This document shows positions 1-64,000 of a stretch of 64,000 nt of DNA, piece by piece (positions within the stretch are counted from its first letter, which is position 1; each line of letters begins with the position of its first letter). A program made the position numbers and the translations under genes. A model generated the notes under the pieces. It made no database searches and had not been told where the DNA came from. It saw nothing but the letters and a program-made list of their open reading frames with translations. Location: NCBI RefSeq assembly GCF_009914755.1, contig NC_060938.1; one strand, written 5' to 3'. Source of the stretch: the human T2T-CHM13v2.0 reference genome, Homo sapiens.

Positions 1-3000
1 ACCCACCAACAGCTTGCACTCTCAGTATGGAAAAGCTACAGGCACTCAACACCAGCCCAGCCTATGAGGTCAGCCACGGCGGCTACACCCTGCAAACCAC
101 AGGTGCACAGCCCTGGTAGAGGTTTTCCATGAGGATATGCCTCTGCAGCAGGCTACTCCCCCTTCCTACTGCCCACCACCCTCTCACCACCCTACTTCCA
201 GCCTACTCCTCCCCACCCTACCCATTTATTTTCCCTTTCACCCCTACAAACCTCCTGTTTGTGACTAAATCACCTCCCACCAGGTCCCACCTACAACAGT
301 CAGGAATGCTGTTCCCCATGAGTTTTTGTAGAGAAACACAGCCGAACCATATTATCCTGACCCTGACACCCCCACATCTCATGTCTTTCTCACATAGAAA
401 AATACAAACATGCCTTTTCAAAAGTTTCAAAAAGTCTTAACTCATTCCAGCAGTAACTCAAATGTAGTAAGTTCAAGTCTCATCCAGAACAAGACCAATC
501 CCTTCTGCCTATAAGTCCCTGAATGTAAAATACAATTCTTTTCTTTCAAGTTAAAACGATGGCACAGGCACTGGGTAAACTTTCTCAAACCAAAGGGAAG
601 ATTTTCCCAGAAAAATAACACAATTGGGACACAGGCCCAATCCGACTCCAAAACCCAGCAGGACAGCATTCATTTATCATGAGAACTCACTATCACACAG
701 ACTGCATTAAGGAGATAGTATTTAAACATTTGTGAAGGATCTGCCACCCGTCCCCATGTTTCACCTTCACTCACACCATGAACCTCCGTTCCCCTACATC
801 CCCCTTCCAACCCCCATTCTCTACCATGATTAAATCATCTTCTACCAAGCCCCGCGTTTAACATTCCCCATTACAATTCAACATGAGTTTTGGTAGGGAC
901 ACAGAGCCAAATCATATTATTCTCCCTTTGGCTCCCCAATCTCACATCCTTCTCATACTGCAAAATACAATGATGCATCCTCTACAGTCCCCCAGTGTCT
1001 GAACTCATTCCAGCATTTACTCAAATGTCCATTTGTGAAGGATGCACCCCCCGCCCCTGCCTTTCACCCCCAACCCCACCACAATCACCCCAACCCTCCC
1101 CATCCCCTAATCACCCCCACCCTCCCCACCCCCCCAACCATCCCACCTCCACTCTCCATCATGATTAAATCACCTTCCACCAGCCCCCACCTTTAACATT
1201 TCCCATTAAAATTCCATATGAGTTTTGGTAGAGACACAGAGCCAAAACATATTATTCTGTCCCTGGTCCCCCAAAGTTCATGTCTTTCTCACATTGCAAA
1301 ACGCAATGATGACTTCCCTAGAGTCCCCCAAATCTTAACTCATCCCAGCGTTTACTCAAATATCTAAAGCCCAAAGTCTCTTCTGAGACAAGGCTGCCAT
1401 ACCTTCTGCCCTGAGCCTCTGAAATACAAAGCAAGTTAACCACTTCCAAGGTACAATGATTGTACAGGCATTGGGTAAGCATTCCAAGCCAAAAGGAAGA
1501 AATTTGCCAGAAAGAAGCACAAAACACAGATGAGACTTAAAAACCACCTGCAAGTCAAAAACACAGCAGGCCAGTCATTCCATCATACAGCTCCAAATCA
1601 TCTTTTTGGAATCTATGTCCACATCCAGAACACAGGGTGGTGTGATGGCTGGGATCCCAAGGCCTTGGGCAGCTCTGCACATGTGGCATTGCAGAATCTT
1701 CCCCCTACAGCTGCCCTCATTGGCTAGGCTGCCATTGAGTACCTGTAGCCTTTCAACACTAAGGGTGCAAGCAGCTGGTGGGTCTATGAAACTGAGGTCT
1801 GGAAAATGGTGCCTCCCTCTATGGGGACTCCAACCCTATACTTTCCTTGTGTACTACCTGAGTAGAGGTTTACCATGAGGCTCTGCCTCTTGGAAAAGCT
1901 TCTGGCTAGACACTCAGGCTTTCTGATATATTCTCTGGAGTCCAGACGAAGGCTCTGAAGCTTCTAGTCCTGTGCTTTATGCACCTGCTGGCTTAACACT
2001 ATGTAGAAGCCACCAAGGCTTGGAGCTTGCATCCTCTGAAGCAGTGATGCAAGCTGTACCTGTACATCTTTCATCCATGGCTGAAGCTAGAAAAGGAGCT
2101 GCAGGGATGCAGGCAGTAGTGTCCTGAGGCTGCACACAGCAGTGGAGCCATGGGGCTGAGCCAGGAAACTATTCTTTTCTCCTAAACCCCAGGGCCAGTG
2201 ACAGCAAGGACTGCTACAAAGGTCTCTGAAATGCCTTCAAGGCCTTTTTCCCATTGTCTTGAATTATTAGCATTGAGCTCCTTTTTATGCAAATATCCTA
2301 AGCCTTCTTGATTTTCCCACTGAAAATCAGCTTTTCTTTTTGACCACTTGTCCAGATTACAAATTTTCCAAATGTTGAAGCTCTGTTTCTCATTTAAATA
2401 TAAGTTCTAACTTATGGTCATTTCTTTCATCACACATAGGAGCACAGGCTGTTCGATGTAGGCAGTACAACTCTTGAACTTTGCTGCTTAGAAGTTCATT
2501 CCACCAAATACACCCTAAATTATCACCCTCGAGTTCAGTTTCACAGATCTCCCGGGAAGGGTCACTGTGTAGCCAATTACTTTGCTAAGCCAAAACAAAA
2601 AAACCTTGGCTCCTTTTCCCAGTAAGTTCCTCATTTTCATCTGAGACCTTACAAGGCTGGTCTTCACTGTACATCCTTCTGTCAGCCTTTTACTCACAAC
2701 TATTTAATAAGTCTCTGCAATGGTCCAAACTTTCCCTCATCTTCTTGTCTTCTTCCAAGCTCTCCAAACTCTCAAACCTCTGGCCACTACCCAATTTGGA
2801 ACCTGCGTCTACACTGTCAGCTATCTTTGCTGCAGCCTGGCAATGTGGTAAAAGAAGAAAAGTCCATTATCAGGGGAAACATCAAGATGGCCTCCAATAT
2901 TTGCATTGAAAGAAGCTCAGCGCTAATAGCCAAGAGAATGGGGGAAACACCTAGAAGTCATTTCATAACTTCACTTCACAGCATTAATTTTCTGTATCTA

Positions 3001-6000
3001 CATAAAGAAAAGAGGTCTAATTGACTTACAGTTCTTCAGGCTGTAAAGAAAGCATAGTGGTTTCTGCTTGTAGGGGGACTCAGGAAGCCTCCCAATTATA
3101 CCAGAAGGCCAAGCAGCAATGAAATGTTTCATATGGCAGGAGTAGAAGCAAGACAGAGAGAGGAAAGAAGTGCAATATCCAGTTATACAACTAGATCTCA
3201 TGAGAGCTCACTATCAGAAGATCAGCATCAAGATGGTGCTTAACTGTTGGTGAAGGATCTGCCCACCACCCCATATCCACTACCCACTGTTTCCAAGCAA
3301 AAGCCTGAGGCAGAGACAGATCCGCCTGGAAAACCTCTACTAGGGCAGTGCAAAAGGAAAATATGGGCTTGGAGCCCCCACGCCACCATCCTCCAGCCCA
3401 ACAGTCATGGACCTACCAACAGCTCACACCCCCAGTATGGAAAAGCTTCAGGCACTCAACAGCAGCCCAGCCCATGAGAGCAGCTGCAGGTGCTAAACCC
3501 TGCAAAGCCACAGGTGCACTGCCTTAGTAGAGGTTTTCCATGAGCCTCTGCCTCTGTTGCAGGCTACTCCCCTCCTGCTACACACCACCCTACAGCCAGC
3601 CTACGCCTCCCCACCTTACCCACCTGTTTTTACTTCCAACCCCACCCCTCTCCCATCCATGAATAAGTCACTTCCCACCAGGCCCCACCTGCAACATTCA
3701 GGATTACAATTACATGTGAGTTTAGGTAGGGACACGCAGCTAAATCATACTATTCTGACCCTGATCCCCCAAATATCATATCCTTCTCACAGAGTAAAAT
3801 ACAATCATGCCTTTTCAAAAGTTGCCAAAAGTCTTAAGTCATTTCAGCATTAACTCGAATGTAAAAAGTTCCACGTCTCACCTGAGAAAAGGCTACAGTC
3901 CCTTTTGCCTATAAGTCCCTGAATTTAAAAGTGAGTTCTTTTCTTTCAAGGTACAATGATGGTACAGGCATTGGGTAAGTTTTCTCAATCCAAAGGGTAG
4001 AAGTTTGCCAGGAAAATAACACAAATGTGATCACAGGGCCAACGCAAGTCCAAAACCCAGGAGGTCAGTATCCATTCAATCTCACAGCTCCAAAACCGTC
4101 ACGAGAACTCACCATCATGAGGAAAGGATTAAGGAGATGGTGTTTAACTACTTGTGAGGGATCATCCCCCCACCCCCACTTTTCACCCCTCACCCCCAGC
4201 ATAATCCACCCATCCTCCCCAATCTCCAGCTTCCAACACCCAGTGCCCTCCATGATTAAATCACCTTCCACCTGGCCCCAATTTTAACATTTCTGATTAC
4301 AATTCCACATGAGTTTCCATAGGGACACACAGCCGAATCTTATTCTTCTGTCCCTGCCTCCCCAAATCTCATGTCCTTCTCACTTTGCAAAATACAGTGA
4401 TGCCTTACTTACCATTCCCCAAGCCACTATGCTTTTTTTTTACAGCCTGCAGAAAGATGAGCCAATTAAACCCCTTTTTGTTATGATCATACAGAAAATT
4501 AGTACTGTGAAGTGAAGCTATGAAACGCCTTTAATGACTTTTCCCCATCGTCTTGGCTAAAACCCCCAACGTCTTAACTCATTCCAGCATTTACTTAAAT
4601 GTCTGAAGCCCAAAGTCTCATCTGAGACAAAGATGCTGTCCCTTCTGCTCCTGAGCCTCTGAAATACAAAGCAAGTTAACTACTTCCAAGGTATGATTGT
4701 CCAGGCATTGAGTAAGAATTCCCACCCTAAAGGAAGATTTTTGCCAGAGAAGCAATGAAACACAAATGGGACTTACAGGTCCCATGAAAATCCAAAACCC
4801 AGCAGGCCAGTTATTAAAACCTACAGCTCCAAAGTCATCCTTTTTTAATCCTTGCCCCACATCCAGGGCACAAGGGCATGAGGGCTGGGCTCCCAAGGCC
4901 TTGGGCAGGTCTGCACCTGTGGCTTTGTAGTTTTCAGTCCCCACAGCTGCCCTCATGGGCTGTGCTGGTGTTGAGTGCCTGTAGTTTTCACCCACAGAGG
5001 GTACAAAGCTCTTGGTGGGTCTATGGGTCTGGGGTCTGCATGATGGTGGCCTCCGGTGTGGGGGCTCCAACCCCATATTTTCCTTCTGCACTGCCCTAGT
5101 AGAGGTTTCCCAAGAGGCTCTGCTTTTTGGCAGCCTTCTGTCTGGACACCCAAGCATTTTCGTACATCTTCCAAAATCTATATGAGGGCTCCGAAGCCTC
5201 TGGGCTAGTGCTCTATGGACTCGCTGGCTTAACACTATGTGGAAGCCATGAAGCCTTATAGCTTGTACCCTCTGAAGCAGTGATGCAATCTGTAGCTGTG
5301 TATCTTTCAGCCAAGGTCGGAGCAGGAGCTGGGCTGCTGGGATGCAGGCAGCAGTGTCCTGAGGCTGCACACAGCAGCAGGGCCATGGGGCTGGCCCCGG
5401 AAACCATTCTTCTCTCCTAGGCCCCAGGGTCTGTGACAGTAAATGCTGCTGTAAACATCTCTGAAATGCCTCCAAGGCTTTTTCCCCCACTGTCTTGGCT
5501 ATTAGCACTGGCCTCCATTTTATGCAAATTTCTGGAGCCTTCATGAATTTTCCCCCTGAAAATCAGCTTTTCTTTTTGACCACTTGGCCAGGCTGCAAAT
5601 GTTCCAAACTGTTGAGCTCTGCTTGTCATTTTTAAATATAAGTTCCAACTTGAGGTCATTTCCTCGGTCACACATAACCTCGGTCACACAAGAGCACAGG
5701 CTGTTTGATGCAGACAGGATCCCCCTTGTGCTATGCTGCCTAGAAGTTCATTCCACCAGATATGTACTAAATCATCACCCTCAAGTTCAAAGTTTCACAG
5801 ATCTAGAGGGCAAGGTCGCCCTGCAGCCATGTTCTTTGCTATAGCAAAACAAAAGTAACCTTGGCTCCTGTTCCCAGTAATTTCCCCATTTTCATCTGAG
5901 ACCTTGTAAGCCTGGCCTTCACTGTCCATCCTTCTGCCAGCCTTTTAATCACAACTATTCAACAAGTGCCTACTATGGTCCAAAATTTCTTTCATCTTCC

Positions 6001-9000
6001 TGTCTTCTTTCAAGCTCTCCAAACTCTCCAACCTCTGGCTGTTACCCACTTCTGAACCTGCTTTACATTTTCAGCTATCTTTATTGCAGCCTGGCAATGT
6101 AGAAGAAAAAGAAGTCCATTTTCAGGGGGGAACTTCAAAAGACTTCAGATATTTGCATTAAAAAGAAGTCCAGTGCTAATAGCCAAGACGATGGGGAAAT
6201 GTCATTGCAGATATTTCATAGCTCCACTTCACAGTACTTTATTTTCTGTATGATCATAATGAAAAGGGGTTTAATTGGCTCATGGTTCTGCAGGCTGTAA
6301 AGAAAGCATAGTGGCTTCTGCTTCTGGGAGGACTCAGGAAGCCTCCCAATCATACCAGTAGGAAAACAGCAATGAAATGTTTCATACGGCAGGAGTAAGA
6401 GCAAGGCTGAGAGAGGAAAGAGGTGTCCCACCGTTATATAACCAGATCTCATGAGGACTCACTATCACTAGGTCAGCATCAAGAAGATGGTGCTTAACCA
6501 TTGGTGAAGGATCCGCCCCCCAACACAGCTCCACCTCCTAGTGTTCCAGACAGAAGCCTGCTGCAGAGGCAGAGGCTCTTGGGAATCCTGTACTATGGCA
6601 GTGCGGAAGGAAAATAAGGGCTTTGAGTGACTATGCAGGAGGCCACCATCCTCTAGACCCCAGATTCATAGACCTACCAACAGTTCACACCCTCAGTATG
6701 GAAAAGTGATAGGCACTCAACACCAGCCCAGCCCATGAGAGAAGCCATGGGGGCTAAAGCCTGCAAAGCCACAGGCACACTGCCCTGGTAGAGGTTTCCA
6801 TGAGCCTCTGCCTCTGCAGCAGTCTACTCCCCCTTCCTACTACCCACCACCCTACAGGCAGCCTACTCTTCCCCACCCTACCCACCCCATTTTTTTCCAC
6901 CCCTACCCCTCCCATCCATGATTAAATAATCTCCCACCAGGTCCTGCCTCCAACATTTGGCATTACAATTCCACATGAGTTTTTCCAGGGGCACACAGCC
7001 AAATCATATTATGCTGACCTTGACCCCCCAAATCTCATATCCTTCTCACAGAATAAAATACATTCATACCTTTTCAAAAGTTTCCAAAAGCCTTAACTCC
7101 TTCCTGCATTAACTCAAATGTAAAAAGTTCAAAGTCTCATCTGAGACAACGCTACAGTTTCTTCTGCCTATGATTCCCTGAAGTTAAAAGGGTGTTTGTT
7201 TCTTTCAAGGTACAATGATGGTACAGGTACTGGGTAAGCTTTCTCAATCCAAAGGAAAGAAATTTCCAAGAAAAATAACACAAATGGGACCACAGGCCCA
7301 ATGGACATCCAAAATACGGTAGGTCAGTGTTCATTCAATCTCACAGCTCCAAAATCATGAAGAGAACTCATTATCAGAAGGACAGCATTAAGGAGATGGT
7401 GTTTAACCATTTGTGAAGGATCCACCCCCACCCCTGCCTTTCACCCCCAACCCTCCTCGCCCCCCAATCCCCCCAACCCTCCCCGCCCCCCAACCATCCA
7501 ACCTCCACTCTTCACCATGATGAAATCACCTTCCACCAGCCCCCACTTTTAACATTTCCCATTAATATTCCACATGAGCTTTGGTAGAGACAGAGAGCCA
7601 AAACATATTATTCTGTCCCTGGTCCCCCAAAGTTCATGTCTTTCTCACATTGCAAAATGCAATGATGCCTTCCCTAGAGTCTCTCAAATCTTAACTCATT
7701 CCAGCATTTACTCAAAGGCCCAAAGCCCAGAGTCTTATCTGAGACAAGTTTACAGTCCCTTCTGCCCATGAGTCACTGAATTATAAAGAAAATTTACTAC
7801 TTCCAAGGTACAAGGATTGTACAGGCAATGGGTAAGCATTCCCAGCCAACAGAAAAAAATAATTCCTAGAAAGAAGCACAAAACACAGAAGGGACTCATA
7901 GGATACATAAATGTCCAAAACCCAGCAGGCCAGTCACTCAATGCTACAGCTCCAAAATCATCATTTTTGAATCCTTATCCCATATCCATGGCACAGGGCT
8001 GTGAGGGCTGAGCTCCCAAGGCCTTGGGCAGATCTGCCCCTGTGGTTTTGCAGCGTTCAGCCTCAGTGTCTGTCTCTCATGGACAGGGCTGTTGTTGAGT
8101 GCCCATAGCTTTTCCACACCAGGGGTGCAAGCTGTTTGTGGGTCTATGAATCTGGGGTTTAGAGAGTGATGCCTCCCTGTGTGGGGGCTTCAACCTTATA
8201 TGTCCCTTCTTTGCTCCCCTAGTAGAGGTTCCCCATAAGGCTCTGCCTCTTGGAAAAGCTTCTTCCTGAACATCCAGGATTTTCTGTACATCTTCTGGAG
8301 TCTAGACGGGAGCTCCCAAGCCTCTAGTCTCGTTCTCTGTGCACCTACTGGCTTAACACTATATGGAAACCTTCAAGACTTTGAGCCACCTCTGAAGCAA
8401 TGACCCGAGCTGTACCTGTATGTCTTTCAGCCATGGCTGGTGCTGGAGCTGCACAGATGCAGGCAGCAGTGTCCTGCGGTTGAACACAGCAGCAGGGCCA
8501 TGGGACTGGCGTAGGAAACCATTCTTCTCTCCTAGGCCCCGGGGCCTGTGACAGCAAGGGCTGCTGCAGACTTCTCTAAAATACCTTCAAGGCCGGTTTC
8601 AAACTGTCTTGGCTATTTGCACTGGGTTCCTTTTTATGCAAATACCCTAAGCCTTCTTGAATTTTCCCCCTCAAAATCGGCTTTTCTTTTTGACCACTTG
8701 GCCAGGCTCCAAATTTTCCAAACTTTAGATCTCCACTTGAAGTTCCAACTTGAAGTCATTTCTTAGGTCACCCTTAAGAACACAGGCTGTTCAATGCGGA
8801 CAGGTCACCTCTTGTGTTATGCTGCCTAGATGTTCATTTCACCAAATACATCCTAAATCATCACCCCCAAGTTCCTAGTTTCACAGATCTCCAGGGCAGG
8901 GTCCCCGTGCAGCCAGCTTCTTTGCTAAGGCCAATCAAATGTAATCTTGGCTTCTATTAATAGGAAATTCCTCATTTTCATCTGAGACCTTTTAAGTCTG

Positions 9001-11515
9001 GACTTCAGTGTTTAAACTTTTGTCAGCCTTCTAATCACAAGTATTTAACAATTCTCTATAGTGGTCCAATATTTTCCTCATCTTGCTGTCTTCTAAGCTT
9101 TCCCAATTCTTCTGACCTCTGTCTTTTACTCACTTCTGAACCTGGTTCTACATTGTCAGCTATCTTTATCAGAGCCTGGCAATGTGGTAAAACAGAAAAG
9201 TCCATTTTCGGGGGAAAATTCACGAAGGCTTCAGATATTTGCATGAAAAGAAGCTGAGTGCTGGTTGCCAAGACAAAGGGGAAAGGGCCTTGAAGGCATT
9301 TCATGGCTCCACTTCATAGCACTGATTTTCTGTATGATCATAAAGAAAGGAGGTTTAATTGGCTCACTATACAGCAGGCTGTAAAGGAAGCATAGTGGCT
9401 TCTGCTTCTGGGAGGATCAGATCAGGAAGCCTCCTAATCATACCAGAAGGCCAAGGGGCAATGAGATATTTCAAATGGCAGGAGTAGAAGCAAGACTGCG
9501 AGAGGAAAGAGTTGCCACCCCCTGTTATATAACCAGATCTCATGAGAACACACTGTCATGAGGACAGCATCAAGAAGACGTTGCCTAACCATTGGTGAAG
9601 GATCTGCCTCCCACACCCACCTCCTACTGTTTCCACGCAGTAGCCTCCTGCAGACGAAGAGTTCTTGGGAAACCTCTACTAGGGCAGTGCAGAAGGAAAA
9701 TATGGACTTGGAGCCCCCATGCTACCACCCTCCAGACCCCAGATACATAGACCCACCAACAGCTTGCACCCTCCGTGTGGAAAAGCTACAGACACTCAAC
9801 ACTAGTCCAGTCTATGAGAGCAGCCATGGGGGCTCAGACCTGCAAAGCCACAGGTGCACTTCCCCAGTAGGCATTTTCCATGAGGCTCTTCCTCTGCAGC
9901 AGGCTACTCCCCCTTCCTACTACCCACCACCTTCCCACCACCATACAGCCAGTCTACTCCCTCCCACCCTACCCACCCCTTTTTCCCTTCCACATACACC
10001 CCCACCCATCCATGATTAAATCACTCCCTCCCACTCCCTCTAGTACTCTAATCCCTCCAAGCCCTTCCAATCTTTGTTTGCTACCCACTATTGAGCCTGC
10101 TTCTACTTTTTTAGCTATCTGTATAGCAGGTTGGCTAGGTAGCAATAACAAAAATCCCATTTAAGGGGAAACATTCAAGAAGATTTCAGAAATTTGCATA
10201 TAAAGAAGCCCTGTGCTAATAGCCAAGACAAAGGGAAAAAGGCCTTGAAGACATTTCACAGCTCCTCTCTGCAGTTCTAATTTTCTGTATTATTGTAAAT
10301 AAAAGACGTGTAATTGACTCATGTTTCTGCAAGCTGTGAAGGAATCATTGTGTCTTCTGTTTCTGGGAGGAATCAGGAAGACTCCTCGTTATATCAGAAA
10401 GCCAAGGGACAATGAGATGTCTCCTAAAGCAGGAGTAGGAGGAAGACAGAGTGAGGAAAGAGGTTCCACAGCCTGTTAAACAACCAGATCTCATGAGAAG
10501 TCACTCACTATCAGGAGGATAGCATCAAGGGGATGGTCCTTTATCATTCGTGAAGTATCTACCTGCACCATTTTATGACTAAATCTTTTTCCACCTAGGC
10601 CCCGCCTCTAACATTACAAAATATAATTCCATATGAGTTTTGGTTGGGACATAGAGAAAAACCGTATTATTCTGTCCCTGACCCCATGAATCTCATGTCC
10701 TTCTCACATTGCAAAATACAATCATGCCTTGCCAGCAGTCTCCCAAAGTCTTAACTCATTTCAGGATTAACTCAAAGTTACAAAGTCCAAATCTCATCTG
10801 GGTCAAGGCTGCAGTCTCTTTTGCCTAAGAGTCTCTGAAAAAAGCAAGTTCACTGCTTCTAAGGTACAATGATGGTACAGGCATTGTGTAAGCTTTCCAT
10901 ATCCAAAATAAAGACATTTTCCAGAAAGCTTATTTCTCTCTGAGACCTCCTCAGTCTGGTCTTCATTGTCCATGTTTCTGTCAGGATTTTTGTCACAACA
11001 ATTGAGCCAGACTCTAAGATGGTCCAAAAGTTTTCTCATCTATCTGTCTTCTTTTGAGCCTTCCAAACTCTTCCAACCTCCGTCCATTACCGGGTTCCAA
11101 AGCTGCTTCCACATTTCCAGGTATCTTTATAGCAGTGCTCCAGTCCTCATTTGCCATTTTCTGTATGATTTATTTTGAAAAATAGGTTTAATTGTCTCAT
11201 GGTTCTAAGCACAGTGCTTCTGCTTCTAGGAGGCCTCAGATATGTTTCAATAATCATGGAAGGCAAAGAAAGAATTAGTTGTCTCACATGGCAAGGGGAA
11301 AACACGGAGAGTAGGGAGGTGACATAGAGTTTTCAGTGACCAGACCTCATGAGAAGTCACTCATTATTGTGAGGACGGTACAAGGGGATGGTGCTGAACC
11401 ATTCATGAGAAATTTGCCTTCATAATTCAATTACGTTATGCCAGGATCCACCTTCCACATTAGGAAATATAATTCAACATGAGATTCGGAGGAGACACAT
11501 ATTCAAATTGCATCA
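1..11515 (-). mobile_element. Tandem array of rearranged ERVL-MaLR (MST-type) LTR and internal fragments, ~3.1-3.4-kb period
   Basis: Repeated reverse-complement MST LTR ends (…cagatctcatgagaactcactatca…aatcacctcccaccagg…catgag…gggacacag…ccaaa-catatt) near 350, 915, 1250, 3750, 4340, 7005, 7605, 10665 and 11510. Most are followed by the MST-int motif 'aaagtcttaactcattccagcattaactcaaa…gtctcatctgagacaagg'. The anchor 'acc(c/t)accaacag…ggaaaag' recurs at 1, ~3411, ~6672 and ~9751. Confidence 0.85.
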
Positions 11516-11599
11516 TCAATCTTTGAATATAAAGACATCCACAGTAGGCTTTATCCAGCCAACTTCTTTGAGAATCTTTATAGGGTTTGAGGTCTAGAG

Positions 11600-12740
11600 C
11601 ATATACACTAAGATATTCATTCTTCAAAAAGCAATAAAGTGGTATTATCATTTTTCCAAAAGTTACAGCAGTAGTTTAGGCATTCATAGCATGATTTAGT
11701 TCACATTTTCTACTGTTTCTATTCTATCACCATATTAACTGTTTCCTATACAATTCTGTATTCAGCTGGATTTCAGTTGAGCACAAAACCATCCTTGTAC
11801 TAGCTCTTTGCTAGTGTTATTATTCTGCTGTAGAAAGTATCCTTGAAATGGAAACAGTCCACGATTGAGTATTGAGTCATTCAACACTATCAATTCCTCA
11901 GTGACTTTTTGAAAAAGTAGTATCTCTTGTTGCAAGAAATGCTGCATCTGTGAGTCCATGTCTCTCACTGGAATTGGATGGAAGTGGTGAATTTCAGCCA
12001 AAGTAGCCAAAGAAATCCTGTTCCTGTGATTCTGACATCATCAGCCTCTGCACCTCTGTATTCCCTTCTGCCACATGTTGCCTGCTCTCCGTGACTTTGG
12101 TAAGAGTTTCCTTGTGTATCTGGATGATGTCCAAGATGTTGGTCTTGTGTCCCTGAGACAGCACTAAGAGGCCCATGGCTGGGTCGGGGTCCTGCCTGGA
12201 CTGATTGGCAAAGAGCTCACTGACAATGTGGAAGATGCTCTTTCTTAAAGCCTGTCACCACTCATTGGCTGTGAAGTTGACCTGAGAGCCCTGTTGTCCA
12301 TCTTCTTGGTGAAGCACTTGAAGCCGTCAATCTTGCTCTCCCACTCCTAAAGGTTGAGTGTCACTCTGAGGGAGGGCTCAGGGCCAGGAAGAATCTGGCA
12401 CTCACCATCTCATCTTTCTCAGCCTTCCTCTTGCCCTGTCTCCAGGCTGTCTCTTCAGTGCTGGTGGGGTACATCAGGAAGTGACAAAAAATGTGGCATT
12501 GTGCCTGCACCCAGACGCTGGTTGTGTGGTTCATCTACCAGATTGGGCCCTTTCTGCACTTGAACATAGATCCACTTCACCATAGATGCATTCCACACTG
12601 TCAATGAGCTCTTTGCCAATCAGCCCAGGCAGGACCTGGACCCAGTCATGGACCTGTTAGTGCTGTCTCAGGGACACCAGGCCAACATTCTGGACATCAT
12701 CCACATACCCAAGGAAGCTCTTACCAGAGTCATCCTCCAG
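11600..12740 (-). pseudogene. SNX18P: Processed, rearranged SNX18 pseudogene (PX end, BAR domain, 3' UTR)
   Basis: Minus-strand translations 'ATLAEIHHFHPIPVRDMDSQMQHFLQQEILLFQKVTEEL' (11762-12010), '[44 protein letters not shown]' (11994-12176) and 'DGFKCFTKKMD' (~12297-12328) match the SNX18 C-terminal BAR region. No introns are visible and the frames are broken. Confidence 0.85.
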
Positions 12741-14631
12741 ATGGCCTGTGTTCTGCCTCTTGGCACCTGAGAAGCCCACAGTGCTGTAGAAGCCCCTATG
12801 CATGGACTGGAGCCCCAAAGGTGGCACACACCCCGCTCCTGAGCCTGCTGCTCCTTTCCTCTATGTGGCTCCATTTGCAGCACATTTGTTGCACTGAGTC
12901 CTATGCATCCCAGGCAAAGCCAAGCTGGCTCAAAGAGCAACCAGCCACCTCTGCAAGTGTGTGCCAGGAGCCAATAGACCAGCCACCAACGTCACTCCCT
13001 GCCAGCCAGGGTAAATCAGTTACTCTGCCCTGGAGGTAGAGCCCCAGTGCCATCTGTTTTTCCTCAGGCCTCCACTCCATCAGCTGTCAGGTGGTGGTCA
13101 TTCAGACTGTGGGAACCTGGCCATCCCTGTTTCCTTGAGTGGGTGAGGTTGGTGACTGCTCCACCTGCTCCTGGCACACCCTTGCAGAGGTAGCTGGTTG
13201 CTCTTTGAGCCAGCTTGTCCTTGCCTGGCATGCACAGGCCCCAGGTACTGAGAAGTTGCTCCGAGTAAGCTTGTCTTGGGCCAAATTCTAAGTCTGGCCA
13301 GGGCCACAGAAGGCCGAGTCCCCTCGGTGATAATCCTGGCTGCTGCAGGGAACCCATGGTGCCCTTCCCCTCCCAGGGCTCAGGATGAGGTCCAACTGGG
13401 ACAGGATGCTTTAGGTATGGGGCTTGTGCTCCAGGAGGGGGCCTCTGTCACACAGGTTGGGTGAGAAGATGTATGCCATGCTGCTGGCTGCTGGCTGACG
13501 GCTGCCAGGGCTTTTGGGATGTACGTTCACCCTTCCTTTCAGGGACCTCAAAGTGACCAGCTTCCCTTTTAAGAATGACTTCCCAAGGCCCAGGAGCCAT
13601 CTGGGGCTGCAGAGCTGCATGCTGCCCTGGCTTCTTCCATGTTGTGCTGGTCACTACCCACCAAGGGGGATCAGATGCAGGCACGATGCAGGACGGTTGT
13701 CTCTGGACCTGTGTCTTGGTTATCATGGAGCTGGACTGGGCCTGGTGACAGGGCCCTGATGGGGTTGTCCTGGGTGGTCAGGGGGGTGATGAGAAAAATG
13801 CAGAATGGAATTGCTGTGAGGATGAATGAGATGACTGTCAGCACAAAACAGGCACCCGGTGAGTGTTCAGGGATTACCCTCAGTAGCTGCCCAGAGGCCA
13901 AAACCACCCACCTGATAGTGACTGTCCCCAAGCCAGGAGGAAGAGAGGAGAGCAGGTCCCACTCACCTGAGTCTGATCAGTGAGCTGTGTTGAGATGTGT
14001 CTGTCATCTAGAAAATGGTCCTTCATGCAGAGCTACTCACAGACACTGCTGTGTGTCTCTAACTTCTCCACAACACAGAGGCGATGGGGACTCAGGAAGA
14101 GTGATATTGTGGGTTGACAACCCACCACAACGGGAGCCTGCTTGGGTCAACAGGGCTCAGAGTCAGTGTCCTCTATCCCTTGAACTGACATGTGTATATA
14201 CAATGTGTTTGTGTATGCATGTGTGCCTGTGTGTGTGTGCGCGTGTATGTGTGTGTTTGTCTTGCTTCTCTGGACAGGCCTAGCTTCTCCACTCATGGGT
14301 GCACCCAGGTCCTCATCACTGTCACCTTAGAGCTTTAGAGCCTCTATAGGTGCTCCCCAATCTCTGCCCTCCCCACCCATGGTGGTCCTGGGGATGCAGA
14401 CAGAGGAGAGGCACTGCATACTGCTGAGAGGGCTGGCACCCTCTCTAGGTGGAACACAGGTCATTTGTAAAGTTGTAGGTTTGTCAAGCAGTATTGGATT
14501 CAACACATCTTCTCACCTTCTCTTTCCAGCCACCCTCTAGGTTGCCCTGACTCACCTTCCCTGCAGATGGAGGCAAGGAGGTGACAGAGAAAAGCCCCCT
14601 GCCTAAGGTCACATAGTGGCCAGCAGGCCAC

Positions 14632-15238
14632 GTACTGACCAATCATCCCTGACCAGGTTCCCAGTGATGAGTGATGAGGCCCCTAATGACCACTCCTCCA
14701 TTGACCAGGTCCCACTGATCAAGTCCCCACTGACCATGTCTTCCTAACCAGGCCCACACTTAATAGGCCTCATGGACCAGACCCCACTGACCAATTTTCC
14801 ACTGACCTGGTCCCCACTGACAAGACCGGGTTCCCACTGACAAGACCACAATTTACCAGGTTGCTGCTGACCCAACCCCCCACTGAACAATTCTCCATGG
14901 ATGAGTCCCTAGCTGACCGAGCCCCCTCTGACCAGACCCTCATTGACCAGGCTCCAAGCCACTAATGCCCCATACTGATCAGGCCTCTGGTATACTGTAT
15001 ATGCCTCACCAACCAGTTTTTCATTGTTTATGTTCCAACTGATCAGGCCCCACTAATAAGGCCACCACTGACTAGGTCCCCCCACTGACCAGGCTTCCAA
15101 TGATTAGGTCACCAGGTCCCCACTGATGAGGCCTTTACTGAGGAGGCCGCCACTAACCAGGCCCTTGCTGATCAGGTCCCACATGACTAGGTCCTGATGA
15201 CCAGGTCATCTCTGACCATGGTCCACTGACCAGGCCCA
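14632..15238. repeat. Degenerate 14-15-bp minisatellite (consensus ~GACCAGGTCCCCACT)
   Basis: Direct reading: gaccaggtcccact|gatcaagtccccact|gaccatgtcttcct…|gaccagaccccact|gaccaattttccact|gacctggtccccact…, continuing for ~600 bp. Confidence 0.8.
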
Positions 15239-18192
15239 TGAGCAACGGGGCTCAAAGTCTCATTACAATGTCCCCCTCAGCTCACAGACCCTCCCTCCCT
15301 GCATGTGTACCCAGAGGTCAGGCCCTGGGGGTTTTTTTGAGACATGGCCTTTCCTCCAAGACACAGGGAGAGACAGTTGGCCTCAGGCTCCAGGTTCCCA
15401 GCTCCACACTCACCCCAAAGGCCCTCTGGGCCCGTCTCAAAGGAGAAAGTGAGGTGGCCTGACACTGCCTGGACACACCATCTACCCTATTCCTGAGTGT
15501 CAGAGTGTGAGGAAGGGAGGGACGTTTGGCAGATGAGACACACTGTGCTGTTGGGTCTCCCAGGGCCCTTCCCATATAGCCCCGATCTAAAGACACAACA
15601 CAGAGGCTACAGGAAGACTAATCCAGAACCTCCGAGGCTCAGCCAGGGACCACATGAGGACTCTCTCCAGACAGCCAGAAGGCCATTTGCTAGTTTCCTG
15701 GTACCTCAGTGGATGTGGCAGCCGTTCTTCTGTTGGGGACCAGTGAGTACACACTGGGGAGGGCTCACCTGTGCTTCCTCATTGGCTCCACCTCTGCTTC
15801 TAAAAAAAATTACTCATTCCAGATCTGGGGCAGAGAAAATACAAGATGAGCTTAGAACATCTTCTGCCAGGAATTAAAAAAGTGCTGACAGAGTAATGGA
15901 GACAAATCAAAGAGACATAAAGTCAGCTTGGAATGTCTACTACTGGCCTAATCTTGGGGAATTGAAGCATCAGAATCAAGAGCTTTCCTTCTCCCTTATT
16001 TATTAGTTTTATTTCTCCATGTAGAACAAAGAAGACAATAAGAAAATAATCATCTGGCAACCATCAAAGTAATAATTGTTCAAACACAAGTCATCCATGA
16101 AATGCTAAATCTAGTGGGTTCTGAGGAGTAACAAGATATTTACAGAGCCTCAAAGTATCTCCATACAAAATACGGTTGAACTACAAAAAGAAAATCATAA
16201 CATTAGCATGGACAAACCTGGCAGGTACTCCTTAACTCTCCTAAGTAATAAAAACTGTAAAATGCAAATAAGCCTTCGATGACCTTTACTAACCTTTACT
16301 AAAGTATCAATGATGACTTGGTTGTTTAAACAGCTGACATTTGGGCAATTTGAGTATGTCAAGCTCAATAATACTGGTTTTCATTTGCAAGATCCACTTA
16401 AGGAGGTTAAAAAACATCATTTAAAATACCCTATAAATTATCATCATATATATCATACAAAAATATCCTACTTCAGTAAATATTGTAATGTTATACATTT
16501 TATGAGAAACAACTAAAATGTGTAAATAGCCCAGTAATAAAGTTTTATAATCTTTTAAATCATACAATTTTTCTTTAAGACATTATGGTTAAATATTCTC
16601 TTCGTTAGATGTGGCTTACCCGTGGATTCTAGAGAAGAAAGTAGATGGGAGCAAGTGTCCAACACAGCAGCAGCTGGAAAGAAAAATAAAGAATTATGTT
16701 CTTTACCTAAAACACTTCAGTTGACTAAGTGTGCGTTTAAAAACTAAAGAGTTGATAACTTTATCAGAGTTAATAAGAATGAGAAATATGTATGTGCATT
16801 TACAATACAAAATTACTATTTAATAATTTACACATGGCATTAATTCTAATTGTGTTTAAATATCAGAGTTTTTCATTCTTCATTCATGTAATCAACAGCC
16901 ACATGCTAAGGTACTAGAACCAGCACTGGAATTACAAGATGAAGATGGCATGGTCCACCTCCCAACAGTCATATGCTATAACCTAAAAAAACAGACAGGC
17001 AGGCAATGTCCATATAGAGTCAAAGATACCATGACAGGTATACAGCAGGGCACTACTGGAACACATAGAAGGGACATCTACCCACTTTTATGTCAATACC
17101 ATGGGCTTTCTGGTGGAGGAGATAACATAGGTTGATACCTGAAGGACAAGAAAAAGCTTCCCAGATAGAGGAAAGAGGGGAAGGCAAAGAGCCAGAGGTG
17201 AGGAAGAGCCCTGCAGAGTTCCACTCCATCCAGTTTGGTGCTAGAGCAAAGGGCAGAGTGCAGTAAGTGGCGAGAGACAAGGCTGAGTAACTTGACGAGA
17301 ATTACTTTGATATGGGTGTTTTTATTTCATGGTGAAAAATTTGGAACTTTTCCTGAGAACAAGTGTAAGCCAATGACACAGTAATTGACAGGAGATTTAA
17401 AATGTCACCTGTCAAGTGACTGCTTATGAAGGGTTATTGCTCAGCTAAGTATTTCTGAATGAGTCTTAGGTCTGTTGGCCTTCAATCTCTACCGAAACTC
17501 TGAGAACTTGATGATGCTTTTGTTTTCTGAGAATCGTTTCAGTGTGCTGGCTGACAGTTCCATGAGGATGGCAAAACTTAAGAAAGTGTAGAGCCAGTGA
17601 AAAAGAGATGCACAGACTTCTTGGGAACTGTTTAAGCTTTGGAACATGATGAATTTATGGTGTATAAGTACAGTCTTCTCTGTGAAAGTTTCTGTTTTCA
17701 CATCTTTCATTAGACGTGTGTAAGAAAAAAAATATTGATGTAGTATCTACTAACCCAAGAATGAAAAGGAATGCCATTTGCTTTTTACACTTTATTTATA
17801 AAATAAACCTAAATTTAATTAATAAATTTTGGCAACGTACTTCTCTTTGTTTCTCTAATTATTTGTTCTACACAGTCCGGCTCCATCTAAAATAAGTAAA
17901 AATAATAATAATGTTTAAGTTAAACAAGAAACATTATCATAAAAATAAGACATCACTTACAAAATGTGGCCTTTAGTATTTTTAGTGACTAGACATAACT
18001 TGAAGTTTGCTTAAATAGAAAAATAATCACATAAATAAAGTAAAATTTCTACTTATTTTAAGATTAGATAACAGAGGATGTATATGTGTAATGTTGTTTA
18101 GAGTAATCTGACAAAAATGCAGTTAATATTGATCTATTGCATATACATGATTTTAGAAAGGTAGTGTTTTATTAGTACAAAGGTTAAACAAT

Positions 18193-18484
18193 GGCCAGGC
18201 ATGGTGGCTCATACCTGTAATCCCAGCACTTGGGGAGGCCAAAGCAGGCAGATCACAAGTCAGGAGATCGTGACCATCCTGGCCAACATGGGGAAACCCC
18301 GTCTCTACTAAAAATACAAAAATTAGCTGGGCGTGGTGATGCGCACCTGTAGTCCCAGCTACTTGGGATACTAAGGCAGGAGAATTGTTGAAGCCAGGAG
18401 ATGGAGGTTGCAGTGAGCCAAGACTGCACCACTGCACTCCAGCCTGGTGACAGAGTGAGACCCTGTCTCAAAAAAAAAAAAAAA
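18193..18484 (+). mobile_element. Alu (S-type), full length
   Basis: ggccaggcatggtggctcatacctgtaatcccagc…actgcactccagcctgg…poly(A). Confidence 0.95.
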
Positions 18485-18689
18485 TTAAGTAATTAAAGCC
18501 ATCTTTTGCAATGAATGGATTGCTTTGAAATTCTTAGAAAACTCTGCCCTTTATGAAAGTTTAACCCATTTTTTACTTCAATAAATTTTATCTTAAAAAG
18601 AAATTTCTGTTCTCTACTTATAGTAAACTTTTCTCTTTTTTTTCTAGTTTGTATTCTAAATTAACATGGTACCTCTGTAGGTTTCTTTC

Positions 18690-19790
18690 AAAGGCATATT
18701 TAGGGGTGCCAAGGTTTGCAGCACAATTGAACTCATCACACAAACAGTGAGCATAGGACCCAAGAAGTAGTTTTTCAACCCTGGCCCACTCTGTCCCTCC
18801 CCGTTCTTATTTTCCAGTGTCTATTATTCCCGTGTTTATGACAATGTGCACCCAATGTGTAGCTCCCACGTGAGTGAAAACATGAGATATTTGGTTTCTA
18901 TTTCTGTGTTGGTTTGCTTAGGAGAGTGGATTCCAGCTGTATCCTTGTTGCTGCAAACGATGTGATTTTGTTCTTTTTATGGCTGCATAGTATTCCATGG
19001 TATATATGGAATTTTCCAATCTACCTTGGATTTTCAACGTACCTTGGATGCACCTGGATTGACTCCACGTCTTTGTTATTGTGAATAGTGCTGCAGTGAA
19101 CATACATGTGTATGCATCTTTTTGTTACAATGATTTATTATCCTTCTGGTATACCTCTAGTGTAGTAATGGGGTTGCTGTATCCAACAGTCTTTCTTACT
19201 ACTTAATTTCCAAACTGCTCTCCAGAATAGCTGAATTAATTAACTTTGCCACAAACAGTGTGTGTTCACTTTTCTCCACAGCCTCCCCAACATCTTTTTT
19301 AATTTTTTTATTTATTATTTTTTTTAACAAAAGTCATTGTGACTGGTGTGAAATGGTATCTCACTGATGTTTTGTTTGTCATTTTTATGATAATTAGCAA
19401 CGGCAAGCATTTGTTAATGTTTGTTGGCCACTACAATTGTTATTTTGAGAACTATCTGTTCATGTCCTTTGCCCATTTTTCATGGTGTTATTTATTTTTT
19501 GCTTGTTGATTTGTTTAGGTCTCTTATGGATTCTGGATAATAGGATAATAGGCGTTTGCTATATCCATAGTTTGTGAATATTTTCTTCCATTCTTTAGTC
19601 TGTCTGTTTAATCCCGTGATAATTTCTCATGCTGTGCAGAAGCTATTTAGCTAAATTAGATCACACTTGTCAATTTTTGTTATTCTTGCAATTGCTTTTG
19701 AGGACTTAGCCATAAATTAATTGACAAATATGATGTCTAGAGGAGAATTTCCTAGGTTTTCTTCCAGGATTTTTACAGTCAGAAGATGTA
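18690..19790 (-). mobile_element. Old L1 3' fragment (antisense)
   Basis: L1 3'-UTR/ORF2-end motifs in reverse: 'ttctttttatggctgcatagtattccatggtatatat', 'gtgaatagtgctgcagtgaacatac', 'gctgtgcagaagctatttag'. Confidence 0.85.
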
Positions 19791-19814
19791 CTCTTATGTA
19801 AGAAAAGCACAAAC

Positions 19815-20120
19815 ATTTTTATTTTTTTATTTTTATTTTTTTTGAGATGGAGTCTCCATCACCCAGACTATAGTGCAGTGGTATGATCTTGGCTTACTGC
19901 AACCTCTGTCTCCTGGGTTGAAGTGATTCTCCTGCCTCAGCCTCCTGAGTATCTGAGATTACACATGCCTGCCAACACCCCTTGATAACTTTTGTATGTT
20001 TACTGGAGACAGGTTTCATCATGTTGGCCAGGCTGTTCTCAAACTCCTGACCTCAAGTGATTCACCTGCCTCGGCCTCCCCAAATTTTGGGATTACAAGT
20101 GTGAGCCACCGTGCCTGGCC
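19815..20120 (-). mobile_element. Alu
   Basis: Poly(T) then 'gagatggagtctc…ctcctgcctcagcctcc…gtgagccaccgtgcctggcc'; flanking 'aagcacaaa' duplication. Confidence 0.9.
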
Positions 20121-20299
20121 AAGCACAAAGCTTTTAACATAAAAATGGAACTGAATATTTTAGTGTCTTGTTTAATTAATAAAATGCAATTATTTTGGAT
20201 TCTACTAAATAATAAACATCCATATGTGGTAAAGTGTTTGGATGCCAATCATTCAGTTGTGATTATGGGTGGGAAGAATTGAGATGGTGCAAATAAACT

Positions 20300-20603
20300 T
20301 TTTTTTAAATTTTTTATTTTCAAGACGGAATCTTGCCCGGTCACCCAGGCTGGAGTGCAGTGGTGCAATCTCAGCTCCTGCAACCTCCATCTCCCAGGTT
20401 CAAGAAATTCTCTGCCTCAGCCTTCCTAGTAGCTGGGATTACAGGTGCCCACCACCACAGCAGACTAATTTTTTTTGTACTTTTAGTAGAGATGGAGTTT
20501 CACCATCTTGGCCAGGCTGATCTTGAATTCCTGACCTCGTGATACATCTGCCTCAGCCTCCCAAAGTGCTGGGATTACAGGCATGAGCCACAGCACCTGG
20601 CCA
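20300..20603 (-). mobile_element. Alu
   Basis: Reverse Alu with target-site duplication gtgcaaa(t/g)aaactt at ~20287 and ~20604. Confidence 0.92.
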
Positions 20604-20630
20604 GTGCAAAGAAACTTTAAAAGTGACATG

Positions 20631-20981
<351 letters not shown>

Positions 20982-21275
20982 TCAAAGTATATCATCAGTT
21001 ATCAGGCAATAACATGTAATTTCTAACACCTAACTTAAATGCAGATTTAAAAACATTTTAAATGTGTCAGTTTAGTCACATTTATTGAATAAAGTTAGCA
21101 AATGGATATCTCTTGAAAATGAGGGCTCCAGGGAATTAAAAAATGTAAAATTCCCATTTCCTTTCTGTGTTAACACAGCTAATTATGATCTTTACTTCAC
21201 ATGCAAAAGTCAACAGAACAACTCAGTATTTCACCAAATTATAAACAAGAATTACGCTAGAGAAATGAAACCCTA

Positions 21276-24056
<2,781 letters not shown>

Positions 24057-24404
24057 TTATCAGTAATGCATCAGATTCTTCAAATGTGAACCCTTAAATT
24101 ACTCAGAATTTTAAGAACAATGTTAAAGCTACCATGAGTCATAAAAATATATTCTTTACTATCATCTTCTTTGCCACAGAACTTTTGTACTTCATCTTAC
24201 TTTTATTTTTCTGATAATTTATTTTTGTTCCTCCTTAAATGGCACAAAGTTATCTCCTAGTAAAAAGTGTCTAATCCCCTTCCCTCATTATCATTCCCCA
24301 CAATATGTAAAAAAAAGTTTCAGAGATATCATATTGAGTTATTTAGGCCAAAGTCAATACATGGCTCTAGGAATAAGACTTTGAAATTAATATTACACTC
24401 TATA

Positions 24405-24562
24405 CTAGGCATGGTGGCTCATGACTGTAATCCCATCACTTTAAAAAGCTGTGGCAGAAAGATCACTTGAGGCCAGGAATTTGAGATCAGCCAGAGCAAC
24501 ATAGTGAGAACCCCATCTCTAGAAAAAAAAAAATTTTAAATTACCCGGGCATGGTGGCTCAG
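24405..24562 (+). mobile_element. Alu truncated in its right arm at the NUMT junction
   Basis: aggcatggtggctcatgactgtaatccc…A-rich linker…ttacccgggcatggtggctca, then mitochondrial sequence begins. Confidence 0.75.
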
Positions 24563-25077
24563 AAATATTCCTCTTCGCTGGATTCTTTTGAGCATTCTAC
24601 CATTCTAGCCTAGCCCCTACTCCAGAATTAGGAGGGCACTGACCCCCAACAGGTATTTCTCCCCTTGACCCCCTGGAAGTACCTCTCCTGAATCCATCTG
24701 TATTACTTGCATCAGGAGTTTCAATTACTTGAGCCCATCACAGCCTAACAAAAAATAATCAAAAACATACAATCCAAGCACTACTTGTTACAATTATATT
24801 AGATATTTACTTCACCCTCCTACAAGTCTCAGAATACTTCAAAGCTCTCTTTGCTATTTCTGATGGTATTTATGGCTCAACATTTTTTTATAGCTACAGG
24901 CTTTCACAGAATTCACATCATTATTGGATCAACATTCCTCAGTCTGCCTTCTCCGCCAATTAAAATACCACTTTACATCTAGTCATCACTTTGCCTTTGA
25001 AGCCGCTGCCTGATATCGACACTTTGTAGATATAGTATGACTATTCTTGTATGTTTCTATTTATTGATGAGGATCTT
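24563..25077 (+). pseudogene. MTCO3P: NUMT: mitochondrial COX3 3' part
   Basis: In the mitochondrial code it reads [57 protein letters not shown]…YWWGS, with indels further downstream. Confidence 0.93.
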
Positions 25078-25138
25078 ACTCTTTTAGTATAAATAGTACC
25101 ATGATTTCCAAAGTTTTGATAGCATCCGAAAAACAGTA
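25078..25138 (+). tRNA. NUMT copy of mitochondrial tRNA-Gly (degenerate, non-functional)
   Basis: actcttttagtataaatagtacc…ttccaa…agttttgatagcatccgaaaaacagta lies between COX3 and ND3, the mtDNA gene order. Confidence 0.8.
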
Positions 25139-25445
25139 ATTCACCTAACATTAACCCTAGTAATCAACACCCTATTAGCCCTTTTACTAATAATTATTAC
25201 ATTTTGGCTCCCACAACTTAATATATATATATGTAGAGAGAGAGAAAAATATATATATATGTATAAAATAAATATATATAGAAAAATCTAGCCCTTATGA
25301 ATGCAGATTTGACCCTCTATCCTCTGCCCACATTCCCTTCTCCATAAAATTCTTTCTAGTAGCCATCACATTTCCCCTATTTGAGTTAGAACTCGCCCTA
25401 CTACTACGCTTACTGTGAGCCCTTCAAACAATCTGATACTAATAA
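25139..25445 (+). pseudogene. MTND3P: NUMT: mitochondrial ND3 fragment interrupted by a (TA)n/(GA)n microsatellite
   Basis: …NTLLALLL.IITFWLPQLN[microsatellite ~25220-25280][29 protein letters not shown]…. Confidence 0.9.
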
Positions 25446-28350
25446 TCCCTGCGATATGTGTAGTGACTTCATACTTCACCCCCCCGGATATTATGGCCAA
25501 TATCAGAGTGGAGTGTGCACCCCCTGCAATATGGGGAGTGATATCATCCTCTCCCCACTGGATGTTATGGACAATATCACAGGAGGTTTACTTTCTCTGG
25601 GTTATGGGGAAAAATATCCTCCTGTCCCCGCCTGGATGTTAGACATATTTAGAGGGGGGTGTCCACCCCCTTGTGATATGGGGAGTAGTAATATCCTCTC
25701 CTGCCCTGGATGTTATGGACAATATATAGGGAGATGTACAATCCCTTCGATATGGGGAGTAATATCATCCTCTTCCCCCTAAACGTTACGAACAGTATCA
25801 CAGGGGGATGTACACGCCCTGCAATATCTGGAGTAGTATCATCCCCTTCTTCCCTAAATGTTACAGAGACTATCACAGGGGTGTGTACACCTTCTGAAAC
25901 ATGGGAATAATATTCTCTTCCCCTCTGGATGTTATTATGGACAACATTACAGCCGTGTGCACCCTCTATGATATGCAGAGTAATATCATCCTCTCCCCCC
26001 CGGATGTAAGTGACAATACCACAAACGGGTTTACATCCCCCGTGATATGGGGAGTAATATCATCCTCTTTCCCACTGGATATTAACAATATCACTTGGGG
26101 TGTACAACCCCTGTGATATTCGGGATAATACCTTTTAATCCACTGAAAATTATAAACAATATCACCAGTGTACACTCCCTGTGATATTGGAAGTAATATC
26201 ATCCTCTAATCCCCTAAAAATTATGAACAGTATAACAGGGGAGTGTATACTTCCTAATATATTTAGAGTAATATCATCCTGTCGTCTTCTAAATATTATG
26301 AACAATATTACAGGGGATGTAACACTCCCTGCGATATGTGGAGTAATATCATCCTCTCCTTCCCTAAATATTGTGAACAATATCACAGGAGGTTGTACAC
26401 AATCTGCGATATTGTTTGTAGTATCCAGTGGGAAAGAGGATGCTATTACTCCCCATATCACAGGGGGTGTACACCCCCACTGTGATATATTCAATAACAT
26501 CCAGAAGTAATATTACTGACAAAATTGCAGGGGGTGTAAACCCCACCTGTGATAACGTTCCTAATATCCCTGGGAAGAGAGGATGATATTATTCCCAATA
26601 TTGCAGGGAGTGTACACCCACCCTATGATATTGTTATTAATACCCAGGAGGGGAGACAATGGTATTACTCACAGTATCAAAGAGGTTGTACAGCCCCCCT
26701 GTGATAGTTTCTAATATCCAGGGGGTGTATACCACCCTTGTGATATTGTTTCTAATATGTAGGGGGAAGGACAATGATATTACTGTCCGTATCACAGGGG
26801 GTGTACAAGAAGCCCCCCGGGATATCATTCCTAATATCCATGGGAAGAAAGAATATTATAATATCACAGAAGTTGTACACCCCCTCTGTGATATTGTTCC
26901 TAATATCAAAGACAGAAGGGTATGATGTTCTTTCCAAAATCACAGGAAGTGTATACACACCCTGTGCTATTTTTCCTAATATCGAGAGTGAGAGACAATG
27001 ATACTTCCAATATCGTAAGGAGTGTACACTCTCCCCGTGATACCAGGTGGGGAAATGTTGATATTACTCCAAATGTCACAGTGGGTGTACACTCCGCCTG
27101 TGATATTGTTCCTAATATCTCGGGGAAGAGATTCCCCTAATATCTCGGGGAAGAGATACTCTCAATATCGCAATATCGCAGGATGTGTACACCCCCTTTG
27201 TGATATTGTTCCTAATATCCATAGGGGGAGAGGGTGATACCACTCCCAATAGTGCAGAAAAGGTACAGCCCCGCTGTGATATCATTCCTAATATCCAGAG
27301 GGGACAGGATGATATTACTCCCAATATCACAGAGGGCATACACCCCCTCCCCATGATATTGTTCATAATACCCAGGGGGTAGAGGATGATATTACTCCCA
27401 ATATCGCAGTGGGTGTACAACCACCCTGTGATATTGTTCCTAATATCCATGTGGAAAGGGTATAAAGTTACTCCCAATATCACAGGGGTTGTACAACCCC
27501 CTTGTGATATTGTTCCTTATATTCAGGGGAGAGACAATGATATAGCTGTCCATATTGCAGGTGGTGTACAACCCCCTGGGAATTTGTTCTTAATATTCAG
27601 TGGGGAAGATGATATTAATTAAAATGTCACGGGGGGTATACAACCCCTTTGTGATATTATTCCTAATATCCAGGGAAAGAAAGAATATTATTCCCAATAT
27701 CGCAGGGGATGTACACCCCTCTCTGATACTCTTTCTAATATCCCTGGGGGGAGTCTATAATATTACTGGCAATATCATAAGGAGTGTATACCCCCCGTTA
27801 TATTGTTCCTTATGTCCAGCAAGGGAGAAAATATTAATCCCAATATGGAACAGGGTGTAGACACCCATGAGTTATTGTTCCTAATATCCAGGGAGGGAAA
27901 GGATGATATTACTCCCAATGTTGCAGTGGTGTATAACCCCCCGTGATATTGTTCCTAATATCTAGGTGGGGAAAGTACAGTATTACTCCCAATATAGCAG
28001 GGGTTGTACACCACCTTTGTGATATTGTTCTACATATCCATGGGGAAAGAAAATGATAGTACTCCCCAATATCACAGGTGGTGTACAACCCCTTGTGATA
28101 CTGTTTCTAATATCCATGTTGGGGGAGGATATTACTCCCAATATTGCACGTGTTGCACAGACCCCCTTTGATATTGCTTGTACTATGCAGGGTGTGGGGG
28201 GAGAGGATGATATTGGGAGTAATATCACCCTCTCTCCCCGGATATTAAAAGCAACATTCAGGGTGGTCGACACTTCCTGCAATATTGAGTATAATATCCT
28301 CTCCCAACCTGGATATTAGGAACAATATCACAGGGGCATGTACACTCCCT
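25446..28350. repeat. SATR1/SATR2-type ~70-bp satellite with internal strand switches
   Basis: Unit ~cccctgcgatatggggagtaatatcatcctctccccc-ctggatattaggaacaatatcacaggggggtgtaca. Forward 25446-~26395, reverse ~26400-28205, forward again ~28210-28350. Confidence 0.85.
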
Positions 28351-30385
28351 TCCTTTCACCATATACAAAAATCAACTCAAGATGGATGAAGGACTTATGT
28401 AAGACCCAAAACTATATAAACCCTAGAAGAAAACTTAGGAAATATCATTCTGGATATAGGCGCAGGCAAATATTTCATGATGAAGATTCCAAAAGCAATT
28501 GCAACAAGAAGAATTGACGAGTGGGACCTAATGAAACTAAAGAGCTTCAGCACAGCAAAAGAAACTATCAACAGAGAACACCCTACAGAACAGAAGAAAA
28601 TATTTTCAAATTACATATCTGAAAAAGGTCTAATACTTAGCATGTATAAAGAATCAATAAACAAAAAACAAACCCACTACAAATAGGCAAAGAACATGAA
28701 CCCCCACATTCACCATCCTCAAGTCCATGTGCAACTTCTTTCTGGATGCTGGACAAGGACTTGGGTACCAAGAGGGCACTGAACGGGTTAACACTTAAGC
28801 CGTCTGTGGATTCTTTTTTCAAAAGACAACGTATGTATGGCAAACAACCATATGAAAAAATACTCAACATCACTAATCATCAGAAAATCAGAACCATGAG
28901 ATACCATATCACACCGGTCAGAATGGCTATAATTAAAAAATCAAAACATAACAGACAGTGCCGAGTTTGTGGAAAAAAGGGAATGCTTATACACTGCTGG
29001 TGGTGATATAGAAAGGAGACAGGGAAATACTGGGTAGAAGAGAGTGGTTCCCTGGCAAAGCCCTGCCCACAAGCCTGGAAACCCATGGCCCTAAATGGGA
29101 ACAGGCATTCCTGCTTTTGCACCCAAAAGTTGTCTTTCAGCTCACCATGCACCCCCTGTCCTGTACCCATATATGCCCCAGACCCCAGGCTCCAGAAGCA
29201 GACAAGCAGATGAGGAGATGAACAGAAGAGCAGAATTGCAGAATGATGTGGCAGAAAGAAGAGAAGGAGCATCTGAATGCCAAGAGGAGTTTGGCTGGCA
29301 GTGGTTGGAGAGATCAGCCTCTGGATGGCAAATCTCCCGGGGAAGATCATCTTCCCATTCCATCCCCTTTCCAGCTTCCCATCCATCCCATTGAGTGCCA
29401 CCTCCACCACTCAATAAAACCCCCACATTCACCATCCTCAAGTCTGTGTGCAACTTAATTCTTTCTGGATGCTGGACAAGGAACTGGGTACCAAGAGGGC
29501 ACTGAACAGGTTAACACTTAAGCCGTCTGTGAATGGCAAAGCTAAAAGAGTGCACTGTAACACATGCCCACTTGGGCTGTGGGAGTCGCAGGAACCCACC
29601 CCTAGACGGTACCATGGCCACTTGCCCTGCCTATTGCACCTGCCTGTCTGCATGCTTCCCTGCCCAGTAAGGGGTTTGACAGCACACACGGTGGCCAGAC
29701 AAGCCACACCCCTGTTGCACATCCTGCCAAGGGGAGTCAGGGAACTCTCCAGTTTCATCAGGAATGTAAATTTGTTCAGCCATTGTGGAAAGCAGTTTGG
29801 AGATTTCTGAAATATCTTAAAACAGAACTACCATTCAACCCAGCAATCCCATTATTGGGTATATACCCAAAGGAATATAAATCATTCTGTCATAGACATA
29901 TGTACGCATATTTTCATTATAACACTATTCACAATAGCAAAGACACGGAATCAACTTAGATGCCTGTTAACAGAAGACTGGATTAAAAAAATGCAGCGTA
30001 TATACACCATGGAATACTACACACCTATAAAATAGGATGAAATAATGTCTTTTGCAGCAACATGATTGGAGCTGGATACCATTATTCTAAGTGAATTAAT
30101 GCAGGTACAGAAAACCACACAAACACTGCATGTTCTCACTTATAAGTGGGGGCTAAACATTGAGTCCACATGGACACAGAGAAGGGAGCAATAGACACAA
30201 GGTCTACTCTGGGTGGAGGGTCGGGGGAGAGTGAGGATCAAAAAACTCCCTATTAGATACTACGTTCACTACCTGGATGACTACGTAATCTGTACACCAA
30301 ATCCCATTGACACACATTTTACCCATATAATAAACCTGCACATGTACCCGCTGAACCTAAAATAAATGTTGGAAGGAAATAAAGT
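28351..30385 (+). mobile_element. L1 3' portion (ORF2 end and 3' UTR) interrupted by an LTR
   Basis: tcaccatatacaaaaatcaactcaagatgg…gaactaccattcaacccagcaatcccattattgggtatatacccaaagg…aaacctgcacatgtacccgctgaacctaaaataaa. Confidence 0.9.
29004..29757 (+). mobile_element. Solo ERV1-class LTR (LTR1/LTR28-like; subfamily uncertain) inserted in L1
   Basis: TG…CA ends (tgatatagaaaggagacagggaaatactgggtagaag … gggaactctccagtttca) with an internal AATAAA at ~29413. The L1 sequence resumes on both sides. Confidence 0.75.
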
Positions 30386-32204
30386 TACAACCAACTCTTG
30401 TACTATTGTGAGGAAACAATCATATGTGTTGACAAAAAATCAGCTACTAATAGATTTATAATAGTATATATGTAGCAGAAAAATATCAGATATAACTTAT
30501 ATACTCAAAAGTATGACTTAAAAACAGCATGACAATCTTTATGATGGGATATTGTGCAACTACTAGAAGCACATTTTCAGAGTTTATTAACATATGATAA
30601 TGACTACATTGAGTGGTTTTTAGAAGCATGAATTGAAACCATGTATAAGCATGACTTTATTGAACTTATATATAACATTACACACACGTTTACATAATTA
30701 TAAAATAAGTATGCTCATGTTCATAATATGTATTTATTTATATTCATATGTAAGGCCAATAGGAAGTAATCTCTGTATCTGAGTTATTATTTCATAAATA
30801 ATTTATGTTTGTTCTGTGAAAATAAAAACACTGCTATGGATCTTCCAAGTATCCTGAAAGGATACCGTTTATAATTAAACAATAACAATTTTAGAAATAA
30901 TTATTCTAAATAAGACTATGATAAATCTGGTTTCATTGCACACTTTAACTTTGGAACATTTCATGAAGCGTCCCTTGATCACGACTCTCATATTCAGGAG
31001 TTTTTTGAGATCAAAATGGGACAATCAGTATGAATCTATTTTTTAGACATGCAAATGGATAACTTTAAATAGCAGTAGCGATATAATCAGAGTGCACAGT
31101 TGCTCTGGGACAAAACTTGGAAATGGGCATATTTTTAGATTCTTAATGTTTTACACACTTTCGCATTCCACAGCACCATTACATACTCATTTTTCTACTA
31201 GAATACCTTGGTAAAAATTCACAGTAGAGATCAGGCTTGTCCTTCATACATTAACTAATCAAGTAGGAAAGTGCAAATGAGAACACAGTGCCAAACATAG
31301 GCACCACATGGAAACAAGCATGGAACTGCCAGGAAGCCATTTTTGTAGCTTTGTAGCCCAATTATATTTTTCCTAATGTATTGCACACAAAACTTGGGGG
31401 AAAAAAAAGAGGCAGAGAGAAAACAGGTTATATCAGCCCTATCTCACAATCCACAAGTTCATCCTGTTAGAGGAGTAACTATGTAAAACAAATTTTGTCT
31501 GTTGAATGTCCTATTTAGTTAATCGCAAAACTGTACGAGAACACACTTGTGACTTATTTAGCAGCTTGTTTGTTCGCTTTCCACTGGCTTCACAAATGTC
31601 CTTTGGAAATAGAATGTACATTTGGAACCTTGTACACCTTTTCTTTCTCCAGTACCCTCTTGTCACTTCCATCACTAAGGTGACAGAAGCAACTAGGGGC
31701 AATGCATTTGTAGCACACCTGGGTCAGAGGTATCCTCCAGGGGAAGGATCAGACCTGCTTGAAAGCATGTCGTTGGAATTGGGAGGCTTCTAGTAGCTAT
31801 AACATAAGCACTGATGTTTACTGTTCCCTGCCCTCCACTTTGATCACTCTGGGAAAAGTTTTTTTTTCTTAAAAAATCAATTGTATTGAAACATAATTTA
31901 CATAAAATAAATACTATTTTAAAGTGCACAGTTTGCTGAGTTTTGCCAGATGTAACCATCCAGGTGAATAAAATTGATTAAACTGATCTTTCAAATAATA
32001 AATTAACTTTGCAATCTTGCTAGAAATTTAATTTGTTCACAGTTTATTATCCATTCTATGTACTGCTACATTCAATTGGTTATTATGTTTTAAGGACTTT
32101 TGAGTCTACGTTTATGAGGGATAAACATCAAAGTTGTATAATGCCTTTGTCTCGATTTGGAATCGGCAATACTGGGTTCATAAAATAAGATAGGAAATGT
32201 CCCT

Positions 32205-32525
<321 letters not shown>

Positions 32526-32571
32526 CTTAAATTCTATTTCTTAAAAAGAGTCCGTTCAAGATTGATGTTAT

Positions 32572-32917
32572 AGATACTCCTCAACTTACAATTGTTTTAT
32601 GTCTTAATGAACTCATCCTAAATTGAAAATATTGTAAGTCTAAAACGCATTTAATATATTTAACCTACTGAATATCATGACTTAGCCTCGCCTACCTTAA
32701 ACTTGCTCAGAACACTTACATTATCCTACAATTGGGCAAAATCATCTACCACAAGGCCCATTTTAAAATATTGAGTATCTCATGAAATTTATTGAAAACT
32801 ATACTGATAGTGAAAAACTGGTCATATTGATGCTCATCATTAGCGCACACAGATGAAAGCACCATTATCAAGTAAGAAGAGCACAAGTCAAACCACTGTA
32901 AGTTGAGGACTCTCTGT
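32572..32917. mobile_element. TcMar-Tigger MITE (MER47-like)
   Basis: Imperfect terminal inverted repeats 'agatactcctcaacttaca' / 'tgtaagttgaggactctctg', TA flanks, internal 'gacttagcctcgcctaccttaaacttgctcagaacacttacatta'. Confidence 0.7.
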
Positions 32918-34184
32918 ACTTTCTTAAATGTTTGATAGAATTCACCTGAGAAAGCATGTAGCCTGTAATTATAGAAATCTTTTTAAATTAAAAAAATTCT
33001 TCAATACATAGAGAAGCTATTACTTTTTCTATTTCATTTTGCATTAGTTTTAAGAATTAGTTTTACAAATAATTTCCCATGTTATTTTAATTGTCAAATG
33101 TATTGGCCTAAAGTTTTCATAATTATATTGATGTCTGTAGGTTCTGTAGTTACATCCTCTATTTAATTCCCATTATCTACATTATGTAGCTTCTGTAATT
33201 TTTTTCGAGATAAATCTTGCTAGCCATTGTTTATTAAAAAATTTTTTTTCAAAGAACCAATTTGTGGGTATATTAATTAGCTCCACCTTTTGTTATTTGC
33301 TATGTTGTTGGTTTACATTTTTATCTTTATCATCTTCCTTCTTCTTAATTTGGATATACTTTGCTTATTTTTTAGCCTCTTAAAAAAGAGCCTAAAGGTC
33401 ATTGATTGAAGCCTTTTATTTTCAATATATTACATCTATAAATGTACCTTTAAGAAACGATTTATCTGCATCCCACATTTTATTAAGTTTTTAAAAAATT
33501 TTCTTTCAGTTTAAACTATTTTTTTGTGTGTGTGAAACTTTTCTTGGCCAATGGGTTTTTCTGAAGTATTTTGTTTAATGTTCAAATGTTGGGGTGTTAT
33601 TGTACATATCCTACTGTTGTCCATCTCTGGTTCATGATACAATGCATGTTCTCCATTGCACTTAGATAACATGCCTCCATGTCTCTGGAGAATTCCTCAG
33701 TCTTTCTAAAATGCTTTTGATGAATACTGGCAGTTATTTTGTAGAATGTCCCGCCTCAATTTCAGTTAGTCTGATGTTTTCTCACGGTTAGGACTAAAGT
33801 TATACATTTTGTCTAAGAATACCATAGAATTGATGTTTTGTCCTACTCAGTGCATCATATAAGAAATTACATGAAGTTCATTTATCTTATTATTAGTAAT
33901 GTTAACTTTGATCACTTGGCTAAGTTGACATCTCCACTTTGAAGTTATTATTCTATAATTATCTTGTGGGAAGATACTTTCATATTATGCAAATATGTTC
34001 TTTCCCTACATATATTCACCACTTATCTTAGCATTCCTCCAAGGTTCTTTCTTGCAACAATTATTACTATGATATTTGCAAAGTGATGATTCTTATATTT
34101 TATGTCTCCTACATTTAATGAAATCTTACTGTAATAAAATACTACCCACTCTCAATCTTTGGTTTATTATTTATGTCAATATGG

Positions 34185-34477
34185 AATTTTTTTTTGAGTT
34201 GGAGTCTTGTTTTGTCATCCAGGCTGGTGTGCAATGGTGTGATTTCCGCTCACTGCACTTCCACCTTCCGGGATTCAAGCCATTCTCCTGCCTCAGCCTC
34301 CGGAGTAGCTGGGACTACAGGCATGTGCCACCATGCCCGGCTAATTTTTGTATTTTTAGTAGAGGCAGGGATTCACCACATTGGTCAGGCTGGTCTTGAA
34401 CTCCTGACCTCAAGTGATCTGCCCGCCTCTGCCTCCCAAAGGGCTGGGAATACAGGCATGAGCAACTGCACCTGGCC
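34185..34477 (-). mobile_element. Alu
   Basis: Reverse Alu with both arms. Confidence 0.9.
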
Positions 34478-35801
34478 TGGATTAATTGAAAATTTTCTCC
34501 TGTAGATTGTAATATATTATTATTGTTATCTATTTTATTGCCCCAATTTTCTCAAATTTGGCTATGGAAGATTATTCAAAGTGGATCTGTTTCCCTTTCA
34601 CATTTTCCCCATTTTGTGAGCATTTCCTTACTTCCTAACATGACAAAATATTTCAAACTAATCTTGTATTTTCCCTGCCCAATCCTGATATCAAATATGT
34701 CCCCAAGGAGCCTTGGTTCCTTTAATTGGAGAGTGGTGTTCTCATTGTTACTGGGATGATGTTGTTTCTAGGCCCTTTTGTTAGAGGAGCTAGAAAATAT
34801 ATGTATGTATACTCACACATTTATACACATCTGTACTTATTTATACAATTATCCATCTGTACGTATACTAAAAACAATGATTTCATGAAGCTTTTGATCC
34901 CAATCCAACACTAGATAAAGACTATATAGGCCCATTTATTTGCAAATCAGCACATAAACATAGAAGAATTATTAACAATATAAGCTGTAGCTTATGCTAA
35001 ATGTTGGTTGGAACAGACAATAAGTTATGGAGAACTTCAGAGGACACTAAGGTTGGATGGGATTTTGGAAGTGGTGCAGGTCAATGCCACTCCAGCTATT
35101 GGCTGAGTTTCACTAGGTTAATACATGAACAACAACAAAAACAACCTAGATCAGAAGTTAAAGATCATTTTATTGACTATCTGCCGTGTCTGTGCCATTG
35201 CAGTGTACTAGGTGCACTTACGAGTCCTCTACTTACAAACTGCTTTTCACAAAATATGAAACTCCAGGCAAAGGTTCAGACATATGACGTTTGTTTTTAA
35301 AATCTTTCTACAGCCTTGTATCCTTTTTCCTTTCCTTCCTTTTACCCTTTTTAAAATGTGTTATGAGTTTTATCTTAGACTAACATCATCTGTAATGTTG
35401 CTATACGCCAGTATTCAGTTGCTGTGTTTGATGAATCATAAAATGGTGTAAAACTTCAATTAGTGTACTTTTTAAATAAAGTATCTATGAATGCATCCAG
35501 CAAAATGTTTATGATTTGAGTATTCACACAATATTACTTTTCTCTGGATCTAACAATAATGTGAAAACGCAAAATGAATATAAAATATTAGCTAATAATA
35601 GATTTCAAAGTATTGTACAAGTATGAAAAATATATGATATTGTTACATTCATATATGTAAAACATTAATAATTTTTGTCAACATAAACATCATCTTTACA
35701 CCTAAACTTGTATTAATTCAAATAAGAGTTAATATAGTATCCTAAAGTCATCAAATATTCAAAAATAGGATGTATTCTGACTTGGAATATACATAAAATT
35801 A

Positions 35802-36194
<393 letters not shown>

Positions 36195-36826
36195 CTAATA
36201 ATCCTGAGTTTGGTTTTCTTGGTTTTATTTTTTCATTTAGTTTTGTTCACTTTGACCAGTGGGCTGGTGGTTCTTAGGTGCACCAAGGTTTTCATTTTTC
36301 AGTTCAAGATTTTAAAACCTTAATGTGGTAATTTCTCTAATTTTTTTGACAGTTACGTCCCAGGTTGCAAGTTAAAATAAAATTCCCATTTTACTAAAGT
36401 CCTTGGTTTATTAATTATTTTATAATGACTTAATATATAATTTAATAAGTAATGAGGGGTACTACATTTCAGAAATAAACACTGAAGAACTTATTCATGG
36501 AACCAAACACCACCTGTTTCTCAAACACCTATTAAAATAAAAATACATATAAATAATTTTTAAAAATGAACACTAAAAATAAAGTGAAAATGAAAAAATA
36601 TATATCCAGGTTAAAAAAAAAAACTACTTCAGTTAAACAATAAAAACTTTTTGGGGGGACTCAACTCTACTGCAAAATTATTTGTTGTTTATTATAATCA
36701 ATAATACAGGTAAAAGAATAAGTTTTTAAAAATGGAAAAATTGTAAAAAATAAAACGATATTAACAAATATTGGTATACTGGTGAAGGCCGGGCTCAGTG
36801 GCTGCTTTCCAAAGTGGTTACACCAG

Positions 36827-43260
<6,434 letters not shown>

Positions 43261-43691
43261 AAAACAATCTGTTTTTCTGAGTTCTGCAAGCTGTCCAAGC
43301 AAATGATTCCACCCACCAATGGGGGTCATGAAACTCTGTTTTCTAACTGGTTGGTCAAAACTACATGTAACAACCCAAGACTTGCAATTGGCATGTGGAG
43401 TGAGGGTAGACTCCTGGGACTGAGCTCCCATCCTGCGGGGTCTGCACTAACTCCAGGGAGTGTCAGGATGGAATTGTGGGATACCCAGTTGGGATCCAGA
43501 TTGTCTGAAAATCAGTGTAGAAACTCCACATGCACATTTGGTCAGAGGTGTTTGACCGTAACTACTATTCACGAAAAAGGTCTACTCATTAGAACTAAAA
43601 ATCACAAAATTGTAAGTTCTACAAAAACAAATCAACCTTATCTACCGCCCAGTCCTACTGAACTACAGAATGTGAGAACAGAAGGTCTGAC

Positions 43692-43809
43692 CATGGAGTC
43701 GAGAGCTGACGGGAATGTCACCACCATCCTGCTCTCCAAGGACTCCTCATCTTCAACAGACTCCTCATCTTCAATGGGCAGGGTGGAAACTGCAACTTGT
43801 GCCATGATC
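43692..43809 (-). pseudogene. GTF2IP: GTF2I/GTF2IRD2 first coding exon fragment, copy 1
   Basis: AG|gatcATG…ATG|GTCAGA exon encoding [38 protein letters not shown], compared with the GTF2I N-terminus [33 protein letters not shown]. Confidence 0.85.
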
Positions 43810-44029
43810 CTTGCACAAGAAAAGTAGTAAGAAAATGAGTGGTAGAAATCCAGTGTCCTAAACTCACATCCGGAGCTGTGAGAGTTTTTTACTGGCTGGA
43901 TAATTCACAGTTTTCTTGAATCAGGGGAAAAATAAGACTCAGAAACTAGGAATTCGTTTTGCCCAAAACTCTCATCAGATACAGAATCCATCCGCTAACT
44001 ATCTAGTATTATTTCCATAAGTTAGATCA

Positions 44030-44890
<861 letters not shown>

Positions 44891-45636
44891 AGAAGTTCCT
44901 CTTCTTACTTAGAAAACAGATCACAGGGCATCAAGTAACACGTAAAATCCTTTATAATAAGCAGTATTATTTTTGGAAAACCTTTCCTAATATTTTGGTA
45001 TCAGCAAAAAGCCTCAGATTAATTTCAAACACTATAAAAATACAATACATAAACAGAAAATATTAACTGTCAGCAAGGCTATAGAGAAATTGGAAGCTGT
45101 ATGCATTGCTTTTTGGAATGTAAAATGGTACAGCCCACTGTGGAAAATGGTTTAGCAGCTCCTTAAAAATATGAAGCATAGAATTATATGATCCATCAAC
45201 ACCCTTTAAGCGTATATACCCAAAAGAACTGAGAGCAGGGACTCAAACAGGTATTTGTACACCCGATTAACAGCAGCATTATTCACAGTGGCCAAAAGGT
45301 AGCCCAAACCTAATGCCCATCAGTAGGTGAATAGATAAAGAAAATGTAATATATACATACACAGAGTATTATTCAGCCATAAAAAGAAAAATATCTGGCC
45401 AGATTCAGGGGCTTACACCTGTAATCCCAGTATTTTGGGAGGCCAAGGTGGGCAGGTCTCTTGAGCCCCATATTTTGAGACCAGACTGGACAACATGGCA
45501 CATTTGGTTAGAAGTGTTTGACCATAACTACTATTCCAGAAAAAGATCTACTCATTAGAACTACAAATCATAAAATTATAAGTTCTACAAAAACAAATCA
45601 ACCTTATCTACCACCCAGTTCTACCCAATTATATCA

Positions 45637-45840
<204 letters not shown>

Positions 45841-46034
45841 CTAAACTCACATCCAGAGCTGTGAGAGTTTCTCACCGGCTGCCAAATTGTTTTTTGGGTC
45901 AGAGAAAAAAATAAAACTTGGTAACCTGGTACTCGACTTGCCCCAAACTCTCATCAGATAGAGAATCTATCCGCTAACTTTCTATCTAGTATTATTTCCA
46001 TGAAGTTACATCAATATCACTCCCAAAATAAATC

Positions 46035-48440
46035 CAGGTGGAAGACTAAATCCAAAGCTAGCAGAAGGAAAGAAATAACAAAGAGCATAGTTAGAGCATA
46101 AATCAATCAAATAGAAGGTTGGAGAGCAGTAGAATGAAAAAATGTAGATTCTTTGAAAGCTCAAGCCTTTCACTATATTGACTGAGCAAAAGATGGAAGA
46201 CTAATTATTAAAATAATAAATGAAAGCAGAGCCATTACTACCAACTTTACAGAAATACAAAAGGATTACAGGAGTATACTGTGAACAACTGTCTAGCAAC
46301 AAATTAGGTGCCCTGGATGAAATGGATGAATCGCTAGAAAGACACAAACTACCAAAGTGGCTCAAGAAGAAAGAGAAAATCTGAATAGACCTATAACCTA
46401 GGAGATTGAATTAGTAATCGAAAGCGATTAACAAAGAAACATTTATGACCAAATAGCTGCATTAACTGGTGAGTCAACCTAACATTTAAAGAAGAATTAA
46501 TACCATTTCTTCTCAAACTCTTCTGACAAAATATATGAAGAAGGAATACTTGCTAATTCATTTTTTGATAACAGCATTATCCTTATACCAAAGACAAAGA
46601 GAGCACAAAAGAGAGAAATACAGCACTATATCCCCTATGAATATATAAGCAAAAATCTCAGCAAACTACTAGCAATACTAGCAAAATACTAGCAGCAATA
46701 CTGTATAATCAAAGGATTGTAAACTATCACCCTTTGAGATTTATCCCCAAAATGCAAGGGTGGTTCAACATATAAAAAATCAATCAGTGTAATATGCTGT
46801 AACAGTAAAATGAATAAGCACGTGATTATTTCAATTGCTGCAGAGAAAACATTGATGAAATACAACACCCTTCTATAATAAAAATACTCTATAAACTAGG
46901 CATAGAAGGGATCTTCTGCAACATGACAATGGGATGTACAAAAACCCAACAGTTAATATCATGATCAATGATGAAACACTGAAAGCTGTTTTCCTAACAT
47001 CTAGAAGAAAAGGATGGTGCATTTGCCACTTGTATTCAACGTAGCACTGGCAGTTCTAGCCAGAGCAATTAGGCAAGACAAAGAAATAAAAGGCATCTAA
47101 ATTAGAAATAAAAAATAGGTGTAAAATTATATCTACACATGATCTTATAGGTATAAAGCTCCAAACAAAACACAAAACCGATTATAACTAATAAAAGAGG
47201 CAGGATGCAAACAAACATAGGCAAATGAGCTATATTTCTATATAGTTGTAAAGAACTATGAAAACATTTTAAAAATTCCATTTATAATGACATCAAGAAT
47301 ACGTTATTCAGGCATAAATCTAACCATGGTGGTATACACAAAACATTGCTGCAAAAAACTAAAGAGAGTGGAAATAAGTGGAAAGACATTCTGTGTTCAC
47401 GGGTTGTAAGACAATATTGTTAAGATGACAATACCATCTAAAGTAATCTACAGATTCAATGCAATACCATCAAAATCCCAAAGGCATTTTTGCAGAAACA
47501 AAGAAACTCATTCTAAAATCATACAAAAATTCAAAGGATCTGACAGACAAAACAGTCTTGAAAAAGAACATTGGAAAACTCACATTTTTCAGTTTCACAG
47601 ACTACTACAAATCTACAGTAATCAAGAGAGTGTGGTACTGGAATAAGACCAATAGACTTTCAGACAAATACAATAGAACAGATTGAGATCCTACAAGTTA
47701 GTCCTCACATATATGGTCAATGACTGTTCAACAAGGTGGCCAAGTCTAGTCAAGGGAGGAAAGAACAGTCTCTTCAACAGCTGGATGTCAGTGTACAAGA
47801 GAGAAGTTAGACCCCTACCTTGCAGTATATACAAAAATTAATTCTAAATTAATAAAAGACTTAAATGTAAGGACTAAAAATATGTAACTCTTAGAAGAAA
47901 ACACACGGTAAACCTTTATGACCTTTGAGTTTTAAGTGTATTTTGAAATATGACAGAAAAGCACAGATAACAAAAGAAAATACACGAAAATTAGATTTAA
48001 TCAAAATAAAAATCAAAGGATACTATCAAGGGAGTGAAAAGACAACCCATAATATGTGAGAAAATATGTATCTGATAAAATCAAAATGTGTATCTGATAA
48101 AAGCTTAATATCCCACAACTCAACAACAGAATTTCTAAGATCCCAATTAAAAAAATAGGCAAAGGACTTGAACAGACATTTCTCCAAAGAAGATACACAA
48201 ATGTCTAAGAAGGAAAAGAAAAGATGCTAAACACCATTATTCATTAATAAAATGCAAGGCAAAACCCAAATGAGATGCCACTTTGCATCCACTAGTAAGG
48301 CTTTCATAACAACGACACAGAAAATCAATGTTGCTAAGGAGGTGGAGAAACTGGAGCCCTCATGAACTGGCTGCTAGGAATAGAAAATGATGCACTTGCT
48401 GTGGAAAACAGTTTGGTGGTTCCTCAAAGAATCACACAGA
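46035..48440 (+). mobile_element. Old L1 ORF2 region (degenerate)
   Basis: ORF2 motifs in degraded form: 'aatgcaagggtggttcaacata', 'gttctagccagagcaattaggcaagacaaagaaataaaaggcatc', 'atctacagattcaatgcaatacc', 'gaacagacatttctccaaagaagata'. Confidence 0.85.
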
Positions 48441-48444
48441 GAAA

Positions 48445-49520
48445 CAGGCGGCGCTGGCTTGCGGGTTCTCCTGGGCTGGCGCGGGACGTCCCGGAATCGC
48501 AGGCGCGCATTCCTTCCCGCCTGAGGGCTCGCCTGGCCGTGACTCCTGCCCCTCTCCTCCTCCGAAGAGAGATCGGGGCCGCCCCAGGGGCCGTCTGCAG
48601 CCACCGGGGATGGGGCTGAGGGTCGGTTCCTGACCCGGTGCAGCCGCCCTTGGGCAGACCGCCTGGCTTGGTCGCAGCCACGGCGACATCTAGCCTCACT
48701 TCTGCGAGGCTGGGCGCGCCAGCCAGCTTGGGAGTCGCCCGGCGCCTGTAGCTGGGTGCCCAGGTGGTGGAGCATGCCCTGGGCCGCCTCTGGATCGCGG
48801 GTGCCCCTGGCCTGAGAGCCTGCCAGACCCTGCCCCGGTCCGGCTCCTCCTCTGTCAGAGCTCCAGATCTCTATCCAGGGGCCCTCTGCAGCCACCGGGG
48901 ATGGGGCTGAGGGCCGGTTCCCGCCCCTGTGCAGCTGCTGCAGGACAGACCGCCTGGCTTGGCCACAGCCACAGGGACATTTGGCCCTGCTTCCGAGATG
49001 TGGGGAGTGTGGGCGAGCTCGGGAGTTTCCTGGAGGCTGCTGCCTGCATGCACAAGGCAGCTGCAGCTCGGGTGCCCAGGCGGGCTGGAAGTGCATGGCC
49101 TGGTCGGCCTTGGGATCGCCAGCGCGCCCAGCCTGAGGTCCCCCAGGCCGTGCCTCCCGACCACTCCTCCACCTGAGGGAGATCGGAGCCATTTGTATGG
49201 GCACTCGGCAGTCACCTCGTGTGGGGTTGAGCGGTGGGTTCTCAGTTCTCGCTCCTGTGCAGCTGCTGCCGCAGGGCAGAATGCCTGGCTTGGCTGCAGC
49301 CACTGGGACACGTGGCCCTGCTTCTGTGATGTTATGAGCGCCAGCGGGCTCGGAGGTTGCCAGGCAGCTGCTGCCTGCACACAGAGGGCGACGGCAGCTT
49401 GGGCGCCCAGATGGCGGAGCATGGTTTGGGTAGACTCTGGAATGCGTGAGCGCCAGGCCTGAGGGTCACCCTGGTGGGGCCACATACCCTGGTCTTCCTC
49501 TGCTGGAGCCTGGAGCAGCT
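48445..49520. repeat. CpG-rich cassette made of ~3 diverged ~300-bp tandem units
   Basis: 'ctgcagccaccggggatggggctgaggg…gtgcagc…cagaccgcctggcttgg..(a/g)cagccac' at ~48595 and ~48886, and in more diverged form at ~49205-49310. High CpG content. Confidence 0.7.
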
Positions 49521-49799
49521 GGAATGGCCACTATTCCGTCACAGGGGATAGAGTTAAGTTTTCTTATCCCACCCATGCACACAAAAAGGTGACGATTCTG
49601 TGAGGTAATAAACGTGTTAATTGACTACATTCATGCCACTCTGCACCCACAAGTAAGGCTTTCATAACAATGACACAGAAAATAAATGTTGCTAAGGAGG
49701 TGGAGAAGTTGGAGCCCTCATGATCTGGCTGCTAGGAATAGAAAATGATGCCCTTGCTGTGGAAAACAATTTGGTTGTTCCTCACAGAATGAGCATTGG

Positions 49800-52348
<2,549 letters not shown>

Positions 52349-52641
52349 ACCCCTGAACCTGACCCTGACCCCTGACCCTGATCCCTAACCACTGACCCTG
52401 ACCCCTAACCCCTGACCCTAACCCTAACCCTTAACCGTAACCCCTAAGCCTAACCCCTAACCACAACCCTCACCCTCACACTAATCCAACCCTAACCCCT
52501 TATCCCTAACCCCTAACCTCTCTTAACCTCTAACTCTAAACGTTGACTCTTAACTCTTAACTCTGACCCCAACCCCTATCTCCAACCCCTAACCCTAAAC
52601 TTCACCCCTAACCCCTAACCCTAACACCAACCTTAACCCTA
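52349..52641 (+). repeat. Interstitial degenerate telomeric tract (CCCTAA/CCCTGA/CCCCAA variants)
   Basis: ccctgaacctgaccctgacccctgaccctgatccctaacc…ccctaaccctaacc…cttaaccct. Confidence 0.95.
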
Positions 52642-53290
52642 GGTTCGTTACTACGTTTGTACTATGTCAATGTTGATTATTATGATCTCTGTCTTAGGAC
52701 TGCATGGCAGCAAGGGGATTGCGGATCTTATATTAATATTTTTGTATTGAGGCAGTGCATTAGCATTACAGGTGCTTGTTACATGAGCAACGGGAGTGTC
52801 ATAATTTGGGTGTCATGTCTGCATTAGGAACGCTGCATTTGTCTTCCAAGGCTGCGGTGTGGATCTCGCACTGTGGCCGCCTCGGCTTGGCTGGGGAGAA
52901 CCTCGGTTGGCAGGATTCAGAGGGGCTTTTGGTTTCCCTTTTCCACACTGAGCCCTTCTAACTGGTCTCTGGCCCTGATTATTCAGGGCTGCAAAAGGGA
53001 AGGATTTTATTCACCGTCTATGCGGTCCCGAGTTGTCCCAAAGCGAGGCAGTGCCCCAAAGGTCTGTGCTGAGGAGAACGCTGCTCTGCCTTAGCGGTGT
53101 CCCCCGGGTCTGTGCTGAGCAGAACGCAGCTCCGCCCTCGCGGTGCCCCCGGCCCGCCTGGGTCTGTGCTGAGGAGAACACTGCTCCGCCTTCGCTGTAT
53201 CTCTGAAGTCTGTGCAGAGGAGAACTCAGCTCCGCCCTGGCGATGCTCTCCTTGTCTGTGCTGGGAAGAACGCAGCTCCGCCCTCGCAAA
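52642..53290. repeat. TAR1 telomere-associated repeat
   Basis: Immediately follows (CCCTAA)n: 'gcagtgcattagcattacaggtgcttgttacatgagcaa', then repeated 'tctgtgctgaggagaacgc…ctccgcc' units as at human chromosome ends. Confidence 0.9.
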
Positions 53291-53439
53291 GGCGCACAGT
53301 GCCGGCGCAGGAGCAGAGAGGCCCACAGCGCTGGCGAAAGGCGCAGAGAGGCCCACAGCGCCGGGGCAGGCGCAGAGAGGCCCACAGCGCCGGCGCAGGC
53401 GCAGAGAGGCCCACAGCGCCGGCGCAGGCGCAGAGAGGC
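53291..53439 (-). promoter_or_regulatory. 29-bp CpG repeat (~5 copies) of the subtelomeric 61-29-37 TERRA-promoter type
   Basis: gcgccggcgcaggcgcagagaggcccaca repeated. It lies on the TAR1 side of the telomeric tract, so transcription toward the tract would be on the minus strand. Confidence 0.75.
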
Positions 53440-55620
53440 AGAAGGCCCATGAGGGGAAGGTGAGACACCTGGGGCAAAGAAGAAAAAAAAATGCGCCGTG
53501 AAGCAGTGCCTGGGTCATCCAGGGACGAAAGTTTTTTCCCATCAGACCTTGCGCTGGGCCCCAGGGACTCTGGCATCCCTGGTTCACACCCGGGTTGTGC
53601 CTTAGGCGACTAGGGGTACCCCAACTTGGACAGAAGGCCCGTGAGTGGAAGTTGAAGTTTGTGGGAGGAGAGGTGAGGCACCAGGGGCAGAAAAAATAAA
53701 AAAAGAGGACCGCGTCTCAGAGAAGCGGGGCCTGGGTCCCCCACGGATGAAAGTGCCTTCCCATCAGGCCCTATGCTGGGCCTGGTGGACCCTGGCGACC
53801 CTGGTTCGAGCCCAGGGTGTGCCTCGGGACAGCTTGGGGTACCACAAAGCAAACAAAAGGTCCATGAGGGGAAGTTGAGGCACCTGAGGCAGAGAAAAAA
53901 AAATGCTCAGCCGAGAAGCAGTGCCTGGGTCACCCACGGATGAAAGTGCCATCCCATCAGCCCCTTCGCTGGGCCCTGGGGACCCTGGCGTCCCTTGTTT
54001 GACCCTGGGGTACGCCTCGGGACAGTAGGGGTACCCAAGGTGGGCAGAAAGCCCCTAAGGGGAAGGTGAGGCACCTAGGGCAGAGAAAAAAAAAACTTCA
54101 CCACGGAGAAACACGGCCTGGGTGCCCCACAGACGAAAGTGTCTTCCCATCAGTCCCTGCACTGGGACCCAGGGACCCTGGTGTCCCTTGTTCGAGCTCA
54201 GGGTGTGCCTCGGCCGCTAAGTGCACCCCAAGGGGGCTTTGGGGACACAAAACCCGTGAGGGGAAGGTGAGTTTTGAGGGAGGAGAGGTGAGGCACCTGT
54301 CACAGAAAAAGAAAAAAAAGAAACCCGCACCACGGAGAGGTGGGGCCTGGGTACCCCACGGATGAAAGTGCCTTCCCATCAGCCCCTGCGCTGGGCCCCG
54401 GGGAACCTAGAGTCCCTGGTTGGAGCTCATGGAGAGTCTCGGGCCACTAGGGATACCCAACGCGGTGGAAAGCCCATGAGAGGAAGGTGAGCTGTGAGGG
54501 AGGAGAGGTGAGGCACTTGTGGCAGAAAAGAAAAAGAAACCGAGCCACGGAAAAGTGGGGCCTGGGTCTCCCATGGAAAAAAAGTGCCTTCCCATCAGTC
54601 CCTGAGCTGGGCCCCGTGGACGCTGGAGACCCCGGTTCGAGCCCCGGGTGCGCCTCGGGCCTGCTAGGGGTACCACAAGGGGGGCTAAAATCCCATGAGG
54701 GGCAGTTGAGGTTTGAGGAAGGAGAGGTGAGGCACCTGTGGCAGAAAAAAAAAACTGCACCACGGAGAAGCGGAGCCTGGGTCCCCAACGGACGAAAGTG
54801 TCTTCCCATAAGCCCTTGCGCTGGGCACAGGGGACCCTGGCATTCCTGGTTCGAGACCAGGGTGCGATTCAGGCAGCTAGGGGTACGCCAAGACAGACAG
54901 AAGGCCCATGAGGGAAAGGTGAGACACCTGGGGCAGAGAACAAAATAAAAAACTGCGCATCCCAGAAGTGGGGACTGGGTTCCCCATGGACGAACGTCCC
55001 TATCCATAAGCCCTACACTGGGCCCCGGAGACCCTAGCATCCCTGGCTCAAAACAAGGGTGCGCCTCGAGCCGGATAGGGGTACCTCAAGACGGGCAGAA
55101 AGCCCATGACGGGAAAGTGAGGCACCTGTGGAAAAGAAAAGAAAAAAAAACGCAACAGAGAAGAAGAGCCGGGGTCCCCGAGGAAGAAAGTGTCTTATCA
55201 TCAGCCACTGCGCTTGACCCTGTGGAACCTGGCTTCCATGGTTCGAGCCCAGGGTGTGCCTTGGGCGGCTAGGGGTACCCCAAAGCTTGCAGAAGGCACA
55301 AGAGGGGAAGGTGAGGCACCTGGGGCAGAGAAAAAAAAACCCAGCCACGGAGAAGCGGGGACTGGGTCCTCCACATGGACGAAAGAGTCTTCCCATCAGG
55401 CCTTGTGCTGGGCCTCAGGGACCCTGGAGTCCCTGGTTCGATCCCACAGTGCAAATCGGGCCACTAGCTGTACCCCAAGGCAGACAGAAGCCACATGTAG
55501 GGAAGCTGAGATTTGAGGAAGGAGAGGAAAGGCATCTATCGTAGCAAAAAAAAAAACCGTGCAAAGGAGAAGCAGGGCATGGGTCCCCCACAGACGAAAG
55601 TGCCTTCCCATCAGGCCCTG
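53440..55620. repeat. GC-rich ~190-220-bp tandem repeat, ~11 units (ACRO-composite-associated satellite)
   Basis: Unit starts (gaaggcccatgaggggaaggtgaggcacc…) at ~53441, 53633, 53855, 54047, 54248, 54467, 54687, 54900, 55098, 55292 and 55487. Each has an A-tract and 'gggtcccccacggacgaaagtg'; most have 'ggggtaccc'. Confidence 0.85.
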
Positions 55621-55995
55621 AGGGTTTGAAACAGCATGAGGAGTGACTAATGTCTACAGGGTTCTTCTCTGGTCGGGGGTGATAAGACGTTCTACAATGG
55701 ATTGCGAATTAAAATTGAAATTGCACGACCACATTTATACTAAAAGCCACTCAATTCATGACTTTTAATGGCGGAAACTTATGTGGCGCACTCTCATGGA
55801 GACCACGGCAGACATAGTGAGAGAGAAAAAGGTGAGTAAATATCTGAAACGGAGGCAGAAAGAGAGAGAATGAAAAGCCCTGTGAATGGAAGGGAGAGAG
55901 AAAAGGGAAAGTGGTCCTATTTACAAATGACAGATGTGAAACTGGGGTTCACATCAACAGTGTCACTGCCAGGAAGGAGGGTCATGCTAGCCATG

Positions 55996-57912
55996 TCACC
56001 GGTAGTGTGTTCCGCAGGGACGCCGACCTGCTGGAGCGTCGTGCCAGCATGGGCTCTGGCAGCCACGTGGGCCAGCAGGAGGGTCCCGTTGCACAGCTGT
56101 GGGGTGAGGATAGACTGGGTGGTGATATCGGCCATGACAGGGGCCTCTTCTGCTGGCAAGAGTGTGACAATAGCAAGTAGATGGACAGGCCTGCGTGTGA
56201 GGACGGAATGCAGGAGGGGCTCTTGTGCGGCTGGGTGTGGGGCCCTCACGGGAACCGTGGAGTAATGGCCAGGTAACTGCGTCATGTGGGCTAGTAGATT
56301 GGCCAGGGCTTCGAACTGAAGGACAATAACGGGGAGTAGCTGTCAGGCCCTGGGAGTGTCTGAGTGTAGGTGGAGATGGGTTTGGGGTCACAGAGGGATG
56401 CGTGGGAGCCATCCCTGTAGAGGTGCAGGTCATAGGGAGATAGTCTCGTGAGGCCTGTGAGTGTCTAGGGTTGTCCTGGGTGCCTGGGGCTGACTGTGGC
56501 AGAAATCTGGGGAAGGCTGGAGAGAAGCTGGGAGACCCAGGAGAGTCCCTGAAGGCAGGGGGTGAAGAGGTGAAAGAAATGGGGGAGGGTTGCAGTAAGG
56601 TCCGTGAGTTTGTAGGTGATTCCTGGGTGCGGGAAGCTGACTCCAGGTGAAATCTGGAGATGGTTGGAGAGTAGCTGAGAGAGACAGAAGAGTCCCTGAG
56701 GGCTGCGGGTGAGAACATGAGGGAGACTGGGGAGTAAGTCAGTGAAATTCGTGAGTTTGGTGGTGTATCGTGGGTGCCTGGAACTGACTCCAGCTGGAAC
56801 CTAGAGAAGTTTTGAGAGTAGCTGAAAGAGACACGAGAGTCCCTGTGGGCTGAGGGCAAAGACCTCAGAGAGACCGGGGAGGACCTCAGTGAAGTCTGTG
56901 AGTCCGTAGGTGATTCTGGAGTGTGGGAGGCTGACTCCCGCTGAAATCTGGGCGTGGTGGGAGAGTAGCTGGGACAGACAGGAGAGTCCCAGGGGGCTGG
57001 GGGTGAAGACATGAGAGAGACTGGGGAGTAACTCAGTGAAACTGCTGAGTTTGTAGGTGATACCTGGGTGCCTGGAACTGACTCCCGCTGAAATCTGGGC
57101 ATGGTTGGAGAGTAGCTGGGACCCCCAGGAGAGTCCCTGAGGGCTGGGGGTGAAGACATGAGAGAGACCGGGGAGTAACTGAGTGAAACTGGTGAGTCTG
57201 GTGGTGACTCCGGGGTGCCTGGAACTGACTCCAGCTGAAATGTGGGCGTGCTTGGAGAGTAGCTGGGACAGACAGGAGAGTCCCTGAGGGTTGGAGATAA
57301 AGACGTGCTAGAGACTGAGGAGTAACTGAGTGAAATTGGTGAGTTTGGTGGTGATTCCGGAGTGCCTGGAACTGACTCCAGCTGCAATGTGGGCTTGGCT
57401 GGAGAGTAGCTGGGACAGACGGGAGAGTCCCTGAGGGATGGTGAAGACATGAGAGAGACTGGGGAGTAACGCAGTGAAATTGGTGAGTTTGGTGGTGATT
57501 TCTGGTTGCCTGCAACGGACTCCCGCTGAAGTGTGGGCGTGTTTGGAGAGTAGCTGGGACAGTCAGGCGAGTCCCTGAGGGTTGGAGATAAAGACGTGCT
57601 AGAGACTGGGGAGTAACTCAGTGAAAGTGGTGGGCTTGGCGGTGATCCCTGGGTTCCTGCAACTGACTCGCGCTGAAATGTGGGCGTGGTTGGAGAGTAG
57701 CTGGGACAGACTGGAGGGTCCGTAAGGGCTGGGGGTGAAGACGTGAGAGAGACTGGCCAGGATCTCACTGAGGTCTGTGAGTTTGTAGGTGTTTCTGGGG
57801 TGTGGGGTACAGACTCCCGCTGAAATCTGGGCGTGGTTGGAGAGTAGCTGGGACAGACAGGAGAGTCATGGGTGGCTGGGGATGAGCTGCTGGATGATGG
57901 CAGTAAGAACAT
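55996..57912 (-). CDS. Ser/Pro-rich 49-aa-repeat ORF (ACRO1-type 147-bp repeats); 5'-truncated inverted copy, 638 aa from the first ATG
   Basis: Open frame to 57960, where the track start is a TTG outside the duplicated arm; first ATG at 57912. Nine full repeats plus a partial one, then a His/Cys/Arg-rich tail identical to the plus-strand copy. No promoter is recognisable for this copy. Confidence 0.4.
   Translation of the reverse strand: MFLLPSSSSSSPATHDSPVCPSYSPTTPRFQRESVPHTPETPTNSQTSVRSWPVSLTSSPPALTDPPVCPSYSPTTPTFQRESVAGTQGSPPSPPLSLSYSPVSSTSLSPTLRDSPDCPSYSPNTPTLQRESVAGNQKSPPNSPISLRYSPVSLMSSPSLRDSPVCPSYSPAKPTLQLESVPGTPESPPNSPISLSYSSVSSTSLSPTLRDSPVCPSYSPSTPTFQLESVPGTPESPPDSPVSLSYSPVSLMSSPPALRDSPGGPSYSPTMPRFQRESVPGTQVSPTNSAVSLSYSPVSLMSSPPAPWDSPVCPSYSPTTPRFQRESASHTPESPTDSQTSLRSSPVSLRSLPSAHRDSRVSFSYSQNFSRFQLESVPGTHDTPPNSRISLTYSPVSLMFSPAALRDSSVSLSYSPTISRFHLESASRTQESPTNSRTLLQPSPISFTSSPPAFRDSPGSPSFSPAFPRFLPQSAPGTQDNPRHSQASRDYLPMTCTSTGMAPTHPSVTPNPSPPTLRHSQGLTATPRYCPSVRSPGQSTSPHDAVTWPLLHGSREGPTPSRTRAPPAFRPHTQACPSTCYCHTLASRRGPCHGRYHHPVYPHPTAVQRDPPAGPRGCQSPCWHDAPAGRRPCGTHYR
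56470..57870 (-). repeat. ACRO1-type 147-bp satellite array (left, inverted copy)
   Basis: 147-bp period of 'ggagagtagctgggacagacaggagagtccctgaggg'; reverse complement of ~60225-61620. Confidence 0.85.
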
Positions 57913-57959
57913 GTGGTAAGGGCCGAGTCCCGCCAGACAGGCCTCCCACACTCGTAACA

Positions 57960-58320
57960 ACCGGAAGCCCTACATTGTTTTACCTGTGCTTCTCAGCAAC
58001 TGCCTATAAATTAGGTTGCTGCCACTCCCAGATTTAGTTGCATTCATTGGCTGGAAGAGCTCACAGCACGTAGGGAAACACTTACATTTGCCGTTGTATT
58101 TTAGCGGACATTGCAAAAGTTCAGAAATAAATGTGGGGCCCGGCATGTGGGGAGGGGCGCACTGCCTTCCAGGAAGTGTTATCCAGAAGCTCCCTGAACC
58201 CAGTCCTTTTGGGTTTTTATGGAGACCTCATTCTATAGGCATGATGGGTTAAACCATAGGCTATTGGTGATCAACTCCACCTGAGGCTCTCAACCCTCCC
58301 TGGAAATTGGGGTTGAGGCT
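57960..58320. mobile_element. MER21-like ERVL LTR fragment
   Basis: 'gaagctccctgaacccagtccttttgggtttttatggagacctcattctataggcatgatgggttaaaccataggctattggtgatcaactc' resembles MER21 and the reverse-oriented sequence at ~42380-42480. Confidence 0.6.
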
Positions 58321-58400
58321 TTGCCATTCTCAGTCTGACTAAAAGAAGTTACCCAAACGGAATTTTAAAACAGATGAGCATAACTGGACTCTTAATTAGA

Positions 58401-58411
58401 TGATTGGATTA
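58401..58411 (-). promoter_or_regulatory. DUX4-consensus site (TAATCCAATCA on the minus strand)
   Basis: tgattggatta at 58401-58411 fits the DUX4 motif TAAYYBAATCA. It lies ~530 bp upstream of the predicted TSS. Motif match only. Confidence 0.4.
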
Positions 58412-58873
58412 TCTGGACACACACCTTGATATTCCAAACCGGAGCACCCTCATCCAACGAATGCTCCACCCAACTGGCTCCCAAGTCTCCACGTGGTTCC
58501 AGAGCAAAAGAATGTTTATACAACGCATATCTCTACTTTTTCTTCAAAGTCTTTTCGCTTACACGGAAAGACTTCTTCAACTGCCATGCATCAGGGTCAG
58601 GGGGAGGTCTTGTTGCAACACACATCTGTGGATCTCCGGGATTTGATTGTGGCAAGGATGCTGCTGGTGTCGAAACCACAACGTGGGAACCACAGAACCA
58701 CTGGTTGGTTTTCAGTGTTTCAGTGCATACAATTCCTAATATATCTGGCCAAGAAAACTTGGAAGTTCTTAGATTGTCCCAAAGGTGGCGCATGAAATCA
58801 AAGCAGGAGAACAGTTTCCTACGAGGTGTAGCCTGGGAAAGTTGGGGGTGACTGATGGAAAGGAGGAGTGAAG

Positions 58874-58945
58874 CTCCGCCCTTTCCGCTGCTAGGCTGCG
58901 CCCGAGGCTATTTAAACCCACCCTGGCTGGCCTGTACTCAGATCT
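58874..58945 (+). promoter_or_regulatory. Predicted Pol II core promoter: GC box, TATA box, Inr
   Basis: ctccgccc at 58874-58881; TATTTAAA at 58909-58916; Inr-like TCAGAT with A at 58940, 31 nt from the first T of the TATA box. Local CpG enrichment, and no ATG between 58940 and 59260. Confidence 0.6.
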
Positions 58946-59259
58946 TCGCGGAGCGGATCAGCGGCCGGAGCGTTTGGCGGACTCTGCGTGGACTTGGAGC
59001 TCACGGCGTCTTGCGACTTGGAAGCGGATTCAGAGGACAGGACAGAACACTTGGGCAAGTGAATCTCTGTCCGTCTGTCTTTCTGTCTGTCTGTGTGTCT
59101 GTCTCATTGGTTGGTTGATTTTCATTTTCTTAAGGGGCACATACCTCACACCGCACACACAGAAACACACACACACACGCACACACACGCACACACACTC
59201 CTTCCTTCTGCGAGTTAGAAAATTAGTAGGGGCCCCTGGGAGCTGCAGGTTTCCTAATC

Positions 59260-62096
59260 ATGTCTGCACCTAAGAACAGTTGGGAATTGTCTGGCTCTTC
59301 TTATGAACGGTCCCCCAGCCAGGACTCCCCAAGGTCCATGCGAGCCTCACCCAGCTTCTCCCTCTCCCCTCTCAGAAACTCAGGCTTAAGGGGAAGCTCC
59401 TCACCAGGGATCCGGAGCTACCATTCACCATCCCCTAGGGCTTCACCACACTCACCTCTGTCATCACCAGAATCCCACAAGCTCCCATTTGCCTGTCCTC
59501 ACCGTGATGGGCAATCAATGAAGCCATCGGGCTCTCCCGTGTCCTCCTCTGAGGATTCCTCAGAGTCCCCACGTTCATCAATAATATACCACATGTTCTT
59601 ACTGCCATCACCCAGCAGCTCACCCCCAGCTCTCGGGGGGTCTCCTGTGTCTCCCAGCTACTCTCCAAACAACCCCAGATTTCAGCTGGAGTCAGCCCCC
59701 CACACCCAGGAATCACCTACAAACTCACGAGCCTCACGGTGCTGCATCCCTGTGTCTTTCATCTCTTCACCCCCAGGCCTCAGGGACTCTCCTGTGGCTC
59801 CCAGTTCCTCTCCAGCCATCCCCAGGTTCCTGCGGGAGTCAGCCCCATGCACCCAGGAGTCCCCCAGAGACTCACATGTCTCGGGAGAATATGAGCGGTC
59901 CTCCAGCCCTGACTCCTCAAGATTCAGGCCTGCCTCACCCAGCTACTCCCTCTCCCCTCCCAGAAACTCAGACCCAAGGGCAGCTCCTCACCAGGGATGT
60001 GGAAGTACTCTACATCATCCCGCAGGGCTTCACCACTCTCACATCCATCATCAACAGAATTCCACAGCTTTACGTTTCCCTTTCCTAACCAAGCAGGACA
60101 GTCACTCATGTCATTGTGTTCTCCCGTGTCCTCCTCTGGAGATTCTTCACAGTCACCTCATTCATCAATAATATACCATATGTTCTTACTGCCATCATCC
60201 AGCAGCTCATCCCCAGCCACCCATGACTCTCCTGTCTGTCCCAGCTACTCTCCAACCACGCCCAGATTTCAGCGGGAGTCTGTACCCCACACCCCAGAAA
60301 CACCTACAAACTCACAGACCTCAGTGAGATCCTGGCCAGTCTCTCTCACGTCTTCACCCCCAGCCCTTATGGACCCTCCAGTCTGTCCCAGCTACTCTCC
60401 AACCACGCCCACATTTCAGCGTGGGTCAGTTCCAGAAACCCAGGGATCACCGCCAAGCCCACCACTTTCACTGAGTTACTCCCCAGTCTCTAGCACGTCT
60501 TTATCTCCAACCCTCAGGGACTCGCCTGACTGTCCCAGCTACTCTCCAAACACGCCCACACTTCCGCGGGAGTCCGTTGCAGGCAACCAGAAATCACCAC
60601 CAAACTCACCAATTTCACTGCCTTACTCCCCAGTCTCTCTCATGTCTTCACCATCCCTCAGGGACTCTCCCGTCTGTCCCAGCTACTCTCCAACCACGCC
60701 CACATTGCAGCTGGAGTCAGTTCCAGGCACTCCGGAATCACCACCAAACTCACTAATTTCACTCAGTTACTCCTCAGTCTCTAGCACGTCTTTATCTCCA
60801 ACCCTCAGGGACTCTCCTGTGTGTCCCAGCTACTCTCCAACCACGCCCACACTTCAGCTGGAGTCAGTTCCAGGCACCCCGGAATCACCACCAAACTCAC
60901 CAGTTTCACTCAGTTACTCCCCGGTCTCTCTCATGTCTTCACCCCCAGCCCTCAGGGACTCTCCTGGGGGTCCCAGCTACTCTCCAACCATGCCCAGATT
61001 TCAGCGGGAGTCAGTTCCAGGCACCCAGGTTTCACCTACAAACTCAGCAGTTTCACTGAGTTACTCCCCAGTCTCTCTCATGTCTTCAGCCCCAGCCCCC
61101 TGGGACTCTCCTGTCTGTCCCAGCTACTCTCCCACCACGCCCAGATTTCAGCGGGAGTCAGCCTCCCACACTCCAGAATCACCTACGGACTCACAGACTT
61201 CACTGAGGTCCTCCCCGGTCTCTCTGAGGTCTTTGCCCTCAGCCCACTGGGACTCTCGTGTCTCTTTCAGCTACTCTCAAAACTTCTCTAGATTCCAGCT
61301 GGAGTCAGTTCCAGGCACCCACGATACACCACCGAACTCACGAATTTCACTGACTTACTCCCCAGTCTCCCTCATGTTCTCACCCCCAGCCCTCAGGGAC
61401 TCTTCTGTCTCTCTCAGCTACTCTCCAACCATCTCCAGATTTCACCTGGAGTCAGCTTCCCGCACCCAGGAATCACCTACAAACTCACGGACCTTACTGC
61501 AACCCTCCCCCATTTCTTTCACCTCTTCACCCCCTGCCTTCAGGGACTCTCCTGGGTCTCCCAGCTTCTCTCCAGCCTTCCCCAGATTTCTGCCACAGTC
61601 AGCCCCAGGCACCCAGGACAACCCTAGACACTCACAGGCCTCACGAGACTATCTCCCTATGACCTGTACCTCTACAGGGATGGCTCCCACGCATCCCTCT
61701 GTGACCCCAAACCCATCTCCACCTACACTCAGACACTCCCAGGGCCTGACAGCTACTCCCCGTTATTGTCCTTCAGTTCGAAGCCCTGGCCAATCTACTA
61801 GCCCACATGACGCAGTTACCTGGCCATTACTCCACGGTTCCCGTGAGGGCCCCACACCCAGCCGCACAAGAGCCCCTCCTGCATTCCGTCCTCACACGCA
61901 GGCCTGTCCATCTACTTGCTATTGTCACACTCTTGCCAGCAGAAGAGGCCCCTGTCATGGCCGATATCACCACCCAGTCTATCCTCACCCCACAGCTGTG
62001 CAACGGGACCCTCCTGCTGGCCCACGTGGCTGCCAGAGCCCATGCTGGCACGACGCTCCAGCAGGTCGGCGTCCCTGCGGAACACACTACCGGTGA
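59260..62096 (+). CDS. Ser/Pro-rich, Pol II CTD-like 49-aa-repeat protein gene encoded by ACRO1-type repeats; split into 303-aa and 699-aa ORFs by a 1-nt deletion (945 aa if repaired)
   Basis: ATG 59260 has A at -3 and is the first ATG after the TSS. ORF 59260-60171 overlaps ORF 59997-62096 in the -1 frame. The internal duplicate 'agg gga agc tcc tca cca ggg' (59388) versus 'agg gc agc tcc tca cca ggg' (59977) places the missing G. Repeat unit: DSPVCPSYSPTTP.FQ.ESVPGT.ESPPNS..SLSYSPVSL.SSPPALR. ATTAAA at 62323-62328. Confidence 0.55.
60225..61620 (+). repeat. ACRO1-type 147-bp satellite array (right copy), 9 full units plus a partial unit
   Basis: 'gactctcctgtctgtcccagctactctccaaccacgcccagatttcagc' recurs every 147 bp (60225, 60372, …), with one 144-bp unit. 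Length and context agree with the acrocentric ACRO1/ACR1 repeat as recalled. Confidence 0.85.
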
Positions 62097-62334
62097 CATG
62101 GCTAGCATGACCCTCCTTCCTGGCAGTGACACTGTTGATGTGAACCCCAGTTTCACATCTGTCATTTGTAAATAGGACCACTTTCCCTTTTCTCTCTCCC
62201 TTCCATTCACAGGGCTTTTCATTCTCTCTCTTTCTGCCTCCGTTTCAGATATTTACTCACCTTTTTCTCTCTCACTATGTCTGCCGTGGTCTCCATGAGA
62301 GTGCGCCACATAAGTTTCCGCCATTAAAAGTCAT

Positions 62335-62640
62335 GAATTGAGTGGCTTTTAGTATAACTGTGGTCGTGCAATTTCAATTTTAATTCGCAATCCATTGTAG
62401 AACGTCTTATCACCCCCGACCAGAGAAGAACCCTGTAGACATTAGTCACTCCTCATTCTCTCTCAAACCCTCTTCCTGACCCTCAGCCCTAGGTAGCAAC
62501 TACCTAGTGCGATCAACCCCATATGCACAGATATCCATATTGTGGACATTTCCTACAAACGGAATTGCACAATAGGTGAGCTGTTATGACTGACATAACA
62601 CGTAGCACAATATTTTCAAGATTCATCCACATTGTAGGCT
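62335..62640 (-). mobile_element. Old L1 (L1M) 3'-end fragment
   Basis: 'ggacatttcctacaaacggaatt…gcacaatattttcaagattcatccacattgtag' is a typical antisense L1M 3' end. Confidence 0.6.
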
Positions 62641-62689
62641 GACCCACAGGGGGAAACCATTTTGTGGGGAGTTTTAGTGACACCGGGTG

Positions 62690-62800
62690 TTTTGTCCTTC
62701 TTTTCGTCCTTCTTTCCTTCCTTCCTTCTTTCCTTCCTTCCTTCCTTCCTACCTTCCTTCTTTCCTTCCTTCCTTCCTTCCTTCCTTCCTTCCTTCCTCC
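62690..62800. repeat. (TTCC)n simple repeat
   Basis: ccttccttccttctttccttcc… read directly. Confidence 0.95.
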
Positions 62801-63544
62801 TATTTGTCTCTTACTCCTTCTGCCCTCTCTCTTTCATATGCCTTAGGTGCATCCCACATTCTGCGTTTTTTTGGGGAAATCCTCGACAGGTGCAGGAAAA
62901 TTGTGTTATTGTAACTATTTACCGCTATCTCTCTTTCACGGCTCTCCATCAGTTGTGAACATCTATTGGTTTATCCCAAGTCACTAAGCATATTTTTATT
63001 AGGTACACCTGTTTTTCCTTATACAGCTGTTTCTGGAGTATAGGGTCGCATACTCACAAACCCAGTGTAACTCAGAAACGCATCTAATATTCCAATAAAC
63101 CCATCTTAACGTTGAAAAATCATGAATCAAACCATCATAAGTTACGGTTTGTCCGTGGATATGGGTGTCATCAATTCCATTGTATTCAGTAATGCTGTAC
63201 ACCATTAACAATGGCAGACTGATTGGGAGTGTATATTGATAGCATTATAACAGTCAGTTATTAGAGGGATACTTCTTTAACCTGACTGAAGAAGTGATCT
63301 AATGGCTTTAGTACAGTGCATGATTATGTGAGATGTTTTGAGACAGAGTAGTACATTTGTGAATGAAATTTTATGGCTTTTTTTCACTTAGTAGGAACCA
63401 TTGTGTGTGGAAAAGTGAGAAAATTGCTTTCTGCTGTAGGGTCTGGCATTCATTGTGGATTTAAGCTTATTTTTCTGTGAGCAAATCTTATTCAATAAAA
63501 TACTATTCTTTATACTAAAAAACAAAAACAGTGGTGATGTGTGG

Positions 63545-63845
63545 TCATTATCCTCAGCAAACTAGTCTAGGGAAAGAAAACCAAACGCCACATTCTCACT
63601 TAAAATGGGAGCAGAAAAATGAGATCACATGGACACTGGAAGGGGAACAACACACACTGGGGCCTTTCGGGAGGCAGAGCTTTAAGAAAAACAGCTACTG
63701 CATGCTGGGCTTAATACCTAGGTGATGGGTTGACAGGTGCAGCAAACCACCATGACCCACGTTTACCTTAGTAACAAATCTGCACATCCTGCACATATAC
63801 CCCAGAACTTAGAAACGAAACGAAACAAAAGAAAACGAAAAAGCA
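63545..63845 (+). mobile_element. L1PA 3' UTR end with (GAAAC)n-derived tail
   Basis: cattatcctcagcaaacta…gggcttaatacctaggtgatgggttgacaggtgcagcaaaccaccatg…ctgcacatcctgcacatataccccagaactta. Confidence 0.85.
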
Positions 63846-64000
63846 ATAGCAAAGCGCTAAAGGCAAAATAAAGTTTCCAACTCCGAAAGTGACAGACCAA
63901 TGTTTGGTTCAAATCATGGTTCTCAGCCCAGGCGCCATAAGGTCAGGATAAAGAATTTGATTACATATTGTAAATAAGACATGCAACAAATGACCAGAAA

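What the first reader, a model, noticed from the sequence alone, without database searches (positions are those of the whole stretch)
55620..62472. Inverted duplication (~2.3-kb arms, ~2.25-kb spacer) placing two repeat-ORF copies head-to-head
Seen: ~55620-57918 is the reverse complement of ~60174-62472. The distal parts are nearly identical (the 131-, 122-, 89- and 64-aa track ORFs match on both arms). Differences cluster in the repeat units, at roughly a dozen amino-acid changes, and neither arm has a stop or frameshift. The left arm begins at the second 'YHMFLL' and lacks the promoter and N-terminus. Inference: a recent fold-back duplication or arm-to-arm gene conversion. The spacer (MER21 LTR plus promoter) could drive both copies, and read-through across both arms would yield a >2-kb dsRNA hairpin.
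Basis: partly seen in the sequence, partly recalled or inferred. Interest (0 to 1): 0.7.

Follow-up and report, generated by a model that had tools for sequence, protein, structure and literature searches.

The report
Head-to-head ACRO satellite palindrome remnant
The two mirror-image 2.3-kb stretches are real, but they are two of about 225 copies of a known satellite unit (ACRO), likely the leftover centre of an old head-to-head array whose arms later exchanged sequence, and nothing tested here points to a working gene pair or a double-stranded RNA source.

Summary
The inverted repeat is real: 55620-57918 vs 60174-62472, 2,299 bp, no gaps, 27 differences (98.8%). Both arms are parts of the known ~6.2-kb ACRO composite (147-bp ACRO1 satellite, Pol II CTD-like frame), with 225 genome hits. 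The left arm is not a fresh fold-back copy. Its outer junction is shared with 16 other loci, so it is an old terminal ACRO unit; only the inner junction (1-bp overlap) is unique. Five other loci, including a chr21 paralog with both flanks, also have head-to-head ACRO switches. All breakpoints could be nested deletions around the chr4 one. The inner 1.2 kb of the arms differs by 1.8%, with changes on both arms; the outer 1.07 kb differs by 0.2% and carries alleles private to the pair. Best reading: an old palindrome with a central deletion and later arm-to-arm conversion. The repeat frame shows no constraint (omega about 0.8 between arms, 1.1 across copies). The right copy has a private frameshift in the spacer and the left has no promoter. 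Divergent transcripts could not pair with each other; a dsRNA hairpin needs untested read-through. Mostly ordinary satellite turnover.

The parts
52349..52640 (.). Degenerate telomere-like repeat (context; internal subtelomere remnant)
   Evidence: TRF 6/7/13/20-bp units; sequence shown
53061..53439 (.). 46-bp and 29-bp GC-rich repeats, TAR1/TERRA-promoter-like (name recalled); the annotated lncRNA LOC124907359 starts here and runs away from the arms
   Evidence: CpG o/e 0.74 in 53001-53500; hub annotation
53437..55619 (.). ~195-bp GC-rich tandem array abutting the left arm; the junction at 55619/55620 is shared with 16 other loci
55620..57918 (-). Left arm: 3' part of the old terminal ACRO unit, truncated at its 5' side
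55996..57912 (-). 638-aa ATG-started S/P/T-rich frame; no promoter of its own; 18 upstream ATGs between it and the TATA-like site
56474..57867 (-). ACRO1 147-bp array of the left arm (9.5 units)
57918..57919 (.). Orientation-switch junction, 1-bp overlap (A), unique in the genome
57919..60173 (+). Spacer: native 5' part of the right ACRO unit (LTR-derived part per literature, promoter-like region, N-terminal 588-bp duplication)
58401..58411 (-). TAATCCAATCA, DUX4-type motif (consensus recalled); also upstream of 17 of 21 other fetched units
58909..58916 (+). TATA-like TATTTAAA of the right unit (predicted promoter)
59059..59248 (+). Predicted 5'-UTR intron (GT donor at 59059; acceptor AG at 59247-8 or slightly upstream); untested
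   Evidence: sequence; conserved motifs
59260..60171 (+). 303-aa frame from the family's ATG, cut short by a frameshift private to this copy
59620..59875 (+). Short 256-bp ACRO1 array described for ACRE units
   Evidence: Boots 2020 passage
59978..59980 (+). G-run one base shorter than in 24 of 24 other copies (frameshift)
59997..62096 (+). 699-aa downstream ATG frame with the CTD-like repeats
60174..62472 (+). Right arm: ACRO1 array plus 3' tail of a full-length ACRO unit
60207..61618 (+). ACRO1 147-bp array of the right arm; holds 21 of the 27 arm differences
61387..62456 (+). Near-identical outer tract (2 differences in 1,070 bp; longest perfect stem 690 bp, 61668-62357); inferred conversion tract, mirrored at 55636-56705
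62323..62328 (+). ATTAAA, possible polyadenylation signal (mirrored at 55764-55769, minus)
62473..64000 (+). Rest of the right ACRO unit (period 6,156 bp); a third, L1-truncated unit follows beyond the window

Best explanation
The two arms are the inner ends of two ACRO satellite units that face away from each other, likely the remnant of an old head-to-head ACRO array whose centre was removed by a non-homologous deletion and whose outer ~1.07 kb was later made near-identical, most likely by arm-to-arm gene conversion. Shown: both arms are ACRO sequence; the left arm sits at an old terminal junction shared with 16 loci; the inner junction is unique and has a 1-bp overlap; the chr21 paralog has the same flanks and its own switch; the arms are each other's closest relatives in the tail. 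Inferred: the deletion, the conversion, and their order. Inferred function: none of its own. The right unit is predicted to be a DUX4-responsive ACRO transcription unit with a broken frame, and the left arm a promoter-less, neutrally drifting remnant.
For: Family: 147-bp units, 1.4-kb plus 256-bp arrays, 6,156-bp period, weak RPB1-CTD match E 7e-4; 225 hits. Old outer junction: 16 other loci among 40 scored of 361 candidates; the left arm shares the T at 62462-equivalent with the chr21 terminal unit, while the right arm shares C at 62460 with the chr21 internal unit. Unique inner junction: 1 match at up to 3 mismatches, 1-bp overlap. Head-to-head switch in 5 of 11 other mapped regions, giving 5 distinct junctions including this one. 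All four others could be nested deletions around the chr4 junction; breakpoint clustering P 0.009 and 0.013 against uniform placement in the unit. The chr21 paralog shares both flanks at 1.0-1.8% divergence. Two epochs in the arms: 22/1213 vs 2/1070, Fisher P 1e-4, scan permutation 16/20000. Array changes are on both arms (9 right, 10 left, 3 unclear), at the same density (0.74-0.82%) as private changes in the spacer (0.81%). The tail has 12 alleles private to the pair. The chr4 ACRO palindrome has outer arms with 2 differences in 3,195 bp. Deletions across the spacer and inner arm are reported for human X palindromes (PMC8327919 passages).
Against: Other close ACRO pairs also differ more in the array than in the tail: chr13/chr3 11/1590 vs 2/833; chr4 tandem pair 24/1590 vs 3/833; chr21/chr13 20/1590 vs 3/833. 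So the gradient is not special to these arms and could reflect faster array turnover. 8 of 18 derived array alleles also occur in a neighbouring monomer (expected 29%, P 0.11), which is inconclusive. The 2,255-bp spacer fits published fold-back spacers (766-70,466 bp, median 3,428; PMC3907307 passages). Direction of conversion is unresolved. About 20 of ~225 copies were aligned, and the regions were chosen partly for opposite-strand hits.
Confidence: 0.6

Rival explanations
1. One fold-back event: a break near 57919 folded back onto 60174, copied the right unit and was captured by homology on the old terminal unit; the array then drifted faster than the tail.
For: Geometry and spacer size match fold-back junctions. 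Both arms have the same monomer count, one fewer than the chr21 units. 9 private substitutions lie in the first 275 bp beside the junction. The array-over-tail excess is seen in other close pairs.
Against: Only 1 bp of overlap at the junction. The array is not faster over long times (median array/tail ratio 0.88 over 153 pairs). The arms share only 4 private alleles in the array but 12 in the tail. The chr21 paralog was already head-to-head.
Confidence: 0.2
2. The two units were homogenised while in tandem and were placed opposite each other later, by a crossover between out-of-register arms of an already head-to-head locus, followed by the deletion.
For: chr14 has terminal | Q, R and chr21 has terminal, U2 | R, the same number of units. 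The right unit shares derived alleles with chr21 U2 at 62528, 62556 and 62664. Tandem neighbours on chr22 are identical over the array and tail.
Against: The spacer shares 3 derived alleles only with the downstream chr14 unit, against 1 with the chr21 minus-side units. It needs more steps.
Confidence: 0.1
3. A functional divergent pair or dsRNA source: the DUX4-type site in the spacer drives both arms, or read-through across both arms folds into a 2.3-kb hairpin.
For: A DUX4-type motif sits about 500 bp from both the left-arm ATG and the TATA-like site. DUX4 activation and the 4-cell peak of ACRO1 are reported (passages). Both arm frames are open, with a 690-bp perfect stem.
Against: omega is 0.72-0.85 between arms, and no stop among 23 changes has a 40-50% chance under neutrality. 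Family omega is 1.13. The right copy is frameshifted. 18 upstream ATGs precede the left ATG. Divergent RNAs are the same sense strand. Plus-strand read-through meets ATTAAA at 55708 and AATAAA at 58126. Sense ACRO1 RNA blocks Pol II elongation in cis (Boots 2020 passages). The annotated lncRNA points away.
Confidence: 0.07
4. Assembly artefact.
For: The inner junction occurs once in the assembly inside a high-copy repeat.
Against: Each arm has its own derived alleles. Both flanks and the head-to-head layout recur at chr21:6.52-6.55 Mb. The whole structure is 6.9 kb, short enough for single long reads (inference).
Confidence: 0.03

Closest known systems
ACRO composite / ACRE with ACRO1 satellite (Boots 2020 PMC7714431; Hoyt preprint 10.1101/2021.07.12.451456; Solar preprint 10.64898/2025.12.22.696095)
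   Same: 147-bp unit, long plus 256-bp arrays, ~6-kb higher-order unit, CTD-like translation, acrocentric short arm
   Different: A three-unit cluster with an orientation switch rather than a long homogenised tandem array; left unit 5'-truncated; right unit frameshifted; third unit cut by L1
Primate X/Y palindromes with arm-to-arm conversion and spacer/inner-arm deletions (PMC8327919; PMC8600007 seen as listing only)
   Same: Inverted arms with a single-copy spacer, arms closer to each other than to paralogs, unstable centre
   Different: Arms 2.3 kb and 98.8% identical (those palindromes are over 10 kb and over 99%); autosomal satellite; no constrained gene
Fold-back inverted duplications with a disomic spacer (PMC3907307)
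   Same: Spacer of a few kb contiguous with one arm; non-homologous junction
   Different: 1-bp overlap instead of 2-8 bp; no terminal deletion; the 'duplicated' arm is an older unit with its own shared junction
chr4:49.24-49.29 Mb ACRO palindrome and chr21:6.52-6.55 Mb paralog (this genome)
   Same: Same terminal junction, head-to-head ACRO units, spacer 2.2-2.4 kb
   Different: Different breakpoints; chr4 is symmetric, with 99.9% identical outer arms in the 3.2 kb compared

Membership tests
ACRO composite (ACRE) | 147-bp ACRO1 unit in a 1.3-2.4-kb array | tested here: met
   period 147, 9.5 copies, 1.39 kb on both arms
ACRO composite (ACRE) | Second short array of 256 bp | tested here: met
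   59620-59875
ACRO composite (ACRE) | ~6-kb higher-order unit, multicopy on acrocentrics, chr1, chr3, chr4 | tested here: met
   period 6,156 bp; 225 hits, first 100 listed on C1, C3, C4, C13, C14, C15, C21; C22
ACRO composite (ACRE) | Translation resembles the Pol II CTD | tested here: met
   13 of 14 PDB hits are RPB1, best E 6.7e-4, low-complexity match; no Pfam family
ACRO composite (ACRE) | Contains MER21B, L1PA10 and L1MB8 pieces | not testable with these tools
   no Dfam library; composition taken from the Solar preprint, section 5
ACRO composite (ACRE) | Direct identity to the Dfam/Repbase ACRO1 consensus or KF726396 | not testable with these tools
   sequence not available; membership rests on the four features above
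Palindrome under arm-to-arm conversion | Arms are each other's closest relatives and share private alleles | tested here: met
   tail 2 differences vs at least 22 to 18 other copies, 12 private alleles; next best 97% among 40 scored of 243; motif only in the two arms
Palindrome under arm-to-arm conversion | Conversion distinguished from recent single duplication | tested here: inconclusive
   two-epoch profile but similar gradients in non-palindromic pairs
Large sex-chromosome-type palindrome | Arms over 10 kb and over 99% identical | tested here: not met
   2.3 kb, 98.8%
Fold-back inverted duplication | Single-copy spacer of kb size contiguous with one arm | tested here: met
   2,255 bp, native order with the right arm
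Fold-back inverted duplication | 2-8 bp or longer inverted homology at the junction | tested here: not met
   1 bp; some published junctions also lack it
Fold-back inverted duplication | The inverted arm is a new copy ending at a new junction | tested here: not met
   outer junction shared with 16 loci
Constrained protein-coding gene pair | Intact frame from promoter-linked ATG and dN/dS below 1 | tested here: not met
   frameshift; omega 0.72-0.85 and 1.13
Endogenous long-hairpin dsRNA locus | One transcript spanning both arms, J2-bound or A-to-I edited | not testable with these tools
   no RNA data available

The most novel reading that the evidence does not exclude
All head-to-head ACRO loci (chr1, chr4, chr13, chr14 twice, chr21) descend from one ancestral inversion whose centre has been eroded by independent nested deletions that always strip the promoter from the terminal-side unit and leave a ~2-kb spacer. 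At this locus the surviving DUX4 site fires both ways in the early embryo, giving a repeat-only 638-aa CTD mimic from the left arm and occasional read-through hairpin RNA.
Probability: 0.08. Interest if true: 0.65.

Novelty: new member of a known kind. Interest (0 to 1): 0.28.

Why it matters
As it stands it is a worked example of how acrocentric satellite clusters turn over: inversion, loss of the centre, exchange between arms. The unique junction and arm-specific alleles give mappable markers in a 225-copy family, so locus-specific ACRO transcription and spacer flipping become directly testable. The nested set of five head-to-head junctions was not found described in the passages read. If the locus did make a long hairpin RNA or a CTD-like protein under DUX4, it would bear on embryonic genome activation and FSHD, but nothing here shows that.

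Tried and rejected
1) New inverted insertion at a fresh site: rejected, the outer junction is shared. 2) Left arm copied from a distant ACRO locus: rejected for the tail, whose alleles are private to the pair. 3) ORF preservation as a sign of selection: rejected. The one hint the other way is 10 stop alleles against 18 expected in the family set. 4) Monomer-to-monomer conversion as the source of array differences: one search split the monomers wrongly and is discarded; the redo was inconclusive, 8 of 18. 5) Direction of conversion: conflicting sites, unresolved. 6) Pfam: 0 families for 3 proteins. 7) The bacterial promoter scan does not apply to human DNA and is not used. 8) Microhomology extension failed for chr14:5.83 Mb; its junction was taken from BLAST ends. 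9) Papers of no use here: PMC6581058 (contamination), PMC3847771 (ACRO138 is a different repeat), 10.64898/2026.07.18.739380 (0 whole-word hits). 10) My notebook says 7 full-length units; the correct count is 6 of 21. 11) No protein homology search, fold or complex prediction was run: the frame is low-complexity and unconstrained. About 20 of ~225 copies were aligned; the long homogenised arrays are barely sampled.

Full report
Observation. Self-alignment of the window gives one gap-free inverted match, 60174-62472 against 57918-55620: 2,299 bp at 98.83%, with 27 differences. Shuffled sequence gives inverted hits of at most 37 bp in 5 of 5 trials. 22 differences fall in the inner 1,213 bp, 2 in the next 1,070 bp and 3 in the last 16 bp. 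23 are in the long frame, 15 of them amino-acid changing.

What the sequence is. Each arm holds 9.5 copies of a 147-bp unit. The spacer holds a 256-bp second array, and the higher-order period is 6,156 bp. The frame matches the RPB1 C-terminal repeats weakly (13 of 14 PDB hits, best E 6.7e-4). These are the published features of the ACRO1-containing element (Boots 2020, PMC7714431, passages), called the ACRO composite in Hoyt et al. (preprint, passages) and Solar et al. (passages and section 5 part 1). A 24-mer from the tail has 225 hits in the genome, 0 for the reversed control. So the arms are two members of a large known family.

The two junctions. The outer end of the left arm, where the ACRO tail is cut and meets a ~195-bp array, recurs at 16 other loci among 40 scored of 361 candidates. 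Those loci carry the same downstream bases. The left arm therefore occupies an old terminal unit; it is not new sequence at a new site. The inner junction at 57918/57919 is found once in the genome and has a 1-bp overlap. The right arm continues natively into the rest of a full unit, then into a third unit cut by L1 beyond the window.

Other head-to-head loci. Of 11 other regions mapped (10-30 kb each, chosen partly for opposite-strand hits), 5 show an orientation switch: chr21:6,537,795, chr4:49,260,356, chr13:10,464,997, chr14:5,832,080 and chr1:127,769,450. The last two share one junction. With this locus that makes five distinct junctions, with spacers of 2255, 2167, 2388, 1497 and 2392 bp. 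In unit coordinates the four others could each be a deletion spanning the chr4 junction; for this locus 1,262 bp on one side and 1,395 bp on the other. Both breakpoint sets cluster (P 0.009 and 0.013 against uniform placement, post hoc). In all five the terminal-side unit is cut at or downstream of its TATA-like site. The chr21 locus shares both flanks with this one at 1.0-1.8% divergence, so their common ancestor was likely already head-to-head. The two outer chr4 arms differ at 2 of 3,195 bases.

History of the arms. In the 833-column tail the arms differ at 2 sites and from each of 18 other copies at 22 or more. They share 12 alleles seen in no other aligned copy. A motif with some of these alleles hits only the two arms genome-wide, and the next best tail is 97% among 40 scored of 243. 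In the array, against 20 other copies, 9 differences are derived on the right, 10 on the left and 3 are unclear; only 4 alleles are private to the pair. The contrast is significant (Fisher P 1e-4; permutation 16 of 20,000). Private changes per arm in the array (0.74-0.82%) equal those in the spacer (0.81%). Over 153 pairs the array is not more divergent than the tail (median ratio 0.88). This favours early separation of the arms and later homogenisation of the outer ~1.07 kb, ending before 62460, where each arm still resembles its chr21 counterpart. Against this, several close non-palindromic pairs show the same array excess, and monomer-level shuffling could not be excluded (8 of 18, P 0.11). 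A single fold-back with a fast array therefore stays at 0.2; its spacer size fits the published range (Hermetz 2014, PMC3907307, passages). Deletions through the spacer and inner arm are reported for X palindromes (PMC8327919, passages). On a recalled rate near 1e-9 per site per year, the inner divergence would mean millions of years and the outer tract about a million or less; this is rough.

Coding. The unit looks like a spliced transcription unit: DUX4-type motif 58401-58411 (consensus recalled), TATA-like 58909, GT donor 59059, ATG 59260, stop 62094-62096, ATTAAA 62323. Of 21 other fetched units with this ATG, 6 read 944-993 aa to the usual end, 2 read 972 aa, 2 are open until an L1 cut and 11 stop earlier. 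This copy has a private one-base deletion (0 of 24 others) and gives 303 aa. Between arms omega is 0.72-0.85, and the absence of a stop has a 40-50% chance under neutrality. Across 20-23 copies omega is 1.13, with 10 stop alleles against 18 expected. No Pfam family matches. A putative coding gene in ACRO is already mentioned in print (PMC12746033, passage).

Transcription and dsRNA. ACRO1 RNA peaks at the 4-cell stage and is activated by DUX4 according to passages read (PMC6545021; PMC8990217; FSHD preprint; PMC5832720). Bidirectional transcripts from the 4p11 pericentromeric region are reported in Ewing sarcoma vesicles (10.1101/806851, passage). For this locus only the rightward promoter is retained. 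Divergent firing would give two same-sense RNAs that cannot pair. The left ATG has 18 upstream ATGs. A hairpin needs a transcript from outside. The annotated lncRNA points away, two polyadenylation hexamers lie on the plus-strand path, and sense ACRO1 RNA inhibits elongation in cis in reporters. None of this was tested with RNA data.

Novelty. Seven literature searches were run. In the passages read I found no description of this palindrome, of nested head-to-head ACRO junctions, or of an ACRO dsRNA hairpin. Supplements (Boots SI Fig. S3, Hoyt Fig. S10, Solar supplements) were not read and may show inverted units, and the library lacks most subscription papers. The element family, the CTD resemblance, DUX4 activation and palindrome centre instability are known. 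Verdict: a real, locus-specific structural variant of a known satellite, a new member of a known kind, interest 0.28.

Noticed in passing
G000 C21:6,537,795; C4:49,260,356; C13:10,464,997; C14:5,832,080; C1:127,769,450: Further head-to-head ACRO switches. Five distinct junctions with this locus, all compatible with nested deletions around the chr4 one, spacers 1.5-2.4 kb, and the terminal-side unit always cut at or after its TATA-like site.
   Followed up: partly
L029 and L030 (C4:49,237,201-49,240,400 and 49,287,931-49,291,130): Outer ends of a ~54-kb ACRO palindrome on chr4 differ at 2 of 3,195 bases, flank included.
   Followed up: partly
window 58401-62328 and other ACRO units: The ACRO unit has gene-like anatomy (DUX4-type motif, TATA-like site, predicted 5' intron, ATG, ~945-993-aa frame, ATTAAA); 6 of 21 other units are full length, but omega is 1.13.
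   Followed up: partly
window 57954-58193: 9 private substitutions in the first 275 bp of the spacer next to the junction, of 17 in the whole spacer; may mark error-prone repair or an unsampled donor.
   Followed up: no
window 52349-55619: Internal subtelomere remnant: degenerate telomere repeat, 46/29-bp TAR1-like repeats (name recalled) and a ~195-bp GC-rich array, recurring beside terminal ACRO units at 16 other loci.
   Followed up: partly
L009 from 5908 (C14:4,035,908): The third ACRO unit is cut inside its 147-bp array by L1-like sequence; the same cut is in the chr21 paralog.
   Followed up: partly
window 25444-28214: 74-76-bp satellite (SATR-like, name recalled) with blocks in both orientations, 63-72% identical.
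   Followed up: no
window 1-10930: Degenerate ~3.2-kb tandem duplication, 76-80% identical, with inner ~0.9-kb sub-repeats.
   Followed up: no
window 20301-20928 and 37909-38593: Closely spaced inverted Alu-sized pairs, 76% and 66% identical.
   Followed up: no
window 48275-49790: GC-rich region under predicted gene LOC124907358, with internal ~300-bp direct repeats and a 158-bp 92% direct repeat (48275-48432 vs 49633-49790).
   Followed up: no

What the first reader, a model, noticed from the sequence alone, without database searches (positions are those of the whole stretch)
58874..62328. The 147-bp ACRO1-type 'satellite' looks like the coding repeat of a complete Pol II gene for a CTD-like Ser/Pro-rich protein
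Seen in sequence: the 147-bp unit equals 49 codons. Nine clearly diverged units stay open in one frame, the only length variant (144 bp) is a clean 3-nt deletion, and the other plus-strand frames are interrupted. The array sits in a gene-like layout: GC box, TATA at -31, Inr, an ATG-free leader, a first ATG with A at -3, a unique C-terminal tail, a stop at 62094-62096 and ATTAAA at 62323. Most units carry PSYSPTTP or a close variant, and many carry a second SYSPVS. Established knowledge: the RPB1 CTD heptad is YSPTSPS, and S/T-P sites are CDK/MAPK/Pin1 targets. ACRO1 is catalogued as a satellite of acrocentric short arms and pericentromeres. Inference: a multicopy primate gene family hidden under repeat masking, encoding a disordered phospho-scaffold or CTD decoy. 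The motifs are spaced 49 aa apart rather than tandem, so CTD mimicry is a hypothesis.
Basis: partly seen in the sequence, partly recalled or inferred. Interest (0 to 1): 0.92.

Follow-up and report, generated by a model that had tools for sequence, protein, structure and literature searches.

The report
ACRO1 satellite hides a multicopy ORF
The 147-bp ACRO1 "satellite" is the internal 49-codon repeat of an intronless open reading frame that is kept open in most of its roughly 200 human copies and in a marmoset, although the copy in this window is broken by a one-base deletion.

Summary
The sequence features are real: GC box, TATTTAAA, Inr, an ATG-free leader, ATG at 59260, ten in-frame 147/144-bp units, TGA at 62094 and ATTAAA at 62323. 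This copy is not a complete gene. A 1-nt deletion in a G run at about 59978 splits it into ORFs of 303 and 699 aa in different frames. An inverted, promoterless partial copy lies at 55620-57918.

CHM13 holds 224 matches to the start-codon anchor. Of 34 complete copies examined, 27 carry one ORF from the same ATG to the same stop (944-1377 aa), and 33 of 34 have lengths divisible by 3. On the paralogue tree dN/dS is about 0.95. Nonsense changes are depleted (8 observed, about 20 expected, strongest in the coding frame), and so are non-3n indels relative to the flanks (P=0.001). Between repeat units omega is about 0.76. A marmoset protein of 832 aa has the same start, architecture and tail.

Best reading: a primate-specific intronless gene family inside the 6-kb ACRO composite. 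Selection keeps the frame open, but the disordered Ser/Pro-rich sequence drifts almost freely. The window copy is a pseudogene. Translation is unproven. The CTD likeness was published in 2020, and CTD mimicry remains untested.

The parts
58401..58411 (-). Match to the DUX4-type consensus TAAYBBAATCA (TAATCCAATCA), about 530 nt upstream of the predicted start site
   Evidence: 1 match in the window against 0.9 expected by chance, so not significant on its own; one site at the corresponding offset in 29 of the 30 ACRO loci. The consensus is recalled, not taken from a call.
58878..58883 (+). GC box (CCGCCC)
   Evidence: read directly.
58909..58916 (+). TATA-like box TATTTAAA
   Evidence: The same octamer is kept in 30 of 30 paralogous loci.
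58938..58944 (+). Initiator-like TCAGATC with its A at 58940 (predicted start site, not shown experimentally)
   Evidence: The A lies 31 nt after the first base of the TATA box.
58940..59259 (+). ATG-free leader holding (TCTG)n at 59066-59104 and (CA)n at 59154-59198
   Evidence: no ATG in 58930-59259; the two microsatellites.
59260..60171 (+). ORF of 303 aa from the family's start codon. It is authentic up to about codon 240 and out of frame after the deletion.
59635..59928 (+). Two diverged ACRO1-type 49-codon units inside the N-terminal part
   Evidence: units at residues 125 and 174 of the intact form; 77-80% matches to the main array.
59976..59980 (+). Site of the 1-nt deletion (AAGGG where other copies have AAGGGG or AACGGG) that breaks the frame in this copy
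59997..62096 (+). ORF of 699 aa in the family's original frame downstream of the deletion. It holds the array and the tail.
60222..61688 (+). Main ACRO1 array: ten units of 147 nt (one of 144 nt at 60516). The last unit grades into the tail.
61689..62093 (+). Non-repeated C-terminal tail with the block HTQACPSTCYCHTLASR, which is kept across primate sequences. It is predicted to be disordered.
   Evidence: alignments; mean pLDDT 48, pTM 0.10, no secondary structure.
62094..62096 (+). Stop codon TGA, shared by the family
62323..62328 (+). ATTAAA poly(A)-signal-like hexamer, 227 nt after the stop
   Evidence: Kept in 29 of 30 loci.
55620..57918 (-). Inverted, truncated second copy equal to 60174-62472: array, tail and 3' flank, with no promoter and no N-terminus. 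It holds an ORF at 55996-57912 of 638 aa.

Best explanation
The locus is one unit of the roughly 6-kb ACRO composite repeat.

What each unit carries:
- An intronless transcription-unit-like module: a CpG-rich TATA/Inr promoter, a 320-nt ATG-free leader, one long ORF, and ATTAAA.
- The ORF is built from a block of about 110 aa, two 49-aa units, a duplicate of that block, a variable run of 49-aa units (the ACRO1 'satellite'), and a unique Cys/His-containing tail.

Shown here:
- The frame is kept open in most human copies, and a marmoset protein shares the architecture.
- Stop-creating changes and frame-breaking indels are rarer than context-matched neutral expectation.
- Amino-acid replacements accumulate at close to the neutral rate.
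- The window copy is a pseudogene of this family (a 1-nt deletion), next to a truncated inverted copy.

Inferred:
- The family is or was translated into a disordered, basic protein of 100-150 kDa, with about 24% Ser, 18% Pro and 93 S/T-P sites.
- Length and composition matter for this protein more than exact sequence.

Taken from the literature, not tested here:
- ACRO1 RNA is induced by DUX4 and rises in cleavage-stage embryos. The product would therefore act around embryonic genome activation, most plausibly as a substrate or scaffold for proline-directed kinases.
For: Copy number and ORF state:
- 224 matches in CHM13 to the 23-nt start-codon anchor (up to 2 mismatches); the reversed control gave 0.
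- of 34 complete copies, 27 have one ORF from the same ATG to the same TGA, of 944, 945, 993, 1041, 1042, 1090 or 1377 aa. Of the 34, 33 have lengths divisible by 3. A 35th copy (L036) is open for all 1464 codons fetched.

Substitutions on the paralogue tree:
- (35 copies, 30 distinct, chr19 copy as outgroup, 818 mapped substitutions): 8 nonsense changes against 19.4 expected from trinucleotide-context-matched permutation. None of 1000 permutations gave 8 or fewer.
-, frame control: frame 0 had 8 against 19.9 expected, frame +1 had 18 against 14.9, and frame +2 had 11 against 17.9.

Small indels (events):
- In the coding part, 5 events, of which 4 are 3 nt long.
- In the flanks, 13 events, of which 2 are multiples of 3.
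- Fisher P=0.022. For depletion of non-3n events in the coding part, binomial P=0.0013.

Older divergence:
- the chr19 copy is about 7% diverged over 2985 nt, with only 3-nt indels.
- between repeat units there were 75 synonymous changes against 59.6 expected. None of 2000 permutations reached 75. Omega is about 0.76.

Other primates:
- marmoset protein P0005 (832 aa) has the same start. Its N-terminal 330 aa are 71% identical with one 1-aa gap, and its tail of 160 aa is 74% identical with no gap.
- Plecturocebus proteins and several unnamed sequences carry the tail.

Flanking signals:
- TATTTAAA is kept in 30 of 30 loci and ATTAAA in 29 of 30. The leader has no ATG.

Literature (passages read):
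- ACRO1 RNA peaks at the 4-cell stage (PMC6545021).
- DUX4 induces ACRO1 transcripts (PMC8990217, PMC11467316, 10.64898/2025.12.22.696056).
- ACRO1 is hypomethylated in sperm and spermatogonial stem cells, and its RNA rises in the early embryo (PMC5832720).
Against: - dN/dS among human paralogues is 0.95-0.98 and not different from 1. Changes are spread evenly over codon positions: 131, 164 and 156.
- The coding part diverges at about 0.8 times the rate of its flanks.
- Of the 34 complete copies, 7 are broken. One is the window copy (frameshift); the other six carry 1-2 stops each.
- Frame +2 also shows a mild stop deficit (P=0.038).
- An alternative-frame ORF starting MTQLPGH (122 aa in 28 copies, 163 aa in one) persists in 29 of 30 copies. 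Short ORFs can therefore survive at this low divergence without selection.
- There is no Pfam family and no predicted fold in the tail.
- The hub's table lists no RefSeq model at this site.
- No human protein of this family appeared in the 5.8-billion-protein search. The 100%-identical hits were unnamed contigs and a Plasmodium 'hypothetical protein', which I read as human contamination.
- In reporter assays, 1.1-1.4 kb of ACRO1 in one orientation almost abolished the host RNA, and no stable ACRO1 RNA was found in HeLa (PMC7714431, sections 7 and 9).
- The marmoset sequence is an automatic prediction. I could not see its DNA, and it contains a stretch of about 60 aa that reads like another frame.
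- I saw no Ribo-seq or peptide evidence.
Confidence: 0.6

Rival explanations
1. Relic ORF. An ancestral gene or a lucky ORF was captured in the ACRO composite and amplified. Today the frame is not translated and drifts. Any function lies in the RNA or DNA, for example Pol II-binding aptamer RNA, heterochromatin or nucleolar organisation.
For: - Omega is 0.95-0.98 among paralogues, with changes even across codon positions.
- Of 34 complete copies, 7 are broken.
- The main clades differ by only 2-4%, so many copies are open simply by recent descent.
- The alternative-frame ORF starting MTQLPGH persists in 29 of 30 copies.
- ACRO1 RNA binds Pol II and disrupts elongation in cis (PMC7714431, section 9).
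- There is no domain and no predicted fold.
Against: - Stop-creating changes are depleted mainly in the ORF frame.
- Non-3n indels are depleted relative to the flanks.
- The chr19 copy is 7% diverged and has only 3-nt indels.
- There is an excess of synonymous change between units.
- The marmoset protein has the same start, architecture and tail.
Confidence: 0.3
2. CTD decoy. The protein is made, and its YSPxxP motifs mimic the RPB1 CTD. It would then compete for CTD kinases, Pin1 or CTD-interacting domains. This is a special case of the best explanation.
For: - The 945-aa form has 9 YSPxxP heptad-like motifs, 15 YSP and 93 S/T-P sites.
- True RPB1 proteins appear as weak hits, at E of 1e-4 to 5e-4.
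- Automatic pipelines named relatives 'RPB1' or 'RPB1-like'.
- A global alignment with 23 of 49 residues identical to the CTD has been published (PMC7714431, section 7).
Against: - The motifs lie 49 aa apart, not in tandem.
- There is no Pfam CTD-repeat match at E up to 1.
- The marmoset units often lack the Y-S-P core, for example SVSYPPA and SRSCPPT, so the motif is not conserved.
- No binding or phosphorylation data exist.
Confidence: 0.08
3. Chance ORF. The open frame is a by-product of the C/T-rich composition of a non-coding satellite.
For: The + strand is poor in stops in all frames, with 12 and 17 in the two other frames against 41-86 on the minus strand.
Against: - The frame has 0 internal stops over 945-1377 codons, where shuffles reach 385 at most.
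- The frame also runs through about 1.1 kb of N-terminal sequence and 0.5 kb of tail that lie outside the main ACRO1 array.
- Start and stop are the same in human and marmoset.
Confidence: 0.02

Closest known systems
ACRO1 satellite within the ACRO composite (ACRO_Comp, 'ACRE')
   Same: This is that element. The unit is 147 bp. Gene starts are spaced 6.2-7.4 kb apart in arrays on chr13, 14, 15, 21 and 22, with further copies on chr1, 2, 3, 4, 19 and 20. This matches the published 6-kb composite of ACRO1, L1PA10, MER21B and L1MB8 (10.64898/2025.12.22.696095; PMC7714431; 10.1101/2021.07.12.451456; passages read).
   Different: In the passages I read, it is catalogued as a satellite or composite repeat and treated as an RNA aptamer source. 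None of them describes the promoter, the shared ATG and stop, the range of ORF lengths, the share of intact copies, or tests of frame preservation.
D4Z4 macrosatellite with its DUX4 ORF, and other gene-bearing macrosatellites
   Same: Both are tandem kb-sized units that each carry an intronless ORF. Both are primate arrays in subtelomeric or acrocentric heterochromatin, and both give RNA in cleavage-stage embryos. The T2T repeat paper notes composites whose core units hold protein-coding annotations (10.1101/2021.07.12.451456, passage read). The details of D4Z4 are recalled.
   Different: DUX4 has folded homeodomains and a known function. The ACRO ORF has no domain, no predicted fold in its tail and an omega near 1. 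It is reported as a target of DUX4, not a relative of it.
RPB1 C-terminal domain (YSPTSPS heptads)
   Same: The composition is Ser/Pro/Thr/Tyr-rich. There are one or two heptad-like motifs per unit (SYSPTTP, SYSPVS), and true RPB1 proteins appear as weak sequence hits.
   Different: The heptads are not in tandem: the period is 49 aa. There is no Pfam CTD match, the motif is poorly kept in marmoset, and no polymerase body is attached.
Coding minisatellites (protein-coding tandem repeats such as mucin-type VNTRs; recalled)
   Same: The repeat unit is a multiple of 3 nt. Copy number varies between alleles or paralogues and changes protein length: 945, 993, 1041, 1090 and 1377 aa.
   Different: Here the whole gene is itself the unit of a second, larger tandem array with about 200 copies.

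Membership tests
ACRO1 satellite / ACRO composite | Tandem unit of 147 bp | tested here: met
   period 147, 9.5 copies, 78% matches; ten units, nine of 147 nt and one of 144 nt.
ACRO1 satellite / ACRO composite | Embedded in a higher-order unit of about 6 kb, arrayed on acrocentric short arms | tested here: met
   start anchors are spaced 6.2-7.4 kb apart in arrays on chr13, 14, 15 and 21. One search adds chr22. The window lies on chr14p.
ACRO1 satellite / ACRO composite | Flanking L1PA10, MER21B and L1MB8 pieces | not testable with these tools
   No repeat library was on hand. The composition is taken from 10.64898/2025.12.22.696095 (passage read).
Protein-coding gene | Uninterrupted ORF with a start and stop shared among copies | tested here: met
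   Of 34 complete paralogues, 27 meet this. It is NOT met by the window copy, which has a 1-nt deletion.
Protein-coding gene | Selection against stops and frameshifts | tested here: met
   Nonsense changes were 8 against 19.4 expected, with 0 of 1000 permutations at or below 8. Non-3n indels are depleted with P=0.0013.
Protein-coding gene | Purifying selection on amino acids (dN/dS below 1) | tested here: inconclusive
   Paralogues give omega 0.95-0.98, not different from 1. Between units omega is about 0.76, with 0 of 2000 permutations reaching the observed synonymous count. The N-terminal part against the chr20 and chr2 copies gives 0.78 and 0.59, with P=0.14 and 0.0075.
Protein-coding gene | Conservation of the ORF in another species | tested here: met
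   Marmoset P0005, 832 aa, has the same start and tail. Only protein was available, it is an automatic model, and I did not see its DNA.
Protein-coding gene | Capped, polyadenylated transcript and translation | not testable with these tools
   Only published repeat-level RNA data exist (PMC6545021, PMC5832720, PMC8990217). No Ribo-seq or peptide evidence turned up in the ACRO1 literature I searched.
RPB1 CTD-like repeat | Consecutive heptads of YSPTSPS type | tested here: not met
   There are one or two heptad-like motifs per 49-aa unit and none in tandem. There is no Pfam match at E up to 1.
DUX4 target | DUX4-type site near the promoter | tested here: inconclusive
   One consensus match lies about 530 nt upstream, which is not above chance in the window. 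It is kept in 29 of 30 loci. The consensus is recalled and binding was not tested.

The most novel reading that the evidence does not exclude
The ACRO arrays on the acrocentric short arms may be a gene family of about 200 copies rather than a satellite. On DUX4-driven genome activation in the 4-8-cell embryo they would produce a disordered, heavily phosphorylatable Ser/Pro-rich protein of 100-150 kDa with CTD-like YSPxxP motifs. That protein could act as a sponge or condensate scaffold for CTD kinases, Pin1 or CTD-binding factors, perhaps next to the forming nucleoli. Its dose would be set by an array copy number that changes between generations.
Probability: 0.1. Interest if true: 0.9.

Novelty: new member of a known kind. 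Interest (0 to 1): 0.62.

Why it matters
If the ORF is translated, one of the most acrocentric-specific repeats of great apes would be a protein-coding family that annotation has missed. The family is copy-number-variable and reported to respond to DUX4. That would bear on embryonic genome activation, on facioscapulohumeral muscular dystrophy (where DUX4 is misexpressed), and on cancers that derepress satellites. It also gives a concrete frame, start and set of peptides to look for in data mapped to T2T assemblies. If the ORF is not translated, the frame preservation seen here still needs an explanation.

Tried and rejected
Protein annotation and structure:
- Pfam on the two window ORFs and on LOC124907358 gave no family at E up to 1.
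- AlphaFold2 on the C-terminal tail with an 11-row alignment gave mean pLDDT 48 and pTM 0.10, so no fold and no support for a zinc-binding module.
- The ESM Atlas returned what is probably the protein's own cluster (993 aa, auto-named 'extensin-like') and an 'RPB1-like' cluster. These are leads only.

Literature and earlier notes:
- Literature search was badly posed. With min_terms 2 it did not force ACRO1, and it returned nothing relevant.
- Supplements of PMC12746033 had 0 occurrences of ACRO1, RPB1 or POLR2A in the 2 files held. The figure naming the 'most variable genes' could not be seen.

Genome census:
Smaller fetches gave 11 loci. Only 41 of the 224 anchor sites were examined, and 124 sites were never listed.

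Analyses discarded or uninformative:
- Global alignment of the chr2 short form against long forms misplaced the large gap, giving about 22% apparent mismatch. I discard those dN/dS rows.
- The two 'nonsense' events are artefacts of parsimony on multi-hit codons, because no extant unit has a stop.
- On the outgroup branch only one of the three chr19 stops was polarised, so the true nonsense count may be 10 rather than 8.
- Conservation of TATA, ATTAAA and the DUX4-like site across copies is uninformative at 2-4% divergence.

Ideas rejected:
- Whole-unit indels as evidence for coding. They keep the frame automatically.
- A link between the 147-bp unit and nucleosome core length. Nothing here tests it.
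Full report
**What is in the window.**
- The leader has no ATG in 58930-59259 and contains a (TCTG)n and a (CA)n run. The first ATG is at 59260, in AATCATGT.
- TRF finds a 147-bp array at 60225-61618 with 9.5 copies and 78% matches, plus a 441-bp higher order.
- I parse ten units from 60222. Nine are 147 nt and one, at 60516, is 144 nt.
- One + frame of the array has no stop in 464 codons. The other + frames have 7 and 4 stops, and the minus frames have 22-43.
- The stop is TGA at 62094-62096, and ATTAAA lies at 62323-62328.

- The ORF from the first ATG is 59260-60171 (303 aa). The ORF through the array is 59997-62096 (699 aa). They lie in different frames.
- Alignment with paralogues shows a 1-nt deletion in a G run at 59978-59980. 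The window copy is therefore a frameshifted pseudogene, unless this is a residual homopolymer error of the assembly.
- The stretch 60174-62472 is repeated in inverted orientation at 55620-57918, with 27 differences in 2299 nt. That copy has a 638-aa ORF on the minus strand but no promoter and no N-terminus.

**The family in the same genome.**
- A DNA search of the window's genome found full-length relatives at 94-97% identity and many more at about 91% that differ in unit number.
- The 23-nt start-codon anchor has 224 matches with up to 2 mismatches, and the reversed control has 0. Matches are spaced 6.2-7.4 kb apart in arrays on chr3, 4, 13, 14, 15 and 21, with single sites on chr1, 2, 19 and 20. 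Only 100 of the 224 were listed. One search adds chr22.
- I examined 41 loci: 30, 5 and 6.
- Thirty-four are complete copies. Of these, 27 have one ORF from the same ATG to the same TGA, of 944, 945, 993, 1041, 1042, 1090 or 1377 aa, and 33 have a length divisible by 3.
- A 35th copy (L036) is open for all 1464 codons fetched.
- Broken copies: the window copy (frameshift), L010 and L022 (2 stops each), and L021, L024, L030 and L038 (1 stop each).
- The other six loci are dispersed:
  - The chr2:161.74 Mb copy is an intact short form of 358 aa whose homology ends 53 nt after the stop.
  - The chr19 copy is 2985 nt long with 3 stops and no frameshift.
  - The chr1, chr20, chr2:132.7 Mb and chr14:5.83 Mb copies are truncated.

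**Anatomy of the product.**
- The order is: a block of about 110 aa, two 49-aa units, a diverged duplicate of the block, 10-13 or more units, then a unique tail.
- The composition is 23.6% Ser, 18.3% Pro and 7.8% Thr, with few Lys.
- The 945-aa form has 93 S/T-P sites, 15 YSP and 9 YSPxxP motifs.
- There is no Pfam family.
- The tail holds a block (HTQACPSTCYCHTLASR) that is kept across primate sequences. AlphaFold2 gives no fold for the tail: mean pLDDT 48 and pTM 0.10.

**Is the open frame more than youth and composition?**
- Composition alone fails. The longest ORF in 500 shuffles averaged 183 codons with a maximum of 385, against 945 observed.
- Youth matters. The main clades differ by only 2-4%, and an alternative-frame ORF starting MTQLPGH survives in 29 of 30 copies.
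- I therefore mapped substitutions on the paralogue tree and compared them with permutations that move each change to another site with the same trinucleotide context.
- With 25 distinct sequences there were 451 changes: 125 synonymous, 320 non-synonymous and 6 nonsense. The expectations were 121, 317 and 12.9. Omega was 0.98, and P=0.015 for the nonsense deficit.
- With 30 distinct sequences and the chr19 copy as outgroup there were 818 changes: 240, 569 and 8, against 228, 570 and 19.4 expected. Omega was 0.95, and none of 1000 permutations gave 8 or fewer nonsense changes. At most two further chr19 stops were left unpolarised.
- The deficit is strongest in the ORF frame. Frame 0 had 8 against 19.9, frame +1 had 18 against 14.9, and frame +2 had 11 against 17.9 with P=0.038.
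- For small indels I left out whole-unit events (which keep the frame automatically) and microsatellite events. The coding part has 5 events, of which 4 are 3 nt. About 2.5 kb of flanks has 13, of which 2 are multiples of 3.
- Fisher's test on these counts gives P=0.022. Depletion of non-3n events in the coding part has P=0.0013 (events).
- The coding part diverges at about 0.8 times the rate of the flanks.
- Between the 15 repeat units of one copy (mean identity 75%) there are 75 synonymous changes against 59.6 expected, and none of 2000 permutations reached 75. Omega is about 0.76.
- The N-terminal 1161 nt against the chr20 and chr2 copies give omega 0.78 (P=0.14) and 0.59 (P=0.0075).

**Other species.**
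- A search of 5.8 billion proteins with an intact 945-aa copy found a marmoset protein of 832 aa, automatically named RPB1, with the same start, architecture and tail.
- Its N-terminal 330 aa are 71% identical with one 1-aa gap, and its tail of 160 aa is 74% identical with no gap.
- That identity is about what I would expect from near-neutral change, but the neutral human-marmoset divergence behind this judgement is recalled, not measured.
- The marmoset protein has a stretch of about 60 aa that reads like another frame before returning to the tail. I could not see its DNA.
- Two Plecturocebus proteins and several unnamed sequences carry the tail.
- A 361-aa protein from an unnamed assembly is 98% identical to the human chr2 short form.
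- No human protein of the family appeared. The 100%-identical hits were unnamed contigs and a Plasmodium ovale 'hypothetical protein', which I read as human contamination.

**Literature.**
- Boots et al. 2020 (PMC7714431; sections 7, 9 and 12 read) described ACRO1 inside 6-kb 'ACREs' found only in primates.
  - They reported that the translated consensus shares 23 of 49 residues with the CTD.
  - They found that ACRO1 RNA binds Pol II and that 1.1-1.4 kb inserts abolish a reporter RNA in one orientation.
  - They detected no stable ACRO1 RNA in HeLa. They treat ACRO1 as an aptamer source, not a gene.
[quoted passage not shown] Its held supplements gave nothing further.
- ACRO is described as a composite of ACRO1, L1PA10, MER21B and L1MB8, with more than 90% of its bases on acrocentric chromosomes (10.64898/2025.12.22.696095, passage read). 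It is listed as ACRO_Comp on 12 chromosomes (10.1101/2021.07.12.451456, passage read).
- ACRO1 RNA peaks at the 4-cell stage (PMC6545021) or rises after cleavage (PMC12287470).
- It is induced by DUX4 (PMC8990217, PMC11467316, 10.64898/2025.12.22.696056).
- The DNA is hypomethylated in sperm and spermatogonial stem cells (PMC5832720). For all of these I read passages only.
- In the searches, which cover only the held library, I found no description of the promoter, the shared ATG and stop, the ORF census, or frame tests.

**Reading.**
- Shown: the ACRO1 array is the internal repeat of a long intronless ORF with promoter-like and poly(A)-like flanks. Stops and frameshifts in it are rarer than neutral expectation. 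A New World monkey has a protein of the same build. Amino-acid change is close to neutral. The window copy is broken.
- Inferred: the family is or recently was translated into a disordered Ser/Pro-rich protein for which length and composition matter more than exact sequence. High copy number would relax selection on each single copy.
- From the literature: it is expressed around DUX4-driven genome activation.
- CTD mimicry is possible but weak. The motifs are 49 aa apart and poorly kept in marmoset.
- The main rival is a drifting relic ORF whose RNA or DNA carries any function.

**Verdict.** The gene-family interpretation is supported by frame-preservation tests, though not by amino-acid constraint, and translation is unproven. 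The CTD idea is already published and remains untested.

Noticed in passing
window 53720-55510; ORF 54447-55040 (-): A tandem repeat with a period of 193-229 bp lies next to the left arm of the palindrome, and a 197-aa ORF (MLGSPGPSVGL...) runs through it. Similar ORFs lie in the flanks of ACRO loci L008 and L009.
   Followed up: no
window 61807-62175 (+): A 122-aa ORF in another frame overlaps the end of the main ORF. An ORF with the same start (MTQLPGH) is present in 29 of 30 paralogous loci, at 122 aa in 28 of them. This warns that short ORFs persist at this low divergence.
   Followed up: partly
L031 (G000:C2:161739200-161744700), ORF 634-1710: A single copy on chr2 at 161.74 Mb carries an intact 358-aa short form: block, two units and tail. 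Its homology to the ACRO unit ends 53 nt after the stop. It is 98% identical to a 361-aa protein from an unnamed assembly.
   Followed up: partly
P0006 and P0005: A 'hypothetical protein' of Plasmodium ovale wallikeri is 100% identical to the human ORF over 30% of its length, which I read as human contamination. The marmoset relative is automatically named RPB1. An ESM Atlas cluster of 993 aa is auto-named 'extensin-like'.
   Followed up: no
just beyond the window end (G000:C14:4033401, about window position 65401): The next ACRO gene start lies about 6.2 kb downstream of this one on the same strand. The window therefore ends inside a short tandem array.
   Followed up: no
window 48374-49096 (-), LOC124907358: The predicted 240-aa protein has an internal duplication (...RRS.LQ.LHR..NRPSAPSPVAA.GPW... 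occurs twice) and no Pfam family.
   Followed up: no
L036 (G000:C14:2300-7000), L039, L041: Units in the distal arrays with 7.1-7.4 kb spacing carry much longer ORFs. Two are 1377 aa, and one near the chr14p telomere is open for at least 1464 codons to the edge of the fetched stretch.
   Followed up: partly
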